From the IMG/VR virus record IMGVR_UViG_2875703104_000001: 34,750 nucleotides of DNA. One strand, given 5' to 3'. The translations under genes and the position numbers were made by a program. Positions 1-34,750 of the stretch are shown here, piece after piece. The notes under the pieces were generated by a model. That model was not told the origin of the DNA and ran no database searches. It worked only from the letters and a program-made list of their open reading frames with translations. This DNA comes from a virus (lineage: Duplodnaviria; Heunggongvirae; Uroviricota; Caudoviricetes). Every line of letters begins with the position of its first letter. Within the stretch, counting starts at the first letter, position 1.

Positions 1-903
1 TTATGAAAGCATAGACCGTTTACCCTCCCTGGGTACGACGGAACAGGGGTCCTGATGGATAATCACATCCGATCCCGGAAAACGCCGTAAAATAGCCTGC
101 TCTACCTGATCCGCCACCATATGTGCCTGAACCAAAGGCAGAGAGTCTTCCATTTCCAAATGAATCTGAATAAAGCGGGTCGGCCCTGACTGCCGCGTGC
201 GAAGATCGTGAGCGCCGCTAACACCCGGCCAGGAAGTCACGATATCAATAATTTCTTGCCGTTCCTCATCAGGTAATGCGCGATCCAGTAATGACTGTAC
301 CGCCTCATATCCCATGCGTAACGCGCTATATAAAATATAGATGCCGATTCCCAATGCAAACAGAGCATCGGCGCGATGCCAGCCGTACCAGGACAACCCC
401 AGCGCCAGCAGAATTGCGCCGTTCATCATAACATCAGACTGGTAATGTAGCATATCAGCCCGCACCGCCTGGCTTTGCGTCCGGCGCACCACCCAACGCT
501 GAAACGAGACAAGGATAATCGTACAAATTAGCGCCACAATTGTCACGATAACCCCGACGCCTGGATCTGTCATCGGTGTTGGAGATACCAGATGTTGAAT
601 ACCCGTCAAAAACAGGAATAGTGCCGAACCGGAGATAAACATACTTTGCGCCAGCGCCGCGAGGGACTCAGCTTTACCGTGACCAAACGAGTGATTATCG
701 TCGGCAGGTTGCAGGGAATATCGCATCACCAGTAAATTCGTCAACGACGCGCCGATATCCACCAGCGAATCCACCAGCGCGGCGAGAATACTCACCGACC
801 CGGTATACCACCATGCAAAAATTTTAATCAGCAATAGCAGCGAAGCCATCGCCGTCGCAGCAATCGCCGCCCGACTGACCAGCCGTCCATAAGATTGATT
901 CAT
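1..903 (-). CDS. fieF: Cation diffusion facilitator family Fe/Zn efflux transporter FieF (YiiP)
   Basis: ORF 1..945 translation from [36 protein letters not shown] onward matches E. coli FieF as I recall it; the true ATG is the reverse complement of 901-903, and the ORF-track start is an upstream in-frame extension. Stop is TAA at 1-3. Confidence 0.93.
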
Positions 904-984
904 AAATACTCCCGCTATCAACTGACGGTAGTATAACGGAAGCAAATCATCTGCAATGCATTAAGCAGCAGGCAAATTGAGGAT

Positions 985-1011
985 AAAAAAAACCCCCACA
1001 TCATGTGGGGG
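985..1011 (-). terminator. Rho-independent terminator (hairpin plus U8) on the minus strand, probably the host cpxP/CpxQ terminator
   Basis: Plus strand reads AAAAAAAA-CCCCCACA-tca-TGTGGGGG; on the minus strand this is an 8-bp GC-rich stem followed by eight U. It sits upstream of fieF, where the cpxP 3' end lies in E. coli. Confidence 0.6.
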
Positions 1012-1045
1012 AAGACAGGGATGGTGTCACAAAAAAGCACCTAAC
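985..1045 (-). ncRNA. cpxQ: Possible CpxQ-like sRNA 3' portion (cpxP 3'UTR-derived); 5' boundary and identity uncertain
   Basis: Minus-strand sequence GUGACACCAUCCCUGUCUUCCCCCACAUGAUGUGGGGGUUUUUUUU resembles the CpxQ/cpxP 3'UTR end as I recall it; not verified by alignment. Confidence 0.3.
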
Positions 1046-1108
1046 CTGATGATATAAATGGATTTATATCAACCACTGTCCACATAGCGTCCACATCGAC
1101 CATAAATA

Positions 1109-1128
1109 AGCCCCTCGACTGAGGGGCT
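1109..1128 (-). terminator. Hairpin immediately downstream of ogr (AGCCCCTC-gact-GAGGGGCT), flanked by T-rich runs on both strands
   Basis: Perfect 8-bp inverted repeat with a 4-nt loop, 11 nt past the ogr stop. Could also overlap the att core, since P2 attP lies just downstream of ogr. Confidence 0.5.
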
Positions 1129-1138
1129 ATTTTTGTGA

Positions 1139-1357
1139 TCACATCCACATAATTTGCTGCCCTGACGGCAACGGGTGCGGCCTTACGGCGTGGACTTCTC
1201 CCGGCTTCACGATGTATCTCTGTACCGACTCATAAGTGATGAACGTGGCGCTGCAATTCACGTTCTGACACTGGTGATAACGCTCTTTTGTCGTGTCAGT
1301 GATATAGCGGCTTGTACGCGCATGTGCGGCATGCTGGCATAAAGGACAATGAAACAT
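1139..1357 (-). CDS. ogr: Late-gene transcriptional activator Ogr (Cys4 zinc finger), 72 aa
   Basis: MFHCPLCQHAAHARTSRYITDTTKERYHQCQNVNCSATF... matches P2 Ogr from memory, with CxxC...CxxxxC zinc-finger cysteines. The ORF-track N-terminal extension to 1420 is rejected. Confidence 0.92.
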   Translation of the reverse strand: MFHCPLCQHAAHARTSRYITDTTKERYHQCQNVNCSATFITYESVQRYIVKPGEVHAVRPHPLPSGQQIMWM

Positions 1358-1438
1358 CGCGAGCACCTCTTCCGGTTTTGTTGATGTTGCCATTTTAGTT
1401 AATTTATACTTACAAAACAAACAGATAAATAAAACACA

Positions 1439-2602
1439 TCACTCATCATCTTCTGTTTCGTACTCCACATCAGAAAGCCTTACCTCAAGCTCCAAAGACG
1501 TCGTGAAGCCGCTATTATTCAGAAAATGTGTCACCTTAGTGATTGTCCAGTCCTGCTCGTCTATGACACGCTTAAAGCCTGACACTTTGACCGGTGTTTC
1601 CGTGTAAATATCTGCCCGACCGGTAGCCAGGCTGATGGAGAACTCCGCAACACCCCGTTGCAGTTTATCCCACTTCGCCTGAGCGGCACGCATGGCCTGC
1701 GCTTTTGTGGCATATACCGTGGTCAGGGCAAAAACATTGTCAGCCTCACCGGCTATGTATTCACCTTCGCGCGCTTCAGGTACTTTTGGCGCTTTCTTCT
1801 GCGTGACCGGTTTCGCTTTCGGGTGCTCCAGTGCGCGCAGGTGTTTTTCTTTCTTTTTGCGTTTCAGTTTTACCTTCTGCTTTTGCGGCTTCGGGTCTTT
1901 GGTGTGTAACCACTTTGCCGTTACGCCGGTATAGGCTCCGCGGTCAGCAATCGCAAAATGATGACAGTCGCCGTCGCTGCGGGTGATGGTAATCTGCGGG
2001 ATTTTTTTACCGCTGGCCGTCACGCCCTGCCCCGCTTTGAGAAACAGCAGTTTTCCCATTTTTACCGACACCTCACCGCCGTTGCGTTCTGCAAGACGGG
2101 TCAGGAATTTCGCATCAGACTCCTGCGACTGGTCGATGTGCGGGATTTTAATTCCGGCCAGTGACGGAGTGACACTGGCTTCCAGCCTGTTACGGGAGGC
2201 TATCGCCTCAACAATCGCACCGAGCGTGGTGTCATGCCATGAGCCTTCCCGGCGGGAATTGAACGTCCCGCGAAAATCTGCACTCCGGGCGCGGATGGTA
2301 ACCACATCCGGCGCGCCCCGGTGTTCAACCTCATCAACGGTAAATTTCCCTTTGCATACCAGGGCAAAACCTTTCCAGCCGATATACACCGTCAGGACAG
2401 CGCCACGAACCGGCAGCCCGACCTGCCCGTCGGCATCGTTCAGTTCAATATCAAGCTGGTCAGCCTCAAAGCCCCGGTTATCCGTCAGGGTCATGCTCAT
2501 CAGACGGTCGCTGATATTGCCGGTAATATCCCTGCTGTCGAGCATCAGCATGTAATCCGGCGTCAGCGTACTGCCTGCATCAAATGTCAGTGCATCCAGC
2601 AT
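1439..2602 (-). CDS. D: Tail protein gpD (387 aa)
   Basis: Position directly upstream of ogr; length equals P2 gpD as recalled; synteny D-U-T. Confidence 0.88.
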   Translation of the reverse strand: MLDALTFDAGSTLTPDYMLMLDSRDITGNISDRLMSMTLTDNRGFEADQLDIELNDADGQVGLPVRGAVLTVYIGWKGFALVCKGKFTVDEVEHRGAPDVVTIRARSADFRGTFNSRREGSWHDTTLGAIVEAIASRNRLEASVTPSLAGIKIPHIDQSQESDAKFLTRLAERNGGEVSVKMGKLLFLKAGQGVTASGKKIPQITITRSDGDCHHFAIADRGAYTGVTAKWLHTKDPKPQKQKVKLKRKKKEKHLRALEHPKAKPVTQKKAPKVPEAREGEYIAGEADNVFALTTVYATKAQAMRAAQAKWDKLQRGVAEFSISLATGRADIYTETPVKVSGFKRVIDEQDWTITKVTHFLNNSGFTTSLELEVRLSDVEYETEDDE

Positions 2603-3081
2603 TATCCCGCCCCCGTCATATCCGTGAATTTAGTCGCCATACTGCCAGCCTTACCGATGAGCGATTCTGCCTGTTTACCGATATCGCCATAAAGCGCGGC
2701 CAGTGATTCATCAACGCGGGTGAGCGACAGCGTAAAATCAATTTTTCGGGGTGTGCCGTCTGCAAAGAAAATACTCCCTGTTTCACTCACCCTGCTGATG
2801 ACATACATGCCGTAAATCATGCCGGTGCCATCCAGCAACGGCCACGCCCGACCTTCCTCTGCCATCAGTCTGAGCGTGGTCATCGTCAGCTTTCCGCCGG
2901 TCAGTTCGGGATAAAGCACACCGGCAAGCGTGATGTTTTCCTCGCCAACACCGAGAAACTGAAAGGCATCCCGTTTACCGATACGGGAATTTGACGGCCA
3001 GCGATAATCTGATTCACGCTGCATGGTCTGGTGTGGCAGCGTCTGGCGCATAAAAACAAACATACCTAACGCGAGCATCAT
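2602..3081 (-). CDS. U: Tail protein gpU (159 aa)
   Basis: Length and position match P2 gpU; stop/start overlap with D is typical translational coupling. Confidence 0.88.
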   Translation of the reverse strand: MMLALGMFVFMRQTLPHQTMQRESDYRWPSNSRIGKRDAFQFLGVGEENITLAGVLYPELTGGKLTMTTLRLMAEEGRAWPLLDGTGMIYGMYVISRVSETGSIFFADGTPRKIDFTLSLTRVDESLAALYGDIGKQAESLIGKAGSMATKFTDMTGAG

Positions 3082-3095
3082 TTTTCGTCACCTCC

Positions 3096-5543
3096 TTAAC
3101 CGTCATGCATCATGCTGGCACGAGCGCGCGCACGTTTATCCCGCTCGTATTTTTCGAGCGCATCCTGTAACTGGCGGTCAAGCTGTATCCCCGGCGCAGT
3201 ACCACCCGTCAGGCTGATGTGATATTCGTTTTTACTCTGGTCCACATAAGAGCGGCCAGCCGGTGCCGTGACCGGCTGATAAGCCTGATAGCCTGCATAA
3301 GAGCTGGTCGCCGGAATATAACCACCGGTGCCATACGTGGCGGCATGAGTTCTGGCGGCGGTCTGGTCAAGTGTGTCTGACTCTTTGTTGATGACCCCGA
3401 GCTTTTCCAGTACCCAGTCAATACCGCTGCGCAGTTTGTTGAACGCATTAAGCGGCAGCATTAGCGCGTCAGCCAGTGCCTGCCCGAACATGACGCCCGT
3501 GTCACGGCAACGATTCAGGGTGTCCTGGGTGGCTTTAACCGGGGCAATCAGGTTTTTAAACCACTGCCACGCGGCCTGTAATTTTTCGCCCAGCCAGTCA
3601 AACACCGGTTTCAGTGGCGTGAACAGCTCCCCCACCGGCGCAAATGCCGCTTTCAGCCCTTCAACCACACCGCCAAAGAATGCGCTGACAGGCTCCCAGT
3701 ATTTACGGATAAGCAACGCCCCGGCGACAATAGCGGCCACCACAGCCACAACCGGCCAGCTAATCGCCCCGATGGCGGTCATAACAGCACTGCCAACCGT
3801 CGTGAAGATTGCCCCCATTGCGCCTGCTGCCGCGATGATGGCATTAATGCCGGTGATAACCGGCCAGGCTACAAGACCAATTGCACCGATGATGCCAGTA
3901 AGCGCCAGCGCGCCACCGGCAATGAGGCCAATGGTTGACGCCAGTGATTTGTTTTTCTGTATCCAGCCATCGAGTTTTAACACATACTTTGTGGCCGTCT
4001 GCGTGAGCTTACGCAGCGAGCCTTCCTGCTGGTCAAACAGGTCAGTCCCCACCGCCTCATAAGCGGACTGAAACTCTTTAAAGTCACCGCCGAGATTGTC
4101 CTGCATGATATTTACCAGCTCGGCGGTCTTCCCGTCTGAGGCTTTAAACGCAGCGGTCAGTTTGTCCAGCTTTCCAGTTGAGGCGGCAGTCATCAGCACG
4201 GCGGCGGCTGAGCTGGCCTCCTCCCCGAAAATAGTTTTCATGTATTCAGCCTGCTGGGCAGTACCGAGCCGGTTTTTCTCAAAACTGGCCTGCATTTCTT
4301 TCAGAATGGTAAATACTGGTCGAGTATTCCCTTTACTGTCTGAGGTTTTCACGCCAAGCTCTTTGAGTGCATCCCATGCTTTTCCCGTTGGTGCCTGCAG
4401 GCGACTTAACACGGCACGGCTTCCCGTCCCCGCCATTGAGCCTGTAATTTTTGCATCATGCAGCGCCCCGACCATTGCGGCGGTTTCTTCAATGCTGACA
4501 CCAGCATTTTTTGCCACAGGTGCGGCATAGGTCAGCGCATCGCTCATGCCATCAAAATCGGCGGCGGTTTTGTTCATCGTCATGGAGAGAACATCCCCGA
4601 TATGAGCGACCTTATCGTTTGAAAGCTGAAAGGCGGATTTCATCCCCATCAGCAGGGCGGCGTTTTCTTCCATCGTGCGACGGTTCGCCAGCGCCATATT
4701 CAGCGTGACCGGCGTTGCCGCCTGAATGGCATCAACATCCCCACCGGCTTTCGCAATAATAATCTGCGCACCGGCTGCATCATCTGCCGAGGCTGCGGTA
4801 TTGTCGCCGAGCTGGCGCGCCTGCTTGCGTAGTGCAGCCATTTCGGCGGAGTCTTTTGCCACACCGAGCACAGCCTGCAATTCTGAGTTTTTCTGCGCAA
4901 ACTCATAACCGGGCATCAGCAACTTAACTCCGGCCATCGTTCCCGCAGCAGCAATCCCCACACCGGCAGCGCCCACTGAGGCCATATTTCCGGCCAGTTC
5001 CTTTCCGGCCTGATAACGCTGTTTTACTGCGTTAAGTTTTGCCTGTTGTGCACTGACACGCGCCAGCGCGTCACGCTGACGGTTAAGCTGTGCGGTGGTT
5101 TCACTGATACGGTTTTTCAGTCCCTGCTCATCATGTGCAAGATTGCGGGTATTAATTCCCACAGCGGCCAGTTCCCGCTGCTGGCGTTTAATGGAATCTG
5201 TCAGGCGGTTATATTTCGCCTGTAAGTCCTCCGCCGCACGCTTTGCGGATTCCAGCACTTTCGCCTGAGCACGGGTCGGACGTTCAGTGTTTTTAAACTG
5301 TGTGGCAAGGGCTTCGGCTTCCTGCCGTGCCTTTTCAAGTGCATGACCAGTCACGGCAAGCTGTGCGCTGGTCTTGCGAAATCCCTCAATACGGGATGCG
5401 TGACCGTTCAGCTCGCGCAGTGATTTTTGTGTTTCCCGGATATCCCCCGACAGCGACTTACTCGCTGTGCGGATGGATTTAAACGGGCGGGATGCCTGGT
5501 CAACAGCCCTGAGCAATACCTGTAATTTTACATTGTTACTCAT
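3096..5543 (-). CDS. T: Tail tape measure protein gpT (815 aa)
   Basis: Long Ala/Gly-rich coiled-coil protein with a hydrophobic central segment, typical of tape measure proteins; length equals P2 gpT as recalled. Confidence 0.9.
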   Translation of the reverse strand: MSNNVKLQVLLRAVDQASRPFKSIRTASKSLSGDIRETQKSLRELNGHASRIEGFRKTSAQLAVTGHALEKARQEAEALATQFKNTERPTRAQAKVLESAKRAAEDLQAKYNRLTDSIKRQQRELAAVGINTRNLAHDEQGLKNRISETTAQLNRQRDALARVSAQQAKLNAVKQRYQAGKELAGNMASVGAAGVGIAAAGTMAGVKLLMPGYEFAQKNSELQAVLGVAKDSAEMAALRKQARQLGDNTAASADDAAGAQIIIAKAGGDVDAIQAATPVTLNMALANRRTMEENAALLMGMKSAFQLSNDKVAHIGDVLSMTMNKTAADFDGMSDALTYAAPVAKNAGVSIEETAAMVGALHDAKITGSMAGTGSRAVLSRLQAPTGKAWDALKELGVKTSDSKGNTRPVFTILKEMQASFEKNRLGTAQQAEYMKTIFGEEASSAAAVLMTAASTGKLDKLTAAFKASDGKTAELVNIMQDNLGGDFKEFQSAYEAVGTDLFDQQEGSLRKLTQTATKYVLKLDGWIQKNKSLASTIGLIAGGALALTGIIGAIGLVAWPVITGINAIIAAAGAMGAIFTTVGSAVMTAIGAISWPVVAVVAAIVAGALLIRKYWEPVSAFFGGVVEGLKAAFAPVGELFTPLKPVFDWLGEKLQAAWQWFKNLIAPVKATQDTLNRCRDTGVMFGQALADALMLPLNAFNKLRSGIDWVLEKLGVINKESDTLDQTAARTHAATYGTGGYIPATSSYAGYQAYQPVTAPAGRSYVDQSKNEYHISLTGGTAPGIQLDRQLQDALEKYERDKRARARASMMHDG

Positions 5544-5963
5544 TCGTGTTTCCGCTTCGCCGGAGCGCCTTTTCGCGCCATGTGATGAGTTCGGTCAGGC
5601 TCATGGGATACAGTTCTGATGGCGGCCAGTGAAATATCACTGCCACATCCGCCATCAGGTCATCGACCGACAGATTTTTCGGGAACGTTACTGCACCGAG
5701 TTCGGCGACAAAAAACCGACCACCTTACCGGCCAGCGCCACAAGGTCAGGCAGTTCCAGCGCGGCGACTTCCTGCTCGGTCAGCATCGGTGCCGTTATGC
5801 GCGGCAGCACCTTAATCAGTGCATCGACTTCTGAGTTTGCGACCGCAGCCAGACTGACACCGCGCAGCGTCCCCGCACTGGGTTTCATCAGCGTGACCTG
5901 TTCGATAACCTGCTCACCACGCTTGACCGGATTGTCCAGGGTAATGACATTTTCTTTGTTCAT
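5536..5963 (-). CDS. E': gpE+E' fusion made by programmed -1 ribosomal frameshift (predicted 142 aa)
   Basis: Slippery heptamer T TTT TTG read on the minus strand at 5715..5709 (zero-frame codons GGT TTT TTG = G F L). The -1 frame is open from 5709 down to TAA at 5536-5538 (...WREKALRRSGNTNE*), overlapping the T start. The 142-aa size equals P2 E+E' as recalled. Confidence 0.8.
5688..5963 (-). CDS. E: Tail assembly chaperone gpE (91 aa, zero-frame product)
   Basis: 91-aa ORF ending ...VVGFLSPNSVQ, immediately upstream of T; contains the slippery site near its 3' end. Confidence 0.88.
   Translation of the reverse strand: MNKENVITLDNPVKRGEQVIEQVTLMKPSAGTLRGVSLAAVANSEVDALIKVLPRITAPMLTEQEVAALELPDLVALAGKVVGFLSPNSVQ
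5709..5715 (-). promoter_or_regulatory. -1 programmed frameshift slippery site TTTTTTG
   Basis: Directly read from sequence (plus strand CAAAAAA at 5709-5715); positioned in frame as X XXY YYZ relative to the E reading frame. Confidence 0.8.
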
Positions 5964-6019
5964 GGTTTTCTCACTTCTGAATCAGGGTTAACCGGTCAGC
6001 CAGGCTGACCGGATGAAAA

Positions 6020-6538
6020 TCACAGGCCGATATTTCGGCGGTGTTGCTCCAGCCGGTCGACGCCGTTCACCTTCTCAATCATGTTGATGGTGTCGATTTC
6101 GACCAGCTCCTTACCGTCCATCGTCAGCCGGAAATAGGTGCAGACCACGGAGATTTTCGACTCGGTGTCTTCTCCCTGTTTACCCTCGCCGGTGTCGATT
6201 TCTTTCTGACGTCCACGCATGACCACTTCGACGGCCACCGTTTCGCCGGTATCGTCGCGCTGGTAAGAGCCTGCAAAACGAATCGGCACGGCATCCACAC
6301 CGGTTGCGGCGTAAAGCTCCCAGATAACCGAATCCGGGAAGCCCCCGAGCGACCACTCCATTGACAGCGCATCGTCATCAAGGCCGAGGTCTACCGGTGC
6401 GCTGCCGTTCATCCCCGCACCGCGATAGTTTTCGAGCTTACGGGTCAGTTTTGGCAGCGTGACGGACTTTGCAACGCCCTGATAGCTGTAGCCGTTCAGA
6501 AAGACGTTCATTAACTTGAGTTTGCGCGGCATTGCCAT
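6020..6538 (-). CDS. FII: Major tail tube protein gpFII (172 aa)
   Basis: Length and position match P2 FII; follows FI. Confidence 0.88.
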   Translation of the reverse strand: MAMPRKLKLMNVFLNGYSYQGVAKSVTLPKLTRKLENYRGAGMNGSAPVDLGLDDDALSMEWSLGGFPDSVIWELYAATGVDAVPIRFAGSYQRDDTGETVAVEVVMRGRQKEIDTGEGKQGEDTESKISVVCTYFRLTMDGKELVEIDTINMIEKVNGVDRLEQHRRNIGL

Positions 6539-6550
6539 CGGTCATGCTCC

Positions 6551-7741
6551 TTAATTGCTGTTAACCGAGGTGACCAGATTTGCCAGGTATTTATCAGTAA
6601 TACGCTGGCGCAGGGTCAGGTTTTCAAGAGGAGGCACCGGGGTATAGTCGTAGTCGATATACAGTTTTCCGGCCTTGAGGGTTTCCGCATCGTTGGATTC
6701 TTCACTGAACCAGCAGGTCGCATCCACGATATAGCCGTTTGTTTTCAGCTCACGGAATTTGGCATTGATGCCGTCAACGATGTCGCGAATCAGCGTTGCG
6801 GTGATGGGCTTGTCCACCGCCCACATGTGCGCCTCAGCCATCGTGTCGGCCAGCACCTGCGCGGTGCGGGTGTAGTTTTCAAAGAGGAACAGCGGGTCAT
6901 CAGAGCAGGTACGGTTACCCCAGAACCGGAAACCGTCACGGCGAATCAGCGTTGTGACGCCTGACTCGTTAAGCAGGTCAGCATCGGTGCCGGACTCCTG
7001 CAAATCCCAGAATACAGATGCGCTGATGCCGGTAACACCGTTCACCCCGACATTGGACAGCGTTTTATGCCAGCCCTGCTCCTGGTCGATTTTAGCGCGC
7101 AGACCCAGCGCACGGGCGGTGGCATACGCGGTGGCGGTGGTACTGGTGACCGTATCCCATGCGAGGAAATCCGGCCAGATGACCATCAGCTCACGCTGGC
7201 TGAAATTCTGGCGGTAGGCTTTCACCTCGGAAATGGTCTTACAGCCCCATGCGCTGATATATCCGAAAGCGCGCAGCTTCTGACAGACTGATGCCAGTGC
7301 AACAGCCACCTCTTTGGTATCCAGCCCCGGCACACCAAGAATACGCGGTTTAACACCGGTTACCGACTCTGCCGCCAGCAGGGCTTTCAGTCCGGTATAC
7401 TGACCATTTTCGTCGGTGGTGCCGATGATATTGGAAACGGTCTGCGCGAGCTTCGTTTCTTCGTCATCGCCGGTGCCGTCTTCCACGCGCACGACAACGG
7501 TGACCGGTTTTGACTGGTCAGCGATGGCCTGCAACGATGCCGCCAGCGTGCCTTTTTTACCGGCCTTTGCAATTGCACTCTGCACATTGGTAATCAGCAC
7601 CGGTTTATTGAGGGGGAAGGTTTCCGCATCCGCATCGCTGGCCGTGCAGACCATGCCGACAATGGCAGTGGATACGGTGGAAATGACGCGGGTGCCGTCG
7701 TTAATCTCCAGCACCTGCACGCCGTGATGATAGTCACTCAT
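6551..7741 (-). CDS. FI: Contractile tail sheath protein gpFI (396 aa)
   Basis: Length and position match P2 FI; first gene of the FI-FII-E-T-U-D operon. Confidence 0.9.
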   Translation of the reverse strand: MSDYHHGVQVLEINDGTRVISTVSTAIVGMVCTASDADAETFPLNKPVLITNVQSAIAKAGKKGTLAASLQAIADQSKPVTVVVRVEDGTGDDEETKLAQTVSNIIGTTDENGQYTGLKALLAAESVTGVKPRILGVPGLDTKEVAVALASVCQKLRAFGYISAWGCKTISEVKAYRQNFSQRELMVIWPDFLAWDTVTSTTATAYATARALGLRAKIDQEQGWHKTLSNVGVNGVTGISASVFWDLQESGTDADLLNESGVTTLIRRDGFRFWGNRTCSDDPLFLFENYTRTAQVLADTMAEAHMWAVDKPITATLIRDIVDGINAKFRELKTNGYIVDATCWFSEESNDAETLKAGKLYIDYDYTPVPPLENLTLRQRITDKYLANLVTSVNSN

Positions 7742-8222
7742 CCGTTTAACTCCGTGGTTAATGGGTGAGTGGTATTTTCAGTTGTACCCGAGATGTCAGA
7801 CTATTTGTCCCGGTTGGCTAATCGACAGCACAACCACCGGTAAAGAAAAGGCGGGCAATTCGCTCGCCTGTCCTGATTTGTACTCACTTATTTCCCGACT
7901 GACAATTTACATAGCCAAAACGCTATCAAATCTGACAGTCTGCTTTGAGCGAGAAGCAGGCCTTACACTGTAATCAGCATAGAATAGGATGCAGAATCGC
8001 TAAACAAATAGATGTCTGTCAGAGTAGTGGCTTTTAGTGGAAATCTATAGTTGCTATAGCTCAGATAATTAAGTGCCGTCTCTGTCCGCAACTCTAGTCA
8101 GAGTTTATTGCACAGGGGAAATAAATAAGTGCATGTGAATCATTGTCACGAAACAGTAAATATTCGTCATGGGTCATCATATCACTATTTATATGTGTCA
8201 GAGTTGATACCCACCACTGAAA

Positions 8223-9269
8223 TCACTTTCCAAACTTATTAAATTGTTCAGCAATGAAATCAATATACTCATTACCTTGGCCGTTATGCCTGAATTTTTG
8301 CTGCCCTTCGAAATCTAAATTAGGTGAAAAATGAATTATTTGGTTATCTTCATACAGTTTTAAAGGAGAATAAAATGACAATGATTTATCATTCAATAAT
8401 TGACGCACTCCTGTTATAGCACTACCAATCAAAATATCACATAATTGAACTGCCGGGCTTAGTTTTGAATCAACTTGGTGAACATGCTCAAGCTTTAATG
8501 GGAATTTAATACTGGCGATTTCAGACATCTTAAACTCGGCTGGCGTCTGACATTTGATAAGCATCGAAAGATATTCATTGTATTGTAAAAGATTTTTAGA
8601 ACGATCATGCTCAATGCTATACGGTCCCTCTGACATTAATTCAGTGCGTGATATTAGTGCTTGAAGAATAACAAATGCTGCATCAGTAGAAATTTTTGGA
8701 TTAGTTATTGCCGTAATACAATCTGGATGCTCTAAAGCTAGTGGCCCCAGCACTTCCGGTAATAGACGCCAATTCACGGCCCTAACGTTCGCAATAAGGT
8801 TATTTACTGCTGTGTGCGTTTTCTCATGCATCGCATTTTGAAAAGATATTAGGATATTATCAAAATCTCTACCAAAGTAGCTTTGGCAGACATAGTAAGC
8901 CATTGATGCCATAGAAACGTTTCCACCATTTTCGTATAGATTTATCCCATGGTCATAGTAAAAAGGCTCTACCGCATACTCAATAAACATTTGAATTAGA
9001 ATCAAACGTTTATCGGCAACACAAGTAACACATGGAAAATTGGCAAGTAGTTCCTGTTGCAAAGTAAAAATTGGTTTTTGATAACTATCTCGCTTTTTAA
9101 GAGAGCTAAATTTCAATTCAGGGGCTTTGTGTTTAGGAAAATGTTGTCTGATAAGATGAAGAGCATCGTCATGACTAATCTTTACAGCGCTGGCCCCTTG
9201 CCAAGGTTGTGACTTTTGAAGAAGATCTCGCCCAGTGTAACCAGACTCATCAATTGAAAATATACTCAT
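8223..9269 (-). CDS. Cargo protein, DUF3800-like (348 aa), function unknown; candidate defence or moron gene
   Basis: N-terminus MSIFSIDESGYTG resembles the DUF3800 signature (hydrophobic-x-IDESG) and a C-terminal VQLCDILIGSAI resembles the DUF3800 QxADxxA-type motif. Gene is markedly AT-rich and sits at the P2 Z/fun position between FI and G. Confidence 0.6.
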   Translation of the reverse strand: MSIFSIDESGYTGRDLLQKSQPWQGASAVKISHDDALHLIRQHFPKHKAPELKFSSLKKRDSYQKPIFTLQQELLANFPCVTCVADKRLILIQMFIEYAVEPFYYDHGINLYENGGNVSMASMAYYVCQSYFGRDFDNILISFQNAMHEKTHTAVNNLIANVRAVNWRLLPEVLGPLALEHPDCITAITNPKISTDAAFVILQALISRTELMSEGPYSIEHDRSKNLLQYNEYLSMLIKCQTPAEFKMSEIASIKFPLKLEHVHQVDSKLSPAVQLCDILIGSAITGVRQLLNDKSLSFYSPLKLYEDNQIIHFSPNLDFEGQQKFRHNGQGNEYIDFIAEQFNKFGK

Positions 9270-9367
9270 TTATTCTGTGTCCATAGCTGTTGTTTCACCC
9301 AAAATACCTTTTTGGATAGTATTGCGCTATAGCCTTTAACCCTATTAATTGAGATCCATCGATGCAA

Positions 9368-9397
9368 GCAACGTCCGCTCATGGCACAGAGCGGACG
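9368..9397 (+). repeat. 30-bp hairpin-forming element, copy A (GCAACGTCCGCTCATGGCACAGAGCGGACG)
   Basis: Internal perfect 9-bp inverted repeat CGTCCGCTC/GAGCGGACG; about 87% identical to copy B at 11114..11143 in the same orientation. Confidence 0.7.
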
Positions 9398-9414
9398 ATA
9401 TCACTGAGCTGAAG

Positions 9415-9438
9415 GTCCGCTGAGAGCGAGGAGCGGAC
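9415..9438 (+). repeat. Second, shorter hairpin with the same GTCCGCT/AGCGGAC arms
   Basis: GTCCGCT-gagagcgagg-AGCGGAC, read directly, 18 bp downstream of copy A. Confidence 0.6.
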
Positions 9439-9548
9439 GTAGGGAATTGGTCCTTTCCCCCAACGATAACGTGTGTTAATCAGCCGAGAGTGGGTTATGA
9501 AACGCGGTGAATAGTTATGTTCCCAGTATCGCCATATTCCAGCCACTT

Positions 9549-10934
9549 TCAACGCATGCTTTTTGCGGTCTTATCTTGCTCCCAATGTGTGACACCTTCG
9601 ACCCCACGCGTCGAGTCAGATGTAAGCATCAATGGCTGTCTAAGGAAGAGCCCCATCAAATCCGGGACACGGGCAAAGTCTTGAACAGTCTCAGCCCACT
9701 CATAGTTGTCCTCTAATGGGTAATAATTAACGGCATGCAGGAAAGCACCCAACACGGTTGTTTTAGAGGCATCGTAGGCCGAGATATGCTCCATGTTTTT
9801 ATCCCTACGTAGTTCTTCAATATCTATGCCTTCGCAAGTCTCATACCAAATATGCACCACGCCAGCACGATCAGGGGGAATCTGCATGACTCCATCATTG
9901 AGCAAGCTCTTGAAATGCTTGGATCTGAGGCCAAGAGAAATCTCATGATCGCAGCACCACTGAGCTCCAACGCACTTTGCAACATCCTCTACAAAAATGT
10001 TGAGAATATCGTTATTGGTGCCAGGACGAATAACTCTCTGAGCGATAGTCGAGATACTTCGTTTCTCATTGCTATCTAGATCCCCAAATACCAGCAATTC
10101 ATGCTGTGGGCTATTGGCTCTGACTGAAAATTTTCTGTAGTGACGTCTGAGACCTAATTTGTCGATGGCTCGTATTCCCACACTGATTGAACCTTCATTA
10201 GCTTTTCCCGTCCCCCCTTTAATGGCTAGATTCACCGCTTTAATAACGTCTGCCGGAGTCACACTGGCGACCTGCTCATGGAAAATTATATCGACAATGT
10301 TCCATGGTGCGACTTTGAGCATATGTTGGCTCAATTGATGCCAGATGTTGGCCCAGGCTTGCTCTTCTGTCTTTGAGTACTTGGTTTGCTTATCCGACCT
10401 TTTGCACTCGACGTAGAACTCCAGATCACCTAACTTGACGAGCATATCCGGTGATTTTTTGGTCTTTCCATCGGGCCAAACAATGCTGCTTTCTGGGATG
10501 AAGGCAACCTCATAGCCGTTCTTTAGGTAGAACGATGCCGTCAGCAGCTCAAAAATTTGAGTTTCTGGTTTATTGTTATTTGCTAGCATTTTGTCCAGAA
10601 CATCATCGACGTATGGGACTTTGCGAAGCTGGTCTGCAACAGCTCCGATGGCCATAGCATAGGGGTAGATACGTCTGCTGCTGTAAGTAGCATCACTATA
10701 TGGAAAATCATGAGACAGATACGACGCCAGAATGTACCAGTCGATGTCATCTTCTGCTGGTATGAAGAGCTGGGGCTCTATCGGCAGATTGATGTTAAAC
10801 TTAGCCTCCTTCTCTCTTATGCGCTTGAAATATGCAGCTTTGCGAGCAGCCCAGGCCTCAGTTCCAAGCCTATCCACAAGCAACTGATAAAAAGCTTTTG
10901 TTCTTAAACGCTCAACACTACTGACACTATCCAT
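9549..10934 (-). CDS. Cargo protein of unknown function (461 aa) with a possible PD-(D/E)xK nuclease-like motif
   Basis: AT-rich ORF with no recognisable P2 counterpart. The segment SPDMLVKLGDLEFYVECK has PD...E-x-K spacing compatible with a restriction-endonuclease-like core; this is weak, motif-only evidence. Confidence 0.55.
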   Translation of the reverse strand: MDSVSSVERLRTKAFYQLLVDRLGTEAWAARKAAYFKRIREKEAKFNINLPIEPQLFIPAEDDIDWYILASYLSHDFPYSDATYSSRRIYPYAMAIGAVADQLRKVPYVDDVLDKMLANNNKPETQIFELLTASFYLKNGYEVAFIPESSIVWPDGKTKKSPDMLVKLGDLEFYVECKRSDKQTKYSKTEEQAWANIWHQLSQHMLKVAPWNIVDIIFHEQVASVTPADVIKAVNLAIKGGTGKANEGSISVGIRAIDKLGLRRHYRKFSVRANSPQHELLVFGDLDSNEKRSISTIAQRVIRPGTNNDILNIFVEDVAKCVGAQWCCDHEISLGLRSKHFKSLLNDGVMQIPPDRAGVVHIWYETCEGIDIEELRRDKNMEHISAYDASKTTVLGAFLHAVNYYPLEDNYEWAETVQDFARVPDLMGLFLRQPLMLTSDSTRGVEGVTHWEQDKTAKSMR

Positions 10935-11113
10935 TGCGGTCTCTCTTGGTTGTTGTATAGAGTCTTTAGCGATATATGTGATTTCAACTTATTGGAGGTA
11001 TTATCCTTCAGAAATCAAAGTTTGCTACCACAAAGAAATAGAAACTCTTTATTGCATCCTGTGTAAGTATCTATCCAAGCGGACCATTAGTTTTTTTAGA
11101 TATCTGACGTCCC

Positions 11114-11143
11114 GCAACGTCCGCTTCTGGCACATAGCGGACT
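11114..11143 (+). repeat. 30-bp hairpin-forming element, copy B (GCAACGTCCGCTTCTGGCACATAGCGGACT)
   Basis: 26/30 identical to copy A; the two copies bracket the 461-aa gene. Confidence 0.7.
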
Positions 11144-11206
11144 GTCAGATTAGGCTTTACTCTGTGCCATAGATATGTAAGCTCACACCAGAGATCATAC
11201 AACTTA

Positions 11207-11731
11207 TTACGGCATTTCCGGCCATTCGGGATTTGCAGGATCCACACGACTGACCAGAACGCTGTAGCGTTCCCATGCTTCCAGTCGGCCGCGTTCCTCA
11301 TCTGTTGCCATATTCAGCCTGACAGCGCGTTCCAGTGGCTGAATGATAGTTTCAGCTTCGGAAAGCAAAGCTGCCTTCTGTAATTCCGCCAGTTGCTCCT
11401 GTTCATCTGCCGTATAAATCCGCTTAATCACAGCACCATCCTTAAACATCCATTTACCTGAGTCATCAGCACGTCGGTTGGAGGTAATATCAGGAACCTC
11501 GACAACGCTGAAACCTTCAGGGTTAAGCGTTGAAGCATCTCTGGTGATGGCGACAATAATATTATTCTCGTCGTAAACAATTTTTATTGTGTCTGGCTGA
11601 AAATTACTTACTTCCTCATACCAGTTTTTTCCGTCTTCGGACCATAACCAGATAACATCAAAATTCTTTGTTAGCTGATATTGTTCTTTTGTTTTTGGAT
11701 TACCTGACTTAATGTTTTCTAAATGCTGCAT
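11207..11731 (-). CDS. G: Tail fibre assembly protein gpG (174 aa)
   Basis: C-terminal region ...[39 protein letters not shown] is the conserved Tfa/gpG-type tail fibre assembly motif; located immediately downstream of H. Confidence 0.85.
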
Positions 11732-11734
11732 AAT

Positions 11735-14544
11735 TTACACCTGCGCAACGTTATACCATGTGCCATTGATGTATTTTTGTATTGGTCTGAATACTGCTGG
11801 GTCATCACCATCGACTTCACCGACAATACCAAGCCCCGTGATTACATGGCCTGATTTTTCATACATCACGCCTTTTTGCATGGTCTGAACAACACGTGTG
11901 CCAAGTCTGACATCTCTCACATAGCGGGAATCAAAGTTACCGTAATCCGAGGGATTAACACTCCCCGTAATATTTATGGTTTTATTACTTTGAATACTTC
12001 CCGAGACAAAGCGCATAACATGGACGCTATTAGCATAAACATCCAGATTACCATCACCATTTTGTTTAAAGCCCGTGTCATTATCACCCAAAACAATCGA
12101 ATTACCGCCAAGAGCACTGGATGTTCCTATACCCAGAGCACCATTCAATTGACCACCAGATAACGGCAGGGCACCGACATCTCCCGCTGTAGGTTTTCGC
12201 GTTGTGGTATAAAACTCAGACCAGTCAGCCTCGAATCCGTAACCGTCACGAGCAGAACGATAAAAAATACCGCCGTTCTTATAATTAACGCGGAACTGGG
12301 CGGCGGGACAACTTCCTTCACCGATATTAAAATGAAGAATTAACGTTGATGCACCACCAATAGTTGCGTTATAGGCTCCGCTACTCCAGTTCCATCCAAC
12401 GGCTTTATCATTCGCAACGGTGTCTCCTGTTTTTCCTGAAGCAAATGCACCAATATTTTTCGGCGTCAGGTTAATATCTGATGTTCCATCAAACGAAACG
12501 TTATTAATTTTATTCCTGAAGCAAATGCACCAATATTTTTCGGCGTCAGGTTAATATCTGATGTTCCATCAAACGAAACGTTATTAATTTTACGGGCTGT
12601 TTTCAGCTTTGTTGCTGTCGCCGCATTGCCGGACAGTTCACCAGAAAGGCCAGCACTGAATGTCTGTTTCGCGCCCCATGTATGGGCTTCGTCAATGATT
12701 GGTACTCGTCTTGTTGTGATCGTGCGGCTTCCCGGATTTCCTGAAATACGCACCATAAAAAAGCGGTAGTTGGCTTTACTTACAGTGCTGCGCCATACAT
12801 GCATTGAGCGCCCCGAACCAGAATCATCACTCGGACCGACTGAGATGTTTATCAGGTTGCCATCAATGACGCCCCAGTCCATACCGTCGGGAATATTGGT
12901 CATGTTATCCAGCCGAACGGTTATCAGACTGCCCGGCACAAAATTGTATGTCTGCCAGTCCAGGCTGGTGAGTTTTGCCACTGCGCCACCGATACCCAAC
13001 TCTAACGGCAAAGAGTTTGAGTTATAAATCTGTCGCCACTCCCCCCACGCGTTAAATGAGCCACCAAGAAACACTCGCTCATATAAACGGTCTTTTGTAG
13101 CTGCGCTGGTTCCTGTGGTCGTGTAACGTTGCAAAACATAGACACCATCCTTGCGCCTGATGACTTCCAGAAAACCAGACTGCCCCTGGATTGGGGTGTG
13201 GGTCGCTTTGCCTGTCACACTGTAAATACCCGGAGACATCAAATCATCCAGGTCATCCTCATAGAAGGTACTACTGGTCTGATAACCAATTTGGATCCAG
13301 TCTTCCCACTGTGGATTTTCTGCATCCCATTTGGCTGTCAGGCCGCGAATATACATAGTCCCGTTACGGGTTGTATAACGCTGCGTGCGTCCATATAGCC
13401 CACCTTCGAAAATTTCCAGAATGCCCTGCGCGTCTCCTCCCTGCTCAGGGTAATGTCGTTCAAAAGAAGCTATTGCTGAACTGCTGTTTCTCCATAGACC
13501 TAAATGTTCTGCGCCACCGAGAGAGTTAAGGTCAATGGTCGTACTTAGAGCACGCGTTACAGCCTGAACATGGCGCCATGCTCCCCATGGTCCATCATTA
13601 CCATTCCATGTTCCAATGAGTTTGCGGGTATACAAATTTCCGTCACGTGTGGTATAGCGTTGCGTGCCTGCAAAATTGCCGCCAGCAAAAACCTCAAGCA
13701 CACCGACAGCATTATCTTCCGGGAAGTTTTTCTCCAGTGTTGCGTTGGTGGATGTTGCTTTAGACCAGATACCTGAATAAGCCTTAACAGGACCAAACGT
13801 ATTCAGATCAGCATTAAGCGGCATTTCGCCATTGTTTTTCATAAACGTCAGGCTGGTAACGCCAACATTGTCCAGAAAAGCGCCCTTATCTGGAATATCG
13901 CCACCGTTCTGGTCTTTCTGCAGACGTTTCTCAGCATTGTCATAGGCTGCTTTTACTGCCTTTGGCGTTGCCGCCAGCTTTTCACTGGTGCTGTTTGTTG
14001 CACTGCTTAACTGAGTAAAACCTTTTTCTGTCAGCGTGGCGTCAGGATGGCGGCGGGACTGCTCATGCTCTGCGATTTTGTCATCGACGTAATCCTGCGT
14101 CGCCATCACTGTGCTGGCATCAATAGTCAGCTCAACAGACGCCACGTTACTGATAATAATAACCATGCGGCAGGTCTGCGCACGTCCGGAGCCTTCAGCC
14201 AGTTCTGGTTTATAGCTTTCTGCCATGTTGGATACCGCAATCAGTGTTCCGGCATCGTCATACAGACCAAGCTCACGCATCCAGAAGCCGCCCACTTCGG
14301 GCGGTACAACCAGTTCAGCCACGATATAGTTTTTATTCTTATTATCCACGCTGACTTTATTCAGAGCGTGACGCCAGACCTCATGCACCAGTTTCGTCTG
14401 ACCGGCATCCGGCACCGGCAATTTGCCATTACCGTCACCCACGGCCATTGCAGACAGGTTTACTTTTTTCCCGCCGGGGACAGTGGCGGCAGCCAGCTTT
14501 GCGGCTCCGGCAGTAGTGATAACGGTTTTAAATTTCGTGCTCAT
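11735..14544 (-). pseudogene. H: Tail fibre gene H, frame-disrupted by an 80-bp tandem duplication (N-terminal ORF 12466..14544; C-terminal open frame 11735..12465)
   Basis: N-terminus MSTKFKTVITTAGAAKLAAATVPGG... matches P2 gpH. The ORF stops 47 nt into the first repeat copy with an aberrant ...GIKLITFRLMEHQILT tail. The other frame is open from 12465 to 11735 and encodes the expected continuation (...KNIGAFASGKTGDTVANDKAVGWNWSSGAYNA...). Deleting one 80-bp copy gives a single 909-codon ORF. Confidence 0.85.
12433..12592. repeat. Perfect 80-bp tandem direct duplication (12433..12512 = 12513..12592) inside gene H
   Basis: Read directly: both copies are TTCCTGAAGCAAATGCACCAATATTTTTCGGCGTCAGGTTAATATCTGATGTTCCATCAAACGAAACGTTATTAATTTTA. 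80 is not a multiple of 3. Confidence 0.95.
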
Positions 14545-14554
14545 TGTTTCTCAC

Positions 14555-15085
14555 TTATCCGGGATAAACAGTAATAACATCACCATCACAGACCACACCG
14601 CCTGTATACAGATAGCCGGGAATGTCCTGGATAATGTTCAGACCGATAAGGTGGCGACTTGCGGGTTTGGCATCGGCAATCAGCCGTTCCATTTCCTGAT
14701 ACATTGCCTCTGTGATACCGCTTTCCAGTACACCAATATCAAGCCGGAAGGTGCCGGGCGGGTCACTGTTTTCCCACCACTCCGTCACGTTGATGAGATA
14801 GCCGAGCGGCTCCACCACACGCCGGATTGCACCTATCGTGCCCTTATGACAGTGGATGAAATACGCATCGCGGATAACGGCGCGTTTTGTCGCTTCCGGC
14901 CACTTTTCATCCCACCTGTCGACCGAAAACGCCCACGCCAGCCACGGCAGCAGATTTGCCGGGCAGGTGTCCGGGTTCCACAGCTCACGAATACTGACCG
15001 GCGTTTTTTCAATTTCCGCACAGGCTTTTGCGGCGGCGACCTCAAGCGGTGATGAGCCGGTCGGCAGCAGTCGCGAATCACTCAT
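14555..15085 (-). CDS. I: Baseplate protein gpI (176 aa)
   Basis: Length and synteny match P2 gpI. Confidence 0.88.
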   Translation of the reverse strand: MSDSRLLPTGSSPLEVAAAKACAEIEKTPVSIRELWNPDTCPANLLPWLAWAFSVDRWDEKWPEATKRAVIRDAYFIHCHKGTIGAIRRVVEPLGYLINVTEWWENSDPPGTFRLDIGVLESGITEAMYQEMERLIADAKPASRHLIGLNIIQDIPGYLYTGGVVCDGDVITVYPG

Positions 15086-15986
15086 CCGAGCCTCCGGTCA
15101 CGACGCGGTATTCGGTACAGAAAGACGCCTGCGTACTGTTGAGCACGATGTCGGCCAGTGGTGCAGCCAGTTCGACACGCTGCACACCTTCCACATGCAA
15201 AGCGGCATAAATGGCAGACAGACGGATGTCGCGCCCCAGCCGGTGCTGTGCCGTGATATACGCTTCCAGCTTTTTCACAGCGGCAGCGCGGATGGGTTCG
15301 CTTTCGGGACCAGGGTAAAGGTAAAGCGTGGCGTTTATCTGGTATTCAACGATGGCGGCAGACTGCACGGTCACGCGGTCGGCCACCGGCCTGACGTCCT
15401 CGCCATTAAGGGCGTTACGCACCACAGCCAGCAGGTCTTCGGATGCGACGCCGTTATTTTCACGTGACAGCACAGAGATGGTGACACAGGCAGGAGACGG
15501 GCTGGTGACAGAGATATCCGCGACACGCCCGTCGGCACTGCGACCATGATACTGATAGGCACCCACCGACCCGGCGACGCTTAAACCTTCAAACGCCTGC
15601 TGAATACGCAGCCGGTAATCGGTGTCAGACTCCATCACTGCCGGTGTCGGCGGGATAGTCGAATCATCTGCCGGGGTGATAATCAGGCGCGTGGTGTTGT
15701 AATTGGCACCAATCACATCAAGGTCATTACCGGCAGCACAGGCCAGCATCACCGCCCGTGCGGCCTCATTCACACGCTGACGCCAGATAAGCTCACGATA
15801 AGCATTTTCCTCCAGCAGTTTGACGAGAGGCTCCGATTCCAGCGTCAGGGTACGGGCGACCGCCTCCTGCTGGTCTTCCGGGTAAAGGGAAATCAGTGTC
15901 GCCTTGCGTTCGGCGAGAATGGTTTCAAAGTCCAGCTCCTCGACCACATCCGGTGCGGGTAGCTGGTTCAGGTCGATAATCGGCAT
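15078..15986 (-). CDS. J: Baseplate protein gpJ (302 aa)
   Basis: Length and synteny match P2 gpJ. Confidence 0.88.
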   Translation of the reverse strand: MPIIDLNQLPAPDVVEELDFETILAERKATLISLYPEDQQEAVARTLTLESEPLVKLLEENAYRELIWRQRVNEAARAVMLACAAGNDLDVIGANYNTTRLIITPADDSTIPPTPAVMESDTDYRLRIQQAFEGLSVAGSVGAYQYHGRSADGRVADISVTSPSPACVTISVLSRENNGVASEDLLAVVRNALNGEDVRPVADRVTVQSAAIVEYQINATLYLYPGPESEPIRAAAVKKLEAYITAQHRLGRDIRLSAIYAALHVEGVQRVELAAPLADIVLNSTQASFCTEYRVVTGGSDE

Positions 15987-15990
15987 GGTT

Positions 15991-16338
15991 TCAACTCACA
16001 GGGATGGTTAACGAAAGTGGCTGGCCGGTGTCGTTGTGCTGGCCGGTTAACGTGACCGTCATTCGCCCGTCAAAACTGCGCGCCGTGGTGACGGATGACA
16101 GGGTGACGCGGGGTTCCCATTTCAGCACTGCCATGTAACAGGCGACTTTAATCTGCAACTCAAGCGCCGGGGTCTGCGGCTGGTCAATCATTGATGCCAG
16201 CAACGAGCCGTAATCACGACGCATCACCCGTGAGTCGACCGGTGTGCGCAGGATATCGCCGATACTCTGGCTGATATGCTCAAGGTCAGTGACCGTCAGG
16301 CCATTACTGCGATTCATTCCGAGATAACGCGCTGTCAT
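15991..16338 (-). CDS. W: Baseplate protein gpW (115 aa)
   Basis: Length and synteny match P2 gpW. Confidence 0.88.
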   Translation of the reverse strand: MTARYLGMNRSNGLTVTDLEHISQSIGDILRTPVDSRVMRRDYGSLLASMIDQPQTPALELQIKVACYMAVLKWEPRVTLSSVTTARSFDGRMTVTLTGQHNDTGQPLSLTIPVS

Positions 16339-16976
16339 TTTGTCCCCTGTGTCCAGTTGTCTCCTGACTTAACACCACCGTGACCGTGGTCATCCACCTG
16401 AACGCCGTTAGAAGTGAATTTCCCGTCGGTATGCTCGATGTTGCCGTGCATCTTCCCGCCCTTCTGCACTTCCAGCGTGCCGGTAGTCAGCTTGTTGGTG
16501 CAGACCACCTCCGGTGTGTCCAGAGTGACGCGGGTTGACGCTTTCACCATGGCCACCGGCACCGTGGCGGTAACAGAATCAGAAGCCGTCACGCTGGCCG
16601 TTTTAATTCCGCTTACCGTGAGTGCACTGGTTTCGGGTTCATATTCAATCACCGCCCCGTCAGGGAAACGGATATGCAGGGCATCCGCCGACGCAGACGG
16701 CGCGGGGTTATCGCCGGAATAAATCCCCGGCAGAACGAACGCCGTGTCGAGTTCACCGCCCACGGCCAGAATCAGCACCTGCTCCCCCACGGAAGGTGCC
16801 CACCATGTGCGCGAACGCCCGGCGCGATGGGTCAGCCACTGAAGCCAGTCAGTGCACATGCCACCAGTCTGCACTCGGCAGCGACCGGCGTTAAGGTCGG
16901 TTTCGACGACAAGGCCGGTGCGGATCATGTTGCGCAGTGCGCGCGCGATTTCCTGAATATTTGCGAGAGTGTTCAT
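16335..16976 (-). CDS. V: Baseplate spike/assembly protein gpV (213 aa)
   Basis: Length and synteny match P2 gpV; first gene of the V-W-J-I-H-G operon. Confidence 0.88.
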   Translation of the reverse strand: MNTLANIQEIARALRNMIRTGLVVETDLNAGRCRVQTGGMCTDWLQWLTHRAGRSRTWWAPSVGEQVLILAVGGELDTAFVLPGIYSGDNPAPSASADALHIRFPDGAVIEYEPETSALTVSGIKTASVTASDSVTATVPVAMVKASTRVTLDTPEVVCTNKLTTGTLEVQKGGKMHGNIEHTDGKFTSNGVQVDDHGHGGVKSGDNWTQGTK

Positions 16977-17042
16977 AACGGGAAGGATGCCGCCGGGTCA
17001 TACCGGCGGCAATGTGACGATGAGGTGTCGGGAATGGCACAA

Positions 17043-17495
17043 CTAACGGTCGAGGTGAGCCAGGATAATCTCTTCAATCATCTGTACATCCTCACCGGTG
17101 AAGCCGAGCAGAGGGCGCGCCGGATAATCAATTTTCTTACCGTCTTTCCGGTTTTCTTCCGACAGACCGAACTGATGCACACTGGCGATTTTCGGTGACT
17201 TCCCGCCGTAAAACTCCATTGATGCCTGCTCCGGGCTGGCGCGGATATGCAAAAAACGACTGGTGATAAGTTTCGCAAACATTTTTCGCTTAACACGACC
17301 GGTCTTTTTTCTGGCGCTCTGCTGCTGGCGTGGCACGTAGGGTGTGCCGTCCGGGGCTTTCTGTGCCATCACCCGACGCTGCTGACTCTGCCGCAGGCGC
17401 TTCGCCAGTTCGGCACTCAGTCGCCGACGCCCTGACGGTGACAGCGATTCAGTCAGTCCGGTCAGCCGGTCTTCAAAACGCTTAAACTCATTCAT
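17043..17495 (-). CDS. S: Tail completion protein gpS (150 aa)
   Basis: Length and synteny match P2 gpS. Confidence 0.85.
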   Translation of the reverse strand: MNEFKRFEDRLTGLTESLSPSGRRRLSAELAKRLRQSQQRRVMAQKAPDGTPYVPRQQQSARKKTGRVKRKMFAKLITSRFLHIRASPEQASMEFYGGKSPKIASVHQFGLSEENRKDGKKIDYPARPLLGFTGEDVQMIEEIILAHLDR

Positions 17496-17955
17496 CCCAC
17501 TTGCTCACCAGTTCGCCATTGATATAAAGCTCCATCGGGCGGTTGACCGGCTCCGGCGGCGGGGGTTCCGGGATATTCTTCACATGCAGTGCGCCGTCCA
17601 CCTCACTGACCAGCGTGCGCTCGGTCAGCATCAGGCTGATACTGATATCAAAGCTGCTGTCATTGTTGATGTCTGCATAAAACGTGAAGCCCTTTTTCTG
17701 GCCTTCGTCGGTGGTCATGATGTCGGGCTGATTTTCCCGCAGCCACGCCAGCACCGGCACGATGAGCAGGTCAAAATCACCGGTAAAGTCGGTCACAATG
17801 ACATTGAGCGTGTAACGTTTTTCGAATGACAGCGACGTCGCCAGCGTGGAGGCAATACTCCCGTTATCCACGAATATCCGCAGCATCTCGGGACTGGTTT
17901 TCAGCACCGTGACGGCATCAGTCAGCGCCCTGCGCAGGCTGTCGGGTTTGAGCAT
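17488..17955 (-). CDS. R: Tail completion protein gpR (155 aa, start at second in-frame Met)
   Basis: Length from MLKPDSLRR... equals P2 gpR as recalled; the ORF-track start at 17964 adds 3 codons. Confidence 0.8.
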   Translation of the reverse strand: MLKPDSLRRALTDAVTVLKTSPEMLRIFVDNGSIASTLATSLSFEKRYTLNVIVTDFTGDFDLLIVPVLAWLRENQPDIMTTDEGQKKGFTFYADINNDSSFDISISLMLTERTLVSEVDGALHVKNIPEPPPPEPVNRPMELYINGELVSKWDE

Positions 17956-18208
17956 CGTTTTCATCCTGACAGTGTTTAATCATTTTTACCTGGCTGGCAC
18001 AGCGTGCCAGCGCGTTCTCAAGCTGCCGGATATCGGCACTTAAATCGCCGTTCGTCTGCGGGTCACTGCCCGGCATCGGGCAAAGGCTCACTTTCGGGCA
18101 GGCGTTGTGGACAATCACTGGCGTCTGCGCAGGCCGGGCGCTGGTGCAACCGGCGCACAGCATCAGGCAGGTCAGCGCCGTACCAGCGGCGGAAATCTTC
18201 GTTTTCAT
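17918..18208 (-). CDS. lysC: LysC, o-spanin (Rz1-like outer-membrane lipoprotein), 96 aa, nested in lysB and overlapping R
   Basis: MKTKISAAGTALTCLMLCAGCTS contains a lipobox (LCAGC). It starts inside the lysB reading frame in a different frame, as is typical for embedded spanins. Confidence 0.75.
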   Translation of the reverse strand: MKTKISAAGTALTCLMLCAGCTSARPAQTPVIVHNACPKVSLCPMPGSDPQTNGDLSADIRQLENALARCASQVKMIKHCQDENDAQTRQPAQGAD

Positions 18209-18488
18209 TGAGTAATCTCGTGATGGTTTTCTCGCGCTGAGCTTCACGCTTCGCGGCGTTTTCCAGTTCCTGACGCAGTGCCACCTGCGCCAGCTCGTTT
18301 TTGTCTGCCCTGGTGAGCGCAACATGAAGCTGATTTTTCAGCATGGTGATGGTCGCCTGCTGCTCGCTGGCTACGTTGTTTGCCCTGTCCAGTGAGGTGC
18401 GCAGGCTGGCGTTTTTATGCTTCGCCAGAAACAGACCCGCCACCGCCAGCGATAACAACACGACCAGCACAATCATCAGCTTTGACAT
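18063..18488 (-). CDS. lysB: LysB, i-spanin (Rz-like), 141 aa
   Basis: N-terminal transmembrane segment MSKLMIVLVVLLSLAVAGLF followed by a coiled-coil-like region; length and position match P2 LysB. Confidence 0.82.
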   Translation of the reverse strand: MSKLMIVLVVLLSLAVAGLFLAKHKNASLRTSLDRANNVASEQQATITMLKNQLHVALTRADKNELAQVALRQELENAAKREAQREKTITRLLNENEDFRRWYGADLPDAVRRLHQRPACADASDCPQRLPESEPLPDAGQ

Positions 18489-18901
18489 GGTTCCCGCCCC
18501 TCAAAACGCTGACGGCAGGCCGTACGTATCAGCCGGAAGAACAGCGACGCCACGAGATAAATCAGCGCGGTAAAAATCCACCCGGCAGCGACCAGCGAGA
18601 TAAACGTCGCCACCATCACCACCAGAGCCGCCGCCCGTCTGCGCCACGGCACCGGCTGCAAAAACAGCGACGTGACAATCTTCACGGCCAGCGATTCCGG
18701 TGGCAGCTCCCGCCCGTAGCGTTCCAGTACATACTCCGTGGCATACACACCGACACCACCGGCAACCACACAGATAACCGTCGCCAGAATCGCCCAGGTG
18801 GCGACAAAACTGACGGCCACGCTCTGCGGGTAAATCAGGGACAGTGCCAGCATCAGCGCCAGCGACACGTTCAGCATCAGTGAAAGGGATAATTTCTTCA
18901 T
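18476..18901 (-). CDS. lysA: LysA, membrane protein modulating lysis timing (141 aa)
   Basis: Multi-transmembrane hydrophobic protein located between K and lysB as in P2. Confidence 0.8.
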   Translation of the reverse strand: MKKLSLSLMLNVSLALMLALSLIYPQSVAVSFVATWAILATVICVVAGGVGVYATEYVLERYGRELPPESLAVKIVTSLFLQPVPWRRRAAALVVMVATFISLVAAGWIFTALIYLVASLFFRLIRTACRQRFEGREPCQS

Positions 18902-18915
18902 GGTGTTTACTCCGT

Positions 18916-19413
18916 TTAAGCCGGTACGCCGCCAGCGGTACGCCAGACGGTGACCAGTTTTTCCAGTGAATGCTCACGCTGACCGTAACCGGCACCCGGC
19001 AGGGACGCCCAGATATTGCGACAGCGTGAAATGGCGCGCTCAATGCGTCCCGCCCGGATGTCATCCAGTGCACCGCGTTCGCGGATCAACTGAATGGCAA
19101 GTCTGTCCTGTGACAACGGACTGAAATCCGGCAGGGCAAGCTGTTTGCGGTAATGCGGCCAGAACAGGTAAAGCTGCTGATAGCGACCGGAGGCCGTGGA
19201 TTTTTCACCGCGACGGTTAAACACCTTCGCCGGTCGGCCATGCGCGAACGGGTGGTCACTGTAGTCGGTGAAAATTTCCGGCTTTCCGTCCAGTCCGGTG
19301 ACTATCACGTCATAGCCCCGGTTTTTCGTCAGCGGATGATTCGCCGTCCCTTCGGACACGGCCAGCATGTCGAGAAAGGCGGCGATATTCTGATGCGTGT
19401 TAATTACCGGCAT
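18916..19413 (-). CDS. K: Endolysin gpK (165 aa)
   Basis: Length and position match P2 gpK; directly follows holin Y. Confidence 0.88.
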   Translation of the reverse strand: MPVINTHQNIAAFLDMLAVSEGTANHPLTKNRGYDVIVTGLDGKPEIFTDYSDHPFAHGRPAKVFNRRGEKSTASGRYQQLYLFWPHYRKQLALPDFSPLSQDRLAIQLIRERGALDDIRAGRIERAISRCRNIWASLPGAGYGQREHSLEKLVTVWRTAGGVPA

Positions 19414-19694
19414 TACTGTTTCCCCCTGCCCTTAAAGCGGCGCTGAATGGCAATCTCAATCACCTGATAACCGGCGATACCCAGCATGGAGCCGATGCCG
19501 CACACCGCAGGCAGTGACAGGTCAGGAAACTGCACCAGAACAACACCGGCAACCATCGAGACAAAACCACCGAGCAACATGCGCCCGATAAACAGACGCG
19601 GGGTGATGGGTTCACCACCGGCAAGCACCTTGCCGACAACAATCAACACCCCAATCATGAAAAGCGACAGGACGCTTTTTTCTTCTGCTGTCAT
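19413..19694 (-). CDS. Y: Holin gpY (93 aa)
   Basis: Small protein with hydrophobic transmembrane stretches and a charged C-terminus (RRFKGRGKQ); length matches P2 gpY. Confidence 0.85.
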   Translation of the reverse strand: MTAEEKSVLSLFMIGVLIVVGKVLAGGEPITPRLFIGRMLLGGFVSMVAGVVLVQFPDLSLPAVCGIGSMLGIAGYQVIEIAIQRRFKGRGKQ

Positions 19695-19697
19695 GCG

Positions 19698-19901
19698 TTA
19701 CTCCCACAGATTGACAGTTTCAGCCACGGGCGCGGTCTGAACGTCGGGCAGTTCGACGGCGGTGCCGTGCGGCAGCACCGCACCCAGTTCAGCCAGTCCC
19801 GGATTTGCGGCGAGCACGGTCTCAACCACGCCCTCAGTGCGCCCGTAATACCGGACACAAATGGCGTCGAGCGTGTCGCCCTGTAGCGCAAAGGTCTTCA
19901 T
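19698..19901 (-). CDS. X: Tail protein gpX (67 aa)
   Basis: MKTFALQGDTLDAICVRYYGRTEGVVETVLAANPGL... matches P2 gpX as recalled; the ORF-track upstream extension is rejected. Confidence 0.85.
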   Translation of the reverse strand: MKTFALQGDTLDAICVRYYGRTEGVVETVLAANPGLAELGAVLPHGTAVELPDVQTAPVAETVNLWE

Positions 19902-20410
19902 CAGATTTGACTCACGATGCAGCGCGGCTTGTCCTGGATGCGCGCCACTGCCCAGCGCATATCCCGCCACAGCTCATCAATGGTGCTGTCAATGCTGTCG
20001 GCCTTCTTGTCTCCTTTCGCACTGGCATCCACGCCGCGGTAACGCTCATAAAGCGACGCGGTCGCCATCGCACACACGGCGCGCTCGTAGTAAAAAACTT
20101 TGATACTTTCACCGTCGATATCGTCCGCCGGAACGTCCGCCAGACGCGTAAAACCGGCGGCAATTTTCTGTTCGCGGTACTCGTACAGCTCCGCATTTGT
20201 TTCCGCCATGCCTGACTTGATGGCCTCACGCAGACGGGCGGGGGCGACGGTCTGCTCAAGGCGCATACGTTCCCGGACGCGCTTCGGGTCGATATCGGGA
20301 AAAAAGAACGTGTTTTTAATCACCGGCTCGTCGCCTGCCGGTTGCGGGATGACCACCGTACCCTCACCGGACACGGGAGCCTCCTTTCGCGGAATAATCA
20401 GCGTCATCAT
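19901..20410 (-). CDS. L: Head completion/stabilisation protein gpL (169 aa)
   Basis: Length from the internal MMTLIIPRKEAP start equals P2 gpL; synteny M-L-X. Confidence 0.85.
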   Translation of the reverse strand: MMTLIIPRKEAPVSGEGTVVIPQPAGDEPVIKNTFFFPDIDPKRVRERMRLEQTVAPARLREAIKSGMAETNAELYEYREQKIAAGFTRLADVPADDIDGESIKVFYYERAVCAMATASLYERYRGVDASAKGDKKADSIDSTIDELWRDMRWAVARIQDKPRCIVSQI

Positions 20411-20509
20411 GACTACCTCTGAAAAGTCGGGCGGTGGACGCCGGTGCAGTGTCAGGTGATTCACCCTCACTGACCGGCGTGCCGCCCTGGCGCGGGGCGC
20501 ATTCGGTTG

Positions 20510-21253
20510 TTAACTGGCTTTCTTTTTCGGGCGTCCACGTTTTGCCGGTGTCACGCTCCGGGTCTTACGCGTGGCACGGGTGGCCGCTTTGGGTTGCGGC
20601 TCCGGCTTAGGTTTCAGCTCCCGCTCCAGTCGCTCAATCTCTTTTTTGACGCCTGCCTGACAGTCGAGCTGTGTCGCACGTTGCAGGTGAGCCAGCGCAC
20701 CGGCGGCATCACCACCGTCACGCAGAAACAGACCGGTGATTTTGTGCAGCTTTGCGCGCACTTCATCAGGCATGTCAGCAGCGGCAGTCAGTTCAAGGGT
20801 CTCCGTCAGCAGGCGGGTATCCACAGACTCACCGGCCGCGTGGGCGCGCATGGCCGCGAGCGCGACCTCCTCGGTGAACATATACGGCGGGGTGCGGCGG
20901 TGTTTACCCGGCATGGTCAGACCGTATTTCAGGGCATAACGGGCAATCTCCAGCGCACCGGCAATATCGTCGGTATCCAGACGCCACAGCATGACCGTCA
21001 TCAGAATGTCATCCTGTGCGCCTTTGCCCTGCTCCAGCACGCCGTTCACCCACGGCAACCAGAACGGCAGCAGTTCGCGTTTTTTCGCGGCCTTCAGCTC
21101 TTTTGAGTAAATCGCTTTCAGTGTGCGCTGGTCTGCGGCCAGCTTGACCAGCATCTGCTCATAGACAGTTGCATGTCGCAGCGGGGCGGCTTCCCGCTGC
21201 GCGGTCATCGCTGCCGAAACCCGCATCATGTGGCGCTGTGCGGGACTCGTCAT
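20510..21253 (-). CDS. M: Terminase endonuclease (small) subunit gpM (247 aa)
   Basis: Length and synteny match P2 gpM; basic C-terminal tail. Confidence 0.88.
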   Translation of the reverse strand: MTSPAQRHMMRVSAAMTAQREAAPLRHATVYEQMLVKLAADQRTLKAIYSKELKAAKKRELLPFWLPWVNGVLEQGKGAQDDILMTVMLWRLDTDDIAGALEIARYALKYGLTMPGKHRRTPPYMFTEEVALAAMRAHAAGESVDTRLLTETLELTAAADMPDEVRAKLHKITGLFLRDGGDAAGALAHLQRATQLDCQAGVKKEIERLERELKPKPEPQPKAATRATRKTRSVTPAKRGRPKKKAS

Positions 21254-21256
21254 CAG

Positions 21257-22330
21257 TTACGCTCCCGGCTCTGCGGTCGCCTTGGCCGGTGTGGAGAAAT
21301 CACCGACCTTAATTTTTTCCACCAGGCAACCGGCGGCGTAGTCTTCCACCACGTAATCAATATTCATTGACTCGTAGTTCTCCACGCGGTCGAGTTTCGG
21401 GTTTTCCTCAATCACGCGGCGATGGCTGTCATCCATGTAGTAGATGGACAGGTTTTCCAGCTTCGTGATGAGCATCGCATCCGCCGGGAAGTACGGGACG
21501 CGTACCGCCGGCAGGTTACCGATGCGTTTCTGGCTGATGATGACGTCAGCGGCCAGCATTTCGCTGTTGTCCTGCTCCTTGTTGACGATGGGGAAATATT
21601 TGTCCGCCAGCAGCTGACGCCCCACAATCACCACAAGGTCAGGGTCTTCCTGATACCACGGCTCAATCAGGTTGTTAGTCGCATCCATCACCAGTGCATC
21701 GAGGCTGGCATAATCACCGCCCTTACCCACGCGGATGACCTCAGAGGTGGTGTGCCCTTCCTCGTCAGTGACCTTGCTCATCACACGCGCCGGGGCTTCA
21801 TTGCGGTATTTCTGCAGCCAGCCGACCGCCACATCCTGCAACATCGGATTACTGTTGCGGTCAGAGGTTTCTGCACGCTTCACGCCGTTAAAACCGGCCA
21901 TGATGAAATCAAGGGACTGGCGTTTGATAATGGCGTTACGGATACGGAGCTGGAAATCCTGATAACGCGCCCACAGGTCCAGCGTTTTGTAGCGGATATA
22001 AAAATCGAAGTTAATCTGGTCGCATTCGTACTTGTTTGACGCCAGCTTCGAGAAGTCCTTCGGCTGACGCTCGGTGCCACCGGCGGTGTCGGTGGTGCTG
22101 GCGATGGAGCCGGTGACACCGATGCCAATTTTTTCCCCTTTCATTTCACTGACCGGCACAATGTTGATGCGGGTCAGAAAGTCAGAGGACTCCTGCATGG
22201 TGTTCATCAGGGTCTGGGTGACCGACGGTTCAACGGTGAATTTTTTCGACACATCACCGGCGTCGATGCCGTTCAGTTCGGCAACACGGGACAGGTAGGC
22301 ATTAAATTTAAAGCGGGTTTCCTGGCGCAT
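21257..22330 (-). CDS. N: Major capsid protein gpN (357 aa)
   Basis: Length and synteny match P2 gpN. Confidence 0.9.
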   Translation of the reverse strand: MRQETRFKFNAYLSRVAELNGIDAGDVSKKFTVEPSVTQTLMNTMQESSDFLTRINIVPVSEMKGEKIGIGVTGSIASTTDTAGGTERQPKDFSKLASNKYECDQINFDFYIRYKTLDLWARYQDFQLRIRNAIIKRQSLDFIMAGFNGVKRAETSDRNSNPMLQDVAVGWLQKYRNEAPARVMSKVTDEEGHTTSEVIRVGKGGDYASLDALVMDATNNLIEPWYQEDPDLVVIVGRQLLADKYFPIVNKEQDNSEMLAADVIISQKRIGNLPAVRVPYFPADAMLITKLENLSIYYMDDSHRRVIEENPKLDRVENYESMNIDYVVEDYAAGCLVEKIKVGDFSTPAKATAEPGA

Positions 22331-22388
22331 AGTTTTTCCTGAAATTAAGGGTTAATCGTGAAGGTTTTCCCGGACTGACTGACGCCGG

Positions 22389-23243
22389 TCAGCAGTTCGT
22401 CATCAGGGCGTCACCGCCACCACCGGTGGCCTTGCTGCGGCGCTGCTGGGTCAGACTTTCGGTGTGGTCGAGACTGTTTTTCAGGCGGGTGAATGCCTGG
22501 CTGGTTTCATCCGCCCTGTCAGTCACATCCTGCTTAAGTGCGGAAAAAGCGGTTTCCATCTCAGCGAGGCGCTGCTCAGTGGCGCTCAGTTTTTCCTGCA
22601 CATGTTCAGCAACAGCGGTCACCGCTTCATGCACGTCATTCAGACGGGCGTCATCGCTGGCCTGTTTGCGGCCAAAAATGGACTTCACCTTTTCGGTCAG
22701 GGCGGTGAACACGGTTTCAGGCAGGTCTTCAAATTCCAGCTCAACGGGCGTTGCCACTGAAATCAGGTTTTCAGGGCTTAATTTGAAGCGGTTCAGGGGG
22801 TTGTGTTTTGCCGTGCGGCAGAATTCCAGGTATTCCGTGCCGAGGCTTGCCGGGTCATCGGTGACGGCCAGCCCCACCAGATAACACTTGCCGGTGTTGG
22901 CAAAGTTCGGCTGAATTTCCATTGAGGTATAGACCTTCTGCGCGGCCTTGTTCATCGCGATAAGGTCATCGGTCGGGGTGATTTTCGCAAACAGCGCCCA
23001 TTTGCCTTTCAGCGCCGAATCGTCGTCAATCTTTTCGGCCTTCAGTTCGGCCACATCGCCATAACGTTTAAAAATACCGTCAGGCAGGATGCCGCGCAGA
23101 TGTTCCAGGTTAATGCGGCAACCATAGACACGCGGGTCAAAGGTTTCGGCCATTTCCTGAATATCCTGCGCACTGATGACACGCCCGTCACAGGTGTCAC
23201 CCTCAACGCCGATACGAAAGAATTTTGAGACTTTTTTTGCCAT
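22389..23243 (-). CDS. O: Capsid scaffolding protein gpO (284 aa)
   Basis: Length from the internal MAKKVSKFFRIGVEG start equals P2 gpO; divergent from P. Confidence 0.88.
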   Translation of the reverse strand: MAKKVSKFFRIGVEGDTCDGRVISAQDIQEMAETFDPRVYGCRINLEHLRGILPDGIFKRYGDVAELKAEKIDDDSALKGKWALFAKITPTDDLIAMNKAAQKVYTSMEIQPNFANTGKCYLVGLAVTDDPASLGTEYLEFCRTAKHNPLNRFKLSPENLISVATPVELEFEDLPETVFTALTEKVKSIFGRKQASDDARLNDVHEAVTAVAEHVQEKLSATEQRLAEMETAFSALKQDVTDRADETSQAFTRLKNSLDHTESLTQQRRSKATGGGGDALMTNC

Positions 23244-23416
23244 TGTCAGGAGTCCTGAATAGTGATTAGAGGAGTCACATGTCGGCATCAGTTTCCCGAC
23301 GATGCGCATCCTCCGCCATCAGTCCCGGATGGCTTATCACTGACACAACAGCACCTTAGCGAATCGCGGGGCGCGACTCAGTAGCCTTGCCGTGTATTCA
23401 TCACGGCGAGGTATTC
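23244..23416. promoter_or_regulatory. Divergent late promoter region between O and P (expected Ogr-dependent promoters)
   Basis: Position only: intergenic region between the divergently transcribed O-N-M-L and P-Q operons. I could not confirm a clean activator-binding motif by eye. Confidence 0.4.
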
Positions 23417-25189
23417 ATGACCATCACCACAGACACCACTCTTTTACACGACCCGCGTCGTCAGGCGGCGCTGCTGTACTGGCAGGGGTTTTCCGTGCCG
23501 CAGATTGCCGCCATGTTGCAGATGAAACGCCCGACGGTGCAGAGCTGGAAACAGCGCGACGGCTGGGACAGCGTTGCCCCCATCAGCCGTGTCGAAATGA
23601 GTCTGGAAGCGCGGCTGACCCAGCTCATCATCAAACCGCAGAAAACCGGCGGTGACTTCAAGGAAATTGACCTGCTGGGACGCCAGATTGAACGACTGGC
23701 ACGGGTAAACCGTTACAGTCAGACCGGCAACGAGGCAGACCTTAATCCGAACGTCGCTAACCGCAACAAAGGCGGGCGTCGCAAACCGAAAAAGAATTTT
23801 TTCAGTGACGAGGCCATCGAAAAGCTGGAGCAGATTTTCTTTGAGCAGTCTTTCGACTATCAGTTGCACTGGTATCGCGCCGGGCTTGAGCACCGCATCC
23901 GCGATATCCTGAAATCCCGCCAGATTGGCGCGACGTTTTATTTTTCCCGCGAGGCGCTGCTGCGCGCCCTGAAAACCGGTCATAACCAGATTTTTCTGTC
24001 GGCCAGTAAAACGCAGGCGTATGTGTTCCGTGAATACATCATCGCCTTTGCCCGGCTGGTTGACGTTGACCTGACCGGTGACCCGATTGTCCTGGGCAAT
24101 AACGGCGCAAAACTGATTTTTCTCGGCACCAACTCCAACACCGCACAGAGCCATAACGGCGACCTGTACGTCGATGAGATTTTCTGGATCCCGAATTTTC
24201 AGGTACTGCGTAAGGTGGCATCAGGTATGGCCTCACAGAGTCACCTGCGCTCGACCTATTTCTCCACCCCGTCCACGCTGGCGCACGACGCCTACCCGTT
24301 CTGGTCGGGTGAACTGTTCAACCGGGGACGCGCCAGCGCCGCCGAACGCGTGGAAATCGACGTCAGTCATAACGCCCTTGCCGGTGGGCTTCTCTGTGCG
24401 GACGGCCAGTGGCGGCAGATTGTCACCATTGAGGACGCCCTGAAAGGTGGCTGCACGCTGTTCGACATTGAGCAGCTCAAACGTGAAAACAGCGCCGACG
24501 ATTTTAAAAACCTGTTCATGTGTGAATTTGTTGACGACAAGGCGTCGGTGTTCCCGTTCGAGGAGCTGCAACGCTGCATGGTCGACACGCTGGAAGAATG
24601 GGAAGACTATGCGCCGTTTGCCGCCAATCCGTTCGGCTCCCGCCCGGTATGGATTGGTTACGACCCGTCACACCGTGGCGACAGCGCCGGATGCGTGGTG
24701 CTGGCACCGCCGGTGGTGGCCGGTGGCAAATTCAGAATACTTGAGCGTCACCAGTGGAAAGGCATGGACTTTGCCACCCAGGCGGAATCCATCCGCAAAC
24801 TCACCGAAAAATATAACGTTGAATACATCGGGATTGATGCCACCGGCCTCGGTGTCGGCGTGTTCCAGCTCGTGCGCTCGTTCTATCCCGCCGCGCGCGA
24901 TATCCGCTACACGCCGGAAATGAAAACCGCAATGGTGCTCAAGGCAAAAGACGTTATCCGCCGTGGCTGTCTGGAATATGACGTCAGCGCCACCGACATC
25001 ACCAGCTCGTTTATGGCTATCCGCAAGACCATGACCAGCAGCGGACGCAGCGCCACCTATGAGGCCAGCCGCAGCGAGGAAGCCAGCCACGCCGACCTCG
25101 CCTGGGCGACCATGCACGCCCTGTTAAATGAGCCACTCACCGCCGGTATCAGCACCCCGCTGACATCCACCATTCTGGAGTTTTACTGA
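23417..25189 (+). CDS. P: Terminase ATPase (large) subunit gpP (590 aa)
   Basis: MTITTDTTLLHDPRRQAALLYWQGFSVPQIAAMLQMKRPTVQSW matches P2 gpP as recalled; the ORF-track start at 23387 adds 10 codons. Confidence 0.9.
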   Translation: MTITTDTTLLHDPRRQAALLYWQGFSVPQIAAMLQMKRPTVQSWKQRDGWDSVAPISRVEMSLEARLTQLIIKPQKTGGDFKEIDLLGRQIERLARVNRYSQTGNEADLNPNVANRNKGGRRKPKKNFFSDEAIEKLEQIFFEQSFDYQLHWYRAGLEHRIRDILKSRQIGATFYFSREALLRALKTGHNQIFLSASKTQAYVFREYIIAFARLVDVDLTGDPIVLGNNGAKLIFLGTNSNTAQSHNGDLYVDEIFWIPNFQVLRKVASGMASQSHLRSTYFSTPSTLAHDAYPFWSGELFNRGRASAAERVEIDVSHNALAGGLLCADGQWRQIVTIEDALKGGCTLFDIEQLKRENSADDFKNLFMCEFVDDKASVFPFEELQRCMVDTLEEWEDYAPFAANPFGSRPVWIGYDPSHRGDSAGCVVLAPPVVAGGKFRILERHQWKGMDFATQAESIRKLTEKYNVEYIGIDATGLGVGVFQLVRSFYPAARDIRYTPEMKTAMVLKAKDVIRRGCLEYDVSATDITSSFMAIRKTMTSSGRSATYEASRSEEASHADLAWATMHALLNEPLTAGISTPLTSTILEFY

Positions 25190-26223
25190 TGAGCAAGAAA
25201 AAAGGGAAAACACCGCGACCAGCGGCAAAAACAATGACCGCCAGCGCCCCGAAAATGGAGGCATTCACCTTTGGTGAGCCGGTGCCGGTACTCGACCGCC
25301 GTGACATTCTGGATTACGTCGAGTGCATCAGTAACGGCAGATGGTATGAGCCACCGGTCAGCTTTACCGGTCTGGCAAAAAGCCTGCGTGCTGCCGTACA
25401 TCACAGCTCGCCAATTTACGTCAAACGCAATATTCTGGCCTCGACATTTATCCCGCACCCGTGGCTTTCCCAGCAGGATTTCAGCCGTTTTGTGCTGGAT
25501 TTTCTGGTGTTCGGTAATGCGTTTCTGGAAAAGCGTTACAGCACCACCGGTAAGGTCATCAGACTGGAAACCTCACCGGCCAAATATACCCGTCGTGGCG
25601 TGGAGGAGGATGTTTACTGGTGGGTGCCGTCCTTCAACGAGCCGACAGCCTTCGCGCCCGGCTCCGTGTTTCACCTGCTGGAGCCGGATATTAATCAGGA
25701 GCTGTACGGCCTGCCGGAATATCTCAGCGCCCTTAACTCTGCCTGGCTGAATGAATCGGCCACGCTGTTCCGCCGCAAGTATTACGAAAACGGCGCACAT
25801 GCCGGATACATCATGTACGTCACCGATGCCGTGCAGGATCGCAACGATATCGAAATGCTTCGCGAAAACATGGTTAAGTCGAAAGGCCGCAATAACTTTA
25901 AAAATCTGTTTCTCTATGCCCCTCAGGGGAAAGCCGACGGCATTAAAATTATCCCCCTCAGTGAAGTGGCAACGAAGGACGATTTTTTTAATATCAAAAA
26001 ATCCAGCGCCGCTGACCTGCTGGACGCGCACCGCATCCCCTTTCAGTTGATGGGCGGCAAGCCGGAGAACGTCGGGTCGCTGGGTGATATTGAGAAAGTG
26101 GCAAAGGTCTTTGTCCGCAATGAGCTTATCCCGTTACAGGACAGGATTCGGGAAATAAACGGCTGGCTCGGTCAGGAGGTCATCCGCTTTAAAAACTACT
26201 CACTGGACACTGACAACGGCTGA
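25189..26223 (+). CDS. Q: Portal protein gpQ (344 aa)
   Basis: Length and synteny match P2 gpQ; start overlaps the P stop. Confidence 0.9.
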   Translation: MSKKKGKTPRPAAKTMTASAPKMEAFTFGEPVPVLDRRDILDYVECISNGRWYEPPVSFTGLAKSLRAAVHHSSPIYVKRNILASTFIPHPWLSQQDFSRFVLDFLVFGNAFLEKRYSTTGKVIRLETSPAKYTRRGVEEDVYWWVPSFNEPTAFAPGSVFHLLEPDINQELYGLPEYLSALNSAWLNESATLFRRKYYENGAHAGYIMYVTDAVQDRNDIEMLRENMVKSKGRNNFKNLFLYAPQGKADGIKIIPLSEVATKDDFFNIKKSSAADLLDAHRIPFQLMGGKPENVGSLGDIEKVAKVFVRNELIPLQDRIREINGWLGQEVIRFKNYSLDTDNG

Positions 26224-26228
26224 ACATC

Positions 26229-26250
26229 GCCGCCTGCGGGCGGCTTTTTT
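26229..26250 (+). terminator. Rho-independent terminator after Q (GCCGCC-tgcg-GGCGGC followed by TTTTTT)
   Basis: Read directly; 6 nt after the Q stop codon. Confidence 0.75.
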
Positions 26251-26392
26251 ACACCCCGCCATCACGCCCTCACACGCTCATCACCGCACAAAACATCCCG
26301 CAGACACACCAACGCCCCGGCGAACAATCTAAACGCCGTCACGACGCGCTCAGACGCTGAAAAAATAAAATCAGCACCACCGCCAGCGCGCA

Positions 26393-26411
26393 GTGCTTTC
26401 CCCGCCTCGCC
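26393..26411. other. cos: cos site: 19-nt cohesive-end sequence of P2 type
   Basis: GTGCTTTCCCCGCCTCGCC is the reverse complement of the P2 cohesive end GGCGAGGCGGGGAAAGCAC as I recall it; located about 170 bp past Q, as in P2. Confidence 0.75.
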
Positions 26412-26531
26412 CGCCCGCTTCGTGGGACGATTTTAATGCAGTTGCCCGCATTAGCTGAATCCGCGCCAGAACAGACATTATGGATATGTCAATACGAACT
26501 TATTGACGTGCAAAATCATGCAATCAAGCGC

Positions 26532-26557
26532 AAAAAAAACCGCCTTCAAAGAGGCGG
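26532..26557 (-). terminator. Rho-independent terminator downstream of the kinase-HIRAN gene (minus strand)
   Basis: Plus strand AAAAAAAA-CCGCCT-tcaaag-AGGCGG; on the minus strand this is a hairpin followed by U8, about 20 nt after the stop at 26577. Confidence 0.7.
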
Positions 26558-26576
26558 TTTATGTTATCCCATTGGA

Positions 26577-28220
26577 TTAAGATCTACATTCAACTAAAAG
26601 GTACACTAATGGACGTTCTGGCGTCCCATTCTTCTTTGCAACAAAAGCAGATATTTTGTGTTTTGCTATTTTTTGCTTGAGTTTTTTACATAACACTTTG
26701 TTTATATAACCAAGTTTCCCGCTCTCATGAACAACAGCTATAGCATGTGGATCAACCGGGTTATCCTCTTCAGGAACAAGCTTGACCAAATCACCGACCA
26801 TTACTTTCGACAAATCAAGCCCTTCCTGATAACGAGTTCCTGCCACTTCAAAAAGAAGCTCACCTTCACTATTAAGAATTTCTGGATCTGGCACCAAACA
26901 AAAACCATCGCCAGGTGATTTTGCTCCTGTATATCCTAACAGCGCAAAATCAGAGCCTTCAAATGGATGGGGGAGCAAATGTTGAGCCAGATACTCAGCA
27001 AAGTCTTTTCTTTTCCGTGGTGGTAAACGCCGAACAAACGGGTCAAGCACGTTGTTCGTATGTTCTTCACTTTTCAGACTAAATGCGGGATGTCCTGCAA
27101 ACCCTTTCTCTTGGGCTTTAGCATAATCTTCTGACTGAAAATGGTATGTGAAGACGTAGTTATCCCCTTGCTGACGATCAATCTGACCAACAACATAACG
27201 AGTACCGCCTGTGGGTGGCTGCCATGTAAGAAGCAACCGAGTAGGCTCCATTATTCTGTTTATAGTACGCATATTTAGAATCAGTGATAACCTTAGGTAT
27301 CTACGCCTCAATAAACGAATCGTCCAATCCGCTCGTTCCCTAGTGAACGGCACATCGGAGCTAATTTCGCAAAGTGAATCTATCTTGTCGACCAGTTCCT
27401 GAAAATCAAATTCAAGTCTCCGGGCCAAGTACGCTTTTGACTGCTCATCAAGAGCCAAATCCTGTATAGAAGAAATATGACCTAATCGTTCATGCGTGTC
27501 TGCCCGATTCTTCCGCAAATGATGACAACCACGCTGTATGTATTCATCTACATTTTGATGGTTCCATCCTCTGATCCTCTCTACATACCTTTCATGCCCC
27601 AAACTAGTACCATTATCGAAATATGGTGCGAGATATCCCTTCACTTTAGGTGGCGTTATGCCTGGTGCAGATTCAGGTACAAAAACAAAACCCCAATTCT
27701 CTTGGTGTCTATCACTATTACCGATGAGCGCATCAAAAAGCAGCATATCGTAAAGCCATTGGATCCAGTCTGGAGAGATCAGGCCGCGGATACTAAAAGC
27801 CCTACAAATTAAGCGTAGATCAACAAGGTTATGGTGTCTTCCGGAAGAGTCATCAAAATCCGATATCAACACATGAAAAAAATCAGACGCATGAACAAAT
27901 AACTGGCTACTTTGATCGTAAAACCACTCAAGCAAAGCTCCATATTCGTATTCACCGTTCTCCATCATTCTTCGCGCTGGCAATGCTTTAGGAACAGGAA
28001 CGCCCATAACATCTCCAACTATATAAGCAACGGTTTCCATCCAGTACTGATCGGGATAAGCATCTCTTGAGAGTTTAAAAAGATAAGGCCATTCCGGTTT
28101 TATCCCCTCAGGAGCATCATTCGGTGACCAAAGCATTTTTTTATCCCTCGCTCCTCGAGGAAAAATGCCATGCTCATCATCTTTACGCCAACTAGTTACA
28201 TCTATTAAATTGATATCCAT
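26577..28220 (-). CDS. HipA-like Ser/Thr kinase domain protein with C-terminal HIRAN-like domain (547 aa); candidate defence or toxin effector
   Basis: LFDALIGNSDRHQENWGFVF fits the HipA-family catalytic loop (GNxDxHxxN) and LAPYFDNGTSLG the downstream HipA motif. C-terminus LFEVAGTRYQEG...LVPEEDNPVDPHAIAVVHESGKLGYINK fits the HIRAN signature. Gene is AT-rich and sits between cos and A. Confidence 0.65.
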   Translation of the reverse strand: MDINLIDVTSWRKDDEHGIFPRGARDKKMLWSPNDAPEGIKPEWPYLFKLSRDAYPDQYWMETVAYIVGDVMGVPVPKALPARRMMENGEYEYGALLEWFYDQSSQLFVHASDFFHVLISDFDDSSGRHHNLVDLRLICRAFSIRGLISPDWIQWLYDMLLFDALIGNSDRHQENWGFVFVPESAPGITPPKVKGYLAPYFDNGTSLGHERYVERIRGWNHQNVDEYIQRGCHHLRKNRADTHERLGHISSIQDLALDEQSKAYLARRLEFDFQELVDKIDSLCEISSDVPFTRERADWTIRLLRRRYLRLSLILNMRTINRIMEPTRLLLTWQPPTGGTRYVVGQIDRQQGDNYVFTYHFQSEDYAKAQEKGFAGHPAFSLKSEEHTNNVLDPFVRRLPPRKRKDFAEYLAQHLLPHPFEGSDFALLGYTGAKSPGDGFCLVPDPEILNSEGELLFEVAGTRYQEGLDLSKVMVGDLVKLVPEEDNPVDPHAIAVVHESGKLGYINKVLCKKLKQKIAKHKISAFVAKKNGTPERPLVYLLVECRS

Positions 28221-28229
28221 ATCTTACGG

Positions 28230-28781
28230 TTACCCAGCTAATGCACGGAAAGCAGCACTAACATAAGCTACCTGAAACTTTGCATCTCGAAGCGCATGAT
28301 GCGCATCAGTAACATTAATGGAAAAATTTGCCCTTACATCAATATTCTTAAGGCTTTTAGCTAGTTCAACGATGGTACGCACGTCTCGATCATTTCGAAA
28401 ACGCCATGGGATATTTTGCGCATGTTTACGGTAAACCGCTGCCAATATAGCGTTATCAAAGCTTGCCCCATTCCCCCAAACTTGTACGTCATCGTTACTA
28501 CGACTTCGTACAAATAGAGAAAATTCTTGTAAGGCTTCATGTAAGTCAACAGCAGACGGGTCATTAAAAACCGCCCTTGCAGAATCGCTTTGTATCATCC
28601 ACCACTGTAAAGTTTTTGGGTCTACAAAACTATTTTCCAATGCAGATGATAGGGTTATAACTCTATAAAACTCATCCCCACACTTGCCAGTCAGAGGCTC
28701 AAAGAACACAGCGCCGATTGAAATCAAAGGAGCATCCATTGACACACCTAATGTTTCTATATCGAGCATTAAATTATTCAT
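28230..28781 (-). CDS. DEDDh-family (DnaQ/RNase T-like) 3'-5' exonuclease (183 aa)
   Basis: Exo I motif LDIETLG (D-x-E), central FDNAIL aspartate and C-terminal AHHALRDA (H-x4-D). GGAGG ribosome-binding site 4 nt before the ATG; 9-nt gap to the kinase gene suggests one operon. Confidence 0.7.
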   Translation of the reverse strand: MNNLMLDIETLGVSMDAPLISIGAVFFEPLTGKCGDEFYRVITLSSALENSFVDPKTLQWWMIQSDSARAVFNDPSAVDLHEALQEFSLFVRSRSNDDVQVWGNGASFDNAILAAVYRKHAQNIPWRFRNDRDVRTIVELAKSLKNIDVRANFSINVTDAHHALRDAKFQVAYVSAAFRALAG

Positions 28782-28921
28782 TTAACCTCCACCCCAGACA
28801 TAGCTCAGGGAAACGTAACCTATTGAAATAACGAATCAAGTATTTGTCACATTCTATACTAAAACATTCGAATTCCAAAACTTCAGCTTTTGCAACCCCT
28901 TACAAGTCAATTGATCCATAA

Positions 28922-28941
28922 TACTGTATACATACACAGTA
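28922..28941. promoter_or_regulatory. LexA (SOS) box TACTGTATACATACACAGTA
   Basis: Matches the E. coli LexA consensus TACTG(TA)5CAGTA with a perfect CTGT-N8-ACAG core. It lies 19 bp past the A stop and about 140 bp upstream of the exonuclease start. Confidence 0.7.
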
Positions 28942-28959
28942 CTACATTTGAAAAACAAA

Positions 28960-31236
28960 TCAAGGGAAATCATTAAAACCCGGCCAATCACAACAAGGCG
29001 GATAAACAAATTTTTTCATGTCATAAATAACTTCTGCCCCACGAGCCAGCGCCTCAAGCTCCCATCTCTGAGGCCTGATACCGTTCTGAGCAAGGTCAAC
29101 GCGGATACGGGTGATTTGCAATCGTTCAGACCGGGTCAGTCTGGCCGATGGTGCAATTTCATGCGGTTTTAACGGGCTTCCGTTTCTTTGCTGACGGTTT
29201 GGTCTTCTCAGGCCGTATTTTAATGCACCTCTGAGCGCCCTCACGACCTCCGGGTCATTCCATTCGATAACACCGTCATCAACCAGATTAAGCACTGCTG
29301 CGGCGTGCTCAGAAGGTGTGGGAGCCAGTAACGAAGTATCACCACCGGTGAGCTTTCCACAGTTATTGACAGGACTCCGAGGCGCGGCGATGCCGCTTTT
29401 TAAAGTCAAAGGCTCAACGACCGGAACTTTCGGCACAATGCGCCAGTCCGTCGTTCTGGTGATATGAATATGACGCGCGCCGAGATGCGGCGCGTAAATG
29501 CCGACCACTCTCTCGACTTCTTCCTCGTACTCGTTAACGTCATCCGACGGACTACGGGCGACCCTGACAGTCTGACAATCGCGCGGGACATTTGCCCCGC
29601 CCTGCGCGCTGATATACAGCGCAAAATCGCCACTGTCTGCGGCAGCGCGTGCAGCCTCCACGCGTTCGTCAAACTCATCAGCAATACTGACGCCGCGAGG
29701 CAATTTACGTAGTTCACGGTAAGCCCCCATTGTCGGCAGTCCAACCGTTTTAAATTGCGGGATGCGCCACGTTGACGCCCATGCGGTAACAGCCGCGGCA
29801 GTATCTTTAAGCGGCTTACCGGTATCGTTATCGAGCTGACCATCCAGTGCATAGCCGTCGATATTTTTTGAAATGTATTTCGCGATATATCCCGCAGCAC
29901 CGCCCCGGTTAAGATGCTTTGCCTGAAAACGGTTTCGCGCGGCTCCTCTTTCGTCACCATCCTCTTTGAGCGCATAGCGACGCATGATTTCGATAATCTG
30001 GTTACGCTGGCGTGGATTACAAAAAAGCATCATATGCCAGTGCGGCGTTCCGTCGTGGTGTGGCTCGACGACACGCAAACCGTAGACCTGTAAATCATTA
30101 TCCTTGAATGCCGTACGCATCAGGCTCCAGATACGGCAGAGATAACGCTGCGCATCCTTTGGATTAAATGCCTCATCATTCCAGCCGTGATTAAGCTGGA
30201 CGGTTTTACTTTCGCCTTTTCCGACCTGACGTGTCGGATGATACTTTGACGGCGCGGTCATCGTGATAAACATCCCCACATCACCCTCTGCGGCGGCGTA
30301 ACGCTCAATTCCGGCGATGGTGTTCATCAGCTCCATCCGGCGAATTTCAGGATTAGAAATACTGCCCATCACCTTACTGATAAGGTCGATGCGCTCGCCG
30401 GTTTCCCTGTTTTCAAGGTCACACGATTTAAGAAATTCCAGATTTGCCTGGCGGCGCGCACGCACATCACGAATGGCATGTTTACTGGCATAAGGAGAAC
30501 GGTCTTTATTGACCTCCCCGACAGCAATCAGTAACGCCTCATGCCAGCGCATACGCTGGCCTTTAAGCTGATGAGTCCACCACTCATCGTTAAACAGACG
30601 GGCAATGGCAGAATATGCCTGCCTCGTGGTCATCTGTCCTTTACGGTATTTTTTCCAGTAGAGCGGGGAAATATTGAAAGCACGTGCAGCGCCAGCAACA
30701 TGACCATACAGGTGAGCCTGCGCCTCATCCGTAAACAGCGATTCTTTTTCGCCATGCGCATCCACCCAGGCATCGCAGAGTTCCTCATACATCATGAAAA
30801 GCTGCGATGAGATTCGGGCGGCAAACTTTTTCAGCTCCTTGTCATTCATCCCCGGCAGGCGCGCATACTGGTCGCGCTCTGCCAGAAACAGCAACGACGC
30901 GTCGGTGTTCATTTCATGGCGCTGATTCACGCGCTCAATGCGCGGCCATAAACGACGCTGAAAAGTGGATGTGAGGAAATAAAACCCGTGCACCGGGCTT
31001 TTATTGCGCCGGATGTAGTCATAGCGTGAAGTAAACAGCGAACGCAAAAAGTAAGGCAGGCGGTTAATCGTGGATAAAACACCTTGCACCTGACGCATCT
31101 CGTCACGTGTAAGGGGTCTTTCGCGCCCGACAGCCTCGCGTGGCGCGTTCCATGCATAAGCACCGGTAAACGCCTTACCGGTGCCTGCGGCAAATGCTGA
31201 CGGAGGGACAAAACGCCCGGAGGCTTTAACGGCCAT
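28960..31236 (-). CDS. A: Replication initiation protein gpA (rolling-circle HUH endonuclease), about 758 aa
   Basis: Contains the HUH motif (GTPHWHMMLF) and the P2 gpA-like N-terminus MAVKASGRFVPP. The ORF-track start at 31278 is 14 codons further upstream; start choice is uncertain. Confidence 0.88.
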   Translation of the reverse strand: MAVKASGRFVPPSAFAAGTGKAFTGAYAWNAPREAVGRERPLTRDEMRQVQGVLSTINRLPYFLRSLFTSRYDYIRRNKSPVHGFYFLTSTFQRRLWPRIERVNQRHEMNTDASLLFLAERDQYARLPGMNDKELKKFAARISSQLFMMYEELCDAWVDAHGEKESLFTDEAQAHLYGHVAGAARAFNISPLYWKKYRKGQMTTRQAYSAIARLFNDEWWTHQLKGQRMRWHEALLIAVGEVNKDRSPYASKHAIRDVRARRQANLEFLKSCDLENRETGERIDLISKVMGSISNPEIRRMELMNTIAGIERYAAAEGDVGMFITMTAPSKYHPTRQVGKGESKTVQLNHGWNDEAFNPKDAQRYLCRIWSLMRTAFKDNDLQVYGLRVVEPHHDGTPHWHMMLFCNPRQRNQIIEIMRRYALKEDGDERGAARNRFQAKHLNRGGAAGYIAKYISKNIDGYALDGQLDNDTGKPLKDTAAAVTAWASTWRIPQFKTVGLPTMGAYRELRKLPRGVSIADEFDERVEAARAAADSGDFALYISAQGGANVPRDCQTVRVARSPSDDVNEYEEEVERVVGIYAPHLGARHIHITRTTDWRIVPKVPVVEPLTLKSGIAAPRSPVNNCGKLTGGDTSLLAPTPSEHAAAVLNLVDDGVIEWNDPEVVRALRGALKYGLRRPNRQQRNGSPLKPHEIAPSARLTRSERLQITRIRVDLAQNGIRPQRWELEALARGAEVIYDMKKFVYPPCCDWPGFNDFP

Positions 31237-31501
31237 ATGAGCCAAAAGCCTCTGAACAACGCTTGCTGAGTTGCTCAACCTGCGCGTTTAAATCAGCAAA
31301 AGACTTTGCGCTTCCGGTCAGAATATCGTGATGCATCAGGCCGGAAACGAGCTGGCTTAATTTCGGGTAATAACCAACCACCGACAGCCATTCCTGACCG
31401 GCGTTTTTACCGCTTTCCGCTCTCTTTTTCTCGTGGAGAACAAACTGAAAGCTGTCACTGGTAACGACATAACGTTCGCCAATTTCAATACGAATACTCA
31501 T
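31226..31501 (-). CDS. Small early-operon protein, P2 orf83-like by position (91 aa)
   Basis: Position immediately upstream of A in the cox-B-A operon; no motif recognised. Confidence 0.6.
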   Translation of the reverse strand: MSIRIEIGERYVVTSDSFQFVLHEKKRAESGKNAGQEWLSVVGYYPKLSQLVSGLMHHDILTGSAKSFADLNAQVEQLSKRCSEAFGSYGR

Positions 31502-31722
31502 GCCGTTCTCCGGTAATGTTTGTTTTTTGCTTCAAAGACTGACTGACAGGAAACACAACGCGTGGCTGACGGATAAGCCGCACGACGGGCAGCAGGTATT
31601 GGCGCGTCACACTCTTCGCAAACCAGCGCAGAAGCACCGCAATGTTTTACCCTTGCCGCGTTAATCTGGCGCTCCAGTAATTCAGCCTGTTGTTCCTGAA
31701 TAAAATCTACGTTGTCCGGCAT
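31498..31722 (-). CDS. TraR/DksA-type C4 zinc-finger protein, P2 orf82-like (74 aa)
   Basis: CEECDAPIP...CVSCQ gives a CxxC-N17-CxxC arrangement typical of phage TraR/DksA-family proteins. Confidence 0.7.
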   Translation of the reverse strand: MPDNVDFIQEQQAELLERQINAARVKHCGASALVCEECDAPIPAARRAAYPSATRCVSCQSVFEAKNKHYRRTA

Positions 31723-32027
31723 TACCAGTTCCTTTTGTCGTTCAGTTTTTTAAATTCATCAGCGCAATAGCTGGCGATTTCTGTCGTTAATTTCGTCAGT
31801 TCATCCACGGAGGAAATTTGCTTGTGAAATACAGCGCGTTTAACAAGTAAATTGACCACATCAGACAGGAGGTTTAATTCACTCTGATAAATCGCGATAA
31901 CAGATTCAGTTATTTCGCGTTTTTCTTTATCAAGACCAAGTTGAATAAGAGACAAATCGCCATTTTTCATAACGGCGATTTTTAAGGCATTGTTCAGTAA
32001 AACAACTGAACGAGAACAGGACATCAA
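31722..32027 (-). CDS. Small early-operon protein, P2 orf81-like by position (101 aa)
   Basis: Position and size only. Confidence 0.55.
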
Positions 32028-32281
32028 AGCACCTCCCCGCGAGACAATCCGATGTTGTGAAATTTTTCCGACTCCTGACTGAGCAGCTCGACTATCTCCA
32101 CGCGGGATAACTCCGCCTTTGTGATGTGGCGAATCATGGCGTCAAGATGAGAAGAAAAGCGCGTCGCTGCATCGGCCTGTGCTTCGGTTCTGGCCTGTTG
32201 CAGCAGTAATGCGTATTTACCGCACTGATTTTCAGAAACTGTATGCATGACTTTCTCCAGGCAAAAAGAAGCCCCGCACAA
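32024..32281 (-). CDS. Small early-operon protein, P2 orf80-like by position (85 aa, or 74 aa from the internal Met)
   Basis: Position and size only; start codon ambiguous. Confidence 0.5.
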
Positions 32282-32311
32282 TTAAGTGCGTTAAAAACTC
32301 TGGTTAATTAC

Positions 32312-32818
32312 TTAATGCAGATATTGCTCTGGTTTTACCGACGTCAGAATTGTCGGTGCATACTCAAACAGGCTGAATAATTCACGTAATGCACGGAATA
32401 AAGCATCACGCCAGTAACATGACTCTTCATTAATTCGCCAGTATGGCTGGTTGAATTCTTTTTCAGTCAATCCGGCATGCATAAATAAAGTGCGACGCTG
32501 ACTGACTGTTAAAAAACTAATATATGCATACTCACTTGCGCCAACCTGACGGCGTTTTGAGAATGCCCCACGCAATTCATCAATTGCACAAACCAGCCGT
32601 TCACGTTCGACGTCGTTCATTTCTTCAAAACGCATCGTTGCGTGACGCTGTTTTAACTGCGCATGAAAGCAAACCGTTAGCCGTTCGCGCTCCATCATCT
32701 GATTATAATAATCACATGTATCCTGCCAGCGAGGAACGGCAAGATGCTTACCAATTATCCGGCGCATAGCTGCTGGCTGTTTTTCAACGAGATTGAGCGT
32801 CATCACTGTCATTTCCAT
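32312..32818 (-). CDS. B: Putative replication protein gpB (helicase loader), 168 aa
   Basis: Position (second substantial gene of the early operon after cox) and length close to P2 gpB; not confirmed at sequence level. Confidence 0.6.
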   Translation of the reverse strand: MEMTVMTLNLVEKQPAAMRRIIGKHLAVPRWQDTCDYYNQMMERERLTVCFHAQLKQRHATMRFEEMNDVERERLVCAIDELRGAFSKRRQVGASEYAYISFLTVSQRRTLFMHAGLTEKEFNQPYWRINEESCYWRDALFRALRELFSLFEYAPTILTSVKPEQYLH

Positions 32819-33006
32819 ACCCTCCGGCTTTTCAGAAAGGTCAGAGCCTTTTTTAACGGACTCTGTTTTTTGGTGCGGATAATGATTCCCTTACGCCCCT
32901 TACCGTGGGTGATGGTGAAGTCAATCGCCCTTGGGCTTTCGTTACGCAGTAACTGAGCAATACAACGCGGTTCACTCATAATCACAACCCCATCCACAAA
33001 AGCCAT
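32809..33006 (-). CDS. Small ORF between cox and B, P2 orf78 position (65 aa or shorter)
   Basis: Position only; overlaps the cox 3' end unless translation starts at the internal Met (MSEPRC). Confidence 0.4.
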   Translation of the reverse strand: MAFVDGVVIMSEPRCIAQLLRNESPRAIDFTITHGKGRKGIIIRTKKQSPLKKALTFLKSRRVWK

Positions 33007-33254
33007 GCATCACGCTGTTCAACTGGTCGGTTATAAAACGCCTCTCGTACAGCGCGATTAAACTCTGGAATGAAAACCCACTTCTCACCGACACGAGCGT
33101 TCGGCTTACTTGGATCACGAAGCTCAATAACTGGCAATTTATTCTCTTTTACCATCTTGACTACAGCCGTTTCTGGCTTACCAAGTAACTCTGCAAACTT
33201 AACCGTATGTACCGCATCAATCGGGTACTGAATCACATAGTCATTGACTTCCAT
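32982..33254 (-). CDS. cox: Cox: excisionase and repressor of the lysogenic promoter (90 aa)
   Basis: C-terminal ...GEKWVFIPEFNRAVREAFYNRPVEQRDAWLLWMGL resembles P2 Cox (...YWVYLPAWN...RDGWLMWLGL) as recalled; divergent from C. Confidence 0.8.
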   Translation of the reverse strand: MEVNDYVIQYPIDAVHTVKFAELLGKPETAVVKMVKENKLPVIELRDPSKPNARVGEKWVFIPEFNRAVREAFYNRPVEQRDAWLLWMGL

Positions 33255-33406
33255 TGATTAGCCCTTTTTGCTTTCGTGTTACCCTTATTAGATCCAGTCC
33301 CTTCTAGGTCGCCCCTGTCCTTTCTAGGGACTGGCTAACACACTCAAAAGGTCACCAATACACAACCTTTTGACGGGAATATAAGTCACCAATAGGTTAC
33401 TGTCAA
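33255..33406. promoter_or_regulatory. Lysis/lysogeny switch region between cox and C
   Basis: 152-bp intergenic region between divergent cox and C. Contains direct repeats GTCACCAATA at 33351-33360 and 33385-33394 and an inverted repeat CCAGTCCCT / AGGGACTGG at 33294-33302 and 33326-33334. Confidence 0.6.
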
Positions 33407-33700
33407 ATGCAGACATTCGAAAAACTGAAAGCGATTAGGAAAGCAGAAGGCTTAACACAGGCGAAATTCAGCGAAATTAGCGGGATAGCTCTAGGAACAG
33501 TCAAAAATTACGAAAGTGGGCATAAAGACCCTGGTCTCAGCATCGTTATGCGAGTCACAAATACGCCTTTATTTAAAAAATATACGCTCTGGTTAATGAC
33601 TGGTGATACGTCACCACAAGCTGGTCAGATCGCGCCGGCTCTCGCACACATTGGGCAAAAACCAACAGAATCAGACCACTCCGAAAAACAGACTGGTTAA
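33407..33700 (+). CDS. C: Immunity repressor C (HTH, 97 aa)
   Basis: ...LWLMTGDTSPQAGQIAPALAHIGQKP resembles the P2 C repressor C-terminus (QIAPALAHFGQ) as recalled; helix-turn-helix-like region LTQAKFSEISGIALGTVKNYESG. Confidence 0.82.
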   Translation: MQTFEKLKAIRKAEGLTQAKFSEISGIALGTVKNYESGHKDPGLSIVMRVTNTPLFKKYTLWLMTGDTSPQAGQIAPALAHIGQKPTESDHSEKQTG

Positions 33701-33769
33701 CACTCTATAAACATTATATTTTCACCATTTGTTACCAAGATGGTGAATACAGCGTCAGAGGGCTTTCTT

Positions 33770-34750
33770 ATGTCAATTAAGAAGCTCGATGATGGACGCT
33801 ATGAAGTGGACATTAGACCTCGCGGTCGCGACGGAAAACGCATCCGCAGGAAATTTGAAAGAAAAGCTGAGGCTGTAGCATTTGAGCGATACACAATCGC
33901 CTACGCCAGCCAGAAAGAATGGGCAGGTCAGCGAGCAGATCGCAGAACTTTGAGTGAGTTGCTGGACATCTGGTGGAAATATCACGGGCAAAACCACGAG
34001 CATGGAACAAAAGAGTTTAATCATCTGCTCAAAACCATCAGCGGCATAGGTGATATACCAGTGAGCCGGATGAGCAAAAGAGCTTTGATGGATTATCGTT
34101 CCATGCGACTACGTGATGGTATCAGTGCCGCAACGATAAACCGTGACATGTACCGATTATCCGGCATGTTCACAAAATTAATTCAATTGGATGAATTTTC
34201 CGGGCAACACCCAATTCACGGACTGCCGCCACTGGCGGAGGCCAACCCTGAAATGACGTTCCTGGAAAAAGCAGAAATCGAAAAACTGTTAAATGTTTTG
34301 GATGGTGATGACTTACTTGTCGCACTTTTATGTCTGAGCACTGGAGGAAGATGGACGGAAGTTGCCACGCTAAAACCAGCACAGATTACAAATTGCAGGG
34401 TTACCTTCCTGAAAACCAAAAACGGTAAAAAGCGAACCGTGCCGATTTCTGAGGAACTGGAGAAAAAAGTTAAAGAGGAGGCCAGCGCTAAATTATTCAA
34501 AGTTGATTATGAGAAGTTTTGCGGGATTTTACGCAGAGTGAAGCCAGATATACCACCCAATCAGGCAACCCACATCCTGCGGCATACATTCGCAAGCCAT
34601 TTCATGATGAATGGGGGCAATATAATCGCACTGCAACAGATTCTGGGACATGCGAGCATTCAGCAGACGATGGCCTATGCGCACCTTGCGCCTGACTACC
34701 TGCAAAATGCCGTCGCGCTGAATCCTCTAAAAGGCGGAGTGACGTTATAA
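33770..34750 (+). CDS. int: Tyrosine integrase, P2 Int family (326 aa from MSIKKLDDGRYEV)
   Basis: N-terminus MSIKKLDDGRYEVDIRPRGRDGKRIRRKF matches P2 Int as recalled; C-terminal catalytic region HILRHTFASHFMMNGG...LGHASIQQTMAYAHL has the R...HxxR...Y tyrosine-recombinase residues. Stop is at the final 3 bases of the window. Confidence 0.92.
   Translation: MSIKKLDDGRYEVDIRPRGRDGKRIRRKFERKAEAVAFERYTIAYASQKEWAGQRADRRTLSELLDIWWKYHGQNHEHGTKEFNHLLKTISGIGDIPVSRMSKRALMDYRSMRLRDGISAATINRDMYRLSGMFTKLIQLDEFSGQHPIHGLPPLAEANPEMTFLEKAEIEKLLNVLDGDDLLVALLCLSTGGRWTEVATLKPAQITNCRVTFLKTKNGKKRTVPISEELEKKVKEEASAKLFKVDYEKFCGILRRVKPDIPPNQATHILRHTFASHFMMNGGNIIALQQILGHASIQQTMAYAHLAPDYLQNAVALNPLKGGVTL

What the first reader, a model, noticed from the sequence alone, without database searches (positions are those of the whole stretch)
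26577..28220. Unusual domain architecture: HipA-like kinase fused to a C-terminal HIRAN-like domain
The N-terminal half has the HipA-family catalytic loop (LIGNSDRHQENWGF) and a downstream APYFDNGTS motif. The last roughly 90 residues (VAGTRYQEG...EEDNPVDPHAIAVVHESGKLGYINK) look like a HIRAN domain, which in eukaryotic HLTF-type proteins binds 3'-OH ssDNA ends. A toxin-type kinase wired to a DNA-end sensor inside a prophage is not an architecture I recognise as characterised.
Basis: partly seen in the sequence, partly recalled or inferred. Interest (0 to 1): 0.75.

Follow-up and report, generated by a model that had tools for sequence, protein, structure and literature searches.

The report
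HipL kinase in P2 prophage hotspot
The gene is real and does encode a HipA-type toxin kinase joined to a DNA-end-binding HIRAN domain, but this architecture is already named (HipL), this very E. coli prophage cassette has already been cloned and screened for phage defence without a detected effect, and its function remains untested biochemically.

Summary
The ORF at 26577-28220 lies on the minus strand and encodes 547 aa. [quoted passage not shown] Sequence profiles and AlphaFold/Foldseek agree on all three.

The architecture is not new. Gerdes et al. 2021 (mBio) named it the HipL family and proposed that HIRAN senses phage DNA ends to trigger abortive infection. PADLOC lists the two-gene form as candidate PDC-M03.

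The gene sits in the cos-proximal gpA-gpQ defence hotspot of a P2-like E. coli prophage. It is the second gene of an AT-rich two-gene cassette, 9 nt after a DEDDh 3'-5' exonuclease.

Rousset et al. 2022 cloned this identical cassette (pFR108, 'Exonuclease + HipA'). They list it only among 'additional tested systems', not among those validated against their eight phages.

What I add:
- The fused form was found only in Enterobacterales-type loci and Aeromonas, among mostly split hipI-hipN relatives.
- The exonuclease-kinase pairing holds down to 48% identity, including outside P2 prophages.
- It parallels the published diDNase-HipA-HIRAN linkage in Gram-positive bacteria.

Verdict: already known in kind, mechanism still unproven, modest interest.

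The parts
26577..28220 (-). hipL coding sequence, 547 aa (RefSeq WP_023253881.1, 'HIRAN domain-containing protein')
   Evidence: ORF; RefSeq annotation; Pfam and PADLOC hits. The start at M1 is supported by conservation of residues 6-28, which include the Gly-rich loop G23-A-R25-D-K27, across 33 fused and 38 split homologues.
27261..28220 (-). HipA-type Ser/Thr kinase core (aa 1-320) without HipA N-subdomain-1. Motifs: Gly-rich loop aa 23-27, catalytic loop GNSDRHQEN with D170, Mg-binding DNG with D202.
   Evidence: Pfam HipA_C aa 23-206. PADLOC PDC-M03A aa 4-308, E 3.8e-31. Kinase profile against the PDB: CtkA E 2.6e-12 and HipT 1e-4, with D170 and D202 aligned to the catalytic and Mg-binding Asp of HipT. 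Foldseek: CtkA, HipA and HipT. D170, D202 and K49 are invariant.
26901..27245 (-). HipS-like domain (aa ~326-440), homologous to HipA N-subdomain-1 and to the HipS antitoxin; the presumed in-cis inhibitor of the kinase
   Evidence: Pfam Couple_hipA aa 343-437, 26.7 bits, above the cut-off. The model of the C-terminal half (pLDDT 92.9) matches Legionella HipS in the HipS-HipT complex, 8ezr_A: E 3.6e-3, TMt 0.71, rmsd 3.5 A. Described for the HipL family in PMC8262856.
26586..26864 (-). HIRAN domain (aa ~453-545), the predicted binder of 3'-OH DNA ends
   Evidence: Pfam HIRAN E 1.4e-10. A profile of HipL/HipN C-termini against the PDB gives lp_0118 (3k2y) at 4e-10 and HLTF HIRAN at 4e-7. Foldseek HLTF HIRAN E 1.9e-5, rmsd 2.6 A. 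N487, D490, A493 and G504 are invariant, and R463/Y464 are conserved.
28230..28781 (-). DEDDh 3'-5' exonuclease, 183 aa (WP_001774096.1); first gene of the cassette, ending 9 nt before the hipL ATG
   Evidence: Pfam Rv2179c-like E 6.8e-57. phrog_255 'exonuclease'. PDB 8kel 'Exodeoxyribonuclease' E 1.7e-5. Catalytic residues D7, E9, D109, H161 and D166 are invariant in six orthologues. Strong GGAGG Shine-Dalgarno sequence before the ATG.
28851..28878 (-). sigma-70-like promoter candidate for the exonuclease-hipL cassette (TTGGAA-16-TAGAAT)
   Evidence: Consensus scan only. It lies between the gpA stop (28960) and the exonuclease start (28781). Function not shown.
26537..26560 (-). intrinsic terminator-like hairpin (9-bp stem plus T-run), 17 nt after the hipL stop codon
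26393..26411 (.). P2-type cos site: exact 19-nt match to the sequence I recalled as the P2 cohesive end. It marks the cos-proximal variable region.
   Evidence: Exact single match, 0 expected by chance. That this sequence is the P2 cohesive end is my own knowledge. Rousset et al. place the P2 hotspot next to cos, between gpA and gpQ.
25189..26223 (+). P2-type portal gene (gpQ), one boundary of the hotspot
   Evidence: RefSeq 'phage portal protein' in the identical locus.
28960..31236 (-). P2-type replication endonuclease gene (gpA), the other boundary of the hotspot
   Evidence: RefSeq 'replication endonuclease'; ORF.

Best explanation
This is a HipL-family kinase carried as accessory cargo in the cos-proximal defence hotspot of a P2-like E. 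coli prophage. It is co-transcribed with a DEDDh 3'-5' exonuclease.

The most likely function is a self-contained sensor-effector for abortive infection or superinfection exclusion, working in four steps:
1. In the resting cell the HipS-like domain holds the kinase core inactive in cis, as HipS does for HipT in trans. This is inferred by homology.
2. The HIRAN domain binds free 3'-OH DNA ends, or short DNA fragments, that appear when a foreign phage replicates, recombines or degrades DNA. This is inferred from the fold and from conserved pocket residues.
3. Binding displaces the HipS-HIRAN module and frees the kinase. This is inferred.
4. The kinase phosphorylates an essential translation component, by analogy with HipA acting on GltX and HipT on TrpS, and so stops growth before the invader completes its cycle. 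The target is unknown.

The partner exonuclease probably trims 3' ends. That would keep the background signal low, including signal from the prophage's own rolling-circle replication, or set the activation threshold. This part is speculative.

What is shown here: the domain architecture, intact catalytic motifs in both enzymes, the hotspot location, the cassette structure and its conservation.

What is not shown: toxicity, DNA binding, the target, and any defence phenotype.
For: Architecture and intact motifs.

Location:
- The gene lies between gpA and gpQ, next to an exact cos site. This is the P2 locus that holds old/tin and that Rousset et al. showed to be a reservoir of defence systems.
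- The cassette looks horizontally acquired: 38-44% GC against 51-58% in the flanks. It has its own promoter-like site and terminator.

Relatives sit in defence-type contexts:
- Split hipI-hipN directly follows a type I R-M HsdS gene in 5 loci. This is the 'embedded gene' criterion behind PADLOC's PDC candidates.
- Others sit beside prophage repressor/integrase modules.

Module integrity: the kinase and the HipS-HIRAN part are adjacent or fused in 76 of 79 species-level loci spanning many phyla.

Exonuclease linkage:
- 9-nt gap, or overlapping ORFs.
- Conserved in E. coli, Klebsiella, Atlantibacter, Yersinia and Serratia P2-like prophages, and in non-P2 settings: a Proteus islet, a metagenome contig and a primase/Mob element with a split kinase.
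- Exonuclease identity tracks HipL identity.
- In complete E. coli genomes each gene occurs in 61 of 5426, and a 2.5-kb query spanning both matches 61 genomes over at least 80% of its length.

Independent parallel: NrnC-like diDNases sit beside HipA + HIRAN genes in about one third of 93 Gram-positive loci (PMC11706625). The same sensing hypothesis was proposed by Gerdes et al..
Against: - The identical cassette, with its native promoter on a pSC101 vector in MG1655, was tested by Rousset et al. against lambda, T4, P1, 186cIts, CLB_P2, LF82_P8, AL505_P2 and T7. It appears only in Table S2B, not among the validated systems. The authors note that their small panel underestimates activity.
- I found no published toxicity, DNA-binding or phosphorylation data for any HipL or HipN protein.
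- By my manual motif alignment, the position equivalent to the regulatory Ser beside the Gly-rich loop of HipA and HipT is F20, which is near-invariant. Control would therefore have to differ from HipA and HipT.
- The HLTF stacking residue Y93 corresponds to a variable position here (V489).
- The exonuclease family is very common in phages that have no HipL (686 phage records). It is absent from the Aeromonas fused gene and from about 70 split loci, so it is not an obligatory component.
- I could not inspect model coordinates, so docking of the HipS-like domain on the kinase is not verified.
Confidence: 0.45

Rival explanations
1. The cassette serves the prophage's own life cycle rather than defence. 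HipL would sense P2's own replication or packaging intermediates (gpA-nicked 3'-OH ends, cos ends) and modulate host translation or the timing of lysis. Alternatively it stabilises lysogeny.
For: The gene lies immediately next to cos and to the rolling-circle initiator gpA. No defence was detected in the published screen. The pair travels with P2-like phages in five genera.
Against: The same exonuclease-kinase pair occurs outside P2 prophages (Proteus islet, L096, L010). Most relatives are chromosomal, embedded in R-M operons or in other elements. Within E. coli the locus is a highly variable cargo slot, with 1,650 arrangements, not a conserved phage function. Only 61 of 5426 complete genomes carry the cassette.
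Confidence: 0.15
2. It is a DNA-end processing or repair accessory. The exonuclease and the HIRAN protein would act together on DNA 3' ends, and the kinase would regulate DNA-metabolism proteins by phosphorylation, with no toxin-like growth arrest.
For: HIRAN domains in HLTF/Rad5 work in replication-fork remodelling (my own knowledge; PMC8262856). DEDD exonucleases associate with the module repeatedly.
Against: Every characterised member of the HipA kinase superfamily with a HipS-type partner is a translation-targeting toxin (PMC8262856). The genomic contexts are mobile-element and defence contexts, not repair operons. The cassette has a patchy, horizontally transferred distribution.
Confidence: 0.1
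3. It targets relatives or satellites (other P2-like phages, or P4-type satellites) rather than unrelated phages. This is a narrower form of the defence model, and it would explain the negative result on a general panel.
For: At least one P2-hotspot system (from phage AC1) excludes P2 itself. P2 and P4 both replicate from nicked or primed 3' ends and share cos.
Against: Phage 186cIts, a P2 relative, was in the tested panel and no activity was reported. Rousset et al. found that most hotspot systems do not target P2-like phages.
Confidence: 0.15
4. It is non-functional or decaying cargo, spread clonally with one successful prophage.
For: All 61 E. coli copies are at least 99% identical, which is consistent with recent spread rather than long maintenance. 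One copy looks frameshifted. There is no phenotype in the published screen.
Against: Full-length orthologues at 40-95% identity across Enterobacterales-type loci and Aeromonas keep every catalytic and HIRAN motif, and the ORF stays intact. The exonuclease catalytic pentad is invariant. The kinase + HipS-HIRAN module is preserved across phyla.
Confidence: 0.05

Closest known systems
[quoted passage not shown]
   Same: The three-domain order is identical: core kinase without N-subdomain-1, HipS-like domain, C-terminal HIRAN. There is no separate antitoxin gene. The same sensing hypothesis has been published.
   Different: The family was described as monocistronic. Here, and in the nine other fused-gene contexts with 48-69% identical HipL that I examined, the gene is the second cistron after a DEDDh exonuclease; only the Aeromonas locus (about 41%) lacks it. 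The paper does not discuss a prophage-hotspot setting (0 occurrences of 'prophage').
hipIN two-gene modules = PADLOC candidate PDC-M03 (HipI kinase + HipN = HipS-like + HIRAN)
   Same: The same domains in the same order. The window protein matches PDC-M03A with its N-half and PDC-M03B with its C-half. The kinase is 40-56% identical to HipI-type kinases.
   Different: There are two genes instead of one. The split form is by far the commoner: 74 of 76 classifiable species-level loci. PDC-M03 is an untested candidate.
HipBST / HipST tripartite toxin-antitoxin systems (E. coli O127, Legionella)
   Same: The kinase lacks the HipA N-subdomain-1, and a HipS-fold module supplies it. The middle domain matches Legionella HipS structurally (TMt 0.71), and the kinase matches HipT.
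   Different: Here HipS is fused C-terminally in cis. There is no HipB repressor. A HIRAN domain is added. By my manual alignment there is no Ser at the Gly-rich-loop autophosphorylation position.
HLTF/Rad5 HIRAN domain (3'-OH DNA-end binding)
   Same: The fold matches (rmsd 2.6-3.8 A over about 96-100 columns). The motifs R-Y and N-x-x-D-x-x-A align (R463/Y464, N487, D490, A493).
   Different: It is attached to a kinase rather than to a SNF2 helicase / RING ligase. The residue equivalent to Y93 is variable. DNA binding is untested.
diDNase-HipA-HIRAN gene clusters of Actinomycetes and Clostridia (Mortensen et al. 2025, NAR)
   Same: A DEDD-superfamily 3'-5' exonuclease gene lies directly beside HipA-kinase and HIRAN genes on mobile elements. 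The functional link is unexplained.
   Different: That exonuclease is NrnC-like and specific for DNA dinucleotides. The one here belongs to Pfam's Rv2179c-like family and shows no PDB sequence match other than 8kel/8ken at E <= 1. The association therefore looks independently acquired.
P2 old and tin exclusion genes
   Same: They occupy the same slot in the phage genome, between gpA and cos/gpQ.
   Different: The proteins and mechanisms are unrelated.

Membership tests
HipL family (HipA-homologous kinases, clade XI) | N-terminal HipA-type core kinase lacking N-subdomain-1, with the Gly-rich loop near the N-terminus, a catalytic motif and a Mg-binding motif | tested here: met
   G23-A-R-D-K27, D170 in GNSDRHQEN and D202 in DNG are all invariant in 33 fused and 38 split homologues. 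Profile and fold matches to CtkA, HipT and HipA. Pfam HipA_C scores 25.8 bits, slightly below its 30.5-bit cut-off.
HipL family (HipA-homologous kinases, clade XI) | Internal HipS-like domain | tested here: met
   Pfam Couple_hipA aa 343-437, above the cut-off. Foldseek match to HipS(Lp) 8ezr_A, TMt 0.71.
HipL family (HipA-homologous kinases, clade XI) | C-terminal HIRAN domain | tested here: met
   Pfam HIRAN E 1.4e-10. Profile against HLTF 4e-7. Foldseek E 1.9e-5.
HipL family (HipA-homologous kinases, clade XI) | No separate antitoxin gene (HipB/HipS/HipN) beside the kinase ('monocistronic') | tested here: met
   The neighbours are an exonuclease upstream and cos/portal downstream, with no HTH, HipS or HipN gene. 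However, the gene is not literally monocistronic: it is the second cistron after the exonuclease.
HipL family (HipA-homologous kinases, clade XI) | Phylogenetic placement in the Gram-negative HipL subclade | not tested
   I built no tree. Identity ranking (fused homologues 41-100%, then HipI-type kinases 40-56%) is consistent with that placement.
PADLOC PDC-M03 (two-gene defence candidate) | Both component profiles (A kinase, B HipS-HIRAN) present | tested here: met
   PDC-M03A E 3.8e-31 (aa 4-308); PDC-M03B E 1e-30 (aa 325-525).
PADLOC PDC-M03 (two-gene defence candidate) | Components encoded by two adjacent genes | tested here: not met
   One continuous ORF with no stop between the halves. 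It is a fused variant of the system.
Canonical HipBA type II toxin-antitoxin | Upstream HipB HTH antitoxin, and the HipA N-subdomain-1 at the N-terminus of the kinase | tested here: not met
   There is no HTH gene in the cassette. The Couple_hipA domain lies after the kinase core, not before it. The NCBIfam HipA/YjjJ model scores only 13 bits against a 401-bit cut-off.
HIRAN domain as a 3'-OH DNA-end binder (HLTF type) | Conserved pocket residues (HLTF R71/Y72, N91, Y93, D94) | tested here: inconclusive
   R463/Y464, N487 and D490 align and are conserved or invariant. The Y93 equivalent is V489 and is variable. The residue roles in HLTF are from my own knowledge of the HLTF structures. Binding itself is not testable here.
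Experimentally validated anti-phage defence system | Reproducible protection against at least one phage | not testable with these tools
   Literature: the identical cassette (pFR108) was tested on eight phages and is listed only among 'additional tested systems'.
DEDDh 3'-5' exonuclease, Rv2179c-like (partner gene) | Exo I/II/III motifs with D, E, D, H, D | tested here: met
   Pfam PF16473 E 6.8e-57 over the full profile. D7, E9, D109, H161 and D166 are invariant.

The most novel reading that the evidence does not exclude
The exonuclease is an integral third component. In this reading, HipA-HIRAN modules are receptors for free 3'-OH DNA ends or short oligodeoxynucleotides released during infection, and a dedicated DEDD exonuclease acts as a signal-clearing, threshold-setting enzyme, much as ring nucleases do in type III CRISPR. 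Two different DEDD subfamilies would then have been recruited to the module independently: the Rv2179c-like type in Enterobacterales-type loci and NrnC-like diDNases in Gram-positives. That would make this a DNA-fragment-sensing kinase immune pathway with built-in signal degradation.
Probability: 0.15. Interest if true: 0.7.

Novelty: already known. Interest (0 to 1): 0.3.

Why it matters
If HipL really couples recognition of DNA 3' ends to a translation-arresting kinase, it would be a compact, single-polypeptide example of nucleic-acid-end sensing in bacterial immunity. It would also give a prokaryotic function to the HIRAN domain, which so far is understood only in eukaryotic fork remodelling.

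The hypothesis is already published, and the cassette has already been screened once. The value here is therefore mainly practical. The report identifies a cloned, easily available E. coli example. It corrects the 'monocistronic' description for the fused genes with at least 48% identity. It also shows that DEDD 3'-5' exonuclease linkage occurs in this lineage as well as in the published Gram-positive clusters, which suggests that future assays should keep, or deliberately mutate, the exonuclease.

Tried and rejected
- **Single-sequence PDB search of the last 108 aa.** HLTF HIRAN scored only E about 1.2, which is not significant. A 20-sequence profile was needed to reach 4e-7.
- **NCBIfam.** It gave only a far sub-threshold YjjJ/HipA hit.
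- **Alternative start at M29.** Rousset's table annotates the protein from this position, and a Shine-Dalgarno-like GAGGAG precedes it. I rejected it as the main start because residues 6-28 are conserved and contain the Gly-rich loop. The SD-like string is itself the coding sequence for that loop.
- **Plus-strand ORFs of 53-106 aa inside the region.** These are shadow ORFs. None was pursued.
- **Exonuclease next to distant hipIN loci.** tblastn found none in about 70 loci. Ten upstream ORFs scanned with Pfam were HsdS, a cI-like repressor, sigma-70, HNH and others. A further ten were HsdS, an integrase, an SNF2 helicase and housekeeping genes.
- **Unannotated diDNase upstream of the HipA/HIRAN pair in Clostridioides phage phiCDKH02.** None was found.
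- **Literature searches for experimental work on HipL, HipN, hipIN or 'HIRAN-kinase'.** Nothing beyond the 2021 phylogeny paper.
- **Docking of the HipS-like domain on the kinase.** I could not test whether it docks as HipS does on HipT.
- **Unused tools.** I did not use the representative-library HMM search or the metagenome scan, because the family was already well sampled.
Full report
**1. Observation**

The coordinates 26577-28220 hold one ORF of 547 codons on the minus strand. The plus strand is full of stops.
- LIGNSDRHQENWGF at aa 165-178
- APYFDNGTS at aa 198-206
- VAGTRYQEG at aa 459-467
- EEDNPVDPHAIAVVHESGKLGYINK at aa 484-508

Pfam finds three domains, not two:
- HipA_C at aa 23-206 (25.8 bits, just under the 30.5-bit cut-off).
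- Couple_hipA, the HipA N-terminal or 'HipS-like' domain, at aa 343-437 (26.7 bits; cut-off 22.5).
- HIRAN at aa 453-525 (41.2 bits; cut-off 24.7).

An AlphaFold2 model built on 33 full-length homologues is confident (pLDDT 87.7, pTM 0.89). Foldseek against the PDB returns, for the N-terminal 320 residues, the HipA-like kinase CtkA (E 1.8e-10, TMt 0.75), HipA (E 1.7e-5) and HipT. For the C-terminus it returns the HLTF HIRAN domain (E 6.6e-4, rmsd 2.9 A, 99 columns).

A separate model of residues 322-547 (pLDDT 92.9) matches HLTF HIRAN at E 1.9e-5. It also matches the Legionella HipS antitoxin from the HipS-HipT complex (8ezr_A: E 3.6e-3, TMt 0.71).

**2. Catalytic integrity**

I aligned 33 fused homologues (40-95% identity) and 38 kinase-only homologues (39-56%).

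*Kinase.* The Gly-rich loop G23-A-R25-D-K27, K49, the catalytic-loop residues D170/N175 and the Mg-binding D202 are all invariant. A profile of these kinases aligns D170 and D202 with the catalytic and Mg-binding aspartates of HipT (7AB5 is the HipT D233Q mutant) and of CtkA.

*Start codon.* Conservation of residues 6-28 shows that M1 is the biological start, not M29 as in an older annotation.

*HIRAN domain.* A profile of HipL and HipN C-termini hits the bacterial HIRAN structure 3K2Y at 4e-10 and HLTF HIRAN at 4e-7. R463/Y464, N487, D490 and A493 align with HLTF R71/Y72, N91, D94 and A97. N487 and D490 are invariant even in distant HipN proteins. The roles of those HLTF residues in holding the 3'-OH end are from my own knowledge of the HLTF structures. 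The Y93 equivalent is variable here (V489).

*Autophosphorylation site.* By my manual motif alignment, the Ser that HipA and HipT autophosphorylate next to the Gly-rich loop corresponds to F20.

**3. Genomic setting**

The window is an E. coli P2-like prophage. RefSeq annotation of the identical locus reads, in order: capsid genes; terminase ATPase; portal; 'HIRAN domain-containing protein' (WP_023253881.1); '3'-5' exonuclease' (WP_001774096.1); replication endonuclease (gpA); Cox; repressor; integrase.

An exact copy of what I recall as the 19-nt P2 cohesive end lies at 26393-26411. The gene therefore occupies the cos-proximal slot between gpA and gpQ, where P2 itself carries old and tin. Rousset et al. 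2022 showed this slot to be a hotspot of anti-phage systems, with 1,650 arrangements in 18,150 loci.

The 26.5-29.0 kb stretch has 38-44% GC against 51-58% on both sides. This is typical of acquired cargo.

The exonuclease gene has a GGAGG Shine-Dalgarno sequence and a promoter-like TTGGAA-16-TAGAAT upstream. hipL starts 9 nt after the exonuclease stop codon. A 9-bp hairpin with a T-run follows hipL. This looks like one two-gene transcription unit.

**4. What is already known**

[quoted passage not shown] They described the two-gene form as hipIN. They noted that the HipS-like domain might regulate the kinase as HipS regulates HipT. They also proposed that HIRAN recognises DNA ends of invading phages to activate the kinase and cause abortive infection.

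*PADLOC.* The database carries the split form as candidate PDC-M03, and the window protein hits PDC-M03A with its N-half (E 3.8e-31) and PDC-M03B with its C-half (E 1e-30). PDC systems are untested candidates derived from genes embedded in BREX, DISARM and type I R-M operons.

*This cassette.* Rousset et al. list plasmid pFR108, 'Exonuclease + HipA', P2 locus, from E. coli TA255. The displayed start of its cloned DNA contains a 96-nt stretch identical to window 26436-26531. Both protein sequences, as far as the table displays them, are identical to the window's, with HipL annotated from M29 and cut off in the table.

pFR108 appears in Table S2B, 'additional tested systems', not in Table S2A, 'validated defense systems'. 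Only three of the eight additional P2 systems were active, and those were other systems. The panel was lambda, T4, P1, 186cIts, CLB_P2, LF82_P8, AL505_P2 and T7. The authors caution that the small panel underestimates activity.

Their Table S5 also lists 'DUF5051 + HIRAN' (WP_001774096 + WP_001774097) as a recurrent hotspot arrangement, together with a split 'DUF5051 + HipA_C + HIRAN' arrangement. Table S6 lists a 'HIRAN-kinase' in a Vibrio prophage hotspot.

*Gap.* I found no experimental characterisation of any HipL or HipN protein.

**5. What this analysis adds**

*(a) Distribution.* A scan of one genome per species returned 79 loci. In 76 of them a HipS-HIRAN homologue lies immediately after the kinase. 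These loci span Proteobacteria, Planctomycetota, Elusimicrobiota, Patescibacteria and others. Only two are fused, and both are the closest relatives (59-65% identity), Atlantibacter and an unclassified Pseudomonadota MAG.

Together with the protein search (fused homologues 41-100% identical; then about 310-aa kinases at 40-56%), this indicates that the Gram-negative HipL examined here is a lineage-restricted fusion, seen in Enterobacterales-type loci and Aeromonas, of a widespread hipI-hipN pair.

*(b) The exonuclease partner.* It belongs to Pfam's Rv2179c-like family (formerly DUF5051), E 6.8e-57. Its DEDDh residues D7, E9, D109, H161 and D166 are invariant. Its best solved relative is a 227-aa 'Exodeoxyribonuclease' (8KEL, E 1.7e-5).

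The exonuclease-then-kinase arrangement, with a 4-13 nt gap or overlapping ORFs, recurs in these places:

| Setting | Loci |
|---|---|
| Klebsiella 186/P2-like prophages | L003-L005 |
| Atlantibacter and an unclassified Pseudomonadota MAG | L016, L015 |
| Yersinia mollaretii | L094 |
| Serratia | L095 |
| Proteus mirabilis chromosomal islet with only an Ogr/Delta remnant | L006-L008 |
| Metagenome contig with a transposase (HipL 48% identical) | L096 |
| Primase/Mob element where the kinase is still split | L010 |

Exonuclease identity to the window (49-60%) follows HipL identity.

In complete E. coli genomes each gene is found in 61 of 5426, always once, at 99% identity or more. A 2.5-kb query spanning both genes also matches 61 genomes over at least 80% of its length.

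The partner is not universal. An Aeromonas fused gene sits between a cI-like repressor and an integrase without it. None of about 70 distant split loci has it within 4 kb. The exonuclease family is also common in phages in general (686 records).

So for the fused genes with at least 48% identity that I examined, 'monocistronic' is inaccurate.

*(c) A parallel in Gram-positives.* Mortensen et al. (NAR 2025, PMC11706625) found that about one third of 93 NrnC-like DNA-dinucleotide nucleases ('diDNases') in Actinomycetes and Clostridia are directly adjacent to HipA-domain and HIRAN-domain genes. They left the link unexplained. The window's exonuclease is from a different DEDD family. A DEDD 3'-5' exonuclease thus seems to have been recruited to HipA-HIRAN modules at least twice.

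*(d) Defence-type context of relatives.* Split hipIN follows a type I R-M HsdS gene by 23-28 nt in five loci (L022, L024, L025, L026, L062). Others sit by integrases or prophage repressors.

**6. Mechanism**

The best-supported reading is the published one, refined by the points above. It is a single-polypeptide toxin/antitoxin-like sensor. The HipS-like domain restrains the kinase in cis, and HIRAN binding of free 3'-OH DNA ends relieves the restraint. The kinase then phosphorylates an essential translation factor and arrests the cell.

The shown parts are architecture, motif integrity, context and module conservation. The inferred parts are inhibition in cis, DNA-end binding, the target and the phenotype.

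The role of the exonuclease is open. I favour background-signal removal or threshold setting, partly because P2's own gpA-initiated rolling-circle replication generates 3'-OH ends. This is speculative.

The main evidence against any defence role is the negative screen of the identical cassette. Against that, one native-promoter construct, one host and eight phages make a weak negative. I put 0.45 on the defence-sensor model.

The rivals, with their confidences, are:
- a role in the prophage's own cycle (0.15);
- specificity for P2 relatives or satellites (0.15);
- a DNA-end-processing accessory without toxicity (0.10);
- dead cargo (0.05). Motif invariance across 40-95% identical orthologues argues against this one.

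**7. Verdict**

The finding is real and the domain calls are correct. However, the architecture is named, the hypothesis is published, the split form is in a defence-candidate database, and this exact cassette has been cloned and screened. Novelty: already known in kind, with function experimentally unresolved.

The modest added value is threefold:
- the fusion is restricted to one lineage;
- the bicistronic exonuclease link is documented across contexts;
- it parallels the Gram-positive diDNase clusters, which suggests that the exonuclease should be treated as part of the system in future experiments.

Noticed in passing
window 8223-9269 (-) and 9549-10934 (-): A second cargo-like block among the tail genes. 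It holds a 348-aa DUF3800 protein (Pfam E 1.4e-5; phrog_12991, unknown function) and a 461-aa protein with no Pfam family (phrog_37220, unknown function). There is no convincing PADLOC hit. This may be the second variable region of P2-like phages.
   Followed up: partly
E. coli RefSeq records matching window 26400-28900 (e.g. NZ_CP054214.1, NZ_CP053251.2): In many complete assemblies the match lies at record positions 2337-4837. That puts base 1 of the chromosome record at the start codon of the prophage gpA replication gene (window ~31236). These assemblies appear to have been rotated to the prophage replication gene rather than to dnaA, which would be an assembly-pipeline artefact.
   Followed up: partly
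NZ_CM177114.1 (E. coli GN4738), 4691597-4693230: This hipL copy is 99.4% identical, its span is 10 nt shorter, and two annotated features lie under the match. It is probably a frameshifted or disrupted allele.
   Followed up: no
L022, L024, L025, L026, L062 (about 3.9-4.0 kb in each locus; 0.7 kb in L026): Split hipI-hipN pairs start 23-28 nt after a type I restriction-modification specificity (HsdS, Methylase_S) gene, so they are embedded in R-M operons.
   Followed up: partly
L003-L005 (Klebsiella prophages), 7920-9031: In Klebsiella P2/186-like prophages the exonuclease-hipL pair shares the hotspot with a further variable gene, either PIN_12 or DUF4145, and with DinI. Several cargo genes are thus stacked in one slot.
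   Followed up: no
L011/L012 (Vibrio harveyi), 6001-7621: A split hipIN pair lies directly next to a filamentous-phage module (Rep_trans, Zot). This is another mobile-element context for the family.
   Followed up: no
window 26436-26597 (+): A 53-aa ORF overlaps the cos-hipL intergenic region, the terminator and the last 21 nt of hipL. It is most likely spurious, and RefSeq does not annotate it.
   Followed up: no

Follow-up and report, generated by a model that had tools for sequence, protein, structure and literature searches.

A prophage cassette that pairs a DEDDh 3'-5' exonuclease gene with a hipL-type kinase gene, and a tentative model in which the nuclease restrains the kinase

Organisation of the locus

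Two co-oriented genes, one for a small exonuclease and the other for a hipL-type kinase, lie together on the minus strand of the 34,750-nucleotide stretch of viral DNA analysed here (the window; Table 1). They occupy the gpA-gpQ (old/tin) slot of a P2-like prophage, which is a recognised defence hotspot. The GC content is 0.41-0.44 over the two genes and 0.50-0.59 in the flanking phage genes. The exonuclease is carried by only 2 of 74 P2-like phage records and 61 of 5426 complete E. coli genomes, with the kinase present every time, and on these counts the notion that it is a conserved P2 core gene unrelated to the kinase, which the first-pass annotation had set against its own proposal, was rejected. 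The exonuclease-hipL cassette is horizontally acquired cargo, bracketed by a promoter-like and a terminator-like site; taken alone, its exonuclease gene, which the first-pass annotation recognised correctly, is an ordinary one for such a slot. Related HipIN loci adjoin type I and type IIG/ISP restriction-modification genes.

Table 1. Features of the exonuclease-hipL cassette, in window coordinates.
Feature	Position	Strand	Details
Sigma-70 promoter-like site	28851-28878	minus	TTGGAA, 16-nt spacer, TAGAAT; consensus match only
GGAGG ribosome-binding site	28786-28790	minus	4 nt 5' of exonuclease ATG; read from sequence
Exonuclease gene	28230-28781	minus	Predicted DEDDh 3'-5' exonuclease, Rv2179c-like/DexA family; 183 aa, ATG start, TAA stop
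Exonuclease catalytic codons	D7 28761-28763; E9 28755-28757; D109 28455-28457; H161 28299-28301; D166 28284-28286	minus	
Spacer, exonuclease stop to kinase start	28221-28229	minus	9 nt
hipL-type kinase gene	26577-28220	minus	547 aa; HipA-like core, HipS-like domain and HIRAN on one chain
A7 tract	28136-28142	minus	GAT AAA AAA ATG, kinase codons 26-29; directly before internal Met29
Kinase core	27276-28220	minus	About residues 1-315; GNSDRHQENWG loop (D170, H172, N175), DNGTS (D202)
HipS-like domain	26910-27194	minus	Couple_hipA, HipA N-subdomain-1 type; residues 343-437; 26.7 bits (cut-off 22.5)
HIRAN domain	26646-26864	minus	Residues 453-525; 41.2 bits (cut-off 24.7)
Intrinsic-terminator-like hairpin	26537-26560	minus	9 bp stem, then T-run; 17 nt past kinase stop

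The promoter-like site sits in the AT-rich gap (GC 0.37) that separates the gpA stop from the exonuclease start and is a candidate for the cassette's own promoter, for which it is weak evidence, given that 5.7 such sites would be expected in the region by chance and only two are present. The GGAGG ribosome-binding site reported in the first-pass annotation is present. Downstream of it, the short spacer between the two genes implies that they would be expressed as an operon, possibly with translational coupling; a consensus scan found no promoter-like site between them, and the genes of homologous loci are ~27 nt apart at most, the tightest junction being a stop and start codon with one common base. 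The hairpin past the kinase stop would mark the end of the cassette. Rfam searches found no RNA families anywhere in the window.

The exonuclease and the kinase

The upstream gene had been read as a stand-alone gene for a DEDDh exonuclease that runs in the direction of the kinase gene and lies 9 nt away, and this reading holds. The motifs LDIETLG, FDNAIL and AHHALRDA do correspond to Exo I, II and III, and within them D7 and E9 (Exo I, D-x-E), D109 (Exo II, D) and H161 and D166 (Exo III, H-x4-D) do not vary across 31 aligned homologues with identity down to 46%. Profile searches, which the first-pass annotation had allowed might give no DEDD-family hit, matched the protein to Pfam PF16473 (Rv2179c-like) with E=6.8e-57 and 192.4 bits (cut-off 27) over profile positions 1-176 of 177, and PHROG 255 'exonuclease' matched it with E=1e-62. 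An AlphaFold2 model (pLDDT 92.1, pTM 0.89) has the RNase H-like exonuclease fold and, when compared with the PDB, is closest to T4 DexA (TM 0.79), then RNase T (~0.7) and the Orn/REXO2 oligoribonucleases (~0.68); DexA is also the sole sequence match in the PDB (profile E=5e-16). The Pfam and PHROG matches and the confident DexA-like model together exclude chance, and the gene almost certainly encodes a DEDDh 3'-5' exonuclease with its catalytic residues intact.

The exonuclease domain fills the entire protein, and Pfam identifies no HTH, RHH or other DNA-binding regulator domain in it. Searches with PADLOC, NCBIfam and Rfam added only a weak match of the exonuclease to a CRISPR-associated DEDDh model. 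Four residues are specific to the kinase-linked exonucleases (L11, F72, R129 and L144), and these are not interpretable as an interface or specificity signal.

The core of the kinase has the catalytic loop (D-x-H-x-x-N) and Mg-binding Asp of HipA-type kinases, and D170, H172, N175 and D202 are invariant among 49 sequences, as are W11, D14, G23, R25 and K27 in the N-terminal region. The protein matches the PADLOC models PDC-M03A (107 bits) and PDC-M03B (105 bits), and scores 25.8 bits with Pfam HipA_C, under the cut-off of 30.5. Using Foldseek, the core was matched to CtkA (target-normalised TM 0.76), HipA and HipT, and the HIRAN domain to the DNA-bound HIRAN domain of HLTF (target-normalised TM ~0.6). 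We regard the HipS-like domain as a putative in-cis regulator of the kinase, and the HIRAN domain as a putative sensor of 3'-OH DNA ends. Some annotations take Met29 as the start codon, and the A7 tract before it has lost one base in one natural allele (L177). The record needs correcting in two respects: HipL of Enterobacterales is not monocistronic, and the true hipL start lies 28 codons upstream of the start in many annotations.

The exonuclease family has both DexA, a DNase, and Rv2179c, an RNase, among its members, such that sequence alone cannot tell a DNA from an RNA substrate, and its founder, Rv2179c, is an exoribonuclease according to its Pfam name. With RNase T second among the structural matches, and aminoacyl-tRNA synthetases being the targets of the HipA and HipT kinases (PMC8262856), this may be consistent with the cassette rendering the prophage another service altogether, such as addiction or maintenance, or an exclusion directed at related P2/P4 elements only, in which the exonuclease processes tRNA or RNA 3' ends tied to the kinase target. 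However, HIRAN suggests DNA ends rather than RNA, the nearest solved relative of the exonuclease is a DNase, and there is no link between the exonuclease and tRNA; we consider this alternative very unlikely.

Co-inheritance of the two genes

Both genes are found in 27 of the 260 loci that were fetched, and the exonuclease lies directly upstream in all 27. At 52% identity or more to the window copy, an exonuclease always has the kinase directly downstream, and in the kinase-linked clade the adjacency persists from 100% to ~45% identity. Similarly, a DEDDh exonuclease lies directly upstream of all 13 distinct fused kinases of at least ~48% identity that have a readable upstream region. In informal NJ trees the kinase-linked exonucleases form one clade, as do the exonuclease-linked kinases, and the two topologies are nearly equal. 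The fused-kinase form is found in P2/186-like prophages of Escherichia, Klebsiella, Serratia, Pantoea and Atlantibacter, and persists in a decayed P2 remnant in Proteus; a three-gene form (exonuclease, kinase, HipS-HIRAN) is found in Shewanella, on a chromosome, and beside a resolvase on a mobile island. We are thoroughly confident that the exonuclease and kinase constitute a cassette and are co-inherited as one module, and a functional link of some kind between them is probable.

Both genes also occur apart. The kinase is missing from 160 of 187 fetched exonuclease-bearing loci; close homologues of the exonuclease, more distant than the kinase-linked ones above, are solitary in hundreds of lambdoid prophages, where they lie in the early-left regions among Ea-type genes, and in Neisseriaceae a homologue is found at a prophage end. 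Most HipI/HipN systems in turn do without the exonuclease, which is absent from 76 of 80 kinase-first loci, and a fused HipL from Aeromonas (41% identity) is solitary, and thus the kinase module can function without the exonuclease. Even within the exonuclease-bearing clade two kinases (L005 and L007) lack it, the second having a DUF3037 gene there instead. A general link between HipIN kinases and a nuclease in Gram-negatives was rejected on the count of kinase-first loci. Any one cluster of neighbouring proteins was common to at most 6 of those loci, and a Pfam scan of 44 of their immediate neighbours gave 57 families, of which the 25 listed include no exonuclease family.

The solitary exonucleases of lambdoid and Neisseriaceae prophages, the HipL and HipIN modules that lack an exonuclease, and the E. 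coli homologue EcD, which is reported to be active alone (PMC12153337), are what would be expected if the exonuclease had an independent single-gene function and merely sat beside an independent hipL in a crowded hotspot. It might then be a stand-alone nuclease of the HREX kind, or an accessory of phage DNA metabolism or recombination as in lambdoid prophages. We find this rather improbable, as the adjacency has been retained throughout the identity range of the kinase-linked clade and has outlasted the kinase gene fusion, the pair moves among P2 prophages, other mobile elements and chromosomes, the trees are near-congruent, the spacing is never greater than ~27 nt, and a promoter-like site between the two genes was not found in the consensus scan.

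That the two proteins act together had been suggested in the first-pass annotation, with the processing of DNA ends or a toxin/antitoxin-like partnership as the forms this might take. The joint action is favoured by the adjacency, the near-congruent trees and the unrelated contexts, but the pairing of the exonuclease with the kinase as a classical toxin and antitoxin is unlikely. Such a pairing would have the exonuclease neutralise the kinase by direct binding, with catalysis irrelevant. A small gene upstream of a toxin-like kinase, the tight junction, and retention of the pair in a decayed P2 remnant in Proteus are all consistent with it, as are the natural lesions, since all three are in hipL and none is in the exonuclease gene, although this bias is not significant given the 3:1 ratio of gene lengths (P ~0.42). 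A 58%-identity E. coli allele (L085) was also sought in complete E. coli genomes for more natural variants, with no match. The five catalytic residues are however invariant in the kinase-linked clade, so that enzyme activity is apparently under selection, and the exonuclease lacks an HTH or other autoregulatory DNA-binding domain. Moreover, HipL itself contains in cis a HipS-like domain, the antitoxin of HipBST-type systems, and many HipIN/HipL modules have no exonuclease. Direct neutralisation is accordingly left with only a slim chance.

Earlier cloning and defence testing

The exonuclease-hipL pair has been known since 2022, when it was both catalogued and cloned. The P2 gpA-gpQ hotspot catalogue of Rousset et al. 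(2022; PMC9122126) lists it as 'DUF5051 + HIRAN' (Tables S2B and S5), and the same authors cloned the region with its native promoter as pFR108, 'Exonuclease + HipA'. We confirm that protein 1 of pFR108 is identical to the window exonuclease, that protein 2 is the window kinase from Met29 across the 399 residues shown, and that the cloning primers map to 26204-26223 and 29066-29085 of the window. The RefSeq proteins in the Rousset list, WP_001774096 and WP_001774097, are the ids annotated on the E. coli copies. There is no sequence difference between the window cassette and the Rousset 'Exonuclease + HipA', for which those authors offer no mechanism; to their record we add the conserved inheritance of the two genes together, the ancestor form with three genes and the full start of the 547-aa kinase.

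With a panel of eight phages, pFR108 was placed in Table S2B under 'additional tested systems' and not with the validated ones, and another P2 hotspot system from the same study acts on P2 relatives (Rousset et al., 2022; PMC9122126). That defence was not reported on eight unrelated phages, and that another system of the hotspot hits P2 relatives, would both suit the other prophage service considered above. Our literature searches found no functional study of the exonuclease-hipL pair. The 'Bandua' nuclease-plus-kinase system described in 2026 from P4 hotspots is probably different, as neither HIRAN nor DUF5051 is found in the portion of the Rousset P4 table examined.

Proposed mechanism

We hypothesise that HipL is a growth-arresting effector, a HipA-type Ser/Thr kinase whose target would be expected to be a translation factor, for example an aminoacyl-tRNA synthetase, as for HipA and HipT. 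Its own HipS-like domain would keep it silent, and it would be turned on by the binding of HIRAN to free 3'-OH ends of DNA or to short DNA fragments; activation of HipL and HipI by DNA ends through HIRAN has been proposed before (Gerdes et al., 2021; PMC8262856). The exonuclease would act on the same class of ligand, and as long as the lysogen is unperturbed it would most likely trim or remove 3'-ended ssDNA and oligonucleotides; it would thereby be an enzymatic safety catch that sets the threshold for HipL activation. HipL could then be released when 3' ends flood the cell or when the exonuclease is blocked, and candidate triggers are a competing phage or mobile element, or DNA breakdown. Taken in full, as a two-gene prophage cargo cassette working by this mechanism, the proposal is tentative, and we put it at somewhat short of an even chance.

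In favour of the mechanism are the likeness of the HIRAN fold to the DNA-bound HIRAN of HLTF and the activity of T4 DexA, the nearest solved relative of the exonuclease, as a DNA 3'-5' exonuclease; the location of all three natural lesions in hipL, with the non-significant bias noted above, points the same way. In about a third of actinobacterial cases, NrnC-like diDNases, an unrelated DEDD subfamily specific for DNA dinucleotides, adjoin HipA and HIRAN genes (PMC11706625). A nuclease restricted to dinucleotides has no means of degrading a genome as an effector, and this speaks for a part in clearing a signal. That the window exonuclease is a 'ligand-eraser' for HIRAN is a serious possibility, but a doubtful one.

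The exonuclease might instead act positively, either by making the HIRAN ligand from invading DNA ends or as a second effector that degrades foreign DNA; in the latter form it would work once the kinase is active, for instance after phosphorylation. The evidence from co-inheritance is equal for this and for our preferred explanation, the catalytic residues are strictly conserved, and EcD is reported to degrade T4 DNA and protect cells (PMC12153337). On the other hand, a 3'-5' exonuclease destroys 3' ssDNA ends and does not create them, the analogous actinobacterial partner cuts dinucleotides only (PMC11706625), which tells against the effector form, and protection was not reported for the cloned cassette (PMC9122126). 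We think a positive role unlikely.

Returning to the safety-catch mechanism, a wider reading is that HIRAN-bearing HipA kinases sense free 3'-OH DNA ends or fragments, that their activation threshold is set by a dedicated DEDD exonuclease which erases the ligand, an 'enzymatic antitoxin' that evolved twice, and that the negative result with eight phages reflects a narrow or unusual trigger and not an absence of function. This we regard as speculative and more doubtful than the ligand-eraser role. The two occurrences would be the DexA-like DEDDh enzymes of Gammaproteobacteria and P2 prophages, and the NrnC-like DEDDy diDNases of Actinobacteria; possible triggers are P2/P4-type elements, DNA-degrading phages and the entry of conjugative ssDNA. 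In any case, the question is raised of why a HIRAN-bearing HipA-type kinase is partnered repeatedly with a small 3'-5' DEDD nuclease, from two unrelated nuclease lineages. If a nuclease does control the DNA-end signal that switches the kinase on, toxin-like kinases would have a regulatory principle that is new, and a handle on bacterial HIRAN sensing would be gained as well.

Comparison with known systems

The cassette resembles P2 old and tin in that it fills the same slot, from gpA to the cos site/gpQ, and is lysogen cargo, although the window proteins are unrelated to theirs. P2 Old is an ATPase-linked (OLD-family) nuclease and not a DEDD enzyme. With HipBA and HipBST the window cassette shares the HipA-fold kinase, and its HipS-type domain corresponds to HipA N-subdomain 1; unlike them it is without a HipB/HTH antitoxin and has HIRAN and an exonuclease partner in its place.

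The kinase has the architecture of HipL, with a core, a HipS-like domain and HIRAN (Gerdes et al., 2021; PMC8262856), and the relatives of the window kinase are mostly split into HipI + HipN pairs. HipL has been described as monocistronic (Gerdes et al., 2021; PMC8262856), and in the window the exonuclease gene lies 9 nt upstream of it. The HipL and HipI/HipN modules correspond to the PADLOC candidate system PDC-M03, and the window kinase matches both of its components, PDC-M03A and PDC-M03B; PDC-M03 however has no exonuclease component, and the window cassette does.

The exonuclease belongs to the same family as T4 DexA and E. coli 'EcD' (HREX; Kang et al., 2025; PMC12153337; PDB 8KEL, 8KEN), but it has only ~20% identity to DexA and 183 aa against 227. 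DexA and EcD act alone, EcD reportedly degrading T4 DNA and protecting cells (PMC12153337), whereas the clade of the window exonuclease is kinase-linked and never solitary at identities of at least 52%. Despite its homology to DexA, the window exonuclease does not fit a stand-alone single-gene system of the HREX kind.

A parallel in gene neighbourhood is seen in the diDNase/HipA/HIRAN clusters that Actinomycetes and Clostridia carry (Mortensen et al., 2025; PMC11706625), where a small DEDD 3'-5' nuclease is likewise found directly beside HipA/HIRAN genes and which, like the window cassette, are on mobile elements or in defence islands. The diDNase, NrnC-like and of the DEDDy type, has a 5'-phosphate cap and a Leu wedge, and the window exonuclease is by contrast a DEDDh enzyme (H161) of PF16473 and outside the NrnC/RNase D-like family, so that the two have only the logic of their gene neighbourhood in common. 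As the one lineage is NrnC-like and DEDDy and the other Rv2179c/DexA-like and DEDDh, the association of a nuclease with HipA and HIRAN has apparently arisen independently.

Sequence and structure of the two genes

We place it beyond reasonable doubt, on sequence and a predicted structure, that the 183-amino acid product of the gene in question is an exonuclease. Its match to Pfam PF16473 (Rv2179c-like) is full-length (192 bits, E=6.8e-57), it matches PHROG 255 'exonuclease' (E=1e-62), and D7, E9, D109, H161 and D166 are invariant in an alignment of 31 homologues. The AlphaFold2 model (pLDDT 92) is closest to T4 DexA (TM 0.79), then to RNase T and oligoribonuclease, and DexA is also its sole sequence match in the PDB (profile E=5e-16). 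The DEDDh assignment made in the first-pass annotation is therefore upheld by profile search, invariant catalytic residues and a DexA-like model; its open reading frame, a GGAGG site (4 nt 5' of the ATG) and a kinase gene beginning 9 nt past the exonuclease stop can all be read in the sequence.

[quoted passage not shown] The core motifs GNSDRHQENWG and DNGTS are invariant in the alignment, the protein scores 107 bits with PADLOC PDC-M03A and 105 bits with PDC-M03B, and a model of the entire chain has high confidence (pLDDT 90.8, pTM 0.91). Foldseek matches the core to CtkA, HipA and HipT, and the fold of the HIRAN part matches DNA-bound HLTF HIRAN. Many records give a 519-amino acid product starting at Met29; judged by sequence conservation the 547-amino acid form is the right reading, because the 28 codons 5' of Met29 hold invariant W11, D14, G23, R25 and K27. 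An A7 tract (GAT AAA AAA ATG, codons 26-29), directly before Met29, accounts for the conflicting annotations and may be a slippage-prone on/off site; in E. coli CUVET21-H2 (L177) 1 nt is gone from it and just the 519-amino acid, N-terminally truncated form is left.

Coordinates of features in the window and in homologous loci (L-numbers; positions within each locus)
Feature	Record	Coordinates	Strand
Host cation-efflux gene (Cation_efflux and ZT_dimer domains)	window	1-945	minus
Second cargo island	window	8223-10934	minus
Terminase	window	23387-25189	plus
Portal gene	window	25189-26223	plus
pFR108 primer sites	window	26204-26223 and 29066-29085	
hipL (kinase, 547 aa)	window	26577-28220	minus
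Equivalent of the L176 deletion	window	27698-27707	
A7 tract	window	28136-28142	
Exonuclease (183 aa)	window	28230-28781	minus
gpA	window	28960-31278	minus
DUF3037 gene	L007	5571-6005	
hipL allele with IS element	L087	5565-8556	
Extra gene (382 aa)	L089	7463-8611	
Extra genes (272 and 248 aa)	L090	7468-9034	
Distant fused HipL locus	L261	2792-6418	
Exonuclease-hipL pair	L262, L263	2615-5150	
Extra gene (357 aa)	L264	5746-6819	

A cargo slot in a P2-like prophage

The window represents a P2-like (Peduovirus) prophage in integrated form. The host cation-efflux gene, within ~0.95 kb of host DNA at the left end, argues for a prophage with host flank and against a packaged phage genome. Small early genes, gpB and cox also lie on the minus strand, and the C repressor and integrase on the plus strand at the right end. 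The exonuclease gene and hipL (together, the cassette) occupy the gpA-gpQ (old/tin) hotspot as defined by Rousset et al. (2022, PMC9122126), with a promoter-like site 5' of the exonuclease gene and a hairpin and T-run 3' of hipL.

The first-pass annotation had allowed that the exonuclease might prove to belong to the conserved core of P2-like phages, and the distribution of the cassette speaks against this. The 2.8 kb portal-gpA interval is 100% identical in just two phage records (Yersinia phage GMG73 and Escherichia phage 899), while 72 other related phages have in common just the ~220-bp cos-proximal flank; among 5426 complete E. coli genomes that flank occurs in 2156 and the cassette in just 61, all 61 with both genes. 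This rarity, and a GC content of 0.41-0.44 over the two genes versus 0.50-0.59 in the phage genes either side, argue that the exonuclease is not part of the P2 core.

The second cargo island, flanked by the genes for tail sheath and tail fibre, corresponds in position to the P2 Z/fun hotspot and encodes a 348-amino acid DUF3800 protein (26 bits) and a 461-amino acid protein with no Pfam or PADLOC match.

Linkage of exonuclease and kinase

Three independent surveys were made, namely kinase-first, exonuclease-first and by targeted look-ups. The kinase-first scan (one genome per species) found 228 relatives, of which the best 80 loci were inspected; the exonuclease lies directly upstream in four of these 80, the four closest kinases (Serratia, a Pseudomonadota MAG, Atlantibacter and Shewanella), and the other 76 are split HipI and HipN (HipS-HIRAN) pairs, or HipIN, among which no recurrent neighbour was found. 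Several split modules (L030, L033, L045, L056, L070, L073 and others) adjoin type I HsdR or type IIG/ISP (Eco57I/MmeI-like) restriction-modification genes, a pattern compatible with the kinase module generally residing in defence islands.

Exonuclease-first, the kinase occurs at just two of 80 IMG/VR loci, the two closest, and in metagenomes likewise only at the two closest; the other loci, at 41-51% identity, hold solitary genes in lambdoid-type prophages, and a Neisseriaceae exonuclease (51%) is also solitary. The order gpA, exonuclease, HipL, portal is found with E. coli and Klebsiella exonucleases (57-58% identity) and a Pantoea one (50%). The exonuclease precedes a split kinase and HipS-HIRAN gene in three cases, in Shewanella, at a chromosomal locus and on a mobile island with a resolvase. 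In Proteus mirabilis (L262, L263) host genes (ahpF-like and peptidase) flank the retained pair and an adjacent 43-amino acid Ogr_Delta fragment; the pair looks like the sole survivor of a decayed P2-type prophage. Klebsiella and Pantoea 186/P2-like prophages carry extra uncharacterised genes between hipL and portal (L089, L090, L264); a Pfam scan of those in L089 and L090 gave no convincing match.

The two genes could be independent neighbours, and there are exceptions to their association. Two kinases inside the exonuclease-bearing clade are without it, and at one of these, L007, a DUF3037 gene overlaps the HipI kinase start and occupies the exonuclease position; in Aeromonas salmonicida (L261) a more distant fused HipL (41% identity), between a cI-like repressor (HTH and Peptidase_S24) and the integrase of a different prophage type, has no exonuclease. 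Nevertheless, wherever both genes occur (27 fetched loci) the exonuclease is immediately upstream, at a spacing from ~27 nt to a stop and start sharing one base, and neighbour-joining trees group the kinase-linked exonucleases in a single clade and their kinases in another that branches almost identically. Functional linkage is thus likely on this genomic evidence, and we conclude from gene order, spacing and matching clades that a gammaproteobacterial HipIN module acquired the exonuclease a single time, that the two remained together when HipI and HipN fused, and that they travel jointly from one element to another. The proposal that the two genes act together is partly supported, linkage being probable and a toxin-antitoxin or defence role hypothetical.

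A possible mechanism

HIRAN domains bind 3'-OH DNA ends, as in HLTF structures. A 3'-5' exonuclease consumes the class of molecule that HIRAN recognises, so that removal of a signal is the most economical model and, we infer, the most likely. The exonuclease would keep 3'-ended single-stranded DNA and oligonucleotides, its putative substrates, scarce and HipL off; a surge of 3' ends, or inhibition of the exonuclease, would switch the kinase on. HipS-type domains restrain Hip kinases, which phosphorylate translation factors and so cause growth arrest (PMC8262856).

Signal removal is favoured by the conserved catalytic residues, which a purely binding antitoxin, a less economical alternative, would not call for, and by the exonuclease gene being first in the operon. 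A positive role, as signal maker or effector, is likewise less probable: the actinobacterial counterpart cuts dinucleotides only (PMC11706625), which leaves it unable to serve as a genome-degrading effector. All three natural lesions seen also fall in hipL, although this bias is not significant (P ~0.42 at a 3:1 gene-length ratio); they are the A7 loss, an IS insertion (transposase with rve domain; L087) and a 10-bp deletion in the catalytic-loop region that splits hipL into two CDS (E. coli GN4738, L176), the exonuclease gene being intact in the latter two. Against signal removal, most HipIN systems do without the exonuclease, and the cloned cassette (plasmid pFR108) is without reported protection (PMC9122126); an RNA-end role or another benefit to the prophage would sit more easily with the latter, though we consider signal removal the likelier.

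Comparison with known systems

The pair is already known as an unvalidated candidate. Rousset et al. (2022, PMC9122126) list 'DUF5051 + HIRAN' with WP_001774096 and WP_001774097, the RefSeq identifiers on E. coli copies of the cassette, and a three-gene 'DUF5051 + HipA_C + HIRAN' variant. From E. coli TA255 they built a clone, pFR108, under the name 'Exonuclease + HipA'; its protein 1 is identical to the exonuclease in the window, its protein 2 is the kinase from Met29, and the primer positions indicate that the whole hotspot, including the native promoter, was tested. It appears in Table S2B ('additional tested systems') and is absent from the validated-systems table; with the 8-phage panel, protection among eight extra P2 systems was seen for just DUF4238, a three-gene system and DprA-PRTase (PMC9122126).

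HipL was described as monocistronic (PMC8262856), whereas in the clade of the window an exonuclease gene lies upstream, and our data correct the description for this clade. An E. coli DexA homologue by itself reportedly protects against T4 (Kang et al., 2025, PMC12153337), and a 2026 paper describes 'Bandua', a protective nuclease-plus-kinase system from P4 hotspots. In Actinomycetes, NrnC-like DEDDy 'diDNases' adjoin HipA and HIRAN genes in ~1/3 of cases (Mortensen et al., 2025, PMC11706625). That lineage is unrelated to the exonuclease described here, so the partnership of DEDD nuclease and HIRAN kinase looks, from sequence, convergent, and it is in this apparent convergence and in the mechanism that the interest of the cassette now lies.

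Follow-up and report, generated by a model that had tools for sequence, protein, structure and literature searches.

A high-scoring LexA operator in front of the exonuclease–hipL cargo of a P2-type prophage, possibly derived from the p95 operator of phage 186

Introduction

What does a LexA operator control in a prophage that lacks tum, the gene that stands directly behind such an operator in phage 186? The question is raised by a viral DNA of 34,750 nt (IMG/VR record IMGVR_UViG_2875703104_000001; the whole stretch is called the window here), in which a first-pass annotation, made from the letters alone, had noticed a palindrome between replication gene A and a pair of cargo genes for an exonuclease and a kinase. 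The palindrome was described as a near-consensus LexA box and as a possible ancestral SOS-regulated slot, equivalent to the place of tum in 186 and now driving different cargo. The tin/old region of P2, which extends from A to the cos/portal end, is reportedly a hotspot of variable cargo.

Results

The whole window is a prophage of the P2 type, its sequence running in reverse orientation. The terminase gene (23387–25189) and portal gene Q (25189–26223) lie on the plus strand, as do the integrase gene, which starts at 33740, and the gene for a 97-aa, HTH-only repressor C (33407–33700). Cox (32982–33254; Phage_Cox, PF10743) is encoded on the minus strand, and the immunity type is P2-type C/Cox. 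Replication gene A, encoding a rolling-circle endonuclease (28960–31278, minus strand; Pfam Phage_GPA, E = 1.2e-123), ends in a TGA stop codon at 28962–28960. At the DNA level, homology with P2 and with some 75 further P2-like phages ended at about 28975, roughly 13 nt short of this stop codon, and the box described below therefore lies outside the conserved P2 backbone. As in the P2 tin/old hotspot, the exonuclease gene and hipL are located between A (28960) and portal gene Q.

The first cargo gene (28230–28781, minus strand) encodes a 183-aa DEDD 3′-5′ exonuclease that is Rv2179c-like (PF16473, E = 6.8e-57; phrog_255). The second (26577–28220, minus strand) encodes a 547-aa HipL-type kinase with the Pfam domains HipA_C, Couple_hipA and HIRAN, that is, a HipA-like kinase core, a HipS-like domain and HIRAN, the HipL architecture described by Gerdes et al. 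(PMC8262856). Its two halves matched the PADLOC defence candidates PDC-M03A and PDC-M03B (candidate PDC-M03). A DEDD nuclease has also been noted beside HipA/HIRAN genes in Gram-positive genomic islands, where its function is unexplained (PMC11706625), and a defence role of such cargo is a published prediction (PMC8262856, PMC11706625). We regard the exonuclease–HipL pair as putative defence genes. Just past hipL, an intrinsic-terminator-like hairpin (26537–26560, minus strand; 9-bp stem followed by TTTTTT) likely marks the end of the operon. In the presumed cos region between hipL and Q (26224–26576), this hairpin converges with a second terminator-like hairpin on the plus strand (26229–26244).

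The prophage is identical to Escherichia phage 899 (PV533660). The region was 100% identical in phage 899 and in Yersinia phage GMG73, and 61 of 5,426 complete E. coli genomes carried it with no less than 99% identity. The exonuclease–hipL module is carried by two isolated phages as well as by these 61 genomes, many of which come from clinical sources (as read from the host_or_source entries, not counted). A distant-mode search of the E. coli genomes returned nothing beyond the same 61 near-identical copies, and for this reason they give no within-species footprint for the box.

Direct reading confirmed the palindrome TACTGTATACATACACAGTA at 28922–28941 (minus strand, TACTGTGTATGTATACAGTA). 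The CTGT-N8-ACAG core is exact, both TA/TA outer bases are present, and the only 2 mismatches in 20 positions to the consensus TACTGTATATATATACAGTA fall within the spacer. The site was scored with a matrix compiled from 23 LexA sites of E. coli; the consensus and nine of these sites agree with Table 4 of PMC3009722. The score was 25.1 bits, and a heterology-type index computed on our same 23-site set was 3.8. On the same matrix, recA (23.1 bits), sulA (23.4 bits) and the lexA boxes (19.7–20.3 bits) all scored lower, while experimentally proven sites spanned 12.4–27.6 bits, a range that includes the window's box. The best of 200 shuffles of the window reached 17.5 bits, and the next best real site in the window 15.6 bits; the CTGT-N8-ACAG pattern itself occurred twice, compared with 0.33 expected from shuffles. 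The 15.6-bit site (TCCTGTATATCCTAACAGCG, 26925–26944) is located inside the hipL coding sequence; as a LexA box it was rejected as probably due to chance, the equivalent position of the related contig L026 scoring 12.3 bits.

The box lies 18 nt past the gene A stop codon and 140 nt before the exonuclease ATG (28781), and no other inverted repeat of 10 nt or more occurs in the intergenic region. Four observations of the first-pass annotation were borne out in this way: the 20-mer with its core, its near-consensus character (for which a matrix score had been proposed as the check), its place between A and an exonuclease and kinase that follow on the same strand, and its being the only operator-like palindrome upstream of this pair. 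The motif is the same 20-bp motif as in the chromosomal E. coli SOS boxes of recA, sulA, umuDC and dinI, and its score is in their top range. Unlike those boxes, it occupies a prophage intergenic region, stands 140 nt from the start codon and has a second promoter in between. Judged by its sequence, the palindrome qualifies as a high-scoring E. coli-type LexA operator, and LexA would be expected to occupy it.

An identical 20-mer was found in 18 viral contigs, in several unrelated contexts; an exact match was absent from the papers covered by our literature search. In some unrelated phage contigs it stands 16–21 nt upstream of a gene for a Peptidase_S24 (UmuD-like) or phrog_2100 protein, which is the place expected for a working SOS box. 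In contigs L013 and L085, which represent two different phage contexts, a consensus-grade LexA box precedes an 85-aa ORF by 16 nt. The product is a conserved, uncharacterised protein (phrog_2100; MxxxDxxFQVVYRG...GGGYWLGRTY), and from the placement of the box its gene would be an uncharacterised SOS-controlled phage gene.

Two promoter-like elements lie between A and the exonuclease gene. The distal one is a candidate p95-like SOS promoter on the minus strand (28936–28963; cccTTGATTtgtttttcaaatgtagTACTGTgtatgtatacagta), composed of a −35 hexamer TTGATT (28963–28958) that overlaps the gene A stop codon, a 16-nt spacer, and a −10 hexamer TACTGT (28941–28936) that is the left arm of the box. It agrees with the consensus at 7 of 12 positions and falls under the threshold of the promoter scanner. 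Comparable layouts were seen in L026 (TTGAAT-16-TACTGT) and L034 (TTGCAA-18-TACTGT), and we infer from this arrangement that TTGATT-16-TACTGT may act as an SOS promoter. A search by eye placed no convincing −35/−10 pair around the boxes of L030 and L113. An alternative −10 on the right arm, TATTAT (28923–28918), was not preferred: L026 has TATTTC there, and the −35 is poor.

The proximal element, TTGGAA-16-TAGAAT (28851–28878, minus strand), was the only promoter-like match that the scan returned in the intergenic region. The box, whose centre is about 87 nt upstream of the predicted start, ends short of this element, which begins and ends 45–70 nt further downstream. Since this element is the better of the two, highly conserved and free of box overlap, the cargo is probably not fully LexA-dependent, and much or all of its expression could be LexA-independent.

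The 140-nt interval from the box to the exonuclease gene (28782–28921, minus strand) lacks tum, showed no significant RNA structure (fold z-score 0.57), and gave no terminator-like hit when its minus strand was scanned. As a search against Rfam likewise gave no match, a leader RNA, riboswitch or sRNA in this interval was rejected. We also rejected an SOS peptide encoded by a 21-codon ORF that begins 2 nt past the box (MDQLTCKGLQKLKFWNSNVLV), which lacks a Shine-Dalgarno sequence and has no conserved counterpart in L026. The leader proper (28782–28899), which includes the block TTGCAAAAGCTGAAGTTTTGGAATTCGAATGTTTTAGTATAGAATGT, is 85% identical to that of L026, as against 61–67% at the third codon positions of the cargo genes, a difference indicating that, apart from the LexA box, a promoter or leader element is also under constraint.

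Contig L030 contains two sequences that recall this region. A motif at 3893–3915, GGAATT..AATGTTAGTAT, resembles the leader block of the window. About 60 nt past the real A stop codon, at 3724–3747, the sequence GAT GGC TGG GAT TTC GAA TGT TAG encodes DGWDFEC followed by a stop, which resembles the C-termini of A in the window (DWPGFNDFP-stop) and in L113 (DWPEFYD-stop). This relic in L030 may have been left by a past recombination event inside the 3′ end of A. The likeness suggested that the window's proximal promoter block might itself be a scar of another phage's A 3′ end; this idea was dropped, because a blastn-short search against 71 distinct A 3′ ends gave no match.

A global alignment of the window with L026 (Serratia-type, L026/L112) served as a footprint. 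The box was identical at 18 of 20 positions, and all 12 arm bases were unchanged. By comparison, identity was 62% over the 21 nt from the stop codon to the box and 56% over the 22 nt past it; it was 70% over the last 50 nt of A and 83–84% in the cargo genes. At a per-site identity of about 63%, we calculated the chance of retaining 12 of 12 arm bases as about 0.004.

Relatives of the module were gathered by searching with the exonuclease and with the kinase domain. Five diverged types were found, all in P2-like phages: that of the window (100% exonuclease identity), L026/L112 from Serratia (89%), L113/L147/L148 (60%), L114/L149/L150 from Atlantibacter and others (54%) and L030 (45%). A LexA box of 19.6–29.3 bits was present between A and the exonuclease gene in 5/5 of these types, which are phylogenetically non-independent samples. 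The box sequences differ among the relatives: TACTGTATGTGTATACAGTA (26.1 bits), TACTGCATATAAAAACAGTG (19.6 bits), TACTGTATATAAACACAGTG (24.7 bits), TACTGTATATTTATACAGTA (29.3 bits), TACTGTATGGATATCCAGTG (23.4 bits) and TGCTGTATATAAAAACAGTC (22.2 bits). The literature search found no report of a box before every exonuclease–HipL/HipIN module of P2-like phages. Another 32 hipIN/hipL loci (L115–L146), from Proteobacteria, Planctomycetota and Spirochaetota, had no adjacent exonuclease homologue, no phage A or portal gene nearby and no box either, although several of these taxa use other LexA motifs that are invisible to the E. coli matrix. Compared with these 32 loci, the DEDD exonuclease partners the HipL/HipIN kinase only in the P2-like phage copies. 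Exonuclease homologues of 43–49% identity in other phage types had no upstream box. The window, L026, L113 and L114 have the fused kinase (HipL); most other loci have it split (HipI + HipN), as does L030, where the kinase and HipS-HIRAN are two genes, in a hipIN-like manner.

The layout recalls that of phage 186. In the 186 record (GenBank U32222), promoter p95 (TTCACA-18-TACTGT) is situated about 190 nt downstream of A, its −10 is the first hexamer of the LexA box, and tum follows directly behind the box. Past tum come a partial terminator, t95a, then orf97 and a final terminator, t95b; the p95 transcript partly passes t95a into orf97, which is described there as blocking infection by 186 when expressed from a plasmid. 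The 186 Tum protein combines an N-domain (phrog_1993, 8554, 698) with a DinI domain. For DuoHS, a P2-like prophage of E. coli HS, LexA control of tum has been demonstrated experimentally by means of lexA(Ind-) and tum-deletion mutants (PMC12055606).

Among the relatives with the exonuclease–hip module, a tum homologue was located directly behind the box in L113, L114 and L147–L150. Behind the box of L113 and L148 come GGAGG and a 60-aa ORF that matches the Tum N-domain (phrog_8554, E = 4e-17) and could be aligned by eye to 186 Tum (ERIDLIARLT...EIAL..IAE). In L114, L149 and L150 it is followed by a Tum N-domain ORF (phrog_1993, E = 2.9e-29) and then by a DinI-like ORF. The Shine-Dalgarno sequence lies about 20 nt or less behind the box in all five contigs, and the junction of ACGTGC with TACTGTAT is common to L114 and 186 p95. 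The DinI-like ORF of L114 (3047–3280) is broken by a TAG at 3209–3211, after which the frame resumes (EGDREKISSILQAVWEDD); it is either a pseudogene or part of a split Tum. No terminator-like site was found between tum and the exonuclease gene in L113 and L114, and from this absence the SOS promoter probably transcribes tum–exonuclease–hipL there, just as p95 transcribes tum–orf97. A terminator-like hairpin was seen just upstream of the box in L113.

In the window, by comparison, tblastn detected no Tum or DinI homologue anywhere, and alignment of the window and L026 with L113 and L148 showed no convincing homology from the box to the ribosome-binding site. On these two results a clean tum deletion scar was rejected. 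As the sequence holds no tum remnant, the loss of tum is deduced from synteny only. When immunity regions were typed after extending the contigs upstream, the tum-positive contigs (L148, L149 and L150) were of the 186 type, with CI/Apl/CII, in 3/3 cases, and the tum-less ones (window, L026 and L030) of the P2 type, with C/Cox, also in 3/3. Thus tum occurs only where its target exists and the box occurs in both immunity backgrounds, which is the strongest argument for a role of the box that is independent of tum. In the window, the only genes that it can serve are the exonuclease gene and hipL. No report of a box kept without tum in phages of P2 immunity was found in the literature.

The window's box shares with 186 p95 a position downstream of A near the cos end of the genome, on the same strand, a −10 (a candidate one in the window) that is the TACTGT arm of the box with a −35 located 16–18 nt upstream, and a transcript that in 186 can, and in the window would, run into a non-essential gene (orf97 in 186, exonuclease–hipL in the window). 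It differs in that the window has neither tum nor the CI/Apl/CII switch on which Tum acts, carrying C/Cox instead; the box is 18 nt past the A stop codon, as opposed to about 215 nt in 186; the flanking DNA has no detectable homology to 186; and the genes downstream, for a DEDD exonuclease and a HipL kinase, are unlike those of 186. By position, orientation and promoter layout, we read the window's box as derived from the p95 operator of 186. In the strict sense the window stands outside the p95–tum operon family, since it has neither tum nor the CI target.

We then considered the hotspot as a whole. We collected 80 loci at which the C-terminal half of A has a close homologue; from the stop codon of A, the portal gene was 0.7–3.9 kb away, and the cargo genes were unrelated. 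Among the 77 loci with usable downstream sequence, 7 had a box scoring 19 bits or more in the A-to-portal interval, one of them being the window's phage (6/76 of the others). Unlike the window, P2 itself and about 92% of the sampled P2-like loci have no box at the hotspot. Boxes of 19–27.5 bits were located before other hotspot cargo in L034 (5274), L040, L109 (6044), L068 (5401), L102 (5409) and L085 (6059). The genes behind them encode a SocA/Panacea protein and a membrane protein (L034, L040 and L109), an ABC-3C system with a 645-aa ATPase (L068), a C5-methyltransferase and an HNH protein (L102) and the 85-aa phrog_2100 protein (L085). All six loci lack tum. The literature search found no paper tying LexA to the P2 hotspot.

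The comparison with 186 that accompanied the first description of the box can now be qualified. Its equation of the box with the tum slot holds insofar as relatives with the same cargo do have tum behind the box. The idea that cargo replaced tum does not hold, for phages of the 186 type carry both, and only those with P2 immunity lack tum. Nor is the slot a general feature of the backbone, given the proportion of P2-like loci without a box.

Discussion

We consider it probable, at roughly 60%, that a remnant p95-like, LexA-repressed promoter (TTGATT-16-TACTGT) reads into the cargo, on top of a conserved proximal promoter. Both LexA binding and SOS induction are predicted here from the sequence. 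According to this proposal, tum would have been lost in a P2-immunity prophage, while the operator and a weak promoter stayed directly behind gene A and, with no intervening terminator, the SOS promoter came to point into the exonuclease–hipL operon. In an undamaged lysogen, LexA on the box would occlude the SOS promoter, and basal, LexA-independent expression of the cargo would come from the proximal TTGGAA-16-TAGAAT. DNA damage would activate RecA and cause LexA to cleave itself, opening the upstream promoter; transcripts would then start near 28929 and cross the 140-nt leader into exonuclease–hipL, so that expression of the exonuclease and HipL would rise after damage. The scheme presumes that LexA occupies the box, that the upstream promoter is active and that cargo transcript levels respond to it. 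Several observations count against it: the promoter is weak; a better and strongly conserved element outside the box lies nearer to the cargo; the box stands 140 nt from the start codon, as against 16–21 nt for the same 20-mer elsewhere; the window keeps no trace of tum; the five module types are related samples; and L030 and L113 have no convincing −35/−10 pair at the box.

Some of these observations would suit a vestigial operator, to which LexA may bind although the promoter died with tum, the cargo running from the proximal promoter only. The scanner passed over the upstream promoter, which matches 7 of 12 positions, but did report the proximal element, which is highly conserved; the box is unusually distant from the start codon; and tum is missing from the window. 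We nevertheless hold a vestigial operator to be unlikely. A useless 20-mer should decay, and yet the box has kept 18 of 20 bases and every arm base between flanks of 56–62% identity to L026 (p ~0.004). Moreover, a strong box has been kept without tum in three separate P2-immunity lineages, and boxes precede other hotspot cargo from which tum is absent. That the palindrome is unrelated to LexA, and arose by chance in AT-rich intergenic DNA, is effectively refuted by its score, 25.1 bits against a shuffle maximum of 17.5, and by its conservation in relatives.

The box might instead serve as a roadblock or insulator, with LexA damping read-through of the strong early lytic cox-B-A transcript into a kinase operon that could be toxic. 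Toxicity is typical of kinases of the HipA family (PMC8262856), and the stretch from A to the cargo has no terminator, whereas L113 has a terminator-like hairpin just upstream of its box. Against such a function, which finds no precedent in these data and strikes us as highly improbable, stands the fact that in relatives the box is plainly the promoter operator for tum. LexA is not known to act as an efficient block to elongation. As the site is palindromic, it could be asked whether it controls a plus-strand promoter, TTACAA-16-TACTGT (28900–28927), that would produce an SOS-induced RNA against the 3′ end of A, TTACAA (TTACAG in L026) lying 16 nt from the other arm. With agreement at no more than 6 of 12 consensus positions, this promoter would be weaker than the candidate on the minus strand; neither a conserved ORF on the plus strand nor an RNA family goes with it; and wherever the gene behind the box can be identified in relatives it shares the strand of A; antisense control is barely credible. 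Neither the roadblock nor the antisense explanation has positive support.

Returning to the remnant p95-like promoter as the preferred explanation, we put forward a wider proposal that we regard as tentative and somewhat doubtful: LexA control could be an integral, selected part of the exonuclease–HipL/HipIN module, providing SOS-licensed defence or abortive infection in prophages that are not themselves SOS-inducible, with a p95-derived promoter at the entrance of the hotspot that may serve several unrelated cargos. The HIRAN kinase would then be a toxin that senses DNA ends, with the exonuclease as its partner; LexA would hold the pair low and damage would boost it. The other cargos to which the promoter may have been put are Panacea-type toxin–antitoxin pairs, an ABC-3C system and a C5-methylase/HNH pair.

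If the box works as we propose, a non-inducible P2-type prophage would wire part of its accessory cargo to the SOS response of the host, and this would give a testable handle on when the exonuclease–HipL candidate defence module is switched on. It would also mean that a regulatory element of one phage lineage, 186 p95–tum, has outlived its own gene and been reused for the cargo of the hotspot.
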